Notes: generated from the sequence alone by a model not told the origin. A stretch of 64,000 nucleotides of DNA from a candidate division WOR-3 bacterium (GCA_039804105.1 JBDRZU010000001.1:928001-992000), one strand, 5' to 3'; shown: positions 1 to 64,000, numbered from the stretch's first letter. Program-made: numbers and translations.

Positions 1-485
1 TATTTTTCACAATCATTCTCTCTTCCTGTTATACATCACCTACTTCGATAAAGTATTATCAACCAATTTTGGATATAAGTATGAAAGACACCTTAAATTT
101 TTCGATTCCACTTGGTAACGATTCTATATGGAACTATGAGGATGTTGATTCAATATATGAAAATATAATAATTTTTGAAAATCAGGGTTTGAATGCTTAT
201 ATTACAGAAATAGATTGGGAAATCTACGATTATACAAACAGAATCAGAGAGGATTATAGCAAAATTTACCTAAATCCTGTAAAAATAGAAAAAAAATCGT
301 CGGATACAATCTCTCTTCTTTTCTTTCTATATGGTTCTTCCGCTACAAGAATTGATGAGGGAGATGGAGTAGAAGATAATGTAGCTTATGGAACCATTCA
401 GTTAAAGATAAAGTATTATGATGATAACGGTATAACTTACACTTCAAAGATATTCTACAAAAATATAAAAGCTGTTGTTGAATAA
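1..485 (+). CDS. Lipoprotein, 5'-truncated at window edge; paralogue of next gene
   Basis: The frame is open from nt 3 (FFTIILSS-C-YTSPTSIKYYQP), giving a lipobox LSSC, so the true start is upstream of the window. Shares YY.QP and DG..DNV..G......Y.D..G..(Y/F)TS with 498..1031. Confidence 0.75.
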   Translation, partial: FFTIILSSCYTSPTSIKYYQPILDISMKDTLNFSIPLGNDSIWNYEDVDSIYENIIIFENQGLNAYITEIDWEIYDYTNRIREDYSKIYLNPVKIEKKSSDTISLLFFLYGSSATRIDEGDGVEDNVAYGTIQLKIKYYDDNGITYTSKIFYKNIKAVVE

Positions 486-497
486 AGAGAGGTATAT

Positions 498-1031
498 ATG
501 AAAAAAATATTTTTCATAATTATTTTTGTAACATTATTTGTCTCCTGTTCTATTGGTCCGATTCCAGTTTATTATTCTCAACCGATAGTTTCCCTTCTGG
601 ATGATACACTTGAAGTTATTTTTTCTGTTCCTGATAAAGACATGTCTGGTTGGAATCACTATAATCAAAACAATATTGGTTCAGATACCGCTTTCCTTTC
701 AATAGATGCTTATGAAACAACAGGAGAAAAAAGTTTCATAGAAAAGATCGAGTATAAATTTATAGTTGATGGCAATACAGTTGAAAGAGAAGATATAACA
801 TATCCAATACCAATAGAAATTGAAGACAAAGATACCGTGAATTTGCCAGATCTCTTGGTCATAATAAACGAACCTCTCGCTTATGAAATCGATATTCAGG
901 ATGGTTATGCTGACAATGTTGGAACAGGAATACTCGAAACAAAAGTATTTTATACTGATATAAAAGGAGAATCTTTTACTTCTGTTCCAATAAGAAAAAG
1001 ATTTAAAGTTATAAAACCTTTAACATATTGA
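498..1031 (+). CDS. Hypothetical lipoprotein
   Basis: GAGG SD; MKKIFF signal peptide with FVS-C lipobox. Confidence 0.8.
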   Translation: MKKIFFIIIFVTLFVSCSIGPIPVYYSQPIVSLLDDTLEVIFSVPDKDMSGWNHYNQNNIGSDTAFLSIDAYETTGEKSFIEKIEYKFIVDGNTVEREDITYPIPIEIEDKDTVNLPDLLVIINEPLAYEIDIQDGYADNVGTGILETKVFYTDIKGESFTSVPIRKRFKVIKPLTY

Positions 1032-1056
1032 CTTTTGAAGATTTATTTAATATGAT
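1028..1056 (+). promoter_or_regulatory. Sigma70-type promoter
   Basis: TTGACT (1028-1033), 17 nt, TATGAT (1051-1056), upstream of an AAGGAGG SD. Confidence 0.6.
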
Positions 1057-1078
1057 TTTATCAAAGGAGGTATCAAAA

Positions 1079-1561
1079 ATGAAGAAAACAATTTTCTTTC
1101 TTACAGTTATATTGTTAATAACTTCCTGCACCCTATATGTGCCTACACCTGATTTCACAATCACATGGATAGATCCTCTTGGAAGTGTTATAACACCAAC
1201 AACAACTGAAGTACTTATTAACACAATAGATGTTGAAAACAATACTTCTTATGAAGCAGTACTTGATAGAATCTCCTATGATTATATCTATAATGGTGAT
1301 GTGATTTACGATGGTCAGGACATCTGGAATATATACGCTTTACTTCCGCCTACAGTAATAGATACTGCGACTGGAGATCCTATCAAAGGAAAAGCAAGTA
1401 TCGAAAATATTCCAATTCCAGTTCCAGCATCAATTTACACTTATATGGATTCAAGAGATATTCAGGGAGTAACTCTGAGGATATACATAAGTGGAACAGA
1501 CAATGTAAATAAAACAAAAAGAACAACAAAGTATGTAGATTACGGAATAGCAAAATATTAA
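1079..1561 (+). CDS. Hypothetical lipoprotein
   Basis: AAGGAGG SD before ATG 1079 (start revised from 1028); MKKTIFF...ITS-C lipobox. Confidence 0.8.
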   Translation: MKKTIFFLTVILLITSCTLYVPTPDFTITWIDPLGSVITPTTTEVLINTIDVENNTSYEAVLDRISYDYIYNGDVIYDGQDIWNIYALLPPTVIDTATGDPIKGKASIENIPIPVPASIYTYMDSRDIQGVTLRIYISGTDNVNKTKRTTKYVDYGIAKY

Positions 1562-1568
1562 ATTTTAA

Positions 1569-1593
1569 AAGAGGGAGTTATAACCTCCCTCTT
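1569..1593. terminator. Probable bidirectional terminator between convergent genes
   Basis: AAGAGGGAG / CTCCCTCTT inverted repeat with A/T-rich flanks. Confidence 0.6.
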
Positions 1594-3356
1594 AATTTTT
1601 CTTTCACTCTTTTAACATTCTCTTTCAGTTTCGAATAATTTTTATCAACTTCAAGACCTTTTTCAAAACTTTTTTGGGCATTCTCATAGGAGCCGACAAG
1701 GTTATCAAGATGAACAGGCACAAAACCGAAAAAACCTGCGGAAAGATAAAACAGGAGAAATTTTTCTGCAAAGTATCCTTCTTCAAAATATGACGCTCCC
1801 ATGTTATTGTAAGCGAGTGATGATTTTGGAGAAATCTCTACTATCCTTTCCATCATTTCGCGTGATTTTAAACTCATCCCAAGATTTTTATAGGTTAAAC
1901 CAAGATTGTAAAGAACCCTTACATTTTCAGGTTCAATATTTTTTGCTTTTTCAAGAAAATATAATGATCTTGGATAATCTCTTTTTGAAGCAAACAAAGT
2001 CCCGAGATTTATAAGAGAGTTCGTGTATAAAGAGTCAAGTTCATAAGATTTTAAAAGATTTTTTTCTGCATCAGCAAAATTACCTTCTTTCATAAAATAA
2101 AGTCCCAGATTGTTTGTTCCAACAACAGATTTTGGATTATTTTTTACAACATAAGACCATAATGATATCTCACTTCTAAAATTTGGAATATAAATTAAAG
2201 TAACGATTAAAAAACAAATAGAATAAAAAAGAAAAATATATTTCCCGATATTTTTTAATTTAGTATATACAAAATATGAAAAAAGAATAAAAGAGAATGA
2301 AGGCAAAAAAAGATATCTATCAGCAAAAAGATTCAAAACCGGTATAAAATTTGAGATAGGGATATAATTTATAACAAAAAATAAAAAAGAAAAAAGAATA
2401 AATTTTTCATCTCTATATCTGTAAACAAAATAAATCAAAATTGAAAAAAGTGAGAGACTCAAGATAAAGAGTTTAAGATTTTTTTCAGAAATCGGAATAT
2501 AATAGTCAACAACAAGTGGATATGGGATAAAAAGATTTTTTATATATTTCATGAAAATATATGGCTGGATTTTTAAAATATCTATGTATGTAGCGTCCCT
2601 TAGCATTCTATTTTCTTTAAAAAATTGATCCATATTTTTAAAATCCGGCATATAAAAACCTAATGTGAAACCAAAGAATAAAATAAAAATGAACGACAGT
2701 AAAATGGTCAAAAAAATTATCATGTAAAATTTTTTATCAACACTTTTTTTGAATATCATGTCATATACAAAAAAAATTAAAGGCAAAACTAAAGCGACCT
2801 CCTTAGAAAAAAGTGCCAGAACAAAGAATACTATAGAAATGATTCTTTTGTTTTCAATATGAAAATAAAAAGATAACATAGAAAAAATGTACAGAAAAAG
2901 TTCTTTTCTATGAGTTATTATAAGAATATTTTCAACATGGACAGGATGCAATGAAAATAAAAACACTGATAACAATGAAAAAATTTTGTTTTCTGTAATT
3001 TTATAAATTAAAAACGATGTAAGAAAAATTGTTATAACATATAGGAAAAGATTTTCCAATCTATAAAAGATAACTTTGTCTTTAAAAAAGAATCTATCAA
3101 GGATTATAGACAATTTTCTTATAGGTCTTTCAGACAATTTTATTGAAAAAACATCTTTTAAATTATCTACAGATTCATCTTCAAATATTGTCGGATAATC
3201 ATCAAACTGAAAAGGATAATTTAAAGAAAACAGATAAGGAACAATCGAAATTAATGAAAGAACAAAAAGAAAAAATAGAAAATTTTTATTTAAAATTTCT
3301 AAAAAACTCTTCTGTTTCTTGAGAACATTCTTTCCAGCTTTTGAATTTTTGTTCAT
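1578..3356 (-). CDS. TMTC-like integral membrane glycosyltransferase (GT-C, O-mannosyltransferase-like) with C-terminal TPRs
   Basis: FQFDD, RPI, LFSLHPVHVE..R.E, LFSKE, ADRYLFLPS and SEISLW motifs; many TM segments; TPR repeats. Start revised to ATG 3356, which follows AGGAG. Confidence 0.8.
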   Translation of the reverse strand: MNKNSKAGKNVLKKQKSFLEILNKNFLFFLFVLSLISIVPYLFSLNYPFQFDDYPTIFEDESVDNLKDVFSIKLSERPIRKLSIILDRFFFKDKVIFYRLENLFLYVITIFLTSFLIYKITENKIFSLLSVFLFSLHPVHVENILIITHRKELFLYIFSMLSFYFHIENKRIISIVFFVLALFSKEVALVLPLIFFVYDMIFKKSVDKKFYMIIFLTILLSFIFILFFGFTLGFYMPDFKNMDQFFKENRMLRDATYIDILKIQPYIFMKYIKNLFIPYPLVVDYYIPISEKNLKLFILSLSLFSILIYFVYRYRDEKFILFSFLFFVINYIPISNFIPVLNLFADRYLFLPSFSFILFSYFVYTKLKNIGKYIFLFYSICFLIVTLIYIPNFRSEISLWSYVVKNNPKSVVGTNNLGLYFMKEGNFADAEKNLLKSYELDSLYTNSLINLGTLFASKRDYPRSLYFLEKAKNIEPENVRVLYNLGLTYKNLGMSLKSREMMERIVEISPKSSLAYNNMGASYFEEGYFAEKFLLFYLSAGFFGFVPVHLDNLVGSYENAQKSFEKGLEVDKNYSKLKENVKRVKEKLRGRL

Positions 3357-4305
3357 AAATTTTTTCTCCTTTGATTTTTTCAACGATCCTTTCAAGATTT
3401 TCCTTATATGATAGATCTTTAATGTAATATATTGGCAAATCTTTATAAATCTCTCGATGAACTGGTATATCCATACAAATAACTCTTTTTCCAAGAAACA
3501 ATCCTTCAGCAACGGGCAAAGAAAATCCTTCCTCTTTTGAAAGATAGATTATAACAAAAGAATCATTTATGATTTTTTCAAATTCCTGGAAAGGAAGATA
3601 CCCTTTAAACTCGAAATCTTTAACCGTTTTTTTTAGATTTTTATCATCAACTCTTCCCGTAATAAGAATTTTTTTATCTTTAAAAAATTCTTTTAAATCC
3701 TTCGCAAGTTTCAAAGCAAGTGAGATATTTTTTCTTTCCTTTAAAGTGGAAGGTATCAAAATATACTCCTCTTTTTGTTTTTCATATTTTCTGTATGTAT
3801 CAAAACCATTATAAATTACACAGTTCTTTTTCGAATTCAGGTTTTTAAATCTTTTTTTATAAATATCCATACAGTTTTTAGTTATAAAAATTATTCCATC
3901 TGATCGTTTCGAAATCAGATTGTATTCGATTTTCCAATAATATCTTGTAAAAATATCCTCTTTTGAACTTTTTTTTTCAGGTATAAAATCGTGTATCGTT
4001 GAAACTGTTTTGTAAAATTTGATCATAGTTGAGCTCTGTTTTGGCATATATAATAGATCAACTTTGCATAATAGACCTATAAAAGGAAAAACAAACTGTT
4101 CATAAAAAAATTTTGTTGCCCTGTTAAAAAATGGAATTCTTATGTATAGGAAATCATCTCGTCCAACAATCTCTCGGGCTTTTTCTTGATCTATGAGAAT
4201 AATATATTTATTATCCTGATCAGAAAAATTTTTCAAAATCATCGTTATATGTGTAGAAACACCTCCACCTTTTGTAATAGATGTTCCATCAACAAGTATT
4301 CTCAT
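3286..4305 (-). CDS. Glycosyltransferase family 4
   Basis: MRILVD..GGG, TIHD, RKN and EGFSLPVAE (E-x7-E) motifs. Confidence 0.85.
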   Translation of the reverse strand: MRILVDGTSITKGGGVSTHITMILKNFSDQDNKYIILIDQEKAREIVGRDDFLYIRIPFFNRATKFFYEQFVFPFIGLLCKVDLLYMPKQSSTMIKFYKTVSTIHDFIPEKKSSKEDIFTRYYWKIEYNLISKRSDGIIFITKNCMDIYKKRFKNLNSKKNCVIYNGFDTYRKYEKQKEEYILIPSTLKERKNISLALKLAKDLKEFFKDKKILITGRVDDKNLKKTVKDFEFKGYLPFQEFEKIINDSFVIIYLSKEEGFSLPVAEGLFLGKRVICMDIPVHREIYKDLPIYYIKDLSYKENLERIVEKIKGEKIYEQKFKSWKECSQETEEFFRNFK

Positions 4306-5098
4306 TTTTTTCCCTCATTATTTTTTTTAGATTTCTTAAAAATTCAAATCTTGCCCTTACTGGTGAAAAATTTTTTTGTTTAAAAACCTGTAATATCATT
4401 ATAAATGGTTCAATAAAAATTAGAAACAATAAAAACATAAAAATATTTTTAGAATCAAAGTTTTTCAAAACAAAAAACAATCGATTCCTTTGTAAAAAAA
4501 ATCTTTTATCTTTTAAACCTGAAGATGAATGTTTGTGGTAAACAACAAGATTTTCATCAAAACAAATTCTTTTAATCTTTTTTAACCTGACCGATAGATC
4601 AACATCTTCATAATACATAAAATAACTTTCGTCAAAACCTTTTAACATTTCAAAAATCTCTCTTTTTATAATAAAAAATGAACCCGTAAGATGGAGTTTT
4701 CTTTTATCATATTTTAGATTTTTGTTTAAAATATTATAAAAAAGTATAATTTTTGAACCAAAAGATTCAATATTTTTTGTATAAAAATTTCTTACAAGTG
4801 GAACAATCACCTCTTCATGAGTATTCTTTACCTTTTTAAAAAAATCTTCATCAAAATATATATCATCGTTTGTAATTATCAGATATTCATTCTCTGAAAA
4901 CTTTGAAGCATAGTTAATTGCCTGACCATAGCCAGCACCAAAAAGTTTTAACACTTTTACTCTTTCATCTTTTAAATCGAAATTTTTGTTTTGTGTTAAA
5001 ACAACTATTACATCACCAATATCTTCTTTTAAATAGGATTTTATCTGTTCTTCAAAAGTGTCATAATAAATGGGAATGATAAGAGAAAATTTATCCAT
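4289..5098 (-). CDS. Glycosyltransferase family 2
   Basis: SLIIP, GYGQAIN, NDD and GFDESYFMYYEDVDLS motifs. Confidence 0.85.
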   Translation of the reverse strand: MDKFSLIIPIYYDTFEEQIKSYLKEDIGDVIVVLTQNKNFDLKDERVKVLKLFGAGYGQAINYASKFSENEYLIITNDDIYFDEDFFKKVKNTHEEVIVPLVRNFYTKNIESFGSKIILFYNILNKNLKYDKRKLHLTGSFFIIKREIFEMLKGFDESYFMYYEDVDLSVRLKKIKRICFDENLVVYHKHSSSGLKDKRFFLQRNRLFFVLKNFDSKNIFMFLLFLIFIEPFIMILQVFKQKNFSPVRARFEFLRNLKKIMREKNENTC

Positions 5099-5990
5099 TT
5101 TTTCTTATACCTTTTAAATTCAAAAAACCACAAAATAACCCTTTCATATAGAAAGAAAATTTTTTCGTTTTAATTATATGAAAAAGGATTGAAATTAAAG
5201 TTCCCAGAATAAATGATACCCAATTTTTCAAAGATAAAATTTTATAGTTTTTGAAATAGATAAAAACTCTGTTCCTACCTTCCCAGAACACTTTTTTTGA
5301 AGAATATTCACTCATTCTGTTTTCGAGTTTCGTCGTTCCTGAAATAAAATGATAACCAACGGTATCCGGTGTAAAAAGGATTTTAAATCCACATTTTTTT
5401 AACCTTAAAGAAAAATCAACATCTTCAAAGTACATAAAAAATCTTTCATCAAGCATTCCCGCTCTAACAAAACAATCTTTCAAAAAATAGCATATTGACA
5501 TCGAGAACCCTTTAACATCCCCTTTAATCATTTGTATTTCATATAATTTTTTACCATGAAGTTTTTTATAGGGTCTTATAAATTTTCCAACATCATCACC
5601 TGCAGAATCAATAAACTCTCCATTATAATCCAAAACCAACGGAGAAAAAAAATGATAATCTTTATTTTGAGTTATGTTTTCTATACAGTTTTTTATAAAA
5701 TTTTTTTCAAGATAAACATCGTTATTCAAAAGTATAATATTTTCAAACTTTGATTGTTTCACTCCAAGATTTACAGCAAAACTAAAACCTTTGTTCTCTG
5801 ATAATCTAAAAAGAGTCACATTCTTTAAATTTTTTAAAAGATACATATAACTTTTATCGGAACTATTGTTATCAACTAGTACAACTTCAGAATAGGGATA
5901 GGTTTGTTGGTTCAACGAAACAACAAGTTTTTCAACAAACTTATCACCATTGTAGTTTATGATAACAACAGAAACTTTATCGTTCAACAA
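5091..5990 (-). CDS. Glycosyltransferase family 2 (rhamnosyltransferase-like)
   Basis: VSVVIINYN, VDNNSSD, NKGFSFAVNLG, LLNND and FFMYFEDVD motifs. TTG start is uncertain. Confidence 0.85.
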   Translation of the reverse strand: MLNDKVSVVIINYNGDKFVEKLVVSLNQQTYPYSEVVLVDNNSSDKSYMYLLKNLKNVTLFRLSENKGFSFAVNLGVKQSKFENIILLNNDVYLEKNFIKNCIENITQNKDYHFFSPLVLDYNGEFIDSAGDDVGKFIRPYKKLHGKKLYEIQMIKGDVKGFSMSICYFLKDCFVRAGMLDERFFMYFEDVDFSLRLKKCGFKILFTPDTVGYHFISGTTKLENRMSEYSSKKVFWEGRNRVFIYFKNYKILSLKNWVSFILGTLISILFHIIKTKKFSFYMKGLFCGFLNLKGIRKNG

Positions 5991-7851
5991 AGAATTTTCC
6001 TTTCATTTTTCTATTTTCAATTTCAAGTATATAGTAATAAAGTCCGGTTTTAAAGTTATTAATATCTATTTTTATGAAGTTTTCTGTCTTGATCCCTGAA
6101 TTTTCAAAAATTCTTTTCCCATCAACTGCAAACATTGTTACTCTATACATTCCCATAAACTCAGAGAATATGTTTATCTCGTCAACAGCAGGATTTGGAA
6201 AAACATAACTTTCAATCGTATCATTAACAAAAAACTCTAAAACCGTATCAATATCTGAAACGTTATTATATTCGTCAACTCCAGTTACAAACAAAATATT
6301 TTCTCCATAACCGATTTTATGAACGGTTCCAGCATTCGAATTAAGTATGGTTCTATAAAGATCTTTTATTTTATAAATTTTTAAATCGTCAAGATAAAGA
6401 TAAAAATCCTGTTCTAAATTCTTATTGAATTCGATTTTCAGAAGTCCTTTTTTGGTTATAAAGTAAAAAGGTTTCCAATCTACTAACTCTCCTTCAAATG
6501 ACTTTATTGGCTCTCCATTTAGATAGATAAAAAAAGATGAATCAGAAAATAACCCTTTATATTTAAAAGATATGATATTTTCTTCTTCAGATAAAAATAT
6601 TTCAAAAACAAAATTTCTGGTGAACAAAGAAAATGGCTTTGAATAGGGATACTGATCTGTTAAACAAAAATTCCCAGTAAAATTTTCAGGCAAAGAATCA
6701 AAGTTTTCTGTATATAAATCATAGGCATTTGAAAATTCAACATTGTAATTTTTTATAATAGAAAAATCGTATGATGGATCAAATGTTATTTTAAAATTGT
6801 TATTATTCATTTTTGCAAGTTCTATGTTATTTACAGGCAAAGGAGAAAAGGTATCGTTTATTCCATATGATAGAAATTCTTTTTTTATTATCTGAAAATC
6901 TTTATCGATACTTAAGTTTATGTAATCCTTATAAAGTTTATACAATGTTGAAAAATTCAATGGATAAAATAATTTTATTCCTTTAAATTTTTCATTTTTC
7001 GTCAAATTAATTATCACAGAATTTTTTAGGTTACATGAAACATCTGTTTCATCGATAATTGAAAAATTGTTTCTATCTGTGAATTTCAACTTGTCAATAT
7101 CTCTTACAATACTTTCAGTTTTAATCGTTGATACGGTTAAATCTTTATAGGATGTTGAATCATAATAATGTTCAAAATATTGTTCAGAGATAGTTATAGA
7201 GATATCTTCTAAATTATTTAAAGTATCTATGCTTTGAAGTATTTTATCATAAGGGAAACCATTATATGGAACTATACCTTCTGAACCAATAATGTAAGAA
7301 ACATAATCCTTGATCTCATAGACAACTTCTATCGATTGCATAAGACAGGCATCAAATATTAAAATATCTGTTTTTTTCTTTGTTTTTTTATATATATCCA
7401 AAAAAATATTTTTAAATTCACCATCAGTTATAGAAATAAAGTCAAACGGATGATTATCAAAAAATATCGATTTATCTTTTGAAGTAAAATTGTACCAACC
7501 ATTACCATGGTCCCATAAAACCATTATTCTTTTATCATAATCATACTTATAAAATGTTGAAAAAAAGTTTGAAATATTATGAAAATCACCTGAATTCACA
7601 TTATCAAAAACTTTAAGGGTCTCACTTCTTCCATCATATATTTTGAAGATAAAGGAATAGAAAGGTGAATCGAGAAAAATTATTATATCAGTATTTTTTA
7701 TTTTTTTTGAACTTTCAATCAATTGATTGTAATTTTTTAGAAAACCATTATAAAGATTGTTATCAGCACAAAAATATCCTATAAAAAGTATCTTAGATAT
7801 AAGAAAATGAGGTAAGAAAAAAAATATTAAAAAAAATGGTAACTTTTTCAT
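5977..7851 (-). CDS. Clostripain-family (C11) cysteine peptidase with T9SS type-A-like C-terminal domain
   Basis: ADNNL, NSGD, LWDHGNGW (His), FDACLMQSIEV (Cys) and GSE motifs. C-terminus VFPNP..GLYYY..KGKFFVER. Signal peptide starts at ATG 7851. Confidence 0.85.
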   Translation of the reverse strand: MKKLPFFLIFFFLPHFLISKILFIGYFCADNNLYNGFLKNYNQLIESSKKIKNTDIIIFLDSPFYSFIFKIYDGRSETLKVFDNVNSGDFHNISNFFSTFYKYDYDKRIMVLWDHGNGWYNFTSKDKSIFFDNHPFDFISITDGEFKNIFLDIYKKTKKKTDILIFDACLMQSIEVVYEIKDYVSYIIGSEGIVPYNGFPYDKILQSIDTLNNLEDISITISEQYFEHYYDSTSYKDLTVSTIKTESIVRDIDKLKFTDRNNFSIIDETDVSCNLKNSVIINLTKNEKFKGIKLFYPLNFSTLYKLYKDYINLSIDKDFQIIKKEFLSYGINDTFSPLPVNNIELAKMNNNNFKITFDPSYDFSIIKNYNVEFSNAYDLYTENFDSLPENFTGNFCLTDQYPYSKPFSLFTRNFVFEIFLSEEENIISFKYKGLFSDSSFFIYLNGEPIKSFEGELVDWKPFYFITKKGLLKIEFNKNLEQDFYLYLDDLKIYKIKDLYRTILNSNAGTVHKIGYGENILFVTGVDEYNNVSDIDTVLEFFVNDTIESYVFPNPAVDEINIFSEFMGMYRVTMFAVDGKRIFENSGIKTENFIKIDINNFKTGLYYYILEIENRKMKGKFFVER

Positions 7852-7881
7852 AAAAAAGGTGGGGTTTAAAAACCCCACCTG
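7852..7881 (-). terminator. Intrinsic terminator after PorV-like gene
   Basis: On the minus strand AGGTGGGGT-loop-ACCCCACCT is followed by a T-tract that runs straight into the next ATG. Confidence 0.75.
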
Positions 7882-7887
7882 ATTTTA

Positions 7888-8940
7888 TTAGAAATTCAGA
7901 GTTAATGTAACTCTATGACCATTAATATAATTGTCTGAAAGAAGTCCCATTTCTGTATAGGAATAATCTATTCCAAGATCTATTCCAGAGAATCCATATT
8001 TGAAACCGATACCTGCTGTAAGGTTTTCAATCTTTTCATTCTGTGTAAGATCATCCATATTATCAAGAACATATTTGAATTTTTCCCAGTTGAATATATA
8101 TCCCAACCTTACAAAGAGTATTTTTGAAAGGTTGTATTCCATTCCGAATCTTATGTTCTCGGTTCCATCGTTTGGATTCTGAAATTCAAGAGTTGTTGTG
8201 AGGAAATTCGTTGGACCTTCAAGAATATCATACGCAAGACCAAAGTTGAAATTCATTGGAAGTGTGTATGTATCAGTTTTGTAGTAGATATTAAGTGGTG
8301 TTTGACCATCAGTCCATTTTGAGTATTTATCTGTTAATATTGTTCCACCTGTAAACATTCCCTCAGATCCAAAATTTCTGATAGACATTCCTATTCTCAA
8401 TGATTTGAAACCTGTTTTATAGAGTGCTCCAGCGTCAAATGCTATCATTGTTGATGTTGCATCTACAATCTTTTCCTGTATATATTTTAATGTTACACCA
8501 GAAGTAAGCTTATCTGTAAAAGATTTTGCATAGGATGCTCCAACAACATAACTTGATGCTGAGAAATATTCTCCTGTTCCTTCTGGTTTATCAACTGTTG
8601 TTATCTCCATTTGAGGCATTGTCATTATTCCTGCCTGTAAACCTAAAGCACCCATTATTCCCATTGGAGCAGCAAAAGCAACATATGAATAACTTATTTC
8701 CGCTGGATATTTAACATAATTAAGAAGCAGCCCCATCTTGTTCATCGTTGCAATTCCTGCTGGGTTGTAATAGAGTGCTGATGGATCATCAGCAACAGAA
8801 ACAAATGCACCACCCATCGCAGTTGCTTTCGAGCCAACCAATATTTTCAAAAACTGAGCACCTGTGGTTCCTTCATTGAAAGAATAGGCAAAATTTGCTA
8901 AAAGTGAAATCGATATGATTATTAATAATAATTTTTTCAT
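7888..8940 (-). CDS. PorV/PorQ-family (UPF0164) outer-membrane beta-barrel
   Basis: GTTGAQFLKI..GSKATAMGGAF..ADD.SALYYNPAG signature; signal peptide; C-terminal Phe. Confidence 0.85.
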   Translation of the reverse strand: MKKLLLIIISISLLANFAYSFNEGTTGAQFLKILVGSKATAMGGAFVSVADDPSALYYNPAGIATMNKMGLLLNYVKYPAEISYSYVAFAAPMGIMGALGLQAGIMTMPQMEITTVDKPEGTGEYFSASSYVVGASYAKSFTDKLTSGVTLKYIQEKIVDATSTMIAFDAGALYKTGFKSLRIGMSIRNFGSEGMFTGGTILTDKYSKWTDGQTPLNIYYKTDTYTLPMNFNFGLAYDILEGPTNFLTTTLEFQNPNDGTENIRFGMEYNLSKILFVRLGYIFNWEKFKYVLDNMDDLTQNEKIENLTAGIGFKYGFSGIDLGIDYSYTEMGLLSDNYINGHRVTLTLNF

Positions 8941-8948
8941 TGTTCCTC

Positions 8949-11900
8949 CTACTTAATGATAGCAAATTTGCCAATTTTTGTTTCACCATTAGGTGTTTGA
9001 ACATGATAGATGTAAATTCCCGGTGCTGGTATCTGATCATTTTTCGTCAAAAGATCCCACTCAGCATATCCTTTTGTTAAGTCATATGCTGTCGTTGTCT
9101 GATTGTCTTTTGTTATTGTAATTTCTACATCATGATTGATAGTTTTTATCAATTCACCTGAAAGTGTGTAAATTCTGATTGTGCACTTATCAGGTAAATT
9201 TGTGAAAAGAATTCTTCTATAGTTATAGTCAAGATCAAGTTCACTTCTGACAACATATGGGTTTGGAACAACTTTAATTTTATCAAGGGTTGATTTTACA
9301 ACATCGGTGAATGTTGCTGGAGTAACTGTGAATTTGAACGAAGAATTTATTGGTGGATATGTTAAAACAAACGCTGTATCATTTGGAGTCACTCTTACAA
9401 TCCAGACATCACCATCTTTTGGTCTTGAACTCCAGACCATTGGTCTTAGCGGTAATGGCGAATTGTTAAATTTCAAAATAATGTTTGAGAAATAAAGACC
9501 TACTTTTACAGTATTGGGTGAACTTGATTTTAGATATTTTGGATTCTGAGATGGAAGGGCAGTTGATGAGATATTGAAATGCCAGTTATCACCTATAGTT
9601 CTACTATTGTACGGAATTTCAATGTTGTTATCAACATCAAAAATCGTTACAGTTAGGTTTGTGTCGTTTGGCAGGAAAGTATCTGTTCCAATAACAGTAA
9701 GTGTTGGATAAACTACTTCATGCCATGTTATGATATATTCTTTACTATTATGATAGAACTGCCTTCCTTTTGCGGCAAGTTCGGCTTTCATGATTGAACT
9801 ATCGTAAGTACCACTCTGGACACTAACTTTGAAGGTTGAATTACTTGTATTCATCCATCCAGTTGTATCAAGTGTGAAACTGTTTATTTTGAATAGGAAA
9901 CCAGAATATGGATTCCATTTTTCAGATGGAAGACCAATTATCTGTTCATTGTTAATCCAAAGAGTATCTAAATCCATCCTATCCTCTATCACTATATCAC
10001 CATTTTTATTTGTGATCGTATATGGATATGCAGGGGTATATATTGTATAAACTGAACTATCTGCAAGTCCAAAAGTCAAGGTAAAAGTATCATTTTTGAC
10101 TTTTTCGATCATTGTATCAAGTGCATGTATAATTTCCATTTTTATCAAAGATGTATCAATATTACCTGATATAAAATTGATCGAATAAGTACCTGGTGAA
10201 AGGTTTGAAGTTAAAGCTCTTGGAACTGCTGCTTTCGTTTTTCCAGCACCTTCAAGAACAAGTGGTATCGCACCGATTGTATCATTCGTTGGAGTAACAG
10301 CATACCCGTTAAAATTAACGTCATAAGCCCTTACTGTATAATAATACTGGATTCCATTTGTAAGGTTTGAATCAACAAAATAGTACGGAATTCCGGTATT
10401 TGAACCGACCGTGTCATAGTAGTATGTTGTTTCATATCTTGCTGCTGCTGCATTGTAATATATCAAAGAATCTTTTAAGACAATCGTATATTCATTGATT
10501 TTATCGAATTTACCAATAAGTTCCCATGTTCCACCTGCACCTGTTCTTGATCTGTAGACATTGTATCCCTCAACATCATATTCTCTATAAGCAGGGTTAT
10601 ATGTTGGAAGTGAAGGATCTGAAACAAGAGTGTAGTATTTGTCTGGAATCAATTCCTGAGCATTATCCCAGTATATAATTACCTTTTTATCCATTCCAAC
10701 AACATCAAAGTTAACCTGCCCAGGTGCAACCGGTCCAAGCCAACCCTGATCATAAATCTGTTGTGCTATAAGCATTTTGTTTAACATTTCAGCAGAGTTC
10801 TTCGAAATTATTATTCCAATTATAACTGTTGCAGTTGAATCATATTTGAGTGTGAATGGTCCTGATGCCATTGCAAATCTTTTATCACCTTTTGCTGTTG
10901 GATCCTCTGTCTTTCCAGGATAACCTGGAACACCCTGTCCCCATGTTGGAAATGGTCTATATGATGCTTCAGGATCATTCGGGTTATAAATTGTATGATC
11001 ATAACCAGCAAGAACGAGATATCTTTTAATATGATCAGAAGGATCAGTTTGTATTGTAAAATAGTTGAATGTTGTCATTCCAATTCTTTCCCCTGCTGGT
11101 ATAATGAAAGAACCATCATGATAAAGATCTATTGGTTCAGTTGCTCTTGGTGATTCAAGATATTTGTATGCAACGATTCCCGGGAAATGAGTCCACCCAG
11201 CCTCTGATTCGAGTTGGAACTGATATCCTACATTGATCTGCATCAAAGTATCATTAACACCAGCATAATCAACTGTCATTGTATCAATGAACCCCAAAAG
11301 ATCGTTTGCAGCAGTTCCTGCTTCGTTTCCTATATCGTTATCAGCACCGATACCAACATAACATTTCTTGATATCTTTGTGATCGCTTCTTTTGTTCTGT
11401 ATTTCATACTTTATGAAAATAATATCTTCTTTCAATGGCCCAACCCAGGCGTATGTTGTTTGTTTTACTTCGATTTCAAGAGGTTTTGAACTTGCAACAA
11501 GGCGATACGCTATATCCATATCGTTGAATTCAGTATAGGAATCCTGCATTGAAACAACTGAGTCAGCACCTGATGTTGTTTTCAAAGGCCATGGTTGTCC
11601 ATAGTTATCACTTGTTGAAATGTATACAATATCCCATGGGTTTGTATACGGTGTTGGTCTATCTGGTGATGCATCATTTATATCACCAGGGACAAATTCT
11701 GTTGATGCAGAGTTTGGATAATAACCACATGACATAGTTGTATCTGCTGTTCCATCATCATTTTCAATTATTCCACCAACCCACACTCCTGCACCAAACA
11801 CATATGTTTCCTGCGGAAAACCAGCAGGCCAATAAAGACCTGAGTTGTTTCCAGAATAAACATCCTGACCAAAAATTGCAAAGTTTGTAATCCATGTGTT

Positions 11901-12044
11901 TATCTGATTTATATCAAGCATCCTCTGATCAAATATTTTCCCAGAGGTCATCTTTGGATCTATATATGCAGGACGAGCAAAAATAGCTATTGAAAAAAGG
12001 AGTGTGAGGAGGATTAAAAATACAGTTTTGTTAATTTTATTCAT
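8949..12044 (-). CDS. Large secreted protein with FN3-like region and T9SS CTD-like C-terminus
   Basis: Signal peptide; EGYNVYRS..YYYTVRAYD; IKVVPNPY...IRIYTLSGELI...WDL...PGIYIY...GKFAIIK. Confidence 0.8.
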   Translation of the reverse strand: MNKINKTVFLILLTLLFSIAIFARPAYIDPKMTSGKIFDQRMLDINQINTWITNFAIFGQDVYSGNNSGLYWPAGFPQETYVFGAGVWVGGIIENDDGTADTTMSCGYYPNSASTEFVPGDINDASPDRPTPYTNPWDIVYISTSDNYGQPWPLKTTSGADSVVSMQDSYTEFNDMDIAYRLVASSKPLEIEVKQTTYAWVGPLKEDIIFIKYEIQNKRSDHKDIKKCYVGIGADNDIGNEAGTAANDLLGFIDTMTVDYAGVNDTLMQINVGYQFQLESEAGWTHFPGIVAYKYLESPRATEPIDLYHDGSFIIPAGERIGMTTFNYFTIQTDPSDHIKRYLVLAGYDHTIYNPNDPEASYRPFPTWGQGVPGYPGKTEDPTAKGDKRFAMASGPFTLKYDSTATVIIGIIISKNSAEMLNKMLIAQQIYDQGWLGPVAPGQVNFDVVGMDKKVIIYWDNAQELIPDKYYTLVSDPSLPTYNPAYREYDVEGYNVYRSRTGAGGTWELIGKFDKINEYTIVLKDSLIYYNAAAARYETTYYYDTVGSNTGIPYYFVDSNLTNGIQYYYTVRAYDVNFNGYAVTPTNDTIGAIPLVLEGAGKTKAAVPRALTSNLSPGTYSINFISGNIDTSLIKMEIIHALDTMIEKVKNDTFTLTFGLADSSVYTIYTPAYPYTITNKNGDIVIEDRMDLDTLWINNEQIIGLPSEKWNPYSGFLFKINSFTLDTTGWMNTSNSTFKVSVQSGTYDSSIMKAELAAKGRQFYHNSKEYIITWHEVVYPTLTVIGTDTFLPNDTNLTVTIFDVDNNIEIPYNSRTIGDNWHFNISSTALPSQNPKYLKSSSPNTVKVGLYFSNIILKFNNSPLPLRPMVWSSRPKDGDVWIVRVTPNDTAFVLTYPPINSSFKFTVTPATFTDVVKSTLDKIKVVPNPYVVRSELDLDYNYRRILFTNLPDKCTIRIYTLSGELIKTINHDVEITITKDNQTTTAYDLTKGYAEWDLLTKNDQIPAPGIYIYHVQTPNGETKIGKFAIIK

Positions 12045-12059
12045 ATTTTTCCTCCATCC

Positions 12060-15000
12060 TTAGAATGAGAATTCAAGACCCAGAGTGATAACTCTTGGTG
12101 CAGACCAGTTCGTTGGGTCATTAAGATAATCTTTATAGTAAGCGATATAAGATTCATAAGCTTCATCTTGTGAAACTGTTCCATCTCTATTTATATCTCT
12201 TCTGACATCATATCCCGGCTGTCCAATCGTATATGCATTGAATATGTCTTTTTTAATAGAGGCAAGTGTTGCGTTTCTGTCTGGAAGACCTGTTGAAGCA
12301 TAAACATCAACAACATTTCTTATGTTGAACAGGTTTGTTACAGTAACATAGAAGTTTGGTTCGAATGTTCCAATTAAGAAACCTTTTCTGAATTTCAAAT
12401 CAGTGTTGAATGTCCATGGTTTTCTTTCACTATTTGTAACACCTGTTTTAACACCTTTTTCGTTAACAGGAGTATATGGTTGTCCAGAGTTGATCGAATT
12501 ATCTATCGAAAGTGTCCAATTATCAGCGTATATTGGCAATTCTTTTGCTGGCATTCTCAAAACAAAACCGATATTTATAGTATGTCTTTGATCAAATGAT
12601 AGATAATAAGGAATCTTTGGCATCTGAATGTCACCACCTGTTACAGGATCTCTTTCAGAATATGTTAGATAATATCCTTCCCATGCATCAGATGCTGTTC
12701 CTTTTGCAAATGAAAGTGTATAAGCGATATCTGTTGAGAAATATTTAGATGATTTTGAAAATGCAACTTCAAGACCTTTCACATTACCATATTCAACATT
12801 TTGCAAAGCATAATAAGGTGCTGGTAATGCATAGACCTTTCTTGAACCAATAAGTCCATATATATCTTTATAATAGGTTGTGACATCTAAAGCCATATCA
12901 GCACCGATTTGGGTTGCTATACCAAATTCGTAAGATATTGTTCTTTCTGCATCAAGGTTTGGTGAACCTATATTTGAGTTTCCTCTTTTTGAAAGATCAA
13001 CACCCATTCCAGAGAAGAGATAATCCATCTGTGGGGTCTGGAAGAAATGACCATAGTTGAAATGTAAAACTGAGACCTCTGAAATTGGATGTGATATACC
13101 CAATCTTGGTGAGAATTTATACTTTTTAGCAGCCATTCTTACTGGCCATGTTAAAGTATCCCAAACAGAATCAGGATATCCTGGATATGAATCAGGTTTT
13201 GTTATATTTGGATTTGGAGTTATAATTATTGTTGTATCACCTGTAATTGTGTCAATTATAGTATCCTGTTGATAGAGTGGGAAACTTCTATTGTTTGCAA
13301 CATAATAGAATGGAGTGTTTGCATCAAGATAATCGAATCTAAGACCTATGTTAACAACCATTCCTTCAAATTCCATCTTATCCTGTACATATGCTGCTGC
13401 CTGTTTTGGATAAACATGGTACTGATCTGAGAATGGATTTGGATCCCATGGAAGATATAGATCCCAGAGATATAATTCATATGCTTTAAACTCAACACCT
13501 GTTTTCATCTCATGGTATCTTCCAATCTGACTTGTCCAATCAGCTTTTACTGTTAGATAATTTGAATATCTAAAACTTGAACTACCATACCAGTTTGGAT
13601 AGATATACTGTGCATCGATCCACCATCCCCATGGAGAGTTGTTTTTCCATTTATCAACCATTCCTGGAACATAATGGAAGTTGTTTGTATCTATCACACC
13701 ATAAGGTTTCCAGAATTCATACCATTTTGGGATAACAACTTCTGGTGGATAAACTGTATCACCATTTTCATCAAAAAGTATCCCATCAAATTCTGGTCCA
13801 TAATGTGTTTGTGTATAGAAATAACTACCAGTTAATGTGACAAAATTTGCCTGGTTTATCATCCAGTTTGCAGTTCCATTGATCTGATATCCATCGGTGT
13901 TTCTTGTAATGAATCTTTCAAGGTTATACTTTAATGAATTGTTAAACTGTTGATAAGAAGAATGTGAATAGAAACCACCAAGATTTATTTTCAAGTTGTT
14001 GGTTGGTTTTACTGTGAACTTTGCCTGTGCATGGTATTCACTTCTTTTGTGGTGTGGGACAACAACACCTAAATTATCCCAGTATGTTGGACCATATCTG
14101 TTCCACATAACCGTGTCAAGCACAACCTTATTAAAATAGTATGTTATATTATTAACAGAGTCATAAACAGTATCAACACCATATTTAAAATATGGAACAG
14201 AGTCCTGTGTCCAGTTCGCTGTTGTATATGTTGTTTCAATATAAGCGTTACCTAAAGAATCATAAGCAATATTGTAATCTACAAAATCATAAGAGAAAGC
14301 GTAACCTGTTGAATCATTTTTATAGAAAAAGTTTGGTTTATCAACAAAAAGAGGTGACCAATCGTTTGTGACATAAATATCACCTGAAACAAAAAATCTC
14401 AAAAGATCTTTATAAATTGGACCACCAATTGAATATTCTAACCTATTATCACCATAGTTAAATGATTTTGGAAGGAATGAATTTCCTTCATATCTTATTG
14501 TTCCTTCATACTTTTTAGCACCTTCCCTTGTAACGATGTTCAAAATTCCTGACATCGCCTCACCATATTCAGCATTGAATCCACCAGAGATGAATTTCAC
14601 CTCTGATACAGCATTTTTATTGATTGTAGCACCAAGTCCCTTTGTAACTGGATCTATGATCGACATACCATCGACCATGTATCCAACCTCATCAGTTCTT
14701 CCACCTCTAACATGTAATTGTGTTCCAGAACCAACAACACCAGCGTTGTTTGCTACAGCAGCCATAATGTTGTTTGAGACTGACTCATCAAGAAGTTGCT
14801 GGTTCATCGTTCTTTCCTTTTGTGTAACATTCGTTTGTATCTTTGACTCTTTCGCTTCAACTATAACGGTATCATATTCGATAGCACCCATGACAAGTTC
14901 AAAGTTGACAGTTGTATTGATATCAGCGGAAACTGAGATATTTGTTTTTGTCTGGGTCTGATATGATATTATCTGAGCGGTAACGGAATAAACTCCAACT

Positions 15001-15212
15001 GGGACATTCAGAATAAAATAGTATCCATCAAGATCTGTAACAGCACCGATTCCAAGTTCTGGTATTATAATGTTAACACCAGGGATACCTTCTTTTGTCT
15101 GTTTGTCAATAACTCTTCCAGTTATTTTTCCTGTAACACCAGCAAAAACATTAACTGAGAAGAGAAGGACCAGAAGGAGAATAATTCCAAAAAGATAATT
15201 TTTCTTAAACAT
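12060..15212 (-). CDS. TonB-dependent receptor with N-terminal carboxypeptidase-regulatory-like domain
   Basis: GKITGRVID..GAVTDLDGYYFI; plug motifs HVRGGR and SGGFNAEYG; SPRLG; NLFN; terminal PRVITLGLEFSF. Confidence 0.92.
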   Translation of the reverse strand: MFKKNYLFGIILLLVLLFSVNVFAGVTGKITGRVIDKQTKEGIPGVNIIIPELGIGAVTDLDGYYFILNVPVGVYSVTAQIISYQTQTKTNISVSADINTTVNFELVMGAIEYDTVIVEAKESKIQTNVTQKERTMNQQLLDESVSNNIMAAVANNAGVVGSGTQLHVRGGRTDEVGYMVDGMSIIDPVTKGLGATINKNAVSEVKFISGGFNAEYGEAMSGILNIVTREGAKKYEGTIRYEGNSFLPKSFNYGDNRLEYSIGGPIYKDLLRFFVSGDIYVTNDWSPLFVDKPNFFYKNDSTGYAFSYDFVDYNIAYDSLGNAYIETTYTTANWTQDSVPYFKYGVDTVYDSVNNITYYFNKVVLDTVMWNRYGPTYWDNLGVVVPHHKRSEYHAQAKFTVKPTNNLKINLGGFYSHSSYQQFNNSLKYNLERFITRNTDGYQINGTANWMINQANFVTLTGSYFYTQTHYGPEFDGILFDENGDTVYPPEVVIPKWYEFWKPYGVIDTNNFHYVPGMVDKWKNNSPWGWWIDAQYIYPNWYGSSSFRYSNYLTVKADWTSQIGRYHEMKTGVEFKAYELYLWDLYLPWDPNPFSDQYHVYPKQAAAYVQDKMEFEGMVVNIGLRFDYLDANTPFYYVANNRSFPLYQQDTIIDTITGDTTIIITPNPNITKPDSYPGYPDSVWDTLTWPVRMAAKKYKFSPRLGISHPISEVSVLHFNYGHFFQTPQMDYLFSGMGVDLSKRGNSNIGSPNLDAERTISYEFGIATQIGADMALDVTTYYKDIYGLIGSRKVYALPAPYYALQNVEYGNVKGLEVAFSKSSKYFSTDIAYTLSFAKGTASDAWEGYYLTYSERDPVTGGDIQMPKIPYYLSFDQRHTINIGFVLRMPAKELPIYADNWTLSIDNSINSGQPYTPVNEKGVKTGVTNSERKPWTFNTDLKFRKGFLIGTFEPNFYVTVTNLFNIRNVVDVYASTGLPDRNATLASIKKDIFNAYTIGQPGYDVRRDINRDGTVSQDEAYESYIAYYKDYLNDPTNWSAPRVITLGLEFSF

Positions 15213-15242
15213 TATTACTCTCCTTTTTAAATCTTAAATTGT

Positions 15243-15273
15243 AAAAAAAAGGGGAAACAAAGTTTCCCCTTTT
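15243..15273 (-). terminator. Intrinsic terminator
   Basis: GGGGAAAC-TTT-GTTTCCCC followed by T8 on the minus strand. Confidence 0.8.
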
Positions 15274-15288
15274 GAATAATTGAAAAAC

Positions 15289-17184
15289 TTATTTAACTGT
15301 GACAATCTTCTTTGTGAAACTGTTGACACCATCGTTAACTTTCACAAAGTAAACACCTTGTTTGAGATTAAGATTGAGCGAGTGTGTTCCTTTTGCGAAG
15401 AATTTTTTAACTTTGTTTACAACTCTACCTGTTGCATCATAAACTGATATTTCAACATTCCTTCCTTCACTCATAACAAAACTTATTGCTCCATTCTTGC
15501 TGAATGAGGAAATATTGTAAACATTTTTATTAACTTTTGAAGAAATTTCTGAATTAATTCCCCATACAGTTGTTCCAAGTTCTTCCCAAACAATTGTTGG
15601 ATCGTTTATATCAACTGATGCATAATATATTGAATCCTGTGAACCAGAAACACCTGCTATGTGTATTAATCCATTTTCGTCAACATATTTACCACATTCA
15701 ACTTCATAAAGTCCTGCATTTAATATAATTGTTGATCTATAAACTTTATCTGTAACAGGATCAAGTTTCAACGCTTCAACTGATGTTCCACCAAATGCTG
15801 GATCAACATAATCAAGGTAAACTATATACATATTATCTGTTGCTTCATCATAGCAGAGGTTTGCACTGTATGCATTTCCTCTCCATGTTGCTGTTGTTCC
15901 TGTATTATCCAAAATATCACCATCATGTATATCTATATAGTCGTATCTAAAGTTTGTTTCACCATCAAATTTATATCCAAAAAGAATTGACTGACCCTGC
16001 CATATGAATGTATAGAGATCACCTGATTCATAATAGTCAACAAAAAGATCAGCCATTGGCACAACATAAGCCATCACACCTGTACCTCTTTCTGGATAGA
16101 ATTCAGCATCCCACCAGTACCACCATGTTCCAAATCCATCTCCAAGTGGTTGTCCAAGTTCATCTGTCCATCCACCTGTTGCAACATCAAGATATGCTTT
16201 AACAGCAAATGCATCGTTTGTTGTATTTGCTGTAGTATCAAGATTATAAATTACTGTATCACCATTTAGTGTATTGACATTTGGCCAGATGTTTCCATCA
16301 AAAAGTCCATAGAAAGCATCCCATGTAACACCAAGATCTGTTGTCTTTGCATAACCTGGAACTATGGCTGAACCAGGACCTGATGGATAAATGTCTGACC
16401 TTGTTTCATCTTTCCACACCATTCCAAAAATACCATGAACATCATCGTTGTTTCCCCATCTTATTGCTGAAACATCTATATCCCAGAGAGTATCATTGTT
16501 AAGTGTTGCTGGCCAATCGTATGTTCCCCATGTTGCACCGTAATCTGTTGAGTAGTTTGAACCAAATCCACCCATCGCATCATAAGCGATCATTACAACT
16601 TTGTCTCCATCAGGATTAACTGCTATTGATGGCATATAAGCCACATAATTTGCTGTATCTGTCACAAGTATTGGTGCACTCCATCCACCACCATTTGCTC
16701 CAAGAAGATCTGCTGTGAACCAATCACCCCAATATGCTGAGGTTCTATAGTTTACTATAACATATGGTGCTTCACCTAATGCTGCAACTGATGCCATTTC
16801 GTTATAGTTTCTTGCAAATGGACCTGATGCTGTTATCAGTGTTGGAGTTGACCATGTTGAACCACCATCTGTTGTTGCTGTATAATAAACACCTCTAAAA
16901 GCACCACCATTATACCAACCGGTAACAACCTGTATTATCTGTCCATCTTTTGATGAAACAATACTCTGAAGTGGTGTTGGAGCAAATCCTCTCATATCAC
17001 CACCAAGTTCAAGTATTCCCTTCATACCTGCTGCCTGTGCATTGGCATCTTTTGTTTCGAAGAATTTACCATCCTGTGAAACTTTTGTGACCTGTTTTAT
17101 CTTTGCAAGTGCATCATTTGCTGGCATTGCAAACAATGAAAATGCAAATGCCAATACAAAGAGAAGAACAAAAATTCTCTTCAT
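15289..17184 (-). CDS. Secreted protein with Asp-box (BNR)-like repeats and T9SS type-A CTD
   Basis: Signal peptide; TTDGGSTW, STDYGATW and TTDLGVTW repeats; VYDATGR..GVYFVKV..TKKIVTVK; AGGAGG SD. Confidence 0.8.
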   Translation of the reverse strand: MKRIFVLLFVLAFAFSLFAMPANDALAKIKQVTKVSQDGKFFETKDANAQAAGMKGILELGGDMRGFAPTPLQSIVSSKDGQIIQVVTGWYNGGAFRGVYYTATTDGGSTWSTPTLITASGPFARNYNEMASVAALGEAPYVIVNYRTSAYWGDWFTADLLGANGGGWSAPILVTDTANYVAYMPSIAVNPDGDKVVMIAYDAMGGFGSNYSTDYGATWGTYDWPATLNNDTLWDIDVSAIRWGNNDDVHGIFGMVWKDETRSDIYPSGPGSAIVPGYAKTTDLGVTWDAFYGLFDGNIWPNVNTLNGDTVIYNLDTTANTTNDAFAVKAYLDVATGGWTDELGQPLGDGFGTWWYWWDAEFYPERGTGVMAYVVPMADLFVDYYESGDLYTFIWQGQSILFGYKFDGETNFRYDYIDIHDGDILDNTGTTATWRGNAYSANLCYDEATDNMYIVYLDYVDPAFGGTSVEALKLDPVTDKVYRSTIILNAGLYEVECGKYVDENGLIHIAGVSGSQDSIYYASVDINDPTIVWEELGTTVWGINSEISSKVNKNVYNISSFSKNGAISFVMSEGRNVEISVYDATGRVVNKVKKFFAKGTHSLNLNLKQGVYFVKVNDGVNSFTKKIVTVK

Positions 17185-17261
17185 TTTACCTCCTATCTTT
17201 AAGGTTTCTTTTTTTCGTGAGAAGAACCATCTCTTTTTAATTTTTCCTCCTTTTATTTATT

Positions 17262-17290
17262 ATTTTAGAATCAAGTTAAAAAAAAGTCAA
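17262..17290 (-). promoter_or_regulatory. Sigma70-type promoter of the envelope locus
   Basis: TTGACT, 17 nt, TAAAAT on the minus strand. Confidence 0.6.
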
Positions 17291-17299
17291 TAGTTTTTT

Positions 17300-17373
17300 T
17301 ACACCCGAAAGGATTTGAACCTTCAACCTGCGGAACCGGAATCCGCTGCTCTATCCAGTTGAGCTACGGGTGT
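17300..17373 (-). tRNA. tRNA-Arg(CCG); CCA not encoded
   Basis: Acceptor stem ACACCCG/CGGGTGT; D-arm GCTC..GAGC; anticodon stem GCGGA/TCCGC with loop TT-CCG-GT; T-loop GTTCAAATC. Confidence 0.95.
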
Positions 17374-17465
17374 CATTTTTTCTTCTTATGACGCATCGCT
17401 TTTCTTCTTTTTTTTCTTTTATGAGTTGCTATTTTTTTTCTTTTTCTCTTTCTTCCACAGGGCAT
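17373..17465 (-). CDS. Small basic ribosomal protein, bS22/mS38 (AURKAIP1/COX24) family, 30 aa; absent from the ORF track
   Basis: MPCGRKRKRKKIATHKRKKRRKAMRHKKKK with an AAGGAGG SD. Matches the recalled Bacteroidota bS22 pattern MP.G.KRKR.K.ATHKRKKR....RHKKK. Confidence 0.85.
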   Translation of the reverse strand: MPCGRKRKRKKIATHKRKKRRKAMRHKKKK

Positions 17466-17475
17466 TTATACCTCC

Positions 17476-17784
17476 TTATCTTTTTTCAACTTTCTCCTTT
17501 AATATTTTTGATGGTTTAAAAGCAGGAACATATCTTTCTGGAACCTCAACCTGTGCTCCAGTTTTTGGATGTCTTGCAATTCTCTGTCTTCTCTTCTTTG
17601 TTTTAAAAACCCCAAGGCCCCTTATCTCGATTCTATCTCTGTTAACAAGTGTTTCAGTTATTAGATCTATCAATGTTTCAAAACAGATTTCAACATCCCT
17701 TCTCATAACCCCTGTTCTTTCAGCAATCTGATCTATCACATCCGCTTTTGTTTTGGTTTTTGCCTTATCTTTTACTTCAGCCAT
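17476..17784 (-). CDS. HU/IHF-family DNA-binding protein
   Basis: TKADVI, IEIRGLGVF, ARHPKTG and PAFKPSK motifs. Confidence 0.95.
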   Translation of the reverse strand: MAEVKDKAKTKTKADVIDQIAERTGVMRRDVEICFETLIDLITETLVNRDRIEIRGLGVFKTKKRRQRIARHPKTGAQVEVPERYVPAFKPSKILKEKVEKR

Positions 17785-17802
17785 ACTTCCCCCTTTTTGT
17801 TA

Positions 17803-17830
17803 ATATTATCAATTGATTTTTAAAAGTCAA
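17803..17830 (-). promoter_or_regulatory. Promoter of HU-bS22-tRNA unit
   Basis: TTGACT, 16 nt, TAATAT, with a TG extension before the -10. Confidence 0.5.
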
Positions 17831-17842
17831 GTTTTTATATCA

Positions 17843-18328
17843 TTAAAATTCTTTTCTTATTCTATCTATAAAGTTTTTCAAATTCATCACTACAAGAGAA
17901 TCTTTACATTCTTCTTCAGAAAATGTTGTTGAAAAAATTTTTTCAGTTAAAATGTTTTCTCTAAGATTAGAAATCTGGTATTCTGTGGCCAAAGAATACT
18001 TATAACTTTTTATGTTTCCATCATCGTTGTATTCATACACTTTTTTTGAATAATCTTTAATAGTAATGTTTAAACTATCATTTTCTTTCGTCTGAACAAT
18101 TTTTACATTTGCATAAACTGGAAAGATTTCAAAGATCTTGTTGTAAAATTTTTCTTCAAAATCAAGATAGTAAGTTCTGTTTTCTATTTTTTCCAAAACA
18201 ATTTTATCAAAAGGCAAACTTCCTTTTACAAACGAATAGATGCAACCTTCTACACTAATCAGAAATAGTATAGTTATTAAAAAGATACCTTTTGATTTTT
18301 TTCGTTGTTGTTTTAGGAAATTCTTCAT
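17843..18328 (-). CDS. LptE-like lipoprotein
   Basis: VEG-C-IYSF lipobox, IENRT, ITIKDY; size about 160 aa. Start uncertain. Confidence 0.55.
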   Translation of the reverse strand: MKNFLKQQRKKSKGIFLITILFLISVEGCIYSFVKGSLPFDKIVLEKIENRTYYLDFEEKFYNKIFEIFPVYANVKIVQTKENDSLNITIKDYSKKVYEYNDDGNIKSYKYSLATEYQISNLRENILTEKIFSTTFSEEECKDSLVVMNLKNFIDRIRKEF

Positions 18329-19976
18329 ATCTAATATCAAAATTTTTCACTCTTTTATAATCAGCAAGATTTTCACATATTTTTGCTATCTCTTTCCCTA
18401 TTATCTCTTTTAACTCTTTATGCCCTTCCTCTTCTGAAAGATTTTTTTTCATAACACTTTCGATAAGTTCAGGATTCGGATAAACAACAGCACCAACTTC
18501 TTCTCTTCCAGTTTTTTTATTTATCACAGGCAATACCAGAACTTCTTCAATAAGTTCACTTTCTGCAAGCATTTCTTCAATCTCTTCAGGATATACATTT
18601 TTCCCTGCTTCAGTTACTATTATTGATTTTTTTCTTCCTGAAATATAAAGATAACCTTCTTTATCCTTATACCCAATATCACCCGTATAAAACCATCCAT
18701 CTTTTATAACAGCATCGGTTGCAGATTGGTTGTTGTAATAACCTTTCATAACGATTGGGCCTCTGATTTTCAGTTCACCTTCTCCATTTTCATTCGGATT
18801 ATCTATTTCAACTTCAACTCCCTCTATTGGAATACCAATAGAACGATGTTTGTATTTATGTAAAGGATTTACTGAAACAACTGGAGAGGTCTCAGTAAGA
18901 CCATATCCTTGAACAAGCAAAAATCCAAATGATTCAAAACTTTCAGCGACTTCTGGTTTTAATGCAGCACCACCCGAAATCATTAACCTTATAGTTGAAA
19001 GTCCAGATTTTTCCCTCAAAGATTTAAAAATTGGACTTCCAAGTTTTATGTTAAGTAAAAATTTTGAACCTTTTTCAATAGCAAGCATTCCGTTGACTAT
19101 AGTATTTGTTACGGGAGATTTTTTGATCGCTCGTTTTATTCCAAGGATTATTTTTTCAAAAAGAAGAGGAACACCAAGCATAATTGTTGATTGTGAATCT
19201 TTGATATCCTCTAAAATTTCGTTTGGTTTTAAAGATCTCGCATATGTTATCGTGCAACCATTATACAACGGTAATAAAAAACCCGCTGTTGCCTCAAATG
19301 TGTGGTGAAGAGGAAGAACTGATATGAATCTGTCATTCTCTTTTACCTCTATGAGTTTTGCACTGTATATGATATCATAACTTACATTCCTGCTTGTTAA
19401 CATAACTCCCTTTGATTGTCCTGTTGTACCCGATGTAAAAATTATAACATACGGATCATCAAGAGAAACTTTTACATCCTTGTATCTGTGAGAACCTGAT
19501 TCAACAAGTTTTCTTCCTTCTTCAAGTGCAACATAAAAAGATGTTTCGTGGGTATGCTCGACTTCATCCATTGAAATAACATGCTTTAAATTTGGAAGCG
19601 AATCCTTTATCTCATTTATAAGATCTAAATATCTCGGAGATACAAAAATCCCTTTTGCTCCAATGTAATGCAGTATCATCTTTATCTCTTTTTCTTTTAA
19701 CATCGAATCAATTGGAATTACATAAGCACCAGTTCTTGCTATAGAAAGATAGGAAACTGCCCACTCAGGTCGATTCTCCCCAAGTACAGCAAAAGCATCT
19801 CCTCTTTTGACACCAAGATGTAAAAGGTACTCAGCAAGTTTTTTTGTCATATCGTTCAACTGCTCATAAGTTATCGATTTGAAAGTATATCCTGATTTTA
19901 TCTGTAAAGCGATTTTACTTCCAAATTTTCTTGCAGAAATTTCTGGAATATCCTTGATTAAAAATAGATCTTCCAT
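18255..19976 (-). CDS. Long-chain acyl-CoA synthetase (AMP-binding)
   Basis: FTSGTTGQSKG, LPLHH, GYGLTETSP, TGDIG and GRKK..GKNVYPEEIE motifs. Confidence 0.92.
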   Translation of the reverse strand: MEDLFLIKDIPEISARKFGSKIALQIKSGYTFKSITYEQLNDMTKKLAEYLLHLGVKRGDAFAVLGENRPEWAVSYLSIARTGAYVIPIDSMLKEKEIKMILHYIGAKGIFVSPRYLDLINEIKDSLPNLKHVISMDEVEHTHETSFYVALEEGRKLVESGSHRYKDVKVSLDDPYVIIFTSGTTGQSKGVMLTSRNVSYDIIYSAKLIEVKENDRFISVLPLHHTFEATAGFLLPLYNGCTITYARSLKPNEILEDIKDSQSTIMLGVPLLFEKIILGIKRAIKKSPVTNTIVNGMLAIEKGSKFLLNIKLGSPIFKSLREKSGLSTIRLMISGGAALKPEVAESFESFGFLLVQGYGLTETSPVVSVNPLHKYKHRSIGIPIEGVEVEIDNPNENGEGELKIRGPIVMKGYYNNQSATDAVIKDGWFYTGDIGYKDKEGYLYISGRKKSIIVTEAGKNVYPEEIEEMLAESELIEEVLVLPVINKKTGREEVGAVVYPNPELIESVMKKNLSEEEGHKELKEIIGKEIAKICENLADYKRVKNFDIRYEEFPKTTTKKIKRYLFNNYTISD

Positions 19977-19985
19977 CAAAGCTCC

Positions 19986-20579
19986 TTATTCGTTAACATC
20001 TATAAGTTCCCATTCTGAATAGTTACCGTTTGTGTATTCCAACCTTTTGTATACTAAACCTTTTGAAATCGACCAATAAAGGTAACCATAGTAATCATCT
20101 TCCATAATTTTCACTTTAACAACATCTTTAAAGGTTCCTGCACTCACTTCAACAGTTGTATCAATTGCAGCGATTTTTCGAGTTTCTGATTTATATGGCC
20201 AGGAGTTATCAATTTTAACTGGAGTTTCAAGATACACTTCCTCTTCTGAAAAACCGGAAAAATACTCATCCTTTCCATAAAAGATTAAATTTTCGTCTTT
20301 GTCAATCACCAAAAATCTTGTTTGACCATCATCATTTATCGTGTAAACCTTTCTGTCGGTTTTCTCGGTAAAATCAATTATTTTCCATTCATAATTGTCT
20401 GTTGTGGTATAGTTTATCGCTGAAATATAAGTTGTAAACTTGTAATAGTAAGTCATATCCTCTTTTAAACTGGATGACCAATCATAAATATTATTAGCAT
20501 CTTTAACCCATGGCAGAAGTGTGCAACTTGATACGATTAAAGCAACAAGAAAAATGAAAAAAGAAAATTTTTTAACCAT
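19986..20579 (-). CDS. Hypothetical lipoprotein
   Basis: VSS-C lipobox; VEVSAGTF..GLV motif. Confidence 0.7.
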   Translation of the reverse strand: MVKKFSFFIFLVALIVSSCTLLPWVKDANNIYDWSSSLKEDMTYYYKFTTYISAINYTTTDNYEWKIIDFTEKTDRKVYTINDDGQTRFLVIDKDENLIFYGKDEYFSGFSEEEVYLETPVKIDNSWPYKSETRKIAAIDTTVEVSAGTFKDVVKVKIMEDDYYGYLYWSISKGLVYKRLEYTNGNYSEWELIDVNE

Positions 20580-20587
20580 TTTACCTC

Positions 20588-21754
20588 CTAATACATATCT
20601 GTTATCTCACAGCCCCTTTTAATTATCTCTTGAGCGATAACAAGCCGTTGTATCTGATTGGTCCCTTCATATATTTGTGTTATTTTTGCATCTCTCATCA
20701 TCTTTTCAACAGGATACTCTTTTATATATCCATAACCACCAAAAACCTGAACTGCATCAGTAGTAACTTCCATAGCAACATCCGAACAGAAAGTTTTTAC
20801 CATAGAACCAACTCTTGCGATATCCTTTCCACCACCATCAACATATCTTGCGGATGTGTATGTTAACGCTCTTGCTGCTTCGATCTTTATCGCCATATTT
20901 GCTATCATATTTTGAACCATCTGGAATGAGATGATTTTTTGTCCAAACTGAACTCTCTGTTGAGCATAGTTAACAGATTCTTCGTATGCACCCTGTGCTA
21001 TACCAAGTGCCTGAGCACCAACTCCGATTCTTGAATAATCAAGTGTCTTCATTGCAACTTTAAATCCCTGTCCTTCACCTCCAAGAATATTCTCCTTTGG
21101 AACCTTACAGTTATCAAATACAAGTTCAACAGTTGCAGATGCTCTTATACCCATCTTGTTTTCATGTTTTCCAAAAGTAAACCCTTTCTCTCCTTTTTCA
21201 ACTATGAATGCTGTTAATCCTCTTATCCCTTTTTCCGGGTTTGCATTCGCTATAATTACATATATATCGGCAACCTCACCATTTGTAATAAATTGCTTTG
21301 TGCCTGTCAAATAAAAATAATCGCCATCCTTTTTTGCAACAGTTTTTATGTTTGATGCATCACTTCCAGCGTCTGGTTCAGTTAAACCAAAAGCAGCAAG
21401 TTTTTCTCCGGATGCTATCTGTGGTAAATATTTTTTCTTCTGCTCTTCGTTTCCAAACAGTATTATAGGCATAGTTCCAAGACCTGTTCCAGCATATCCT
21501 AATGCTATACCAGCACAAACTCTTGATAATTCTTCTGTCGCTATAGACATTCCAGTGATTCCAAGACCCATACCTTCATATTCTTCAGGTATAAAAACTC
21601 TGAAAAGATCTGATTTCGCAAGGTATTCCATTATTTCATAAGGAAATTTTGCTGTTTCATCATATTCCTGTCTTACTGGTTTTATCTTTTCTTCTGCGAT
21701 CTGTCTTGAAAGATTCTTCACTTCAAGAAGTTCTTCTGATAATAAAAGATGCAT
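20588..21754 (-). CDS. Acyl-CoA dehydrogenase (short/branched-chain type)
   Basis: FGLTEPDAGSD, KQFITNG, KMGIRAS, FGGYGY and QIYEGTNQIQR motifs. Confidence 0.95.
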   Translation of the reverse strand: MHLLLSEELLEVKNLSRQIAEEKIKPVRQEYDETAKFPYEIMEYLAKSDLFRVFIPEEYEGMGLGITGMSIATEELSRVCAGIALGYAGTGLGTMPIILFGNEEQKKKYLPQIASGEKLAAFGLTEPDAGSDASNIKTVAKKDGDYFYLTGTKQFITNGEVADIYVIIANANPEKGIRGLTAFIVEKGEKGFTFGKHENKMGIRASATVELVFDNCKVPKENILGGEGQGFKVAMKTLDYSRIGVGAQALGIAQGAYEESVNYAQQRVQFGQKIISFQMVQNMIANMAIKIEAARALTYTSARYVDGGGKDIARVGSMVKTFCSDVAMEVTTDAVQVFGGYGYIKEYPVEKMMRDAKITQIYEGTNQIQRLVIAQEIIKRGCEITDMY

Positions 21755-21769
21755 CAAACCTCCTATATG

Positions 21770-22174
21770 TTATTTTCTATTCTTTTCAAACCAATCTTTT
21801 AAATAATCTATCACTTCTTTCGTTTGACTGCCCGGACCGAAAAGTTTTCCAACACCCATTTTTTCAAGTTCTTCCATATCTTCTTTAGGTATAATACCAC
21901 CACCAAAAAGAAGTATATCATCCCTTTTGTTCTCTCTCAAAAGTTTTAGGACTTTTGGAAAAATTGTCATATGTGCACCTGAAAGAATCGAAAGTCCAAC
22001 AGCATCAACATCTTCATCGATTGCGGTTTTTACTATTTTTTCAGGTGTTTGATGTAATCCTGTATATATAACTTCCATTCCAGCATCTGATAATGCTGAT
22101 GCAATTACTTTTGCTCCCCTATCATGTCCATCAAGTCCAGGTTTTGCAACAAGAACTTTTATTTTTCTTTCCAT
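21770..22174 (-). CDS. Acyl-CoA mutase cobalamin-binding small subunit (MCM C-terminal / IcmB-like)
   Basis: [11 protein letters not shown] (DxHxxG), GLSILSGAH and GGGIIP motifs. Confidence 0.93.
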
Positions 22175-23115
22175 ATATCCTCCAAACTTTTCAGATCAAT
22201 TTTTCTAAAGATTTTTTCAGATATTTCATAAGGTGAAATATCTCTATCTTTTGTATTTTCTATAATTTTTAACTCCCTGTCAATACTTTTTATGAACATA
22301 TCCCTTAAAATATCTCTCACCTCTTTATTTTTTCTTGTTTTTCTTTTTCTTTCAACTATTCCATTTTCCATAAACATTTTTTTTACCCGTTCAATCTCCT
22401 CAACAAGTTTATCAATATTATGATCATCTTTTGCTGAAACATTTATAACAGGCGGAATAATCTCCTTATCTCTGGTTTTCATTTGTAAAATCGATTTTAG
22501 ATATTCTGATGTTTTTTCTGCACCTTCTCTATCAGATTTGTTAACAACAAAAATATCACCTATCTCCATGATTCCTGCTTTCATTGCTTGAATAGAATCC
22601 CCTGATTCTGGAACAAGCACCACCATGACAAGATCTGTGATCTCCATAACATCAAGTTCAGATTGTCCAACACCAACAGTTTCAACAAGTATCAAATCTG
22701 TTCCAAAGATTTCCAGAACCTGTAAAATGTTTTCAGTTGAAGATGACAATCCACCAAGAGAACCTCTTGATGCCACGGACCTCATATAAACATTATCAAA
22801 TTTATACAGGTTATCCATCCTTAACCTATCACCAAGTATTGCTCCTCCAGTAAATGGGCTTGATGGATCTACTGCTAAAACCGACAAATGATTATATCTT
22901 TTAGCAAACCTTTCAACAAGTTTGTTAACCAGAGTTGATTTACCTACTCCAGGTGGACCTGTGATTCCAATTCTAAAACTTTCTTTTCTTTCTTTATAAT
23001 ATCTTTTCAAAAATTCGATTCCCTCAGGAGTTTCGTTGTCAACGAGTGTGATAATTTTTGCAAGCGTAACCCTATCTTTTTCTTTGAGTTTTTTCAAAAG
23101 ATTTTCGATCTCCAT
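22159..23115 (-). CDS. meaB: Mutase-associated GTPase MeaB/ArgK
   Basis: [40 protein letters not shown] and NKSD motifs. Confidence 0.95.
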
Positions 23116-23630
23116 CAGAATTCGATTCCTTCTCTGGCATTAACACCTTTTTTAAAATAATGTTTGATCTCCTTCATCTCAGTTACAAGATCAGCATTCT
23201 CTATAATCTTCTTCGTTGCACCTCTTCCAGTTAAAACGAGTTCCACATCACTTGGTTTATTTTTCATAATTTCAACAATAATATTCTCATCAACCATTTT
23301 AAATAGAACCGTTACAAGGATTTCATCGAGTATAACAATATCATAAAGTCCTGAAAAAATAATTTCCTTACTTTTTTCAATACCCTTGTTTACAAGATCT
23401 ATCTCTTCAGTTTTGAGATTTTTGGGATCTATAAAATAAGGGAAACCAAATTGAAGAAAAGTTATTTCTTTTGAAAGTAACAGGTATTCTCCATAGGTTT
23501 CACTTTTTTTTAAAAATTGAACGATTGCTACTTTCTTACCTTTTCCCAAAGCTCTTATTGCAAGACCTAAAGCAGCTGTAGTTTTCCCTTTACCATCCCC
23601 AGTATAAACCTGTATATATCCTTTTTCCAT
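23115..23630 (-). CDS. cobO: Cob(I)alamin adenosyltransferase CobO/BtuR
   Basis: VYTGDGKGKTTAALG, QFLK, LDE, LTGR and AREGIEF motifs. Confidence 0.93.
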   Translation of the reverse strand: MEKGYIQVYTGDGKGKTTAALGLAIRALGKGKKVAIVQFLKKSETYGEYLLLSKEITFLQFGFPYFIDPKNLKTEEIDLVNKGIEKSKEIIFSGLYDIVILDEILVTVLFKMVDENIIVEIMKNKPSDVELVLTGRGATKKIIENADLVTEMKEIKHYFKKGVNAREGIEF

Positions 23631-23639
23631 TTTTTTATA

Positions 23640-23882
23640 TTATAGTTCATCTATTGGGACACCAAGTTGTGTTGATGATTCAAGGTATGGTGAAAATTCA
23701 AGGATGAAATCCATAGCTTTCTCTTCGTTTGGTGCTTCAAAGATGAGATAGAAATCTGGTTTTCCAAACATCTGAAGGAAATGGAGTATTTTGATATCAT
23801 CCGGTGGAGTTATCTTTTTTACAAGTTCTAAAGCTTTATCTGTATTACCTGGTATTATTTCAAGTGTTGAAACAAAAATCAT
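23640..23882 (-). CDS. Small ferredoxin-like fold protein (GYD/DUF3303-like)
   Basis: GKPDFYLIFEAPNEE motif; ATGA-coupled to gcvPA. Confidence 0.55.
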   Translation of the reverse strand: MIFVSTLEIIPGNTDKALELVKKITPPDDIKILHFLQMFGKPDFYLIFEAPNEEKAMDFILEFSPYLESSTQLGVPIDEL

Positions 23883-25219
23883 ATTACCTCTTTTAAATTT
23901 TTTATCAAAAGATCTATATCCTCTTTACTCCTTTTTTCAGTTGAAGCGATTAGAAGAACATCTTTGTAATCTTTTGAAAATTTTTCAAGGTTTACACCTA
24001 TAAGAAATCCTCTTTCTTTCATCTTTTTGTAAATTTCGTTTAAACCGTGTATTCTTACTGGAAATTCATTGAAGAACTCTTTTTTATCATATAGAATTTC
24101 TACACCTTTCACCTCTTTTAATCTTTCTTTCAAATAATGTGCTGAAAGTAAAGAATCTGTGCTGACCTTTTTCAAACCTTTTTTACCAAGTGATGAAAGG
24201 TAAACTGTTGCCATAAGCATACAGAGCCCTTCGTTCGTGCATATGTTGGAAGTTGCTTTTTCTCTTTTGATGTGTTGTTCCCTTGTTTGAAGTGTCATAA
24301 CAAAAGATTCTTTTCCATTTTTATCCTTTGTTCTTGCGATTATTCTTCCTGGCATATTTCTGATATACTCCTTCTTGCTTGTAAATATACCAAGAAGTGG
24401 TCCACCAAAACTCTGCTCTATTCCAAACACCTGCCCTTCTCCTATAGCGATATCTGCTCCCATATCACCTGCTGGCTTTAAAATCGGTAGAGTCATCGGA
24501 TTCTGGTTCACTATAAACATAACACCTTTTTCTTTAACAATTTTTCCAATCCTTTCTCCATCCTCAATCAATCCAAAAAAGTTTGGTGTTTGCAAAACAA
24601 AAGCAGCATAGGAATCATCAAGTTTTTTTTCAAGTTGTTCTATGTCAAGTGTTCCATCTTTCAGATCAACAAAATCACAATGTATATTCTGTCCTTTAAG
24701 GTAGGTATGAATAACTTCAAGAATTTTTACATTCAATCCTTTTGAAATTAAAACTTTTTCTTTACCCTTAATCGACATTGCCATATGACACGCTTCTGCA
24801 GTTGCTGTTGCTCCATCATACATCGATGCGTTTGCAACATCCATCTTAAAAAGTTCACAAACCATCGACTGATATTCATAAATCGATTGTAATGTTCCCT
24901 GAGAAACTTCAGGTTGATATGGAGTATATGCTGTGTAGAATTCAGGCCTTGAAATTATATGTTTTATAACTGGTGGTATATAATGATCATATATCCCACA
25001 TCCCATAAAGGAAATATAATCTTCTGTTGTTTTGTTCTTTTCGGCAATCTTTTTCACATTTTTCAGAAGTTGATATTCAGATATTCCTTGATCAAGTTCT
25101 TTGAGCTCACTCCTTAGATTTTCTGGAATATGTTTTATCAATTCATCAAAACTTTTTACACCGATCTCATTTAAAAGTTCTTTTTTCTTTTTTTCATCTG
25201 AAGGTATATACTTTTTCAT
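23879..25219 (-). CDS. gcvPA: Glycine dehydrogenase subunit 1
   Basis: YTAYTPYQPEVSQG, NASMYDGATA and REQHIKREKATSNICTN motifs. Confidence 0.95.
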   Translation of the reverse strand: MKKYIPSDEKKKKELLNEIGVKSFDELIKHIPENLRSELKELDQGISEYQLLKNVKKIAEKNKTTEDYISFMGCGIYDHYIPPVIKHIISRPEFYTAYTPYQPEVSQGTLQSIYEYQSMVCELFKMDVANASMYDGATATAEACHMAMSIKGKEKVLISKGLNVKILEVIHTYLKGQNIHCDFVDLKDGTLDIEQLEKKLDDSYAAFVLQTPNFFGLIEDGERIGKIVKEKGVMFIVNQNPMTLPILKPAGDMGADIAIGEGQVFGIEQSFGGPLLGIFTSKKEYIRNMPGRIIARTKDKNGKESFVMTLQTREQHIKREKATSNICTNEGLCMLMATVYLSSLGKKGLKKVSTDSLLSAHYLKERLKEVKGVEILYDKKEFFNEFPVRIHGLNEIYKKMKERGFLIGVNLEKFSKDYKDVLLIASTEKRSKEDIDLLIKNLKEVI

Positions 25220-25228
25220 AATATCCTC

Positions 25229-25618
25229 TTAATGATGGCTTTCCTCACAATGTTTTTCGTATTCTTTACTTCCCATTAGATTGTTCAACTCATCAAGATT
25301 TTCTGGTTTTATTTTCACGATCCATCCTTCTCCATAGGGATCCTCATTTATTTTGTTTGGAGAATCATTTAAATTTTTATTGACATCAATTATTTCACCG
25401 GAAACACCAGCGATAAGATCTGAAACAGCTTTTACCGCTTCTATCGTACCAATAACATCTCCCGCTTTGACCTTTCTTCCAACTTCAGGAAGTTCGACAA
25501 AAGCGATATCTGAAAGTTCTGATTGTGCAAAATCTGTTATTCCTTCAACACATATTCCATTTTCAACTCTGATCCATTCGTGAGTTTTCGTATATTTGAG
25601 ATCATCAAGAAGTTTCAT
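25229..25618 (-). CDS. gcvH: Glycine cleavage H protein
   Basis: THEW, GITDFAQ, IEAVKA (lipoyl Lys) and DPYGEGW motifs. Confidence 0.95.
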   Translation of the reverse strand: MKLLDDLKYTKTHEWIRVENGICVEGITDFAQSELSDIAFVELPEVGRKVKAGDVIGTIEAVKAVSDLIAGVSGEIIDVNKNLNDSPNKINEDPYGEGWIVKIKPENLDELNNLMGSKEYEKHCEESHH

Positions 25619-25626
25619 ATATCCTC

Positions 25627-26715
25627 CTATTTGTGTGTTCCATTCTTATAAAATGGTGGTTTGACTATAAGTGCTTTTTTCATTCCTCTTATGTCTATCT
25701 CGATTTCCTGTCCTATCTTTGTAAATGGAAGGTTAACATACCCAAGACCAATATACTTATCTATCGATGGAGAATAGTTTCCACTTGTTACAAAACCAAC
25801 TTCTTTACCATCAACAAAAATCTTGTAATTATGTCTTGGGATACCTTTATCTATCATTTCAAAACAGACAAGTTTTCTTTTTAAGCCATCCTCTTTCTGT
25901 TTTATCAAAGCATCTCTTCCAATAAAATTCCCCTTTTCAAGTTTTACACACCAACCAATTCCAGCCTCGAGTGGAGTTGTATTCTGATCAATGTCATTAC
26001 CATAAAGCATATACCTCATCTCCAATCTTAAAGTGTCCCTTGCTGCAAGCCCTATAGGTTCTATTCCAAACTCTTTACCTGCTTTGAAAATTTCGTTCCA
26101 CATTTTTTCAGCGTTCTCTTTGTAAAAGTAAAGTTCAAATCCATCCTCACCAGTGTAACCTGTTCTGGAAATAACCATGTCTATACCACAGACTTTTGTT
26201 TCAGCAGAATAATAAAATCCCATCTTTTCGAGTGGATAATCTGTAAGTTTCTGGATAACCTTTTCAGCAACAGGACCCTGAACTGCAAGTTGTGCTATTC
26301 TCTCCGAAATGTTTTCAACTTCAACATCATCCCATTTGTTCTTCATGATCCATTCATAATCTTTATCCGTATTCGATGCGTTCACAACAAGCATGATTTC
26401 TTTTTTTAAATTGTAAACAAGAAGATCATCAACTATTCCACCATTCTCATAAAGCATATTAGAATACTGGACCTGATTCTCTTCTAAAGACATAACTGAA
26501 TTTGTTGTTATATAATCTACAAATTCTTTTCTTCTGTCTCCTCTTACAATTATCTCTCCCATATGTGACACATCAAAAACTCCAACTGTCGTCCTAACTT
26601 TTTTGATCTCTTCAATAACTCCTTTAAACTGTACAGGCATTTCATATCCTGCAAAAGGAACAATTTTTCCATTGTTTTTTACATGAAAATTATAAAAAGG
26701 TGTTCGCTTTAACAA
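25627..26715 (-). CDS. gcvT: Glycine cleavage aminomethyltransferase
   Basis: [27 protein letters not shown] and ARDTLRLE motifs. Likely start is TTG 26715 after GGAGGT. Confidence 0.95.
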
Positions 26716-26828
26716 TTTTACCTCCATTGAAAAAATTGAATTTTATTATACAACTTTATTCAAATTATTCAAGGGATAGTAGTTGAAAATTTTTCTGAAA
26801 TTTTTAAAATATAAAAAAGGAGTTTTTA

Positions 26829-28070
26829 ATGAAATTTTTACTTTTAACAATAATCATCCTTAAAAACATTTTCGTTTTGTTTCTTAACATCAAAGAAAAA
26901 ATGTATATACAAAAACATTCAAAAAATATACCTGACCAATTTAAAGATGTTCTCGATGAGAGTAAATTTTCAATCTCAAACAGTTATAATATCGAAAAAT
27001 TAAATTTTTCAAACATTTCTTTGATCTTTTCTCAAACAGTACTATTGATCTTTATTTTCTCACCCCTTCTAAACATTTTTTCGAGTTATTTCGATAATCT
27101 CAACACAAAATATATATTAAAATCATTATCTTTCTTTACTTTTTTAATAATAATATCCCCACTTTTCAATCTACCTTTTGATTTTTACTTTCATTTTAAA
27201 ATCGAAAAAAAATATGGTTTTTTAAAATATAAAATTTTCGGTTGGATAAAGGATAAATTGAAAGAGTTATTGATCAATCTTATTCTTACAAACATTTTTG
27301 TTTTAGTCCTCATAGGAATAGTAGGAAAAAATTTTTATTTTTCTCCTCTAAAAATTTTAAGTGTTACAATTATTTTTGTGTTTCTTTTAGTTTTATTCAC
27401 TTTTATTGTCCCGATCGTTTTGATACCATTTATGTATAAAACTGAAAAACTCAAAGATGAAACACTTATGTCAAAAATCAAAGAACTGATAGAAAGATCA
27501 GGTTACACCTTTGATGGTGTTTATGTAATAAAGGAGAGTGAAAAATCAGCTCATTCGAATGCAATGTTTACAGGTATTGGAATTAAAAAAAGAGTCATTC
27601 TTTTCGACAATCTACTTTCAAAATTTTCTGAAGATGAGATTTTAGGAGTCGTTGCTCATGAAATCGGACATGGGAAACTTGCTCATATACAAAAATTTTT
27701 GATCTTGAACATATTTGTGATTTTCCTTTTCATCGTAGCATCTTTTTCAATACTATCAAACGATTACATATACAACCTTTTTGGTATTCCCACAAACTCA
27801 TTTACAGGGATTTTTATTTTATCGATCCTAACTTCTGAATTGATTCTATATTTTTTTAATCCTTTGTTGAACTCTATTTCAAGAAGGTTTGAATTTGAAG
27901 CAGATAATTTTTCCAAAAATCTGATGCAGGACAATATTCCGCTCACCAAAGCATTGAAAAAACTCGCCTATGAAGAACTCTCCAATATCAATGTCGATCC
28001 TTTTTATGAATTCTTCTATTATTCACATCCAACTCTTGAAAAGAGAATATTGAATTTACAAAAAGATTAA
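26829..28070 (+). CDS. M48 (Ste24-like) membrane metalloprotease
   Basis: SNAMFTG, LFD, AHEIGH, SRRFEFEAD and YSHP motifs. Confidence 0.92.
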   Translation: MKFLLLTIIILKNIFVLFLNIKEKMYIQKHSKNIPDQFKDVLDESKFSISNSYNIEKLNFSNISLIFSQTVLLIFIFSPLLNIFSSYFDNLNTKYILKSLSFFTFLIIISPLFNLPFDFYFHFKIEKKYGFLKYKIFGWIKDKLKELLINLILTNIFVLVLIGIVGKNFYFSPLKILSVTIIFVFLLVLFTFIVPIVLIPFMYKTEKLKDETLMSKIKELIERSGYTFDGVYVIKESEKSAHSNAMFTGIGIKKRVILFDNLLSKFSEDEILGVVAHEIGHGKLAHIQKFLILNIFVIFLFIVASFSILSNDYIYNLFGIPTNSFTGIFILSILTSELILYFFNPLLNSISRRFEFEADNFSKNLMQDNIPLTKALKKLAYEELSNINVDPFYEFFYYSHPTLEKRILNLQKD

Positions 28071-28930
28071 GGACCGACATGTATCATTGGAACATCGTTA
28101 CTGTAATCTTCAAATTTTAAACTGTTCTCCCTCTCAAGTTGAAGAATCGAATAATGTATCATCTCCATTGATGAAAAGAATTTTAGCATTTTGGATGTTT
28201 TTTGATCATCAGCAAAAACTCTTGAAAGTTCCTGATAAAAGTTATGTGCAGCGAGTTCACTTTCCATCGCTTCATAGAGTATATCGCTCAAAGGTTTGTT
28301 TGGAGTTGAAATGTCAACTTTTGGAAGGGGAATTATATCTTCAACAGGTAAAACTATCTCTTTTAGATAAGTTTTTTTATAAAATTCTTCAAAATATTTT
28401 TTATGTTTTTCTTCTTCATTTGCAAGGAATTTTAATCTTTCTTTCAAAAATGCATTTTTTATCCTTTCAGAAAGTTGATTGTATAAAATCATTGAGTCTA
28501 TTTCATTTTTTAATGCGAAAAGGATTAGATCTTCTCTTTTTATCTCATCTAAATTCATCCTTCTCCATAGACCATGTATATTACAGTATGCTCTAACACT
28601 TTTTATTTTATAACTCTTTGATAATGTATAAATTGGTTTTTCATTGATATTGAAAAATTTCTTTATACTTTCTTTATCGGTATTTATTTCGATCCATTCG
28701 ATATGATGTTCTTTTGTCATCGGATGTTCAACTTCACCAACAGATATTTCAAAAAAACCATTTTTTTCTTTTATTAATGGCAAATGTTTTTCCATACCTT
28801 CATCTTTATTTTTCACTTCCTCTTTAAACATAACTTTTCCACAACAAATTATTTCTCCATCTCCTTCTCTTAAAACCTCAACAATATTGTTACACACGGA
28901 ACATCTCAAGATATCTTTTTTTATATTCAT
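28067..28930 (-). CDS. Desulfoferrodoxin (2Fe superoxide reductase) fused to a ferritin-like/rubrerythrin domain
   Basis: CSVC..CC desulforedoxin centre; EKHLP, HPMTKEHHIEW and CNIHGLW; then E..EEEKH and E..MEMIH diiron motifs. Confidence 0.88.
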   Translation of the reverse strand: MNIKKDILRCSVCNNIVEVLREGDGEIICCGKVMFKEEVKNKDEGMEKHLPLIKEKNGFFEISVGEVEHPMTKEHHIEWIEINTDKESIKKFFNINEKPIYTLSKSYKIKSVRAYCNIHGLWRRMNLDEIKREDLILFALKNEIDSMILYNQLSERIKNAFLKERLKFLANEEEKHKKYFEEFYKKTYLKEIVLPVEDIIPLPKVDISTPNKPLSDILYEAMESELAAHNFYQELSRVFADDQKTSKMLKFFSSMEMIHYSILQLERENSLKFEDYSNDVPMIHVGP

Positions 28931-28951
28931 CTCTCCTCCTCTTTTTGATCA

Positions 28952-29016
28952 ATTATAATTCAAAATGGAACCGATATCAAGGTTGGGATTGTATTTTTTA
29001 AAAAGTTAACTATATT
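28952..29016. promoter_or_regulatory. Divergent promoters for the SOR fusion (minus) and mrp (plus)
   Basis: Minus strand TTGATA, 17 nt, TATAAT; plus strand TTGTAT, 16 nt, TATATT. Confidence 0.45.
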
Positions 29017-29039
29017 AAAAAAAATGTAAAGGAGTAAAA

Positions 29040-29831
29040 ATGGAAGAAAAAAAGAAAAATCAATTCAATAAAATCAAACACAAAATTTTGATTTTAAGTG
29101 GAAAAGGTGGTGTCGGAAAAAGTACTGTATCGGTTAACATATCATCGACTCTCAAAAGTTTGGGATATAGAGTCGGACTTCTTGACATCGATTTGCATGG
29201 TCCTTCAATTTCAAAAATGGTTGGAGTTGAAAATAGTAGAATTGAAATCGATGATAATAACCTTATGAAACCTGCGGTCACAAAAGGTGGAATAAAAACT
29301 TTATCTTTATCAATGCTTGTTGAGAAATCTGATTCTCCGATAATCTGGAGAGGACCTTTAAAAATCAAAGCGATTCAACAATTCTTTGATGACGTAAATT
29401 GGGGAGAACTTGATTTTTTGATAATCGATTCTCCTCCTGGAACTGGTGATGAACCTTTAACTATTCTGCAACAGATCGAAGGGGTGACAGGAGTTGTTAT
29501 AGTAACAACACCACAGGAAGTTTCGACATCCGATGTTGCAAGATCTATAAACTTTGTAAAGATGGTTGGTGGAGAAATTCTTGGGTTAATCGAAAATATG
29601 TCATATTTTGTCTGTCCGGTATGTAAAACCGAACACAAAATATTTGGTGAAGGAGGGGGTGAAAGATTAGCAAAACGGTACAACATAGAAAATTTTGTGA
29701 AGATCCCTTTAGATAAAGAACTTGTTAAACTTTCCGATACCGGTAAACCTTATGTTGAAATATATCCCAATTCGGAGATTTATAAAATTTTTGAAAATTT
29801 CATAAAAAAAATGATCGTAAAAATCGAATGA
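29040..29831 (+). CDS. mrp: Mrp/NBP35 Fe-S carrier ATPase
   Basis: SGKGGVGKS, IWRGP, DSPPGTGD, TTPQ and ENMSYFVCPVC motifs. Confidence 0.93.
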   Translation: MEEKKKNQFNKIKHKILILSGKGGVGKSTVSVNISSTLKSLGYRVGLLDIDLHGPSISKMVGVENSRIEIDDNNLMKPAVTKGGIKTLSLSMLVEKSDSPIIWRGPLKIKAIQQFFDDVNWGELDFLIIDSPPGTGDEPLTILQQIEGVTGVVIVTTPQEVSTSDVARSINFVKMVGGEILGLIENMSYFVCPVCKTEHKIFGEGGGERLAKRYNIENFVKIPLDKELVKLSDTGKPYVEIYPNSEIYKIFENFIKKMIVKIE

Positions 29832-29837
29832 TTTTTG

Positions 29838-29866
29838 TTGACTTTAAGTTTCTTATTCAATATATT
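29838..29866 (+). promoter_or_regulatory. Sigma70-type promoter of OmpA-family gene
   Basis: TTGACT, 17 nt, TATATT. Confidence 0.55.
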
Positions 29867-29885
29867 TTTATTTGAAGGAGGATTT

Positions 29886-31775
29886 ATGAATTTAAAAAAA
29901 TCTATTTTTATTTTTTTATTCGTTATTATAACAACATTTTCAATTTTTTCAGCACCATCGATGCAATTGAACTCAGGTTACATTCATTCTCTTGATGCTA
30001 TACTAAAAGAACAGAGGTTGAACCTTGGTTTCCATTTTTATGGATCATCGAGAGATTTTCAAATACCATATATATCCACTATCGATGGAGACACACATTA
30101 TAGTTGGGATACTTACGCTTTTGCAACGGTCGCATACGGTATAGGCTATTCTTTTACGAACTGGCTTGAGGTAAACATTTATTCAACAGCACATCTTGAT
30201 GCTATCGATACACCTGAAGCAGCAGGAAGAATTGATGAAAACACAAATTATGCAAGTTACGGCTTTGGAGATACTGAAGTCGGTTTGAAGTTAACAACAG
30301 GTGGTATCTTTGGAGCAACAAAAAATGCTGACTTTGGCATATATGGTTTTTATAGGTTATCAACAGGTGATATTTATGATACATTAAAAGATAATTCATC
30401 ATCGTTTTCCATAGATTATATAAAAAATCATGGTGGAATTTTCAGACATTTTACAACGAATAGTCAGGATTTTGGAGTAAAACTATTGATCTCTTTTGTC
30501 ACTTCAACACAGGTTCCATTAGCCATAAATCTCAACGGTGGATATACAAAGTTTAACGATCTTCCTGCATCTATCTCAAATCCTGTAATGTTTGATTATT
30601 CAGGATCTTTTTCTGTCAAATTTGGATCATTCATACCATTTTTTGAAATATATGGTAATAAATATATGTTCAACAACATAAATGATGGCCGCCTTGTTCA
30701 CAATCTCACCGGTGGTGTGAGATTCGATACACCTATAGGTCTTGTGATAGATCTTGGAGCAGATTACAGAATATCTAAATTTGTCCCAGATTTAAAGCCA
30801 ACACTGAATAATACTACCGATGTTTTATATATAAATGATGGATGGGAAGGAACACCTGATTGGAAAGTGTTTTTCGGTTTAACATATTACTATGATTTCA
30901 AAAAAGAGGAAATAAAAAAAGAAGAACCCAAAACACTTATAACTGGAAAAATAATAGATGGTGAGAGTGGAAAACCTCTGTCGGCGATCATAACCTTACC
31001 CGGATATTCAGAAACATTACAGATAGTTACAGATTCAACCGGTATATATTCTGTTGAAGTAAAACCAGGCAGTATAAGAATAAAGGTTGAAAGAGAAGGA
31101 TACAAATGGCAGGAAAAGGGAATAATTATTGAAAAAGGACAAACAAAGATAGTGGATTTTGCTTTGAACAAAAAGGTTGTTGCACAGGGAATTATAACTG
31201 GAACTGTTAAAGACAAATCAACAGGAGAAAATATTAAAGCAACATTATCATTCCCGCAGACCGATATTCCATCCTTTACACCTGATCCACAGACAGGTGT
31301 TTACAGGATCAGTTTGAATCCAGGAACTTACACCCTTGCTGCAACACTCGATGGATATGTAACCTATGTCCAACCTATTGTCATAGAAGCTGATAAAACT
31401 CTGGTATTAAATATAGAGATGCTCAAAAAAGGTGGGAAGATAACTTTAAGAGGAATAAACTTTGAATCTGGAAAAGCAACTATTCTTCCTGAATCATATC
31501 CTATACTTGATGAAGCCGTTAAACTTCTCAACGACAATCCAAAGGTCAGAATAGAAGTTCAGGGACATACAGATTCTGTTGGGAGTGATAGTGCAAACCT
31601 TGTCCTATCACAGGCAAGAGCTGAAGCTGTTAGAAATTATTTGATCATGAAAGGTATAGATCCTGCAAGAATAGTCGCAAAAGGTTTTGGAGAACTTATG
31701 CCTATCGCAGATAATGCAACAAAAGAAGGAAGGGCAAAAAATAGAAGAATCGAATTTTTGATACTTGGAGAATGA
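29886..31775 (+). CDS. OmpA-family protein (barrel-like N-terminus, two carboxypeptidase-regulatory-like repeats, OmpA C-terminal domain)
   Basis: AAGGAGG SD before ATG 29886; INFESG, GHTDSVG, LSQARA and NRRIEF motifs. Confidence 0.9.
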   Translation: MNLKKSIFIFLFVIITTFSIFSAPSMQLNSGYIHSLDAILKEQRLNLGFHFYGSSRDFQIPYISTIDGDTHYSWDTYAFATVAYGIGYSFTNWLEVNIYSTAHLDAIDTPEAAGRIDENTNYASYGFGDTEVGLKLTTGGIFGATKNADFGIYGFYRLSTGDIYDTLKDNSSSFSIDYIKNHGGIFRHFTTNSQDFGVKLLISFVTSTQVPLAINLNGGYTKFNDLPASISNPVMFDYSGSFSVKFGSFIPFFEIYGNKYMFNNINDGRLVHNLTGGVRFDTPIGLVIDLGADYRISKFVPDLKPTLNNTTDVLYINDGWEGTPDWKVFFGLTYYYDFKKEEIKKEEPKTLITGKIIDGESGKPLSAIITLPGYSETLQIVTDSTGIYSVEVKPGSIRIKVEREGYKWQEKGIIIEKGQTKIVDFALNKKVVAQGIITGTVKDKSTGENIKATLSFPQTDIPSFTPDPQTGVYRISLNPGTYTLAATLDGYVTYVQPIVIEADKTLVLNIEMLKKGGKITLRGINFESGKATILPESYPILDEAVKLLNDNPKVRIEVQGHTDSVGSDSANLVLSQARAEAVRNYLIMKGIDPARIVAKGFGELMPIADNATKEGRAKNRRIEFLILGE

Positions 31776-31793
31776 CAATACTTTTAATATGTA

Positions 31794-33083
31794 TTAAAGG
31801 TAATCTTTGAAATTTTTGATCATCTTTTTCATATTCTTATGCTGAACAAGTAGTTGCTTAACCATAGCAACACTTGTTCCGCTTCCTTTTGCGATCCTTT
31901 TAATTCTGCTTTTATTGTTTAAAAGTTCTGGATTTTTTCTTTCCTCTTTTGTCATTGAGTTTATTATTGCTTCGACTTTTTTTATATTTTCTTCTTCCAT
32001 ACCCGTAAGTTTTACTTTATTCCCCACACCAGGTATCATTTTTATAATCTCAGTTAAAGGTCCCATCTTTTTTAACTGTTTGATCTGAATTAAATAATCT
32101 TCAAAATCAAATCTTCCTTCTTTCAATTTTTTTTCAATCTCTTTTGCTTCATCTTCCTTTATTAACTTTTCTGTTTTTTCTACAAGTGTTACTATGTCTC
32201 CCATCCCAAGTAACCGTGAAACAAATCTTTCTGGATAAAATTTTTCAATGTTATCTATATGTTCACCATTACATATAAATTTTATAGGTTTTTCAACAAT
32301 CTTTACAATCGTTAAAGCAGCACCACCTTTTTGATCACCATCCATCTTTGTTAGAATTATACCTGTTATGTTTACAGTTTCATTAAAGATTCTCGCACTA
32401 TTGACAGCATCCTGTCCTGTTAAAGAATCCCCTACAAAAAGTTTTTCACATGGTTTGAATCTTTGATCTATCATCCTAAGCTCTTGCATAAGTTCATCAT
32501 CTATATGTAACCTTCCCGCTGTATCGAGAATAAGTGTATCAAAACTATTTCTGTGAGAAAATTCCATAGCATCATTTATTCTTTTTATCAAGTCCTTTTC
32601 ATTCGTTTCAAAAAAACTTAAAGAGTGTTTTGTTGACAGTTGTTTGAGTTGATCATAAGCCGCGGGCCTTTTAATATCGCATGGAACAAGTAAAGGTTTT
32701 CTACCAATTTTTTGAAAAAGTTTTGCCAATTTAGCCGAAGTCGTTGTTTTTCCACTCCCCTGCAGCCCAACAAGAGCAACTACTGCTGGATTACCTTTAA
32801 AGTTAATCTCTCTTTCACCAGCAGAAAAGAGTTCAACGAGTTTGTCGTTTACACTTTTTATAATGATATGTTCGGGTTTTAAAGATTTGTATACTTCTTT
32901 TCCAACCAAATCTTCTTTCAAAGAATCTATAAACTCATTTACAATTTTATAGCTGACATCCGCTTCAAGAAGTAAAAGTTTTATCTCCCTTAAAGTGACA
33001 TTCAAATCATCTTCTGTAACTTTACCCTTGTTTTTTATTTTGGAAAAAATGTTTGTAAATTTTTCTGTCATTTTTTCAAGCAT
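31794..33083 (-). CDS. ffh: Signal recognition particle protein
   Basis: LLEADV, GLQGSGKTT, DTAGR, TKMDGD, RLLGMGD and SMTKEER motifs. Confidence 0.96.
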   Translation of the reverse strand: MLEKMTEKFTNIFSKIKNKGKVTEDDLNVTLREIKLLLLEADVSYKIVNEFIDSLKEDLVGKEVYKSLKPEHIIIKSVNDKLVELFSAGEREINFKGNPAVVALVGLQGSGKTTTSAKLAKLFQKIGRKPLLVPCDIKRPAAYDQLKQLSTKHSLSFFETNEKDLIKRINDAMEFSHRNSFDTLILDTAGRLHIDDELMQELRMIDQRFKPCEKLFVGDSLTGQDAVNSARIFNETVNITGIILTKMDGDQKGGAALTIVKIVEKPIKFICNGEHIDNIEKFYPERFVSRLLGMGDIVTLVEKTEKLIKEDEAKEIEKKLKEGRFDFEDYLIQIKQLKKMGPLTEIIKMIPGVGNKVKLTGMEEENIKKVEAIINSMTKEERKNPELLNNKSRIKRIAKGSGTSVAMVKQLLVQHKNMKKMIKNFKDYL

Positions 33084-34005
33084 CTTTTAAAACTCCTGCG
33101 CTTTTTAAAATCTCTTCAACAAGATCATCATATTTTATTCCATCATATTCAGCTTCCATAGGAAGATCGGAAAGATCCGTCATTCCTGGTATTGAATTCA
33201 CCTCAAGTTCAAAAATGTTCATATTTTGATCTATTATATAGTCAACTCTTGCAAATGATCTCATATTTAAACTTTCAAATATTACTTTTGTGCTTTCCAT
33301 CAAAGATTTTATTACTCTATTATCAACTTCAGGTGGTATCAAAAAATCGGTTTTTCCTTTTGTATATTTTGCTTCATAATCATAAAATTTGTTTTTCGGC
33401 TTCAACTGCAAAGGTGTTAATACTTTTGTTTCCCCTTTATATTCGATAACTCCAACCGTAACTTCGATTCCACCTTCAACATATTCTTCGATCAAAAAAT
33501 CATTAAATTTCAAAAAACTTTCTTTCAGACGATCCTTTGCTTTATAACTCTCTTCTATAAATGTTCCAACTGATGAACCTCCAGTATTGGGCTTTACGAT
33601 GACTTTATTCTTAAAATACTCTTCAACTATATTTTCATTCTTTTCAAAAGTTTTTTTGTTTACATATATTGACTTTAAAACGGGGATATTTAATGATTTT
33701 ACCATTTGTTGGGTAAGGTATTTATTTATCGTTAAAGATGAAGGTATAACTCCAGAACCTGTATAGGGTATTTTAAGATATTCAAGAATACCCTGAACTA
33801 AACCATCCTCACCAGGTCTTCCATGCATAACATTGAATACTTTATTAAAACCTTTTAACTTTTCTGTAAGTTTTTCATCATATTCAACTTTTATAGCATT
33901 ATAACCTTTTCTGATCAATGCATCGAAAACTCTTTGACCTGATCTTTTCGATACTTCACTCTCATTTGATGGGCCACCAAAAAGAACAGCTATCTTTTCA
34001 TCCAT
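33076..34005 (-). CDS. ddl: D-alanine--D-alanine ligase
   Basis: GGPSNESEVS, HGRPGEDG, GSSVG, FYDYEAKY and EVNSIPG motifs. Confidence 0.93.
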   Translation of the reverse strand: MDEKIAVLFGGPSNESEVSKRSGQRVFDALIRKGYNAIKVEYDEKLTEKLKGFNKVFNVMHGRPGEDGLVQGILEYLKIPYTGSGVIPSSLTINKYLTQQMVKSLNIPVLKSIYVNKKTFEKNENIVEEYFKNKVIVKPNTGGSSVGTFIEESYKAKDRLKESFLKFNDFLIEEYVEGGIEVTVGVIEYKGETKVLTPLQLKPKNKFYDYEAKYTKGKTDFLIPPEVDNRVIKSLMESTKVIFESLNMRSFARVDYIIDQNMNIFELEVNSIPGMTDLSDLPMEAEYDGIKYDDLVEEILKSAGVLKDA

Positions 34006-35023
34006 CAAGAATCTCCTTTAAAATTTTTGTTTTTTCAAAGAATTCAATTTTATAATCTTTTTGATTTTTATCAAGTATTATAAATGTTAGATGTTTTTTC
34101 AAACTCTCATCTTTTAGATCTACTTCTCCAGTTATAATAAAAGTCTTTTTCTTGAATTCTAAAGCTTTTTTTACAATCTCTCCATTTATCTTTCCTTTCA
34201 TTGATTGTTCATCGAATTTTCCCTCATTAAGTATCACAATATCAGATTCTTTCAAAATTTTTTCTATTGATATAAATTTTGATAAAAAATCCCAGCACCC
34301 AACATTTTTTCCACCAACAAATCGTGTAAAAAATCCCAATCCACCTCCACTACCTAAATATTTTTCACCAGAAATATTATACTTTTTTGCAACATAATCA
34401 AAGATCGATTTATAGAATTTTATTTCTTCTTCCTCCACACCTTTCTGCTTTAAATACAAAGATGCACCTGTTTTACCATTGAGCGGAGAAACCACATCAC
34501 AAACCGAAACAAGATTGTTTAAAGTTATGCTATTACTGGTTCTTTTAAAATCTATCAAAATTTCACTATCAGGAAATCTCAAAACTTCATAGCCAAGTAT
34601 CTTAAAAGATCCTGAGCCGATATCAAATGTTGTTGTTCCACCAATACCCAAAAAAATTTTTTTATATTTTTTATAAACTTTTTTTAAAATATATCCTATA
34701 CCGTAACTACTCCTTCTTTCTGGATTTTTGGATATATCCTTTATAGTTTTAAAACCAACAATTTTTGCACTTTCTATAAAGAGATGTCCATTATATTCAA
34801 GTGTTTCAACTTTTATTTTTTTCCCCTCAGGTGAAAATGTTTCAAAAATTTTTATTTTTGAAGAAGGATAAAAAAATTTTATGAAATTTAAAAAACCATC
34901 TCCGCCATCAGATATTGGAAGAATAAAATCTTCATTTGATCGAAAAATCTTTTTATATAATTTGGTAACATCCTCATTTGATAAGGTTCCTTTCAGAGAG
35001 TTGGTAAAAAAAACTTTTTTCAT
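33998..35023 (-). CDS. Glycerate kinase family protein (divergent)
   Basis: NSLKGTLS, ISDGGDG, SSYGIG, GIGGT, GSGGGLG and EGKFDEQSMKGK motifs. Confidence 0.75.
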   Translation of the reverse strand: MKKVFFTNSLKGTLSNEDVTKLYKKIFRSNEDFILPISDGGDGFLNFIKFFYPSSKIKIFETFSPEGKKIKVETLEYNGHLFIESAKIVGFKTIKDISKNPERRSSYGIGYILKKVYKKYKKIFLGIGGTTTFDIGSGSFKILGYEVLRFPDSEILIDFKRTSNSITLNNLVSVCDVVSPLNGKTGASLYLKQKGVEEEEIKFYKSIFDYVAKKYNISGEKYLGSGGGLGFFTRFVGGKNVGCWDFLSKFISIEKILKESDIVILNEGKFDEQSMKGKINGEIVKKALEFKKKTFIITGEVDLKDESLKKHLTFIILDKNQKDYKIEFFEKTKILKEILDG

Positions 35024-36960
35024 TTTATAAGTTTTTTAAGAAATGTAACGTTTCCAAACTGATCATAAATTTTAACCAATATTGAAAGTGTTCCTTTATA
35101 ATCAAAAGGTATATCTATAACAAATCTTTCTTCTCTGTTATCATAGATTTGATCAACAGGTAAGACCTCTTTGAAATCACTTCCATTTATTGAAACTTCC
35201 ACTTTATCTATAAAACTTGCTTCATCATAAGTTGAAAATTTTAATCTATTGTTTTGAAAAATATCATCTTTTACCTGTGGTGGAGTGTTATCGATTAAAA
35301 ATTCGCTTGATACTTTTTGATCTTTTAAAAAATCCGTGTTATCAACTGAGTCCGTTGCAACCACCTTTATTTTATAGTATCCAGTTGAGAAATTATCATA
35401 ATTGAACACAAAATAATTATCCTCTATCTGTAAAACTAAGGGATATTCGTACCTATCATCTTGAAGAAACAAAGAATATGTTAATCTGTCGCCGTCAGGA
35501 TCAAGACCTTCCCATTTGATAAATATCTTTTTCTCAAAAACTTTAAAAATGTTCTGTTCTTTCAAATCCTGATAATTTTTCTTTTTAAAACTTTTATCTA
35601 TCTTTATATTCTGTGAAATCGCATAATCAGGCAAAATTCTTGGAGGAAAAACCTCAATATTTTTAATTTTGGGTACTCTATTTTCACCTTTATAAAAGAT
35701 TTCTATTTTCTTGAAATTATCTTGATCATCGTTCAAAACAACTTTATACTGGAAACATTTTGATTTCGGAAGTTCGATATTGTATCCATTAACTATAGGG
35801 TAAAAACTCGTCCAGGTATTATCAACCTCATAGGAATCTCCAAATCTGAAAAAAACTTTTGTTTTACCTGAGATTTCTGGATAGATGGATGTTATAGATT
35901 TTGGGGAGTTGAAGTCGAAAACTCTAGAAAAAAATTCTCCTTTTCCATCATTTTCTTTAAGTCTTATAAGAGAGGGTTGTCCATCATTTCCAACAAATAC
36001 ATTTTCATCGGTACTGTAAACTGATGTCGGAAATTCAAAATCAAAACTTCCAGCAAAAAAAACAGTTTTAAAATCAAAATAGAAAATACTCGCCGGTTTA
36101 GATAGAAAAACTAAAATACCTTTTTTAAAACCTATAACCTGTGAAATGTGTGAATCGAATGAGTATAAGGTATCTATAATATTTTTATCGATTAAAACTA
36201 TATAGGACTTATATTCCTGAAAAATGGGATCTTCGCTTTTAGAAATTTTAGAGTTAATAAAAATAAAGATTTTTTCATCTTTAAAATAAAAATCTTTTAC
36301 CTCACTATCATTTGAAACAAAAATATAGTCGGTTTTTCCACCTTCATAACTTAAAAGTTTTCCATCACCTTCTGTTGAAAAGAACAAACGGTTTTTATAC
36401 TTTTTCATCTGTAAACAGTTTCTGTCGTTTACCTGAAAAAATTTTTCAAATTTATCCTTTTTGAACTCAAAGACATTTTCTCCTACAAGAGCATATATTC
36501 TTCCATCAATGGATATTATTCTATTGATACTTTTATTTCCATCCTTAAAAAGAGTATCACATTTCTTTTTATTATCAATTCTAACTATTATTCCAGATGG
36601 TTCAATTGATGCTAAAAAATTTTTTTTATCAATAACAAATATGTTTCTTACGATTTCACCTTCTCTAAATTTTACAATTGTATCTTTATTGGTTACATTG
36701 TATATGTAAGAGTTTCCTCCCGTCCCTACAATAAGATCTTGATCAAACTTTGAGATTGAGAAAATCGGATCAAAAATTTTAATATCCAATTTTTCAAGTA
36801 AAAATCCTTTTTTCACAAAATTTTCAGATACCATAACTCCATCGCGAACTTTCAATGATTTCATATTTTCGATCGGAGTATCTATCAATCTTCCTGTTTC
36901 CAGAGCAGTTAGTAGAATAATAAATGTGATCAAAATGTATAGAATAAAAAATTTTTTCAT
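35020..36960 (-). CDS. Secreted hypothetical protein (beta-propeller-like N-terminus, FN3/Ig-like C-terminus)
   Basis: Signal peptide; W...DPDGDRLTY..GYY.IKVVATD and IDNTPP motifs. Confidence 0.6.
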   Translation of the reverse strand: MKKFFILYILITFIILLTALETGRLIDTPIENMKSLKVRDGVMVSENFVKKGFLLEKLDIKIFDPIFSISKFDQDLIVGTGGNSYIYNVTNKDTIVKFREGEIVRNIFVIDKKNFLASIEPSGIIVRIDNKKKCDTLFKDGNKSINRIISIDGRIYALVGENVFEFKKDKFEKFFQVNDRNCLQMKKYKNRLFFSTEGDGKLLSYEGGKTDYIFVSNDSEVKDFYFKDEKIFIFINSKISKSEDPIFQEYKSYIVLIDKNIIDTLYSFDSHISQVIGFKKGILVFLSKPASIFYFDFKTVFFAGSFDFEFPTSVYSTDENVFVGNDGQPSLIRLKENDGKGEFFSRVFDFNSPKSITSIYPEISGKTKVFFRFGDSYEVDNTWTSFYPIVNGYNIELPKSKCFQYKVVLNDDQDNFKKIEIFYKGENRVPKIKNIEVFPPRILPDYAISQNIKIDKSFKKKNYQDLKEQNIFKVFEKKIFIKWEGLDPDGDRLTYSLFLQDDRYEYPLVLQIEDNYFVFNYDNFSTGYYKIKVVATDSVDNTDFLKDQKVSSEFLIDNTPPQVKDDIFQNNRLKFSTYDEASFIDKVEVSINGSDFKEVLPVDQIYDNREERFVIDIPFDYKGTLSILVKIYDQFGNVTFLKKLIK

Positions 36961-36961
36961 C

Positions 36962-38605
36962 CTACCTCCACAATTTTAAAACTATACTTTTGGTTCCCTT
37001 TATCACAAAATCTGTCGAAAATCTCTTAACAACAAGATTGTTCCCATTAACCATCTTTTTCCCCATCATAAGTTGTTCTTTTACAAAAGATGTCGGATAG
37101 TTAAAAAATTCAAGGTTGTTGTCTATAAAACCTTTTTCAAAAGACACCAATCTTACAATTAAACTGTTTGATGGGTTTATTTGATCTATTATGTTCTCCA
37201 GAGTTTCAATATCTTTAAAATCAAATTTTCCCGAACTTCTCGAACTTTCAAAATATAGATCATCTCCTCCTCCATTGACTGTAACCATTATTGAATCATC
37301 TTTTATATTATCAGGTATTTTAATTTCTAACTCTTTTGTCAACATCTCTTTATCATATCCTTTAAGTTTGATCAAAAGTCGTAAATTTTCTCCATTTCTA
37401 TAATATTTTTTGTCGGTTATAATATCATCTATCATAAATACAAGATTCTGTTCAACAACCTCAGATTCAATTTTGACAGAATCGATTTTGATCGTTCTAT
37501 ATATATTGTTTGTATATGCCGTAAAAAGACCCGAAATATCAAAAAACATCTGCAAAAGTATATTATCACCTGAAAACATATTTTTATACTCAAAACTTTT
37601 TTTGTTTGAACCGAAAACTTCTATTCTGTATTTAACAGAAAGATTACCACCAGATTTAAAATTTTTTGAAATCGTTGAGAGAAAGGTCAACGGAAGATAG
37701 TTCGAAATGATGTCCTTATCGTTCACTATTGAAAAATTGTATAAATTTTCGTTAACCTTCATACCGACCTTTACCATTTCAGATTTTTCCTCTCCAACAG
37801 CATAAACACCAAAAGTCCTATCCTGTTTTGCTTTTCCGACATTGTCTTTCAAAGGAAATCCCATTTTAAAAGAAATATCGTTTTTTGGTAAAATGGTATA
37901 GATGTAAGCTTCCGATACTGGGAAATCAACTTCTCCTTTTAAAGTGAATGGATGACCTAACGAATAAATATTTTTTTGATCAACATAAGTAACGGTTCCT
38001 ATAGCTGACACCTCGAAATCTCCCTCAATAAGTTTTATCGCTATCGCTTTACCTGGAATAAGTTCACTTTTTTTAGTATCTTTTATGTTTATATTGTTTC
38101 CACCAGCAATTATAGAACTTTTCGAAAAAATGTTTTGCTTTTCAGCAAGGTCTAAAACTTCATTTGAAAAACCATAAAAGACTATTGGAACAGATATTTC
38201 TTTAAACTCAAATTTTTTTTTCTTGTTCTGATTTTCATAATTTTTTATTTCTATAATTTTCTTTATCGGTATCACACCACCAACAGGTTCTTTTAAATTA
38301 TCCCATGTATAACTCAAACTTCCAGCAAGTTTTCCTTGAAAATAAACGGGACTACCACTCATACCAGCTGCAACTCCCGTTTTTTCAACATTTTCTCCGG
38401 AACATTTTACGAGTATCATTTCCATGTTCGAATCTTTCATAATATCGATTATTTCAACCTGAAAGGTGTCAATATCTGTTCCATGAAAAACTGTTGCACA
38501 ATAACCCTTCATTCCAATCCTGAGATCATTAAGATCAATAAATTCTTCAGCACAAACAAAAACAAAAAATAATAGAATCAATACAAAAAAATATTTTTTC
38601 ATCAT
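36962..38605 (-). CDS. SpoIVB-like peptidase S55 domain protein
   Basis: GMKGY..TVF.GT, GVAAGMSGSPVY, GTVT, GHPF and QDR motifs. Confidence 0.88.
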   Translation of the reverse strand: MMKKYFFVLILLFFVFVCAEEFIDLNDLRIGMKGYCATVFHGTDIDTFQVEIIDIMKDSNMEMILVKCSGENVEKTGVAAGMSGSPVYFQGKLAGSLSYTWDNLKEPVGGVIPIKKIIEIKNYENQNKKKKFEFKEISVPIVFYGFSNEVLDLAEKQNIFSKSSIIAGGNNINIKDTKKSELIPGKAIAIKLIEGDFEVSAIGTVTYVDQKNIYSLGHPFTLKGEVDFPVSEAYIYTILPKNDISFKMGFPLKDNVGKAKQDRTFGVYAVGEEKSEMVKVGMKVNENLYNFSIVNDKDIISNYLPLTFLSTISKNFKSGGNLSVKYRIEVFGSNKKSFEYKNMFSGDNILLQMFFDISGLFTAYTNNIYRTIKIDSVKIESEVVEQNLVFMIDDIITDKKYYRNGENLRLLIKLKGYDKEMLTKELEIKIPDNIKDDSIMVTVNGGGDDLYFESSRSSGKFDFKDIETLENIIDQINPSNSLIVRLVSFEKGFIDNNLEFFNYPTSFVKEQLMMGKKMVNGNNLVVKRFSTDFVIKGTKSIVLKLWR

Positions 38606-39906
38606 ACTCCTTTTATATATTTTATGAGTTCTATTTTTTCAATATTTTTATCACTTTCTTCTATCTTAAATGAATTCTTTAAAATCTCAACACTTTCATG
38701 ATAATCATGTTTTCCAACAAAGATTTCAAATATTAGATCACCCTTTGATACTCTTTCCTTTATCTTTTTATAAACTTTCAGTCCAGTTTTATGATCTATA
38801 CTGTCCTCTTTTCTGAATCTTCCCGCTTTAAGATGGATAAGTGCTATTCCTATTTTGTAAGTATCAAAATAAGAGATGTATCCATCTTTATCTGAATATA
38901 TTTTTACAGAATTTTGATAGAAGAGATCTTCGCTTTCTAACTTATCAGTGTTTCCACCTTGAGCGGAAACTATTTTTAAAAAGGTTTCATAAGCGTATCC
39001 TTTTTTTATTACATCCTTTACTTTTTCAATTCTATCTTCACAACTTGTTCCAATACCATTTTTTTCCATTAAAAGAACTGCCATCGCTTTAACAAGTTTA
39101 AAAACATCATTTTCAAGTTCACCTTTAAGAATTTTTAATGATTCATAAATTTCACATCCATTTCCAGCATATTCGCCTAAAACCTGTGACATATCAGTTA
39201 TAAGGTAAACCATTTTTTTATTGAACATTTCTCCAATAGAAAACATATTATCAGCTAGTTTTTTGGCATCATCAAAAGTTTTCATAAAAGCACCATTTCC
39301 ACATTTAATATCAAGTATCAACGAATCAATCCCTTCCGCAAGCTTTTTGCTCATTATTGACGATGTAATAAGAGGTATTGATTCAACTGTTCCTGTTACA
39401 TCTCTCAACGAATAGAGAAGTTTATCTGCTGGAACAAAATTTTCTGTTTGACCTCCAAAACCTCCACCTATCTTTTCTACCATATCATACATTTTTTCTC
39501 TACTCAAAAAAACATTCATTCCCTCTATAGATTCAAGTTTATCGAGTGTTCCTCCTGTATGTCCGAGTCCACGTCCTGAAACCATTGGAACTTTAAACCC
39601 AAGCGAAACAAGGACTGGAAGAAGGGGAATTGAAACTTTATCACCAACCCCACCTGTTGAATGTTTATCAACCTTTAATCCTTCAATATTTGAAAAATCA
39701 TACTTATACCCAGAATCCATCATTATTTCAGTTAAAACTTTTGTTTCAAGATCAGAAAAACCTTTCAAAAAGCCCGCCATCAAAAATGCTGACATCTGAT
39801 AATCAGCAATTTTTCCTTCAATATAACCTTTTATAAGAAAATCTAATTCATCCTTTGTCAATTCATTTCCATCCCTTTTCTTTTTAATAATCTCTACTGG
39901 ATTCAT
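38602..39906 (-). CDS. pdp: Pyrimidine-nucleoside/thymidine phosphorylase
   Basis: DKHSTGGVGDK, SGRGLGHTGGTLDKLES and SSIMSKK motifs. Confidence 0.95.
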   Translation of the reverse strand: MNPVEIIKKKRDGNELTKDELDFLIKGYIEGKIADYQMSAFLMAGFLKGFSDLETKVLTEIMMDSGYKYDFSNIEGLKVDKHSTGGVGDKVSIPLLPVLVSLGFKVPMVSGRGLGHTGGTLDKLESIEGMNVFLSREKMYDMVEKIGGGFGGQTENFVPADKLLYSLRDVTGTVESIPLITSSIMSKKLAEGIDSLILDIKCGNGAFMKTFDDAKKLADNMFSIGEMFNKKMVYLITDMSQVLGEYAGNGCEIYESLKILKGELENDVFKLVKAMAVLLMEKNGIGTSCEDRIEKVKDVIKKGYAYETFLKIVSAQGGNTDKLESEDLFYQNSVKIYSDKDGYISYFDTYKIGIALIHLKAGRFRKEDSIDHKTGLKVYKKIKERVSKGDLIFEIFVGKHDYHESVEILKNSFKIEESDKNIEKIELIKYIKGV

Positions 39907-40552
39907 AGATCTCTCCCATTATTTTTACAGAGTTTGAACTTCCTATCCTTGAAGCACCATTATTTATCATTTCAACAGCTGTTTTAAGATCCCTGATTCC
40001 ACCACTTGCTTTTATCTTTATCCTATTATCACCAAGATTTTTAAAAAGTTTTATATCTTCAATTTTTGCTCCAGATGTTGAAAATCCTGTTGAAGTTTTG
40101 ATAAAATCAGCTTTACTTTCGATAAGAATCTCTAAAATCTTTTTCTTTTCTTCTTGATCAAGCAAACATGTTTCAACGATAACTTTCAGTATTCTATCGC
40201 CACATATGTTTTTTATTTTCTTTACCTCATTCAATATATGATCATATTTTTTTGACTTCATATAACCTATATTCATAACCATATCAATCTCATCTGCACC
40301 AAGATCAAAAGATCTTTTAGTTTCATAAAGTTTTGTTTCGATGTCCGTTGCACCAAGTGGAAAACCAACAACAGTACAAACTTTTACATCACTCTCTTTA
40401 AGGATACTCTTTGCATATTCAATATAACTTTGGTTCACACATACTGAGAAAAACTTAAAATTTTTTGCCTCCTCACACAATCGTCTGATATCTTCAAAAG
40501 TTGCCTCAGGTTTCAAAAGTGTATGATCAATGTACCTGTTTAAATCTTTCAT
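39884..40552 (-). CDS. deoC: Deoxyribose-phosphate aldolase
   Basis: IDHTLLKP, GFPLG, EIDMV, FIKTSTG and KASGGIR motifs. Confidence 0.96.
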   Translation of the reverse strand: MKDLNRYIDHTLLKPEATFEDIRRLCEEAKNFKFFSVCVNQSYIEYAKSILKESDVKVCTVVGFPLGATDIETKLYETKRSFDLGADEIDMVMNIGYMKSKKYDHILNEVKKIKNICGDRILKVIVETCLLDQEEKKKILEILIESKADFIKTSTGFSTSGAKIEDIKLFKNLGDNRIKIKASGGIRDLKTAVEMINNGASRIGSSNSVKIMGEIYESSRDY

Positions 40553-41451
40553 CTTTCGACTCCTTCAACCTTCACTATATTACCATTCAAAAAATACCAG
40601 ATATTATAATATCCTGGTTTTTTCAATATCTCAATGATTATCATCCCATCATAATTCTTATTATATTTTAGATTTCCACTTACAAATAAAACAGCATCTT
40701 TGTTTTCATCAACAGGATTAATTAAAACTTTACCATATCTGAACAAACTTTCCTTATCCTCAGGATAGAATCTATTGTTCTCATGAAATTCCTGTAACAT
40801 CTTTTTTGCTTTTTTAGCGTTGAATTTAATCTCCATTTCAATATCTTTTTTAAAATCAAAATCTCTAAATTGAACGAAAAGAGGTGTGTAATAATCTGTG
40901 AATTCACCTTCAAGACCATCCTCTCTACTTTTTAAAATAGCGATGCCAAATCCTTTATCAATAAAATAACAGGAATATAAATCGATCACCTTTCCACGAA
41001 CAACATCCTTTGTTATCTCTTTTTCTTTAAGAACACTTTTAAAATTATATGCTCCGAATTCATTTTTCTCCTTTTGATATTCAACTTTAATGCTGATTGG
41101 AAGATCGTTACTCAAAATAAAACTATCACCTACCATTTCACCTGAAAACCTCAAATAATCTCTTCCATTTTTAAAATTTAAAATTTCACCATATTTATCA
41201 AAAAAGATTTTTTTTATATCTTTTAGGTCTTTATAATCTCCCTCCTGCCTTGAAAATTTCAAAAACAGTGAAATCTTTTTTGTTTCAAGAGAGAAAACCT
41301 TAAGCTCTGTGAAAACATCACCCATTTGGTCGATTATTTCATAATAAAAAGCAAAATGTTTCCCATCGTCAGAAAATCCAATAATCTGCGGTTCTGAACA
41401 TAATATTGATATTGAAAAAACAATCATTAAAACAACAAAAAAAATTTTCAT
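40549..41451 (-). CDS. Secreted hypothetical protein (DUF2259-like N-terminus)
   Basis: Signal peptide; GFSDDGKHFAF motif; coupled to neighbouring genes. Confidence 0.55.
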   Translation of the reverse strand: MKIFFVVLMIVFSISILCSEPQIIGFSDDGKHFAFYYEIIDQMGDVFTELKVFSLETKKISLFLKFSRQEGDYKDLKDIKKIFFDKYGEILNFKNGRDYLRFSGEMVGDSFILSNDLPISIKVEYQKEKNEFGAYNFKSVLKEKEITKDVVRGKVIDLYSCYFIDKGFGIAILKSREDGLEGEFTDYYTPLFVQFRDFDFKKDIEMEIKFNAKKAKKMLQEFHENNRFYPEDKESLFRYGKVLINPVDENKDAVLFVSGNLKYNKNYDGMIIIEILKKPGYYNIWYFLNGNIVKVEGVER

Positions 41452-42752
41452 TTTATTCTCCTTATTACAATTTTACCTGAAATATTTTTCAATAATACCT
41501 CCTGGGGAGGAAAACCTGAAGAGATCTCAATGTGCGAAGGGTCCACTTCAAACTGTTTGAATGTTGGATCAACAGTATAAATAGTTCCTTTGTAAAAAAC
41601 ATTGTTCCAAGCATGGTACAAAAATTCTCCCTCTGAAAAAACTATTCCAGAAACAACGTTGACCCTAACATTTTTTGAGATCAGTATTGAAGCAAAAAGT
41701 TGAGCATGTTCTGTGCAATCACCATAAGAGTTTTTTAAAATCTGTGATGGAGTTAAAAGTCCAGAAAATATTTTTTTTCTCAACTTTTTGTTTACAAACT
41801 CCATGCTCTTCTTTATGAAAGTAAGGGTATCATGTTTACTTTTGTTAAACAGTTCGTTGGCAACAAGAATGATAGAACTATCTGGTAAAAGGTAAAACGA
41901 GTCATTAACATCTTCAAAACCTCTATTTGATATTGCTCTTCTAAAAACTTCTAATGTATCCTTTCTGTGTATCTGTCTATAATTTGAAAGATTTTTATCT
42001 TTAATTCCATCAACAATATATTTTGCATAATTTTCCTTTCTTATATTTCGAAAGTTACCTTTGGCTTCAATTTTAAAATAGTCCAGAATGTTAAAATCTT
42101 CTTGTGGTTCCTCAACCTTTTTAGCCAATACCATCTCAATTCCCTGATCATTTGATGATTTCACACATTTGTTATCATTATCAAACCAGAGATAAAATGT
42201 TGAACTTTCTGTTTTTAAAAGATATTTTGATGTAATTACTTTCTTTTCGAGTACTTCAAGAGATTCATTTCCTAAAAATTTTATATCAATCTTTTCAAGT
42301 TTCATATTCAATGGATTAAATGTGAAAATATTCTCCTTTAAAATTTTTTTATCAATAGTTTCAATGTTGAATACTATTTTTTTACCTTTTAAATCAATTG
42401 TATCAGTTCTATCTTTTCCTGAAAGATCAGTTTTTATTATCAATTTTTCATTCTCGACAAAACCGTTCATATAAAAGGAAATATCTTTACTATTTATTCC
42501 CGAAAAAAATTTTTTAATATTCCAATCTTTATCAAAAAAGGATACAGAATTTGAAAATATTTCAACATCGTTACCATATACTTTGAACTTCATTTTACTT
42601 TTTTCCTCTAATTTTAATATATTATCAAGAACAGTCTTTTCCTCAATAAAATATCCTATTTTTTTTCCTCCAATAAAAACATCCATAATCCTTTGTTCAG
42701 AAAAAAGTCCAATATAAAAGTTTATCAAAAGTAGGAAAATATATCTTTTCAT
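41448..42752 (-). CDS. Transglutaminase-like domain protein
   Basis: GDCTEHA, YHAWN and VDPT motifs; signal peptide. Confidence 0.85.
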   Translation of the reverse strand: MKRYIFLLLINFYIGLFSEQRIMDVFIGGKKIGYFIEEKTVLDNILKLEEKSKMKFKVYGNDVEIFSNSVSFFDKDWNIKKFFSGINSKDISFYMNGFVENEKLIIKTDLSGKDRTDTIDLKGKKIVFNIETIDKKILKENIFTFNPLNMKLEKIDIKFLGNESLEVLEKKVITSKYLLKTESSTFYLWFDNDNKCVKSSNDQGIEMVLAKKVEEPQEDFNILDYFKIEAKGNFRNIRKENYAKYIVDGIKDKNLSNYRQIHRKDTLEVFRRAISNRGFEDVNDSFYLLPDSSIILVANELFNKSKHDTLTFIKKSMEFVNKKLRKKIFSGLLTPSQILKNSYGDCTEHAQLFASILISKNVRVNVVSGIVFSEGEFLYHAWNNVFYKGTIYTVDPTFKQFEVDPSHIEISSGFPPQEVLLKNISGKIVIRRIK

Positions 42753-45700
42753 TTTTTTACTATCTTTAAATTTTTAAAATACCTTTTTCCTTCTGAAAAA
42801 TCATTTATATCAATGCTTAGAAGATAAACTCCAGGCAGCAGTTTTCTTTTATTTTTAATGTCAACAAGAATACTGTTAAAACCTGATTTAAAATTTTCCT
42901 TTCCCACATCCAGAATATTACCTTTATCGTTAAAAATTTTATAAGTTAAAAAACCTGAAGAGTTCGAGTTAAATGTTATGTAAAAATTATCATTAAAAGG
43001 ATTCGGATAAACCAGAATATTTTTCGTCAGATTCGTCTGCGGATGTTTGATAAATACGGTTTTTTCATATTTTTTCAGATTGTTATCAAAAACAACAACC
43101 TTTAAAGTATCGATCATAGAATAGGCACTATCTATAAAAATTTCTGTCTTAAAAGTATCCTCTACAACTATAAAATTGTTAACAATTATCTTTTTATCCT
43201 GATTGATATTAACAGATGGTTTAAAACCTGTTATGTTTGCAAGGTATATTCCCTTTTTTGACACAAACTCTATTCCAAGTTTGTATTTTTCTGATGCCAG
43301 AACAGTATCAAAAACTTCTATTCCATTCACCTTTACAATAAGTTCACTCATTGAAAAGGATGTATCTTTTTCAATTTTATAAAAGACTTTTTTGACTTTT
43401 GAATGGATAAAACTATCATCTTCAAAAATCGAAACAATGTTCAACCTTGAAAGATATTTTTTGTTTTCAAATGTATCGGGTAATATAACTTCAAATATTC
43501 TTTCTTTTTTATTGTCTGACATTCTTCTCATTATTCCATCATCTTTAACATAATAGATGTAAGCGTATGGATAGGTATGCAGATAATCGTGTGAATCAAC
43601 ATAAAAAGGTTGATATATATCAAGAAAAACTTTTTCATCGTTTTTATAATTGTATGAAAATCCTATGTTACAATTTGTTCCAAGTGTTACCGTATCCTGT
43701 GAAATTATATCTATATCATATTTATATTTTTTTATAACCATCGAAGGATCACCAAAGAGTTGATGTGATGTATAGGTATAGTTATTTTTGTTTATCATAG
43801 CAAGGTAATATTCACCAACAGTTTTATATCCTCCATAAAGAAAGAGGTCATATACAAAAGACAGATAAAGAATATTTCTGTTTTCATCAGCACCTGTTGC
43901 CCTCGTTGCAGCAATCGTAGCAGAGAATCCTGAGTAGGGAAGGATTTGAAAATCTCCGGCTATACAACCATAATCGTTATCGAATTGTCCGGCCTGACAT
44001 GTTCCAAAAAGAAATATGGGGTATTTGTAAATGTTATCAAAAAGATCAAGATCTGTCGGATACTCTAAAAAATGTTCATGTGTTAAAGAATAGTATGAAC
44101 CGTGCCCATAAAAGAACCCGAAATTTACTCCTCTCGAAAGAATATCTTTCAATACAAATCTGACATCCCTTTTAAACCCGGGATTGTATGGCCAGTGTTC
44201 TGTCTTTTCAAGATCACCTTTGTAATCTGTAAGATATAATTTTTCTATCGCAAAAATATTTCCCAAAAGATTTGAAAGTTCTTCACTCGCATTTATAAAA
44301 CTTATATCGTTAAAATCACTCGTCAACCTTGAACTGTATTCATCATCAGATATCATAACGCTTCTACTCTTTATATAGGTTGGAGTTTTTGTTTCATAGT
44401 CGATAATCTTGTTCAAGGCATAATACGCCTGATCTTTTGTATAGACGGTTATTCTCCCAGGTATAAGATCAATATAGTTATCCCCATCAAGAAGTGTATA
44501 CCATCTGTCAACACATTCTGATCTATAGGAGGTAAGAAGAGCAAGTTTATATACACCATATCCGGTCTCATAAACTGGAACAACACTCCTGTTTTCAAAA
44601 GTGTTCAAACGGTTTTTATAATCGAATGAACCTGAACCAAGAAGAAGAAGATAATTCGGAAATTTAGCCCATTTTTTTTGAGCATAATAAAGAAAAGACT
44701 TTATTGATGTTGGAGTCCTCATACCAAATGAAAAAGCATTATCTATCTGATCGAATTCAAAAACTTTTACACTTAAACCGTTTTTCTTTCGATACTGTAC
44801 ATAAGAATTAACACTGTTTTTATAACCTTTTCCAGTTATCACAAGTATGTCACATCCATCATTAAAATCAAAAACAGTTGAGCAATCGACATATTCAAAT
44901 TGATCAACCTTTTTCAGGTTTTTTGAAAAGCAGATTTCATCTGAGTTAAAAGTTTTTATATTAACCTGCTTATTTTTTTCTAATTTTCCCAAAAAGGAAT
45001 TTTGAGCAGAAGAAAGAAAACAAAAAAGATTTTCTTGAGGTTTTACAGTTAAAATTTCTTTTTGATTATTTTCAATTTTTAAATCTTCATCACCACCAAG
45101 AAACGCTTTATACTCAGGTTCTATGGAACAGAGATAAAACACTTTATTTTTATTATCTGTATTGACAGGTATTATCCTTATAGAATTCTCTTTTTGAAAA
45201 TTAGTAACATCAAATGAAAAACTTTTGGGAATCGTAGTATAAGCCCCCCTTGCAGAAGCTCTTCCAATAATCTTTCCATTAAGTTCAATATCGATGTCAA
45301 AAGTATCATTAAGATCTGTTTGAAAGAAAAATGAAACAAAAAGTTTTCCAGTAGAATCAGCTAAATTGTTTAACTTAAAATTCCAGAGATAATCCTGTTG
45401 ATCAGTTGAATCTTTATACACGGAAAACTCTCTCCATGCCCAACCATAACCAGCCATTAAAGGATTTATCGAATCATATCTGAAAGTGATTAAAACATTT
45501 GCAAAAGAATCACCCTTTACACTGTCGTATTCAAGATTACTTATTTCAATGAAATTTGAATCATTAAAAACTAGAATGTACTGGTTATAATCAGTAAAAG
45601 GATTATTAAAGAGATCATACGAAAGATAAAAATTTTTCCCTTTTCCTTTGATCGAATTACCATAAAAAACAAAATATTCTCCTTTTTCAAACGAATTATC

Positions 45701-46426
45701 ATCATCACCAAAAAATTTTATGGGGACTTTTATTGGATCTTTATAGTAGAACATATTTGAGGTATCAGCAGGAAGAACGAGATTTTTTCTTCTATAGAGA
45801 CCCAAATTATTTGGAGAAACGAATTCAGGTGTCAAGCCAGCATTTTTTAGATCCGTATAATCAACCCGATATAATCCATCATCTTTTATCTCCAATTTCA
45901 GGTATGATTTTATTTTTGGTTCATCGGATTTCGAAAAGATTGAAAATTGAGAAAGAGAAACAAAATTACTGTTCACACTTGTAGAAAGCAATGGATTGTA
46001 AGATGGACTTTTAAAAAGTTGATTTTTAAACTTTATTTCTATCGATATTTTATTGTATAGTTGAAGCATTTCCTTATTGAATTTATAAACAGGAAAAATT
46101 TTCAATTGTAGAATTCTCTGCTTTGAAGCATACACAAAATGCTTTTCATACAACTTTTCGGCTTTATTTAAACCTGTAAAAAAATTTTTTCCCTCTTTTT
46201 TGCCTTCACCTTTAACATATATTTCAACATCACCTTCAGGTACATTTATATATATATTTTTGATAAGATAACCATTTTCATATTCAAAATCATAAAATGG
46301 TATTTTTTCATCAAAAGGATAATATTCGACTTTTGCACTTTTTTCATCAACATTGCTGATAATCTTTGAAAAAATTATAACGCAGTATAAGAAAATAAAA
46401 ACCAATATAAAAGTTTTACTTTTCAT
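42749..46426 (-). CDS. C25 (gingipain-family) peptidase, PorU/sortase-like, with T9SS CTD
   Basis: DGLYRV, YFVFYG, YLLLLG.GSFDY, PGRI, YGHGS (His), GTCQAGQFD (Cys) and LFGDP motifs; YPNPF..PGVYLL..KIVKK. Confidence 0.88.
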   Translation of the reverse strand: MKSKTFILVFIFLYCVIIFSKIISNVDEKSAKVEYYPFDEKIPFYDFEYENGYLIKNIYINVPEGDVEIYVKGEGKKEGKNFFTGLNKAEKLYEKHFVYASKQRILQLKIFPVYKFNKEMLQLYNKISIEIKFKNQLFKSPSYNPLLSTSVNSNFVSLSQFSIFSKSDEPKIKSYLKLEIKDDGLYRVDYTDLKNAGLTPEFVSPNNLGLYRRKNLVLPADTSNMFYYKDPIKVPIKFFGDDDNSFEKGEYFVFYGNSIKGKGKNFYLSYDLFNNPFTDYNQYILVFNDSNFIEISNLEYDSVKGDSFANVLITFRYDSINPLMAGYGWAWREFSVYKDSTDQQDYLWNFKLNNLADSTGKLFVSFFFQTDLNDTFDIDIELNGKIIGRASARGAYTTIPKSFSFDVTNFQKENSIRIIPVNTDNKNKVFYLCSIEPEYKAFLGGDEDLKIENNQKEILTVKPQENLFCFLSSAQNSFLGKLEKNKQVNIKTFNSDEICFSKNLKKVDQFEYVDCSTVFDFNDGCDILVITGKGYKNSVNSYVQYRKKNGLSVKVFEFDQIDNAFSFGMRTPTSIKSFLYYAQKKWAKFPNYLLLLGSGSFDYKNRLNTFENRSVVPVYETGYGVYKLALLTSYRSECVDRWYTLLDGDNYIDLIPGRITVYTKDQAYYALNKIIDYETKTPTYIKSRSVMISDDEYSSRLTSDFNDISFINASEELSNLLGNIFAIEKLYLTDYKGDLEKTEHWPYNPGFKRDVRFVLKDILSRGVNFGFFYGHGSYYSLTHEHFLEYPTDLDLFDNIYKYPIFLFGTCQAGQFDNDYGCIAGDFQILPYSGFSATIAATRATGADENRNILYLSFVYDLFLYGGYKTVGEYYLAMINKNNYTYTSHQLFGDPSMVIKKYKYDIDIISQDTVTLGTNCNIGFSYNYKNDEKVFLDIYQPFYVDSHDYLHTYPYAYIYYVKDDGIMRRMSDNKKERIFEVILPDTFENKKYLSRLNIVSIFEDDSFIHSKVKKVFYKIEKDTSFSMSELIVKVNGIEVFDTVLASEKYKLGIEFVSKKGIYLANITGFKPSVNINQDKKIIVNNFIVVEDTFKTEIFIDSAYSMIDTLKVVVFDNNLKKYEKTVFIKHPQTNLTKNILVYPNPFNDNFYITFNSNSSGFLTYKIFNDKGNILDVGKENFKSGFNSILVDIKNKRKLLPGVYLLSIDINDFSEGKRYFKNLKIVKK

Positions 46427-46589
46427 CAAGTTTTTTTGCTTTTTCTATCAACATTACAGGTATATTGTTTTTTATCTCAAAATATATATTATCCTTTTTA
46501 CATATAAGGATATCCCTTTCCTCATCATAGATGAGTTCTCCTTTACATTTGGGACATATTAAAATATCGAGTAATCTTTTGTCTATCAT
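46416..46589 (-). CDS. Trm112/YcaR family protein, 57 aa; absent from the ORF track
   Basis: MIDKRLLDILICPKCKGEL...LIC...IPVMLIEKA; AAGGAGG SD; overlaps both neighbours. Confidence 0.9.
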   Translation of the reverse strand: MIDKRLLDILICPKCKGELIYDEERDILICKKDNIYFEIKNNIPVMLIEKAKKLDEK

Positions 46590-47686
46590 CATTCCTCCTT
46601 AATATAAATATCTTTATAATCAAATGGCAATTTGTTGATAACCAGAATCGTTGATAGAACTTTTTCGTTCAAATCTTTTATCATCAGAATTTTGTTTATT
46701 TTCGTATACTTTGAATAAAATGAAAACTTCCCCAATTTACATACCATTTCATAATCTTCATCAAGTTCAATATCTTTAAAATTAATATTGTATAGATCAC
46801 CTTTCTTTTCAACAAAAAATTCTTTTCCATATATAGTTAAAATTTTATCCTGTTTCAAAACAGTATTTCTTAAATCAAAATTCATATAAAGGATATCGTT
46901 CCCTTCATTATCAGGTGATACATACTTGAATCTATAGAATGAAAGGGAATCCTCTAAAAGCATGTTTAAATCAAAATTATATTTTTTGATATCAAAGTTA
47001 AAATAAACTCTGTTGTTCTGAATTTTTCCAAGATCTGATTGAAGTAACCTTTCGTTCAGATTTTCAATCTCTTTTTTATTTCCATATATCTTTATATTTG
47101 TATCTAAAAATTTATTTTTATATTTAATATTTTCTATTTCTTTAAAATGTATCTCAACCTGAAAATTTTTTTTATCAACTAAAGTAACAAAGATTTTTTT
47201 CTTTTGAGAATAATAGTAAAGTAAACCATCCTGTAGATAGTTTGCAGGGTCTATTATCGCTGTATTGACTTTCACATCAAAAATGTATGCTCCATTTTCA
47301 AAAGTTTTTAATACCATTTTTTCACTATCTATTATATTTTCAATGAATAGAGGTACATCTATAATATCTTCAGTTTCTTTTATAAGATCTTTTCTCCTGA
47401 TCCATTCTTCCCCTGTAAATATATGATCATAGGAATTTTTCTGATCCAATAAATTAAAATAGCCTTTTAAAGTGAATCTGTTTAAAGGATCCTTTTCACC
47501 TTTAAAGGACAAATCTATAAATTCATCTTTTATCATGATATTGTATTCATAGGTTGATTGAAGAAGATTCTTTATTTCATTTTTGAGTGAATTTTCATTG
47601 TTCTGTAAAGTTGTTACCTTTACATCATACTTTTTCACACAAGAAAAAAAAATCAACATTAACAAGATTGAAAATAATCTTTTCAT
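46589..47686 (-). CDS. Hypothetical lipoprotein
   Basis: FFS-C lipobox; ATGA-coupled to cdd. Confidence 0.65.
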   Translation of the reverse strand: MKRLFSILLMLIFFSCVKKYDVKVTTLQNNENSLKNEIKNLLQSTYEYNIMIKDEFIDLSFKGEKDPLNRFTLKGYFNLLDQKNSYDHIFTGEEWIRRKDLIKETEDIIDVPLFIENIIDSEKMVLKTFENGAYIFDVKVNTAIIDPANYLQDGLLYYYSQKKKIFVTLVDKKNFQVEIHFKEIENIKYKNKFLDTNIKIYGNKKEIENLNERLLQSDLGKIQNNRVYFNFDIKKYNFDLNMLLEDSLSFYRFKYVSPDNEGNDILYMNFDLRNTVLKQDKILTIYGKEFFVEKKGDLYNINFKDIELDEDYEMVCKLGKFSFYSKYTKINKILMIKDLNEKVLSTILVINKLPFDYKDIYIKEE

Positions 47687-48066
47687 AGTTTAAATCTTTT
47701 GGGAAAGAGTTCACAAAATTTGAACTTTTTTCTTTCAACATTTGAAAAAAGTACAATTTCAAAATCATCATCAACAAACTCCGACATAACCTGCAAACAT
47801 GCACCACACGGTATTGGAAGAATATTAGAGTCAGCGTACACATAAATTTTTTTAAACTTTCTTTGTCCATCCGTTATTGCGTTAAAAAAAGCACTTCTTT
47901 CGGCACAAATGGTCAACGAATATGAACCGTTTTCCACATTAACTCCGTAATATTCTTTCCCTTTTTCCGATATTAATATCGATGAAACCGAAAATTTAGA
48001 ATATTTTGAATAACTCTTTTTGGAAAGTTTCTTTAACTTTAAAAATATTTTTTTTTCATCCATCAT
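47683..48066 (-). CDS. cdd: Cytidine deaminase
   Basis: YSKYSKF, GVNVEN, CAE and PCGAC motifs. Start revised to 48066. Confidence 0.93.
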   Translation of the reverse strand: MMDEKKIFLKLKKLSKKSYSKYSKFSVSSILISEKGKEYYGVNVENGSYSLTICAERSAFFNAITDGQRKFKKIYVYADSNILPIPCGACLQVMSEFVDDDFEIVLFSNVERKKFKFCELFPKRFKL

Positions 48067-48073
48067 TGTTTTT

Positions 48074-48102
48074 ATTTTATATTGGATTTTAAGATAATTC
48101 AA
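48074..48102 (-). promoter_or_regulatory. Promoter of cdd..ffh operon (leaderless geometry)
   Basis: TTGAAT, 17 nt, TAAAAT, 7 nt, ATG; no SD. Confidence 0.55.
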
Positions 48103-48121
48103 TAAGTAACTAAAAAAACTA

Positions 48122-48150
48122 TTGACAAAATTATCTATTGGATTTAATCT
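48122..48150 (+). promoter_or_regulatory. Promoter of candidate sRNA
   Basis: TTGACA, 17 nt, TAATCT, 6 nt before a GG start. Confidence 0.55.
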
Positions 48151-48156
48151 TTTATT

Positions 48157-48228
48157 GGAAGCAGGTCTAAAATTGTCGTAAACACTACACATTCAAAAAA
48201 ACGACAATCCTGCTTCCTCTTTTTTTTT
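48157..48228 (+). ncRNA. Candidate small structured RNA of unknown family
   Basis: GGAAGCAGG/CCTGCTTCC (9 bp) enclosing ATTGTCGT/ACGACAAT (8 bp); 3' T-tract; own promoter; no plus-strand ORF. Confidence 0.5.
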
Positions 48229-49483
48229 ATTCAAGCAAAATAAATTTAAAATCTTTTAAATACTTCTGAAGTGTTTTTGTAACTTTACCACTTTTCAGTT
48301 TATCGAGTTGTTTTATAAATTTGATATCGTAATCATAATCACCAAATATCAGATAATTGTAACCAAGAGCAAAACTTCGATTGGAAGTTCTTTCGTTATC
48401 CAGGAAAAAGGATGTTTGATATACATTTTTCATATCATCTATCTCTTCCTGTTTTATCCCTTCCTTTTTTACCTTTTCTATTTCATCTCTATAAAGTTTT
48501 ATAGCAGAATCAGGATAGAGTGTACTAACATAGAAAACTCCATAGTTGACCAGTTTATTCGATGCCCCAACATACGCAGCGTAAGTCAATCCATGTTTCG
48601 TTCTCAATGTCTCATAAACTCTTTTCGAAAGTATTGAAAGTCCTACTCTTACAGGGAGATATTCTTTATCTTTAACTGATGGAATTTTAAACTTGCAACC
48701 AAGATATTTTGTTTGCAAACCACCTTTTTCATATTTTAAAATAGTATCTCCTTTGCAAATATCAAATTCTTTAACACCTGTAATTTTTTCTCTTTTTCCA
48801 TCTATGAATCCAAACTCTCTCTTAAAAAATTCTCTACTATCTTTGAAAGGAACACCTGAAACGACACTTATCACAACTCTTCTGTTCGAAAGAATCTTTT
48901 TCAGATGGTTATAAAGATCCTGTTCCTTCATATTCTGAACAGTTTCAACATACCCTTCTGGATTTGAAATATATGGATGGTTTTTAAAAAAGTATTCGTT
49001 CAATTTTAAATACAACATTTCATCAGGATCCTCTTCTTTCGATTTGATCTCATCTATCATTCGATTTTTTTCCTTGTCCAGAATAGTTTCAGAAAAATCT
49101 GGTTCTCTAAAATTATCCGCAAAAATTTTTGTAACATCAAAAAGATATTTATTCAAAGTTGAAAAGGTAAAGGAAGAATAATCGTATGAATTATCATAGG
49201 ATACATTAACAAAATACTTATCCATCAGTTCATTCATCTTCGTTTCAGAATAATTTTTACCACATTTTTCTATCATCCTAAAAATTAAGTTTTCTATGCC
49301 TGATTTTTCATAATTATAGTTGGCACTTCCTCCTTCTATAAATATTGTTACTGAGGAAATATCATTCTCAGGAACATATTTATATAATAGCTCCAGATTT
49401 TTAGAAATCCTTTCCAAATAAACTTCTGAAAATGAAAAAATGAAAATCGTTATTATGAAAAAAACAAAAAATATCTTTTTCAT
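48227..49483 (-). CDS. M16 peptidase, non-catalytic subunit
   Basis: M16 fold motifs (HPY, LR.KHGLTY); no HxxEH. Confidence 0.85.
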   Translation of the reverse strand: MKKIFFVFFIITIFIFSFSEVYLERISKNLELLYKYVPENDISSVTIFIEGGSANYNYEKSGIENLIFRMIEKCGKNYSETKMNELMDKYFVNVSYDNSYDYSSFTFSTLNKYLFDVTKIFADNFREPDFSETILDKEKNRMIDEIKSKEEDPDEMLYLKLNEYFFKNHPYISNPEGYVETVQNMKEQDLYNHLKKILSNRRVVISVVSGVPFKDSREFFKREFGFIDGKREKITGVKEFDICKGDTILKYEKGGLQTKYLGCKFKIPSVKDKEYLPVRVGLSILSKRVYETLRTKHGLTYAAYVGASNKLVNYGVFYVSTLYPDSAIKLYRDEIEKVKKEGIKQEEIDDMKNVYQTSFFLDNERTSNRSFALGYNYLIFGDYDYDIKFIKQLDKLKSGKVTKTLQKYLKDFKFILLE

Positions 49484-49484
49484 C

Positions 49485-50831
49485 TTATTCTCCCTTTAAA
49501 AATGATAATTTTTTCTTGTAAGTTGTAGAATCGGTTAAAAATCCTTCCATATAAAATCCATTCGATATGTATTTTGATACAACCGATATTATATCTTCTT
49601 TTGAAATATTTTTTATTCTCTCGTTGTAATTTTTGAAATTGTCAACTCCACCAACACACCACCAGTATCCAAGTGTTAAGGCAAATGATAAAGATGATTC
49701 AAGTCGTCTGAAAGTGTTTACTTCTCCATATTCTTTTGAGTGTTGAAGAAGATCATTATCATAATAATCTATTTTATTCAAGTTCTTGATATGTTCAAAA
49801 AGAATCTTTTTGACAGTGTCTATGTTTTCACCCCTGAGATCAAGATAGAATGAAAACTCTGATCCATCTTTTAAACCAGAATATCCAACATAATAGTTGT
49901 AGACAAGACCACTCTCAACAAGATCTTTGTAAAGTTTTGATGATGTTAAAGAGAGATAATCTGAAAGCAGATCAAAGGCATAAGGTTCATTCGAATTTCC
50001 ATCAAAATTTGGTGCTCTGAATGATATGAGATATTTTGTTGTAGCTACCTTATCAACTATGATAAATTTTTTATTTTTTTCAAGAATTGGATGTTGTGGG
50101 AAATCAAATTGAACATCTTTTCCTTTTTCCCATCTATCAAAATATTTTTTTACACTTTTTTCGGTTTTATCAAAATCTATATTTCCAACTATAACCAATG
50201 CACAGTTGTTTGGTATATAATATCTGTTTTTTATCTCATACATCTGCTCTCTTGTAGCATTAGCGATAACATTTTTAAAACCTATAGTATTTTTTCTGTA
50301 AAAATATTTTTCATACATAACAGAGTCAGCCATTTGATAAAACTTATAAAATGGGACAGAAAAATCTCGATCAAACTCATTCAAAACAACATTTCGTTCC
50401 TTTTCAAGTTCCACAGAATCAAATAAAGGATCCATGATTGCGTATGACATAAATTCAAGCCCTTCATCGATATTTTTTGAAGGCAATGTAAAATAGTATC
50501 TAACCGATTCGTTTGAAGTCATACCGTTATAGATTATGCCCAGCTCTCTAATCCTTTTATTGTACTCTTCTTGACTTTTCCATTTTACATTACCTTTAAA
50601 GAACATATGTTCGTAGAGATGTGAAAGTCCACAGTTTTCAGGTGTTTGTGTATATGAGCCATTTTTGACAGCAATTTCAATCGTAACTATCGGTTGAGTT
50701 GTTGTTTTTACCATCAAAACTTCAAGCCCATTATCAAGTTTAAAAATTTTGAAATCCCTTTTATAGAGTGTTTCAGAAAAAATTAAAAATGATAGCAAAA
50801 TTATAATAATAAGATAAAAAGTTTTTTTCAT
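49485..50831 (-). CDS. M16 (pitrilysin-like) zinc peptidase
   Basis: LDNGL, GLSHLYEHMFFKG, ERNVVLNE and YIPNN motifs. Confidence 0.92.
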   Translation of the reverse strand: MKKTFYLIIIILLSFLIFSETLYKRDFKIFKLDNGLEVLMVKTTTQPIVTIEIAVKNGSYTQTPENCGLSHLYEHMFFKGNVKWKSQEEYNKRIRELGIIYNGMTSNESVRYYFTLPSKNIDEGLEFMSYAIMDPLFDSVELEKERNVVLNEFDRDFSVPFYKFYQMADSVMYEKYFYRKNTIGFKNVIANATREQMYEIKNRYYIPNNCALVIVGNIDFDKTEKSVKKYFDRWEKGKDVQFDFPQHPILEKNKKFIIVDKVATTKYLISFRAPNFDGNSNEPYAFDLLSDYLSLTSSKLYKDLVESGLVYNYYVGYSGLKDGSEFSFYLDLRGENIDTVKKILFEHIKNLNKIDYYDNDLLQHSKEYGEVNTFRRLESSLSFALTLGYWWCVGGVDNFKNYNERIKNISKEDIISVVSKYISNGFYMEGFLTDSTTYKKKLSFLKGE

Positions 50832-51778
50832 CTATTCTCCTTTTTTGTATTTTGCTTATCAAAAATGAAAATTACTCCACCAACCAAACTATAAATTACC
50901 GAAACGATAAAAAATGTCAGAGAAAGTGACAATATTTCTTCTTTTGTTGTCAACTTAAAAAAGTTTATGTAAGCCCATTCCCTTAAACCCAGACCATTTA
51001 TTGTTATTGGTATCATCGAAATTATTGATATAAATGGAACATAAATTATTTCATCGACCAACCGAACCGACAATCCCTGTGAAAGAACTATGAGATGGTT
51101 TGTAAAAACAAAGACAACCTGAATCATTACCGATAACAAAAGGTTATAAAAAAGATCCTGTTTTCTATATTTTACTATCCTTAACGAATGCATCAGAGAG
51201 TTTATCCTATTACCAATTTTAAAAAAAGTAATTTTAGAAAAAAGAGATACAAAAAATGTGAAAATTTTATCAGAAATCAAGACAGTTAAAAAAATAATTG
51301 AAGATAAAATTCCAATTATAGAAACATATAAAAAATACTTTGTTATTCCATATTTGAAAAATAAAAGAGGTGTAATCGAAATATAAACTATTATACCTAA
51401 AAGCCCAATCCACCTTTCAATGATTATCGAAGAGATCACATCAGCAATTCTTTTTTGGTCGGAAACAATATATGCCCCCCTAATAAAGTCCATTCCAACA
51501 GTTGATGGTAGAAAGTTGTTAAAAAAAAATGCAATGTTGTATATTCTGAAAACTTTTGATAAAGAAACATTAAAATTATAAAGTTTCAAAACGAGTTGCC
51601 ATCTTAAAGCAACAATAAAACAGACAAGTCCAACAGTTAACACAGCGAGAAAAAGAAAAAATATGTTTGAATTTTTGAGAATGTGTAAAAGTTGTGAGGT
51701 ATTTACACTTTTTAAAATCAAAAAAAGTATAAGAATCGTTATTAATAATCTCAGTATCTGAAAAAAAATTTTTTTCAT
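50828..51778 (-). CDS. Lysylphosphatidylglycerol synthase TM / flippase-like membrane protein
   Basis: RW, FFNNFLPS..G.D, ER and PITINGLGLRE motifs; multiple TM segments. Confidence 0.85.
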   Translation of the reverse strand: MKKIFFQILRLLITILILFLILKSVNTSQLLHILKNSNIFFLFLAVLTVGLVCFIVALRWQLVLKLYNFNVSLSKVFRIYNIAFFFNNFLPSTVGMDFIRGAYIVSDQKRIADVISSIIIERWIGLLGIIVYISITPLLFFKYGITKYFLYVSIIGILSSIIFLTVLISDKIFTFFVSLFSKITFFKIGNRINSLMHSLRIVKYRKQDLFYNLLLSVMIQVVFVFTNHLIVLSQGLSVRLVDEIIYVPFISIISMIPITINGLGLREWAYINFFKLTTKEEILSLSLTFFIVSVIYSLVGGVIFIFDKQNTKKENR

Positions 51779-51820
51779 TCATTAAAATATACTTTACTTT
51801 AACTTTTTGTCAAGTTAACC

Positions 51821-53389
51821 TTAGAAGAAGGAATATTTTAAAAGTAAATAAAAACTATAAATATCTCTGTTATTTTTCACAATCCCCAAATTTGTCTTAA
51901 CCAATCCATTGATCGAAAAATTTAAACCGTAAACTATTCCTTCACCACTTCTATATATTTTCAGAGGGTAGTAATTAGTAAACGAGTATTCATATATTGA
52001 GAGATAGTCGGTTTCAAAGATTTTAAAAGTATATATGAATGCTGACAATTCAAAACTTTTACTCTTTATGAAAAGATCCATCTTTTGATAATTTGAATTT
52101 TTTTGGTTTAAAAAGAAAGTTAATTTTAAAGATAAAAAGTCATCATAACTTTTAAAAAATTCAAGTTTTATAGAACTTTTGTTTTTATTGAGTAAATCAT
52201 AAGAAAATGTAGGTTTCAAAAAATTAAAAAATCTTATGGTTAAAGAATTTTTAAACTCCTCATAATCACCTTTAACAAAATCTATTCTGTTTTCAAACCT
52301 TAATCCTTTTCTCTTCGAAATATCAAAGAAAAATCCAAAAAAATCTTTTTCATCTATATAGTTTGAATGAAGATTAAAAAATCTTTTGTTCAAAATAAAA
52401 CCAGACAGAGTCATAAAATCTTTATTTTCGTTTTTCAGGCAAAGCGATAAACAGTATCCTTTGTTTGGATAAGAAAAGCCGAAATCATAAGAAAAAAAAG
52501 GAATTTGACCAAAAAATGATAAAACAATGTTTTTATCAGAATCGATCATATTCATTTTTTTTGAATAATCTGCGTAATATGTTGCAAAATTCAGATATTC
52601 CTTTTTATGATTAAAAATAAGACCGAAAGAACTCTCCCTCAAATTATTATCCCTTGATGATGAAAGAGAATCGTTATGTATGTTATATGTTAAAATCTTT
52701 TTAACATTGTTCAATGTATCGAGTATACAGTCATAATAAACATTACTTAAAAATGGTATGATGATACAATTTTTTAGGAAAAATGATTTAACTATACCAA
52801 AAAAGGATGGATATTCATTGTATGAATCATCTAACTCTATTCTGTTAGAATAAAAAACTCTATTGAAAATATTTTCAAAACTCGTACTGTTTGAGAGAAC
52901 TCCTCTTCCTGTTTTTAAAACATAATTACCAACAATAAGATCTTTATATGAAAAACCATATTTTAAATTATCATAGAACACTTTTTCACCGACATCTTTT
53001 TCCGTAAGAAGGAAGAAATCAAATTTTTTGTATCTACCAAAGATTTTAAAAAAACTTTTATTATTTAGTGAAAAAAGAGAATCAAGATTAACACCAAGAT
53101 CTATTCTAAAAAACTTTTTTTCTTTACTAAGATTTCTTTCGATCATTTTAGAAATGATCTGATTTCCTGTTATTTCAAAAATTTTTCGATTGGTTATATT
53201 TTCCTTCGTATAGTATAAACTTTTAATTTCATCTATTTCATTTTCTGTTAAAAAATCTTTCAGATCCTGAATTACAAAATCAAAAGAATCAACAAAAATC
53301 GAAACTTCATAAAACTTCTCTTCCTGCGAAACCAAAATATTGAAAAAAATTATTAATAATAATATTAAATTAAAATACTTTTTAATCAT
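51821..53389 (-). CDS. Outer-membrane protein resembling the barrel part of FCB-group ComEA/HhH-associated proteins
   Basis: Signal peptide from 53389; EKDVGE, VGNY...GRG and IYEYS motifs; terminal Phe; no HhH motif visible. Confidence 0.5.
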   Translation of the reverse strand: MIKKYFNLILLLIIFFNILVSQEEKFYEVSIFVDSFDFVIQDLKDFLTENEIDEIKSLYYTKENITNRKIFEITGNQIISKMIERNLSKEKKFFRIDLGVNLDSLFSLNNKSFFKIFGRYKKFDFFLLTEKDVGEKVFYDNLKYGFSYKDLIVGNYVLKTGRGVLSNSTSFENIFNRVFYSNRIELDDSYNEYPSFFGIVKSFFLKNCIIIPFLSNVYYDCILDTLNNVKKILTYNIHNDSLSSSRDNNLRESSFGLIFNHKKEYLNFATYYADYSKKMNMIDSDKNIVLSFFGQIPFFSYDFGFSYPNKGYCLSLCLKNENKDFMTLSGFILNKRFFNLHSNYIDEKDFFGFFFDISKRKGLRFENRIDFVKGDYEEFKNSLTIRFFNFLKPTFSYDLLNKNKSSIKLEFFKSYDDFLSLKLTFFLNQKNSNYQKMDLFIKSKSFELSAFIYTFKIFETDYLSIYEYSFTNYYPLKIYRSGEGIVYGLNFSINGLVKTNLGIVKNNRDIYSFYLLLKYSFF

Positions 53390-53912
53390 TCTCGAAATAT
53401 TCCCATAAGAGAAGTGCAGCGAGGGTTTTACCATCTATTATATTTTCCTTCAATATAAAATCCCTAAGTTCGGTTTTTTTTATTTTAATCACATCTATAT
53501 TCTCATCAAAATCCTTCTCCTTTTCATTTTCGACAAGATCCTTTGCAAGAAAAATATGTAGAATTTCATTTAAAAAACCAGGCGAAGATGCAATACTTTT
53601 CAATTTTTGTAAGTTATTAGAAATAAAACCTATTTCCTCCGATAGTTCCCTGTTTGCTGCCACAACAGGATCTTCTCCTTCTTCGAGTGTTCCCGCAGGA
53701 ATCTCTATCATATATTTTTTGAAAGGGTATCTGTACTGTTTAACAAAAAACACTGAATTGGTTTTCTCATCAAATGGGATAATTGCAACAGAACCTCTAT
53801 GCAAAACAACTTCTCTAAAAGTTTCTCTTCCGGATGGAAGTATAACGGTATCTTTTCTCAAACTCAATATTTTTCCCGTATAGATCAGTTCTGAATGTTT
53901 TGTTTTTTCCAT
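53382..53912 (-). CDS. NUDIX hydrolase (ADP-ribose pyrophosphatase-like)
   Basis: QYRY, EIPAGTLEEGEDP..AANRELSEEIG, SPG and DGKT motifs. Confidence 0.92.
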   Translation of the reverse strand: MEKTKHSELIYTGKILSLRKDTVILPSGRETFREVVLHRGSVAIIPFDEKTNSVFFVKQYRYPFKKYMIEIPAGTLEEGEDPVVAANRELSEEIGFISNNLQKLKSIASSPGFLNEILHIFLAKDLVENEKEKDFDENIDVIKIKKTELRDFILKENIIDGKTLAALLLWEYFEND

Positions 53913-53914
53913 TT

Positions 53915-54937
53915 TTAATCTCCAATAAAAGTTTGTTCTTTTAATTTTTCTATACTTTTTTTACCTATTCCAGGTAATTTTTCGAGTTCATCATAAGAGT
54001 TAATTTTACCATTTATCAAACGATAAATATATATTCTTCTTAAAACAGTTTTACTCAACCCTTCGAGTGAAAGAATTTCTTCATAAAACGCTCCGTTTAG
54101 ATTTATTTTTTCTTTTTTTATAAAACCTTTTATCTTTTTCGCTTTTACTGGTATATCAAATGTAACCTTGTTGGTTTTAATTTTTTGCAAGGTATAATAT
54201 TTATTCTCTCGATACAAGGAAAATCTAATGTCATTTGAAACTGAAAAATAGGGATGAACAAAGTTTGAATACTCTATCATATATGGAAATTTAACAACCT
54301 GTAGACCAAAAAATATTCTCTTTTCACTATCTAAGGAAACATTTACTTTAAAATTATCATACATCTGATATGCAACCTTTCCAGTAAAAACAAAACCATC
54401 ACGATAAAAAGTTTCAAACTGGATATCGAATTCATTTTTCGAATATCCAATTAAAAATATAGAACCATTCTTATACTCTTTTATAAAATAGGAAGAGATG
54501 ATATAAAAATTTTCCTCTTTTATCATCCCCGAAACTATCAACCCAAATTTGAAGTTGTTTACACTATCACAAAAATCTTTGAAACTTACATAGGGAGAAA
54601 TACCTATTTTTATATTCGTTGCGTTGTAGGCCCCTTTCAAAGATAAATTATAACCCCTGTAAATATTATTAAAATCACTTATCAAAAGATGACCGAAAGA
54701 AAATTTTTTAAAGTTATAATTTGAGAGAGAATAAAAATTATTTAAATCTTTAATCAAAAATCTGTTGGAGCATCCAAAAGTCAAATAGTTGTAGGAAACA
54801 TTTTTGTTGAAAGGTAAAAGATCTTCGAAAATATTACAGAAGTTTAGATCCGATGAAAAAAATGTTGTTGAAAATATTTTAAGTTTAAAAATAAGAATCA
54901 AAACAATTAAACATTTTTTTGATATCACCCTTCCCAT
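53915..54937 (-). CDS. Barrel-like protein with C-terminal ComEA-type helix-hairpin-helix domain
   Basis: KINLN.A..EE...LEGL...I..YR...G...LPGIGKKSIEKLK motif. Confidence 0.7.
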   Translation of the reverse strand: MGRVISKKCLIVLILIFKLKIFSTTFFSSDLNFCNIFEDLLPFNKNVSYNYLTFGCSNRFLIKDLNNFYSLSNYNFKKFSFGHLLISDFNNIYRGYNLSLKGAYNATNIKIGISPYVSFKDFCDSVNNFKFGLIVSGMIKEENFYIISSYFIKEYKNGSIFLIGYSKNEFDIQFETFYRDGFVFTGKVAYQMYDNFKVNVSLDSEKRIFFGLQVVKFPYMIEYSNFVHPYFSVSNDIRFSLYRENKYYTLQKIKTNKVTFDIPVKAKKIKGFIKKEKINLNGAFYEEILSLEGLSKTVLRRIYIYRLINGKINSYDELEKLPGIGKKSIEKLKEQTFIGD

Positions 54938-54975
54938 ATAAGTATTCTAAAAAATAATAAAAAAATGTAAAGAGA

Positions 54976-55710
54976 TTATTTCATGTTTCCAGTTATTGAG
55001 TCATGAATTTTCTTATCCTGAAAATTATCAAAATTGGTTGTTGACACAATTTCGTTTATCAAACTATCATACAGATCAAATTTCTTATTTGCTTTGTAAG
55101 TTTCCGCAAGAAAAAGTTTCCCTGTTATCGAATTTTGATTTTTTTCAATATATTTTTTCAAAAAAATTTCAGACTTTTCAAATGATTGCCAATTCGTATA
55201 ATACGGTACTTTTGGTGTTATATAAAACAATCTCCCAAGTATTAAAAATGCTCCATAATCATCGATTTCAGGTTTTTTTTCAACAACGATTTCAGCATAT
55301 TTTTTTATTTTGTTTGGAATATTCATTTTAACAGCATCCCAAATATTACATGTTTTAGCATATCGTCCATACAAAATTGTTAAACAATAGTAGATTTCCG
55401 GTGAATCACTCTCTTTTAACAGACTCTCAAGGTAATCGATCAGTTTTTTGTACTCTTTCTTTTTCCTTTCACCATCTTGTTCGAAATATTTGTAGTAAAT
55501 ATCAAGACACAAAATATATTCAACCAAAACATCTTTATTTTTTATAAAACTCTCGTTTTTATCTTTTAAATCTTCTATGCTCTCTATCAATTTTTCTTTG
55601 AAAAGTTTCTCATCAAAAAAAAGTTGTTTTTCCTTTCTGCACGAATCAAATGCAATAATTTTTTCATTTATTAAAAGAAGAGCCAAAACAAAAAACCAAA
55701 AATTTTTCAT
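54976..55710 (-). CDS. Exported TPR-like protein (TatT/BstC-like)
   Basis: Signal peptide; helical repeats; GA...LGRLFY.TP motif. Confidence 0.5.
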   Translation of the reverse strand: MKNFWFFVLALLLINEKIIAFDSCRKEKQLFFDEKLFKEKLIESIEDLKDKNESFIKNKDVLVEYILCLDIYYKYFEQDGERKKKEYKKLIDYLESLLKESDSPEIYYCLTILYGRYAKTCNIWDAVKMNIPNKIKKYAEIVVEKKPEIDDYGAFLILGRLFYITPKVPYYTNWQSFEKSEIFLKKYIEKNQNSITGKLFLAETYKANKKFDLYDSLINEIVSTTNFDNFQDKKIHDSITGNMK

Positions 55711-57011
55711 TAGAAAAATACTTTTGTTGTTAACTCTAAACATCCAAATTTTTCAATCTTTTTAAAATAAGATCTTTCTGTTCCATTTATGTAATAAAAG
55801 GAAAATCCAAACGAAAAATCATCCATAAGATTGAAAGTTATCTTAGGATTTATTAGGAGACCACCCTCGTTTTTTAAATTTTTCCAATCAACTATTTCAT
55901 AAGCAAAATTCAAAGGTTCAAAAAGTATCTTTTCATTAAGAAAACTTATCCTTGAATAGAAAAAGAGGTAATCGTTTAAATTTTCTTCCCCATAAGTACC
56001 CCTTAATCCATGAACAAACTGAGTCATAAAATAATATTTACCAGAAATGTTATAATCAAAACCTATAAGAAAATTAAAAAAGATTTTGTCTTTTGAAAAA
56101 GATGTATCAACTATACCTTTTCCAAAATCAGTTAAATCGATCTTGAATTTGTTATCCCTTATATAGTTATTAACAAAATCAAACCATATCGAAGCATCAG
56201 CGAACGATCCACTAAAACTCAATCCAAAAGTATTCATCCGAGGAAAGTGAAATTTGGCATCAGCGAACGCCAATATTGGTGTAACCATTTGTATTTTCAA
56301 GTTTGAAGGTAAAGGTGTTGTTGTTCGGGTATATCCATAAAAACAGGATGTGTGAAAATTATTGATATCTTTTAAAATTTCTATAAACAATTCACTACTT
56401 TGAAAAATGTTTTCAGGATAAATGATACTATCTTTTATGTTAAGATTACCAAAATAATCTTTGAGATCGATATATCCTTTTGGAAGAATTGATGGAACAA
56501 AAAAAGGAGAATAGATGATATTCAAATCAAAAAATTTAAAGTATGATTCAACAAGAAACATTCCCTTCGTTACCTTTCTATCCATTCTCAGTGGATCTGA
56601 CAGATCATCCGGGTTAACAATATCAGCAGGAGAAACTGTGAATCCTTTCCCTATATTGTAAAATGTTTTTCCAACAGTAACATCAATGAAGTCAAATGGA
56701 TATTTTCTAAAAAAAATCTTTGCCTCATAGATTTTAAAAAAGTTTTTATTAAAATTCTCTGTATCTGTTAATCCTTTTATATTTTTTATAACCACTGATA
56801 AATCATTTTCAAATTGAATATCAAAATATAAATCCAATTTTTCGTTAAAGTTTTTTTTGGATTCTGCCTCAAAGAACAATATATCTGATAAAATATTCCC
56901 ATCGAACACAAACAACCTTGAATTATTTTCAACCTTACTACTGATATCAAATCCAGAAATCGTGAAAAAAAACTGGATACTGGTAATAAGAAAAAAAATT
57001 TTTTTCATCAT
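55710..57011 (-). CDS. Outer-membrane barrel (DUF1302-like)
   Basis: IYEA, VTVGK, SPADIVNP.DL motifs; terminal Phe; context next to RND and LolA-like genes. Confidence 0.6.
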   Translation of the reverse strand: MMKKIFFLITSIQFFFTISGFDISSKVENNSRLFVFDGNILSDILFFEAESKKNFNEKLDLYFDIQFENDLSVVIKNIKGLTDTENFNKNFFKIYEAKIFFRKYPFDFIDVTVGKTFYNIGKGFTVSPADIVNPDDLSDPLRMDRKVTKGMFLVESYFKFFDLNIIYSPFFVPSILPKGYIDLKDYFGNLNIKDSIIYPENIFQSSELFIEILKDINNFHTSCFYGYTRTTTPLPSNLKIQMVTPILAFADAKFHFPRMNTFGLSFSGSFADASIWFDFVNNYIRDNKFKIDLTDFGKGIVDTSFSKDKIFFNFLIGFDYNISGKYYFMTQFVHGLRGTYGEENLNDYLFFYSRISFLNEKILFEPLNFAYEIVDWKNLKNEGGLLINPKITFNLMDDFSFGFSFYYINGTERSYFKKIEKFGCLELTTKVFF

Positions 57012-57742
57012 TGCTCCTTTAAAAATCTATCCGTAAAAATATCATCTGAAAGGTTAGTATCAAAAAAAATACTATCGTAGTTCATTATCGTTTGATGGTC
57101 ATTTTCAATATTTTTCATAATCATCTCTTTTGCAACATAATAACTTTTTATCTTTTCTATTTTTTTTCTCTCAAGTATTTTGGAACATTTTCCTTTTTCA
57201 AAAAATTCTATTTTGATCGGAATATAAAATCTCTTATCAACGGTTATCAAAAGTTTTTCATAAAAACTGTTTTTTTCCTTTTTCGGAAAAAGTTCAAGTA
57301 AAAACAGAGAATCGTTTTCATTCAATATTTTACCTGTATAATCCCTTGCAAAACTTGACATCTCCATATCCTCATAAGTAAAATCAGTTCCTGAAAATGA
57401 ACCATTTTTTGATTGAGAGGTTATATTTTTAATTTTTTTATATGCTGGAAGATAAATATGCATAATATTTCCTGGTAGAGACAAAAAACCAAGTCCCTTC
57501 TGCTCTTTTGGATAGGTAAATTTTCCAACCCTTTTATCCTGTCCTTTTTGATACATTGTAATTTTTCTTATAGATTGATCTTTATTCTTATCGATTAGAG
57601 TGATGGTTATAAAAATTGTTTGATCTTTTGGAGCGTTTGTTATGTTATCTACTTTTTCGAGTATCTTTTCAAGAGTCAACTCATTTGCTCCAAGTGTTAA
57701 AAAGTTTAATATCAATACGAGTGTAACCAAAAAATTTTTCAT
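57008..57742 (-). CDS. Outer membrane lipoprotein-sorting (LolA-like) protein
   Basis: F..P...KG..FL, YLPA..K, SFSGTDFTYEDM and FTDRFL motifs. Confidence 0.88.
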   Translation of the reverse strand: MKNFLVTLVLILNFLTLGANELTLEKILEKVDNITNAPKDQTIFITITLIDKNKDQSIRKITMYQKGQDKRVGKFTYPKEQKGLGFLSLPGNIMHIYLPAYKKIKNITSQSKNGSFSGTDFTYEDMEMSSFARDYTGKILNENDSLFLLELFPKKEKNSFYEKLLITVDKRFYIPIKIEFFEKGKCSKILERKKIEKIKSYYVAKEMIMKNIENDHQTIMNYDSIFFDTNLSDDIFTDRFLKEQ

Positions 57743-57744
57743 TT

Positions 57745-59946
57745 TTACTCCTTTTCTTTTAGTGAATTTGAAAGAATGATAACCGTTGAAAAACCTGCTA
57801 TAAGCATTGTAAGCATAATTAAAAGACCAAAGTTTGATAGAGGTTTTAAGTTTGATAATATAAGTATCGCAAAACCAGCTGCTACAGTTAGAACATTTGT
57901 TAAAATAGCTTTGCCCGTTGTTAAAAGAGTTATCCTTCTTACTTCTTTAAAATCATTATTCTTTTTTTGTTCATGTTTCATTCTTATCATATAGTGTATA
58001 GAATAATCTATACCTATTCCTACTGCGATAGAACCAATCAGATTAGTTGCAATATCAAGAGGGATTTTCAGTAATGACATCAAACCGTAAATGCATATTA
58101 TAGTCACAAAAATTGGAACGACACCTTTGATACCCTTTTTGATAGATTTGAAAACGATTGAATGTAAAATTAATATTAGAACTAATGATAGAGAGGTCGA
58201 AAGAACGGTTGACCTAAGTATTGTTTGGTCAAGTTCTACATATATTGACGGCATTCCGGTCACTTCGAATTTTACATTTTTTTCGATGCTTTTTATTCCC
58301 CTTTCAAGATCGAAGAGTAGTTTTTTGACTTTATCTAATGATAATCCATTTGGAAATGAAGCTTCGATAACCGTTTCACTTTTATCATTTTTAATCAATC
58401 TATTTAAACTTTTTTCTCCTTCCAGTAAGAAATAAAGATTTGATAGTTTTTCATCGTTATCAGGTATTTTTCTTTCGTTTTCGATGATAAAGTTCATCCT
58501 TTTTATAACCTGAACTATTGAGTTGGTATTTTCTATTCCAAGAGAGTCCCTGATAAAATTTTCCAGATTTTCTACCTCTTTTAAATTACAAATATAGTTC
58601 ATGTTACCTTTTGCAAGGATTAAAAATCTTGATGAACCACCAAAATTCTTTTCTATCATATCATTTGAAATTCTAAATTCCGCTTTTTTGTTGAAATAGT
58701 TTATTATATCTGCACTCCTTGAAATTTTAGGCAAAACTGAAATTGATCCTAAAAATAAAACAATAACAAACAGAGTCAAAGGTTTTCTTAGTTTAAGAAT
58801 TCCATCTGCAAAAATTTTAAATTTCTCATCTCCATTTATATCAGAAATAAACTTGTTCTTTTTTTTCGTATAAACCATCAATGATGGAGCAAAAGTAACT
58901 GAAAGTATAAAGGACACCAGAACACCTATCGCAGAAAAAATACCAAACTCTTTTATCATCAAAAGATAGGATCCTCCAACAAAAGACATAAATCCTATAA
59001 AAGTTGTAAGTGCAGCGAGAAAAACTGGTAAAAAAATTTCTTTGAATGAATTCTCTATCGATTCTTTTCTCTTTTGATTCTTACTTTCCTCTTCATAAAC
59101 TTTACTAACAAAATGTATTGAATATGCGCTTCCAACAGCAATGAGTATTATCGGAATAATATTTGAAATTATAGTAACTTTAACTTTCAGTATTGACATT
59201 AGACCAAAGACAACAACTATTGAGATAAAAGAGTTCAGCAGAGGTATGAATACACCTTCAAAACTTCTGTAACTTATTCCAAGAATAAAAATCATAAGAA
59301 GCAAACATGGTAAAATTAATTTTAAAATATCTTTTAAAATAAGATTTCCAACCTCTTCAAGAAGAAAAGGCAATCCACCATAATAGAGTTTGCCTTTTAA
59401 ATCAAGATCTCTTAACAATTTTTTAATCTTTGCACAAACTTTTTGTTGATCAGTATTATCGGCGAAAAATAAAATTATTAAACTTTTTTTCGCATCTTCT
59501 GAAAGAAACTTTTTTTTAAAAAATTCATCCTCTAAAAAGATTTTTTCTTTGTCGAAAAGATAATTTTGATCATTTAAGGAATCCATTGATAAAACCTTTT
59601 TAATTAGAATATCATCGTTTTCACTTTTTATATCAACTATATTTGTTAAAGAATTAACACGATTGATACCTTCTATCTCTTCTAATTTTTTCGTTATAAG
59701 ATTTATCTCTTCAAGCGATCGCTTGGAAAAAATTCTGTCATTTTCATAAACTATAAGCCCTGTTAAACTTCCTCCATATTCGGTACCTATTCTTTTGAAA
59801 TTTCTTACTATCTGCTCATCCTCTGGAAGATAATCTATAACATTTGGATTTATTTTTAACTTTAAAGCAAAAAAACCCATCAATAATGTCAACAACAATG
59901 TTAAAATAATAGTATACTTACTGTTTTTTAGTATCAATTTTTCCAC
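57745..59946 (-). CDS. RND/MMPL-family transporter
   Basis: Two TM bundles; AVGSAYSIH, AALTTFIGF and GIGIDYSIH motifs. Confidence 0.92.
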   Translation of the reverse strand: MEKLILKNSKYTIILTLLLTLLMGFFALKLKINPNVIDYLPEDEQIVRNFKRIGTEYGGSLTGLIVYENDRIFSKRSLEEINLITKKLEEIEGINRVNSLTNIVDIKSENDDILIKKVLSMDSLNDQNYLFDKEKIFLEDEFFKKKFLSEDAKKSLIILFFADNTDQQKVCAKIKKLLRDLDLKGKLYYGGLPFLLEEVGNLILKDILKLILPCLLLMIFILGISYRSFEGVFIPLLNSFISIVVVFGLMSILKVKVTIISNIIPIILIAVGSAYSIHFVSKVYEEESKNQKRKESIENSFKEIFLPVFLAALTTFIGFMSFVGGSYLLMIKEFGIFSAIGVLVSFILSVTFAPSLMVYTKKKNKFISDINGDEKFKIFADGILKLRKPLTLFVIVLFLGSISVLPKISRSADIINYFNKKAEFRISNDMIEKNFGGSSRFLILAKGNMNYICNLKEVENLENFIRDSLGIENTNSIVQVIKRMNFIIENERKIPDNDEKLSNLYFLLEGEKSLNRLIKNDKSETVIEASFPNGLSLDKVKKLLFDLERGIKSIEKNVKFEVTGMPSIYVELDQTILRSTVLSTSLSLVLILILHSIVFKSIKKGIKGVVPIFVTIICIYGLMSLLKIPLDIATNLIGSIAVGIGIDYSIHYMIRMKHEQKKNNDFKEVRRITLLTTGKAILTNVLTVAAGFAILILSNLKPLSNFGLLIMLTMLIAGFSTVIILSNSLKEKE

Positions 59947-60532
59947 TCTTGACTCCTTTTGAAATTCCGTAGAAAAAAATTTCTAACATTGATCGAATAA
60001 CTTTTTCCACATAACCGAATTCGACTTCAGATGTCCATCTATATTCAAAACCTTTCATAGCTACAACAAAGGATTCGGCAGTCAGAGAAACATCTATATT
60101 TTTTAGTTCACCTTTTTTTACACCATCCTTTAAAATATCTTCTATAAACTTTTCCTCCTCTATATCAAACTTTTTCCTCAATTGTTGTACAAATTCAAAT
60201 TGCCTGTAATAATCCTCCTTGAATGTCTGATAAAAGTTTGCCACATCTTTTAAAAGTCTGTATCTATTCAAAACATATGTTTGTAACTTTTCCTTAGTTG
60301 TTTTCTTTTCTACAATCGATTGAAAAAGTTTTTCTTTCAAATATATTATCTCTCTCTCAATAACTTCAATAAACACTTCTTCTTTTGTTCTAAAATAGTA
60401 ATATAAAGCGCCCTTTTTCTTTCCAACCGCTTTTGCAATGTCATCCATTGTTGTTTTCTCATAGCCGTATCTTGCAAAAATCTGGTTTGCTTTTTTTAAA
60501 ATTTCCTCTTTTACATTTTTTTCTTTTTTCAT
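59918..60532 (-). CDS. TetR/AcrR family regulator
   Basis: FARYGYEKTTMDDIAKAVGKKKGALYYYFRTKEE helix-turn-helix. Confidence 0.95.
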   Translation of the reverse strand: MKKEKNVKEEILKKANQIFARYGYEKTTMDDIAKAVGKKKGALYYYFRTKEEVFIEVIEREIIYLKEKLFQSIVEKKTTKEKLQTYVLNRYRLLKDVANFYQTFKEDYYRQFEFVQQLRKKFDIEEEKFIEDILKDGVKKGELKNIDVSLTAESFVVAMKGFEYRWTSEVEFGYVEKVIRSMLEIFFYGISKGVKSGKIDTKKQ

Positions 60533-60541
60533 AAACTCTCC

Positions 60542-60592
60542 TTTGACTTTTTGACTTTTTTAGTATTATAGTCAAAAAGTCAAATTAGTCAA
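60542..60592. promoter_or_regulatory. Putative TetR operator overlapping promoter
   Basis: 15-bp inverted repeat TTTGACTTTTTGACT (60542-60556) / AGTCAAAAAGTCAAA (60570-60584); minus-strand TTGACT, 16 nt, TATAAT. Confidence 0.7.
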
Positions 60593-60627
60593 GTGTATGT
60601 AAAAAATTCATTTTTTATGAGGAAATT

Positions 60628-61629
60628 TTATTTTCTTTTACAGAAATAGATATCGGACTCTATCATCGTATCGTTTCTAAAAAAATGATGAACAAAATAG
60701 AGATTCCCTTGTTCATCAAGAGTTGGTTCACCGGCGAACTGTGAAACCATCAACTCTGGTTCACACCATGTATTGTTAATTCTTTTTGATCTAAAAATCG
60801 CAGGTGTTCCCATATATGTTCTTGAAAACCAAAATTCTTTTCCATCTTTTGAAACGAATGGGTAACCTTCATCACCAACCGTGTTAGCAACTTCGAAATT
60901 GACGGGTTCACTCCAGCTATCATTGTTTTTAAAAGTGTACCAGATATCCAGCCCTCCTTTCCCATCACTTCTTGTTGAATGGAAAAAAAGTGTATCTTTG
61001 TGAAGATGAACTTCTCCTATCTTGTATTCTTTCATGAGTAGATCTCCGCAGTATTTCCAGTTTGTCCATTTTTCACCATCGAACTCTGCTACGAACATAT
61101 TGACTCCTTCATACCCCTCCCTTACAGAAGCAAACCACATGATTGAATCTTCAACACAAACTGCACCATCTAAAGAAATCTTCCCCGGTTCTATCAACCA
61201 GACCCTGTTTGCCTCTTGCCAGATCCCATTTTCATATTTAGAAAGCCAAACTCCAGTAACACTATCGAATATCTGTTTTTCAACAGAAATTCTTATATCG
61301 GGAGTGAAAAAAAAGTATAAAGTTTTTCCATCAGGTAATACGAAAGGAGAATCCTCCGCTCCTTTCGTATTCACTCCTCCCTGAACGGGAACGGGTTGTT
61401 CAAATTCGTTTGAATAGAGTAATGGAGCGTGTTGATCCATATCAGGAGTAACTTTTGTTATATCATCTGGTAATTTTTCGATTCTACTAATAATCGGATA
61501 TTGATTATCTTTAAAAAAATTACATCCCAGTATAAAAAATAATACCAAAATTATTATTAAGATTTTTTTCAATTTAATTTCACTTTTAACACTTTTACTC
61601 GCAGAAAAGAAAATTTTACAGTTTTTCAA
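60628..61629 (-). CDS. Lipoprotein with WD40-like (PD40) beta-propeller repeats
   Basis: ILG-C lipobox; SPF..PDGKTLYF, GGLDIW and YPFVSKDG motifs. Start may be TTG 61572. Confidence 0.75.
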   Translation of the reverse strand: MKNCKIFFSASKSVKSEIKLKKILIIILVLFFILGCNFFKDNQYPIISRIEKLPDDITKVTPDMDQHAPLLYSNEFEQPVPVQGGVNTKGAEDSPFVLPDGKTLYFFFTPDIRISVEKQIFDSVTGVWLSKYENGIWQEANRVWLIEPGKISLDGAVCVEDSIMWFASVREGYEGVNMFVAEFDGEKWTNWKYCGDLLMKEYKIGEVHLHKDTLFFHSTRSDGKGGLDIWYTFKNNDSWSEPVNFEVANTVGDEGYPFVSKDGKEFWFSRTYMGTPAIFRSKRINNTWCEPELMVSQFAGEPTLDEQGNLYFVHHFFRNDTMIESDIYFCKRK

Positions 61630-62712
61630 ATCTTTTTATTATTGTTTTTTATTGTCATAATTGTTTTCTCATCAAGTCCCAAAATATTTTTCATTACATC
61701 TATGGTTTTTTCATCTATATTTTTTATCATTTCTTCTTCTTGATAGAGTGCGGTTCTTCTGTCCATTTGATTATCGTTTATCATATTACAATAACTGAAA
61801 GCATCTTTTGTGCAGCCATATAGTTTATAAAATGCCCAGTTCATCACTGGATGAATTTTACAGTCGTTTCTCCATGTTGAAATATGACTTTTGTCTTTTT
61901 GCCATCCGAGTTCTGCAATAATAGTGTTTTTGATCTCTTCTCTATTCCATTCAACATAATCAAAAAATGAAATTTCTTTTATATTCTTTTCTTTCAATTT
62001 AAAAATTTTGCTTTTCAATGAATTCCCTGGAACATAAAACTCAAGTTTAAAAAGAAAAAATAGAATATTAGCGATTATTAGATTTTTATTGAAAAATTTA
62101 TTTTTTGGATTCTTAAAAAACTCTTTATATTGTTGTCTATAATAACTAGAAACATCAACCAATCTCTCAACTGTTGCTTCATTTGAAGAATTACCCCATA
62201 AAATGAGAGGAATTTTTTTGCGATGCTACCTTATAAACCGCAGCTTTCTGTCCAAAAGCACATGCAGAACACATATTGTTTATAATTCCAAAAGGACCAG
62301 TTGAACTTGTTGCTTTAATAAGATTCTTTGTTATAAAAAATGGCAGTTTGAATCTCGATTTCAAAACCATAAAATCGGTTTTTAAAATTCTACAACTATT
62401 TTCAATATTTTTTCTTGCCTGTTCATTTACAAAATCGTTATCAAAACTAACTGCAAGAACTTTTAGTTTTAATTTTTTTACAGAATAATAAAGAACAAAT
62501 GTTGAATCTCTTCCACCACTTACAGGTACAACAGCATCATATATTTTATTTCGATTTTTTAACTTCTTTGTTTCCAATATTATCTCTTTTAGATTTTCTT
62601 CTCCCTTTTCTTTGATGTGAGTATAACTTGAACAAAGAGAACAGATACCATTTGAATCAAATTTAATATTGGGAACAGTATCAGGTGTTATACATTTTTT
62701 ACATCTTTTTAT
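61626..62712 (-). pseudogene. Disrupted N-acetyl sugar amidotransferase (WbpG/PseA-like, PP-loop)
   Basis: KRCKKC..P...FD..GICSLC and YDAVVPVSGGRDS motifs. The frame begins at ATA rather than ATG. A frameshift in the A7 run (62213-62219) joins the two ORFs via IPLILWG. Confidence 0.8.
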
Positions 62713-62793
62713 AATTAAATTTTATATATAATCAAGAAAAAAACAACAAATTTTTAATATTGACTATATCCTCATTCGTATTAAAATTTTAAT

Positions 62794-63651
62794 ATGAAAT
62801 TTAAAGACATTATTTTTTTGATATTTTTTTTGTTTTTCTTCTCATGTTCAAAACTTACTAACAAAGCGAAAAATATGGAGGACTATATTATTTACGAAAC
62901 CAAAGACTTGAATCAGATCTCTTTAGAAAATTTTATAAAAAAATTAAATGAGTACGACATAATCCTTTTTGGTGAAAAACATGATGATGAATTCACACAC
63001 AGATTAGAGTTGATGATCTTTGAATACATGTTTAAAAACAACAAAAAATTAGCATTGTCTCTTGAAATGTTTGAAAGGGATGTTCAAAATGTTCTTGATT
63101 CTTATTTAAAAAATGAAATTACAGAAAATGAGTTTTTACAGAGTTCAAGACCCTGGCCTAATTATTCAACTGATTACAAACCATTAATAGAATTTGCAAA
63201 AGTTAACAAAATACCTGTCATCGCATCAAATATTCCAAGAAAGTTTGCATCGATCATATCAAAATCTGGAAAGGACTCCCTTTATAAAATTGAAGATATA
63301 AAACATCTTTTTTTTGAGCCTGTTGTTGATCTTCAGTCATATAAAGAAAAATTCTTCGAATTCATGTCTTCAATTGTTCCATCGTCACCTATGGGAAATC
63401 TTAACAAAGAGAATACCTATATTTCTCAACTTTTTAAAGATGCAACAATGGCGGGCTCTATAAAAAATTTTTTGGATCATCACCACAACTACACAGTTTT
63501 ACATCTAACTGGAGAGTTCCATTCAAATTATCATCTTGGCATCTATCCTCAATTAAAAAAGATGATGCCCGACAAAAAAATAGCAACGATAGCTGTTGTA
63601 GATTCAAAAGATTTTGATCCATTTCTGGCTGATTTTATTATCATCAAATGA
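62794..63651 (+). CDS. ChaN-family lipoprotein
   Basis: FFS-C lipobox; FGEKHD, LSLEMF, WPNY.TDYKPL, DATMA and G.FHS motifs. Confidence 0.9.
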   Translation: MKFKDIIFLIFFLFFFSCSKLTNKAKNMEDYIIYETKDLNQISLENFIKKLNEYDIILFGEKHDDEFTHRLELMIFEYMFKNNKKLALSLEMFERDVQNVLDSYLKNEITENEFLQSSRPWPNYSTDYKPLIEFAKVNKIPVIASNIPRKFASIISKSGKDSLYKIEDIKHLFFEPVVDLQSYKEKFFEFMSSIVPSSPMGNLNKENTYISQLFKDATMAGSIKNFLDHHHNYTVLHLTGEFHSNYHLGIYPQLKKMMPDKKIATIAVVDSKDFDPFLADFIIIK

Positions 63652-64000
63652 ATGAGAATCCTAAAATTAAAATTGAAAAAATCGTATCCGATGGAAGAGG
63701 AATAGGAAGGTTTGAAGGAAAAGTATTTTTTATCAATGAGGTAATTCCAGATGAGGTTGTTGAAGTTGAAAGAGTAAACGAAAAGAAAAATTTCACAGAA
63801 GGCAAAATAGTATCGATAGTAAAAAAATCTCCTTACAGAGTAAATCCATTATGTCAGTACTATAAAGATTGTGGTGGTTGTTCTTTTCAGCATATTGACT
63901 ATAGATATCATAAAATTATAAAAACCCAGATTTTAAAAGAACTCTTAAAAATGAATTCTAAAATCAATTATGAAGATGGGATCGAATTTGTTGAATCTAT
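63648..64000 (+). CDS. rlmD: RlmD/TrmA-type RNA uracil-5-methyltransferase, N-terminal part (truncated by window)
   Basis: TRAM domain (G.GIGR.EGKVFF) followed by CQYYKDCGGCSFQHIDY; ATGA overlap with ChaN gene. Confidence 0.85.
   Translation, partial: MNENPKIKIEKIVSDGRGIGRFEGKVFFINEVIPDEVVEVERVNEKKNFTEGKIVSIVKKSPYRVNPLCQYYKDCGGCSFQHIDYRYHKIIKTQILKELLKMNSKINYEDGIEFVES

Follow-up and report, generated by a model that had tools for sequence, protein, structure and literature searches.

Exported proteins of a candidate division WOR-3 bacterium carry an export-specific excess of D-(S/T)-(A/I/L/V/M/T), the sequon of the general O-glycosylation systems of Bacteroidota. Judging from the genomes, D-(S/T)-hydrophobic sites in WOR-3 exported proteins very probably carry a glycan. 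WOR-3 would run a Bacteroidota-type general O-glycosylation started by a DUF2723 protein, to which a TMTC-like enzyme and three glycosyltransferases (GTs) encoded in the window (the whole 64,000-nucleotide stretch analyzed here) would be a family-specific add-on; we give this model a probability of about one half. The DUF2723 enzyme would move mannose from a polyprenyl-phosphate carrier onto Ser/Thr of these sites. At the cytoplasmic face, two GT2 enzymes and a GT4 enzyme would assemble a short lipid-linked glycan. In the periplasm, the TMTC-like GT-C enzyme would hand this glycan over to acceptors on proteins that its TPRs select; it would become either an outer glycan on the O-mannose or a modification of a few clients such as the probably co-transcribed protease.

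As the sequence-only reading had supposed, the host does not belong to Bacteroidota. Its close homologues are named candidate division WOR-3 and the RecA tree agrees, grouping the host with Ca. Hydrothermia and Ca. Stahlbacteria (support 97/97 in a second tree, which lacked 3 rows; a first tree lacked 16 of 30). Given these homologues and the tree, a Bacteroidales host, indicated by the closest named match of the DUF2723 protein (L048, 53%), was not accepted. The host genome (G000) is 85% complete.

The order and identities of the genes had been read correctly, as a minus-strand run ending with GT2, GT2, GT4 and a membrane protein with TPRs (Table 1). The genes share one orientation as claimed, but a terminator-like hairpin (7880-7857) separates PorV and the receptor genes from the protease-GT genes, and a weaker one lies at 15269-15252. 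The protease gene overlaps the first GT2 gene, so it is likely co-transcribed with the GT genes; the GT4 and GT-C genes overlap by 71 bases, and the GT-C gene start at 3356 is the same as in orthologues. A promoter scan was close to chance (102 vs 84.6). The first GT2 scored 75.8 bits with TIGR01556 (cut-off 200.55), and the top ESM Atlas cluster of the 1031-aa protein is a 'putative T9SS type A sorting domain-containing protein' (score 0.98). The first of the three lipoprotein genes starts just outside the window; these genes lie outside the main locus, yet show the same sequon signal.

Table 1. Features of the window locus and two candidate transferases encoded elsewhere in the host genome
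Feature	Position	Strand	Evidence and remarks
Three small lipoprotein genes, convergent	3..1561	+	no known family; 4, 3 and 1 sequons
Hairpin at convergent junction of lipoprotein genes and GT-C gene	1569..1593	+	
TMTC-like GT-C glycosyltransferase, 592 aa	1578..3356	-	membrane domain ~25-393, C-terminal TPRs ~400-590
GT4 glycosyltransferase, 339 aa	3286..4305	-	PF00534 45.8 bits
GT2 glycosyltransferase, 269 aa	4289..5098	-	PF00535 28.7 bits
GT2 glycosyltransferase, 299 aa, rhamnosyltransferase-like (below cut-off)	5091..5990	-	PF00535 70.3 bits
Clostripain-family (C11) protease with T9SS C-terminal sorting domain, 624 aa	5977..7851	-	PF03415, PF18962; 5 sequons
Putative intrinsic-terminator-like hairpin	7857..7880	-	consensus match; 10 pairs, 6 G-C, T run
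PorV/PorQ family outer-membrane barrel, 350 aa	7888..8940	-	NF033709 175.6 bits (cut-off 90); 0 sequons
1031-aa exported protein, likely T9SS-type C-terminal domain	8949..12044	-	TIGR04183 19.1 bits (cut-off 23); 12 sequons
TonB-dependent receptor, 1050 aa	12060..15212	-	PF00593, PF07715, PF13715; 13 sequons
Short, weak terminator-like hairpin	15252..15269	-	6 pairs; between 631-aa gene and receptor
631-aa exported protein with T9SS C-terminal sorting domain	15289..17184	-	PF18962, TIGR04183; 5 sequons
TMEM260-like DUF2723 GT-C, 900 aa	G000:C1:147832-150534		outside window; PF11028 146.6 bits, TPRs
YfhO	G000:C2:182084-184576		neighbours: four GT2, a GT4, LPG-synthase-like membrane protein, methyltransferase

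Earlier hand counts of the sequon proved exact for the TonB receptor (13) and the 1031-aa protein (12) and for the cytoplasmic acyl-CoA dehydrogenase (0), GcvT (1) and GcvPA (1). None of 5000 shuffles of the receptor reached its 13 sites (mean 3.25), and of these 13 six lie in residues 300-368 and five in 650-687; the 1031-aa protein had a mean of 4.66 in 5000 shuffles (P=0.0026). The exported genes of the run are not uniformly sequon-rich, as 1.9 sites were expected in the clostripain-like protein (P=0.035), 2.8 in the 631-aa protein (P=0.14, not significant alone) and 1.1 in PorV/PorQ. Orthologues of the 1031-aa protein in five family members contain 15-19 sequons, and its sites keep their class while the letters change (DTT/DTL at 101, DST/DSM at 402, in 5/5 orthologues); three sequons of the 631-aa protein are kept in 5/5 orthologues. 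A dedicated enzyme-substrate locus was rejected because we found no local excess of sites: enrichment within 20 kb of the GT-C gene was 2.97x against a median of 2.77x, and 34% of 50 windows were equal or higher. Synteny is complete within the family, and neighbouring housekeeping genes are equally syntenic.

The predicted enrichment was confirmed genome-wide after correction for composition. With signal peptides and localisation called by our own heuristic hydropathy rule, 292 exported proteins contained 1016 sites where 372 were expected (2.73x; protein-level bootstrap 2.53-2.95), compared with 725/614 (1.18x) in 886 cytoplasmic proteins; membrane classes fell between them in a gradient of 2.07, 1.48 and 1.34. 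Among 233 signal-peptide proteins, E-, N-, G- and K-(S/T)-hydrophobic motifs stood at 0.75-0.88x, the swapped (S/T)-D-hydrophobic motif at 0.94x and N-x-S/T at 1.08x, or 1.01x without N-D-S/T. N-glycosylation, considered since many sites read N-D-T, was rejected on the latter value and because the STT3 enzyme (PF02516) had no match in the host genome. The motif was also recovered without a prior: seven of the nine leading over-represented tripeptides among 8000 (DSL, DTL, YAY, DSI, DTI, DST, DTT, FEN and DSV) are the sequon. In the host, F as third residue is enriched 2.0-2.4x, and A and M add little. The cytoplasmic values slightly above 1 likely come from mis-started exported genes; cytoplasmic proteins of one further WOR-3 genome, G023, reached 1.63x. 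Reading exported genes in the +1 frame yielded 133/69 (1.9x), which means that the shuffle null is not perfect.

Five WOR-3 samples without the TMTC-like domain showed a 2.3-3.5x enrichment in exported proteins (G013 137/40, G018 155/59, G023 73/28, G026 27/8, G027 49/21) and shared the leading tripeptides DSL, DSI and DST with the host. Outside controls gave 67/59 in E. coli (1.13x, CI 0.88-1.43), 22/17 on an Ilyobacter plasmid and 15/18 on a Deferribacter plasmid. A Cloacimonadales sample had 48/63 (0.76x) despite DUF2723 and a YfhO homologue, Rikenella (44/37) and Flavobacterium (20/21) had no excess, and pooled Bacteroidota, which include seven loci from DUF2723 flanks, had 147/96 (1.5x). 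Phylum-wise enrichment from 80 DUF2723 flanks was not used, as these hold 1-19 exported proteins per named group and have poor start calls in high-GC DNA. The excess could instead be structural, with Asp-Ser/Thr capping the starts of beta-strands in beta-rich exported proteins that carry no glycan. Many conserved sites do resemble strand starts (DTV, DSL, DTL), and not all groups known to glycosylate have an excess. We nevertheless regard this explanation as quite unlikely, since the E. coli exported proteins, receptors and fimbriae included, and those of Cloacimonadales lack the signal, N-(S/T)-hydrophobic, which would cap strands just as well, falls below expectation (0.79x), and the excess persists among 165 small proteins without a CTD (277/94) as well as among lipoproteins (154/49).

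The assignment of the 592-aa protein as a TMTC-like GT-C enzyme was upheld by its GT-C fold, its TPRs and most of the TMTC motifs (D52-D53, R77-P78, H137-P-V-H, R150-K-E, K185-E186, D346-R347). Structure comparison of the membrane domain (VIA-align) returned only GT-C-fold chains at ranks 1-20 (Z 9.3-17.8; next row Z 5.0), led by Pmt4 (Z 17.8) and Pmt2 (17.7), with no TMTC chain among the matches. Foldseek with this domain gave only E>0.2, its profile had no match among PDB sequences, and full-length fold and PDB searches were dominated by the TPRs. With eukaryotic TMTC1-4 (GT105, O-mannosyltransferases of cadherin domains), the protein shares the GT-C domain with C-terminal TPRs, the first-loop DD, which is invariant in 73/73 aligned homologues, and the RP, HPxH, KE and (D/E)R motifs; the wider bacterial family has the consensus WDD, YRP, HPIHTEAV, RxD, SKE and AERxLY. 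For motifs M2-M7 (M1-M7 are defined in PMC7801869 Table 4), RP, KE and R are kept and the HKSY mannose-contact stretch is absent; in contrast to TMTC1-4, the protein has RxE, DY and DRYLF for RxD, DW and ERxxY. The likeness to GT105/TMTC extends to fold, TPR array and M1 DD but not to the DUF1736 loop: DUF1736 (PF08409) was detected neither in the genome (E<=0.1) nor in this protein, and is not among the 25 commonest families of the 73 homologues. The bacterial family is very large (46,245 clusters at E<=1e-30) and is distinct from DUF2723, a common identity being rejected at a profile-profile probability of 13%.

The proposal that this enzyme initiates the glycan and the GT2/GT4 enzymes extend it was not supported. 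The TMTC-like membrane domain was not found in the five enriched WOR-3 genomes named above (95-100% complete) nor in 46/61 Bacteroidota (present in 15/61), and no site excess surrounds the gene. The donors of GT2 and GT4 enzymes are nucleotide sugars in the cytoplasm, which prevents these enzymes from lengthening a sugar that a periplasmic protein already carries; their step would come earlier, while the glycan is on a lipid carrier. The TMTC-like enzyme itself is likely an add-on and not the glycan starter. It could still initiate on these sequons within its own family, having replaced or doubled an ancestral initiator; its fold nearest to Pmt4/Pmt2, its retained motifs, its single copy in 13/13 family genomes and its constant linkage to GT4 across the family, a pairing that G024 alone shares among outside genomes, would fit. 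This seems very improbable, considering the equal excess and identical leading tripeptides in WOR-3 samples that lack the gene, the co-retention of DUF2723 in 12/13 family genomes, and the 14 sites against ~16 expected (hand sum) in 17 exported proteins around eight distant TMTC-like metagenome loci. Another possibility is that the GT2-GT2-GT4-GT-C module serves to make or decorate an outer-membrane glycolipid other than LPS and is unrelated to the sequons, which would be compatible with O-glycosylation by another enzyme. LpxC was not found in 18/18 genomes of the host class nor in G024, and LpxD, LpxB, LpxK, KdsB and WaaA had no match in the 85% complete G000, where LptB (53%) and an LptD-like gene are still present. 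An LPS biosynthesis locus was rejected on this basis. ArnT, a lipid-modifying GT-C, also scored within 1 of Pmt4 (Z 16.8). We nonetheless judge the glycolipid function unlikely: TPRs suggest that the partner is a protein, no genome of the sister family, in which LpxC is likewise missing, matches GT-C strongly (2/5, weak) or GT4 at all (0/5), and four LpxC-positive WOR-3 genomes (G020, G030, G032, G038) have strong TMTC-like matches. Close GT4 orthologues occur in the host's own family only (11/12).

Two candidate transferases, DUF2723 and YfhO, are common to WOR-3 and Bacteroidota, TMTC-like proteins being patchy. If the sites are glycosylated, we lean towards DUF2723, rather than YfhO or the TMTC-like protein, as the predicted maker of the first bond. 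DUF2723 scored above cut-off in 39/40 WOR-3 genomes, 61/61 Bacteroidota and 1/14 control genomes (B. thetaiotaomicron). Human TMEM260 (GT117, PDB 9rql) makes Man-alpha1-O-Ser/Thr and requires D52 (PMC10214176), and the linkage in B. fragilis is alpha-Man on Ser (PMC8698959). The DUF2723 profile matches TMEM260 (9rql) with E 3.4e-22, and the host protein shares with it PF11028, TPRs and an aligned first-loop Asp (D32); it differs in being a 900-aa bacterial protein of predicted activity, whereas the human enzyme serves IPT domains, acting through a long degenerate motif with a mannose that is not extended. The B. fragilis DUF2723 gene was called essential by an HMM method (Gumbel call U), and PGN_0192, the P. 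gingivalis DUF2723 protein, is listed in an essential-gene Table S1. The host protein carries just two sequons, at residues 634 and 729 of 900, and has no sequon-bearing tail. Its gene lies two genes before the T9SS translocon SprA; of 80 DUF2723 loci, 12 contain a homologue of a polyprenyl-phosphate-sugar-synthase-like GT2 and none a TMTC-like gene.

Several observations speak against DUF2723. Its presence does not predict enrichment (Cloacimonadales, Rikenella, Flavobacterium), the motif of human TMEM260 is the long IPT-domain motif and not D-S/T-x, and YfhO is nearly as widespread and also essential. General O-glycosylation might then be real with YfhO moving a pre-built glycan en bloc from the lipid carrier, and DUF2723 otherwise engaged or upstream. 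YfhO is a predicted OTase in a July 2026 preprint, in which the enzyme attaching the Bacteroidota O-glycan was unidentified (bioRxiv 10.64898/2026.07.27.740950). The reported absence of YfhO from P. gingivalis was dropped as an argument for DUF2723, since PGN_1968 is given as a putative YfhO/PMT-family enzyme in PMC8729774 Table S3. PGN_1968 is among the P. gingivalis essentials common with B. thetaiotaomicron, PGN_0192 is not, and in B. fragilis the call for YfhO is firmer (Gumbel E vs U for DUF2723). PF09586 matches 33/40 WOR-3 genomes (31 above cut-off) and 58/61 Bacteroidota (45 above cut-off), the host protein as query found two more WOR-3 homologues of four tried, and the host gene sits among GT genes. 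Most PF09586 matches, however, span the last 80 profile positions only, and the family also matches B. subtilis and L. lactis. There, YfhO glycosylates teichoic acid, not protein. We know of no YfhO that acts on protein, whereas the DUF2723 family includes a proven protein O-mannosyltransferase, and we consider YfhO as the transferase doubtful.

In the literature covered, which leaves most subscription journals outside, we came across no account of O-glycosylation or lipid A loss in WOR-3 bacteria, and none of a bacterial DUF2723 protein acting as a transferase. New here are the WOR-3 sequon signal, the exclusion of the TMTC-like family as general initiator and the failure to find lpxC in the 18 class genomes. 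Bacteroidota-type O-glycosylation likely extends to another phylum, and its motif is readable from genomes alone, a missing excess being uninformative. Its small genomes, in which GT-C genes are few and the sequon signal stands out very clearly, make WOR-3 a natural filter: the TMTC-like family drops out as general initiator, and two essential candidates are left. A broader scenario, which we rate as rather unlikely, places the origin of Bacteroidota-type O-mannosylation before Bacteroidota themselves, with a bacterial TMEM260 (DUF2723) as initiator and YfhO as periplasmic extender. The WOR-3 class would have lost lipid A but kept its outer membrane, Lpt pathway and T9SS, its surface being covered with protein O-glycans in place of lipid A, and the host's family would have added a bacterial TMTC. 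If true, two O-mannosyltransferase families of animals would both have working counterparts in a single small genome.

The predicted WOR-3 system resembles the general O-glycosylation of Bacteroidota (B. fragilis, T. forsythia, P. gingivalis, P. intermedia) in its sequon, down to the additional F at the third position that the extended motif of PMC8729774 also contains, in its confinement to exported proteins, in the presence of DUF2723 and YfhO and in T9SS-type export. It differs in belonging to another phylum, in a stronger excess (2.7x vs 1.5x in pooled samples), in the small contribution of A and M at the third position and in that lipid A genes were not found. A heavy site load on surface proteins would suit a class without detected lipid A genes. 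As reported for T. forsythia, the TonB receptor and CTD proteins of the host are site-rich, in contrast to P. gingivalis, which avoids surface proteins.

The host genome (1.81 Mb, 85% complete) groups in a 27-row RecA tree (30 rows less 3 that were not extracted) with WOR-3, a Candidatus Hydrothermia relative and Candidatus Stahlbacteria (support 97/97), with Bacteroidota apart. Close homologues of its proteins belong to candidate division WOR-3, one relative being Ca. Hydrothermia, and the supposition that this is not a member of Bacteroidota was thus correct. We called 1597 genes by our own ORF rule, sorted their localisation by a hydropathy rule, and counted the sequon D-(S/T)-(A/I/L/V/M/T) in proteins of at least 100 aa, leaving out the first 30 residues and taking the expectation from each protein's own composition. 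The 292 exported proteins had 1016 sites against 372 expected (2.73-fold, bootstrap 2.53–2.95), with 226 above their own expectation, and the 886 cytoplasmic proteins had 725 against 614 (1.18-fold). The sequon enrichment that the sequence-only reading had noticed by hand in window proteins, with counts that were exact on recount, therefore extends genome-wide after correction for composition. The TonB receptor has 13 sites (3.25 in shuffles) and the 1031-aa protein 12 (4.66), ranking 17th and 59th among proteins of at least 100 aa; the 631-aa protein and PorV showed no significant excess over shuffles.

In signal-peptide proteins, replacing D in the motif by E, N, G or K gave 0.75–0.88-fold, and the permuted D-hydrophobic-(S/T) gave 1.47-fold, partly because DTT fits both patterns. 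Read in the +1 frame, exported genes had 133 sites against 69, which speaks against a clean null. A motif-free ranking of tripeptides in exported proteins was led by DSL, DTL, YAY, DSI, DTI, DST, DTT, FEN and DSV, and the cytoplasmic top 30 included no D-S/T word. Compared with five family orthologues, the 1031-aa protein has 8 of its 12 sites conserved in at least four and the receptor 4 of its 13, often with a swap of S and T or of the hydrophobic letter.

Samples of 160–500 kb from other genomes served as controls. Observed and expected counts were 67/59 for exported proteins of E. coli, 22/17 and 15/18 for Ilyobacter and Deferribacter plasmids, 48/63 for Cloacimonadales and 37/23 for Caldithrix. 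The excess is thus no common property of exported proteins. The Bacteroidota samples (Bacteroidia 47/22, Rikenella 44/37, Flavobacterium 20/21; pooled 147/96) include members of a glycosylating phylum without excess, and a missing excess thus proves nothing. The Cloacimonadales genome (G045; L262–L271) encodes DUF2723 and YfhO homologues, yet has the slight deficit. Five sampled near-complete WOR-3 genomes without a match to the TMTC-like enzyme were all enriched (G013 3.4-fold, G018 2.6-fold, G023 2.6-fold, G026 3.5-fold, G027 2.3-fold; lower confidence limits 1.7–2.9), and G024, which carries it, had 25/12. Bacteroidota-type O-glycosylation is likely present throughout WOR-3, judging from genome sequences; the model is based on the sites, their distribution, and the folds and ranges of the enzymes.

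The window's run is co-oriented and ends with GT2, GT2, GT4 and the TMTC-like gene, as read from the sequence and confirmed by gene and domain assignment. Neighbours among the protease, GT2, GT2, GT4 and GT-C genes overlap by 8–71 bases, and a terminator-like hairpin of 10 pairs, at which GC drops from 0.34–0.37 to 0.24–0.26, lies directly before them. Judging from these features, the GT genes most likely share a transcription unit with the protease and would be reached from the receptor genes by read-through at best. The receptor, the 1031-aa protein and PorV/PorQ form a tight family-wide trio. The 1031-aa protein matched no Pfam family; its ESM Atlas look-alikes are found in WOR-3 and Eisenbacteria. 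Four family-conserved small lipoproteins in a row, matching no known family, converge on the GT-C gene. A 161-aa exported protein without family match is, by resemblance, possibly LptE-like.

Coordinates of the features discussed (window positions unless prefixed; G000, host genome; L, extracted loci)
Feature	Coordinates	Strand	Position or context
Gene run, nine genes in the order below	17184 down to 1578	minus	
631-aa protein with T9SS sorting domain		minus	first
TonB-dependent receptor		minus	second
1031-aa protein, likely sorting domain		minus	third
PorV/PorQ barrel		minus	fourth
Clostripain-family protease with sorting domain		minus	fifth
GT2, GT2, GT4		minus	sixth to eighth
592-aa membrane protein with TPRs (TMTC-like GT-C)	1578–3356	minus	last
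Terminator-like hairpin	7880–7857		
Receptor trio	7888–15212		
Four small lipoproteins, 160–177 aa	3–1561 and upstream		
161-aa exported protein	17843–18328		between HU and acyl-CoA ligase
TMEM260-like DUF2723 gene	G000:C1:147832-150534		two genes before T9SS translocon SprA
DUF2723, endonuclease IV, SprA	L027:9833-18817 (G000:C1:147832-156816)		one co-oriented run
YfhO	G000:C2:182084-184576		GT-rich cluster
YfhO neighbours	L286:5613-16760 (G000:C2:179613-190760)		four GT2, GT4, LPG-synthase-like membrane protein, methyltransferase
GT-C-like membrane protein, 606 aa	L287:7011-8831		weak PMT_2
GT-C-like membrane protein, 519 aa	L288:4572-6131		PMT_2 over cut-off

We considered whether the window's GT genes form an LPS locus. 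In searches of the host and 39 relatives, LpxC was not found in any of the 18 class genomes nor in G024, and was present in 21 of 22 WOR-3 genomes outside the class. The host genome, 85% complete, gave no match for LpxD, LpxB, LpxK, KdsB or WaaA and only a weak repeat match for LpxA; LptB, an LptD-like gene, SprA, PorV and TonB receptors are present. From its gene content, the class likely has an outer membrane without lipid A. Because lipid A genes were not found, an LPS role is ruled out, and the GTs could serve a non-LPS glycolipid. A lack of lipid A could account for a dense glycan cover on the surface. By itself it is not sufficient to explain the sequon excess: enrichment is also seen in LpxC-positive WOR-3.

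The TMTC-like enzyme had been proposed to initiate the glycan. Its membrane domain has a predicted fold (pLDDT 81.6) that neighbours Pmt4, Pmt2, STT3, ALG12 and ArnT (Z 16.8–17.8, rmsd 4.2–4.8 Å over ~300 residues). The GT-C fold, TPRs, DD loop and several of the TMTC motifs in Table 4 of PMC7801869, with variants, bear out the likeness; DUF1736 gave no match, and the enzyme appears TMTC-like in build, GT105 membership going beyond this evidence. Its family is very large in bacteria. The membrane-domain profile matched 22 of 40 WOR-3 genomes, including all 13 of the host family, and 15 of 61 Bacteroidota, with no match in 14 of 33 near-complete WOR-3 genomes. Within 20 kb of the gene, the enrichment in exported proteins is 2.97-fold, but 34% of 50 genome windows are equally high. 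The run is syntenic in 7 of 7 family loci of sufficient length among the matches listed, but this synteny extends equally to the acyl-CoA ligase and lipoprotein genes on its flanks, and outside the family GT4 adjoins the enzyme only in G024 of five loci among the matches listed. Distant metagenome homologues had no GT neighbours and no sequon excess nearby (14 sites against about 16, summed by hand). With the same excess in five genomes where it was not found and no local excess, the enzyme is not supported as the general initiator by these comparisons, and is likely an accessory in WOR-3 glycosylation; the sequence-only interpretation is partly supported. On contigs of an unrelated lineage (L337, L338 and L340–L343), more distant members of the TMTC-like family are arranged in tandem pairs, which in five of these six loci adjoin a homologue of host gene g0159.

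Two other GT-C proteins are better candidates for the initiating step. DUF2723 exceeded the cut-off in 39 of 40 WOR-3 genomes, in all 61 Bacteroidota and in 1 of 14 controls, and is widespread in related phyla, e.g. Calditrichota, Fibrobacterota and Zixibacteria; YfhO has a nearly equal range in WOR-3 and Bacteroidota. SprA (TIGR04189, 358 bits), which follows DUF2723 in the same order in G004, has 18 sequons against 6.1 expected. A search with the DUF2723 profile recovers human TMEM260, in an alignment that includes the catalytic Asp. The TMEM260 product is alpha-Man-O-Ser/Thr (PMC10214176) and the B. fragilis glycan is attached via alpha-Man on Ser (PMC8698959). In supplementary tables, the HMM call for the B. 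fragilis DUF2723 gene is ES and the Gumbel call is uncertain (PMC10790697), and PGN_0192 (DUF2723, P. gingivalis) is listed in Table S1 of PMC3547785, taken from its text and row numbers as 463 essential genes. YfhO is also essential in the tables of both, and is the transferase predicted in bioRxiv 2026.07.27.740950. Sequence data do not discriminate between the two; DUF2723 is favoured on the ground that a member of its family is proven to be a protein mannosyltransferase.

In the proposed mechanism, DUF2723 would act in the periplasm, taking mannose from a polyprenyl-phosphate carrier and attaching it to D-S/T sites, and YfhO or other GT-Cs would then extend it before outer-membrane export. 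GT2 and GT4 enzymes act in the cytoplasm; those of the window would make a lipid-linked glycan, which the TMTC-like enzyme would move to protein-bound acceptors in the host family only. The YfhO cluster is likely a core-glycan locus; it lies behind a phospholipase D that carries a sorting domain and 9 sequons against 3.6. The host genome also encodes two extra GT-C-like membrane proteins and two Wzy_C matches.
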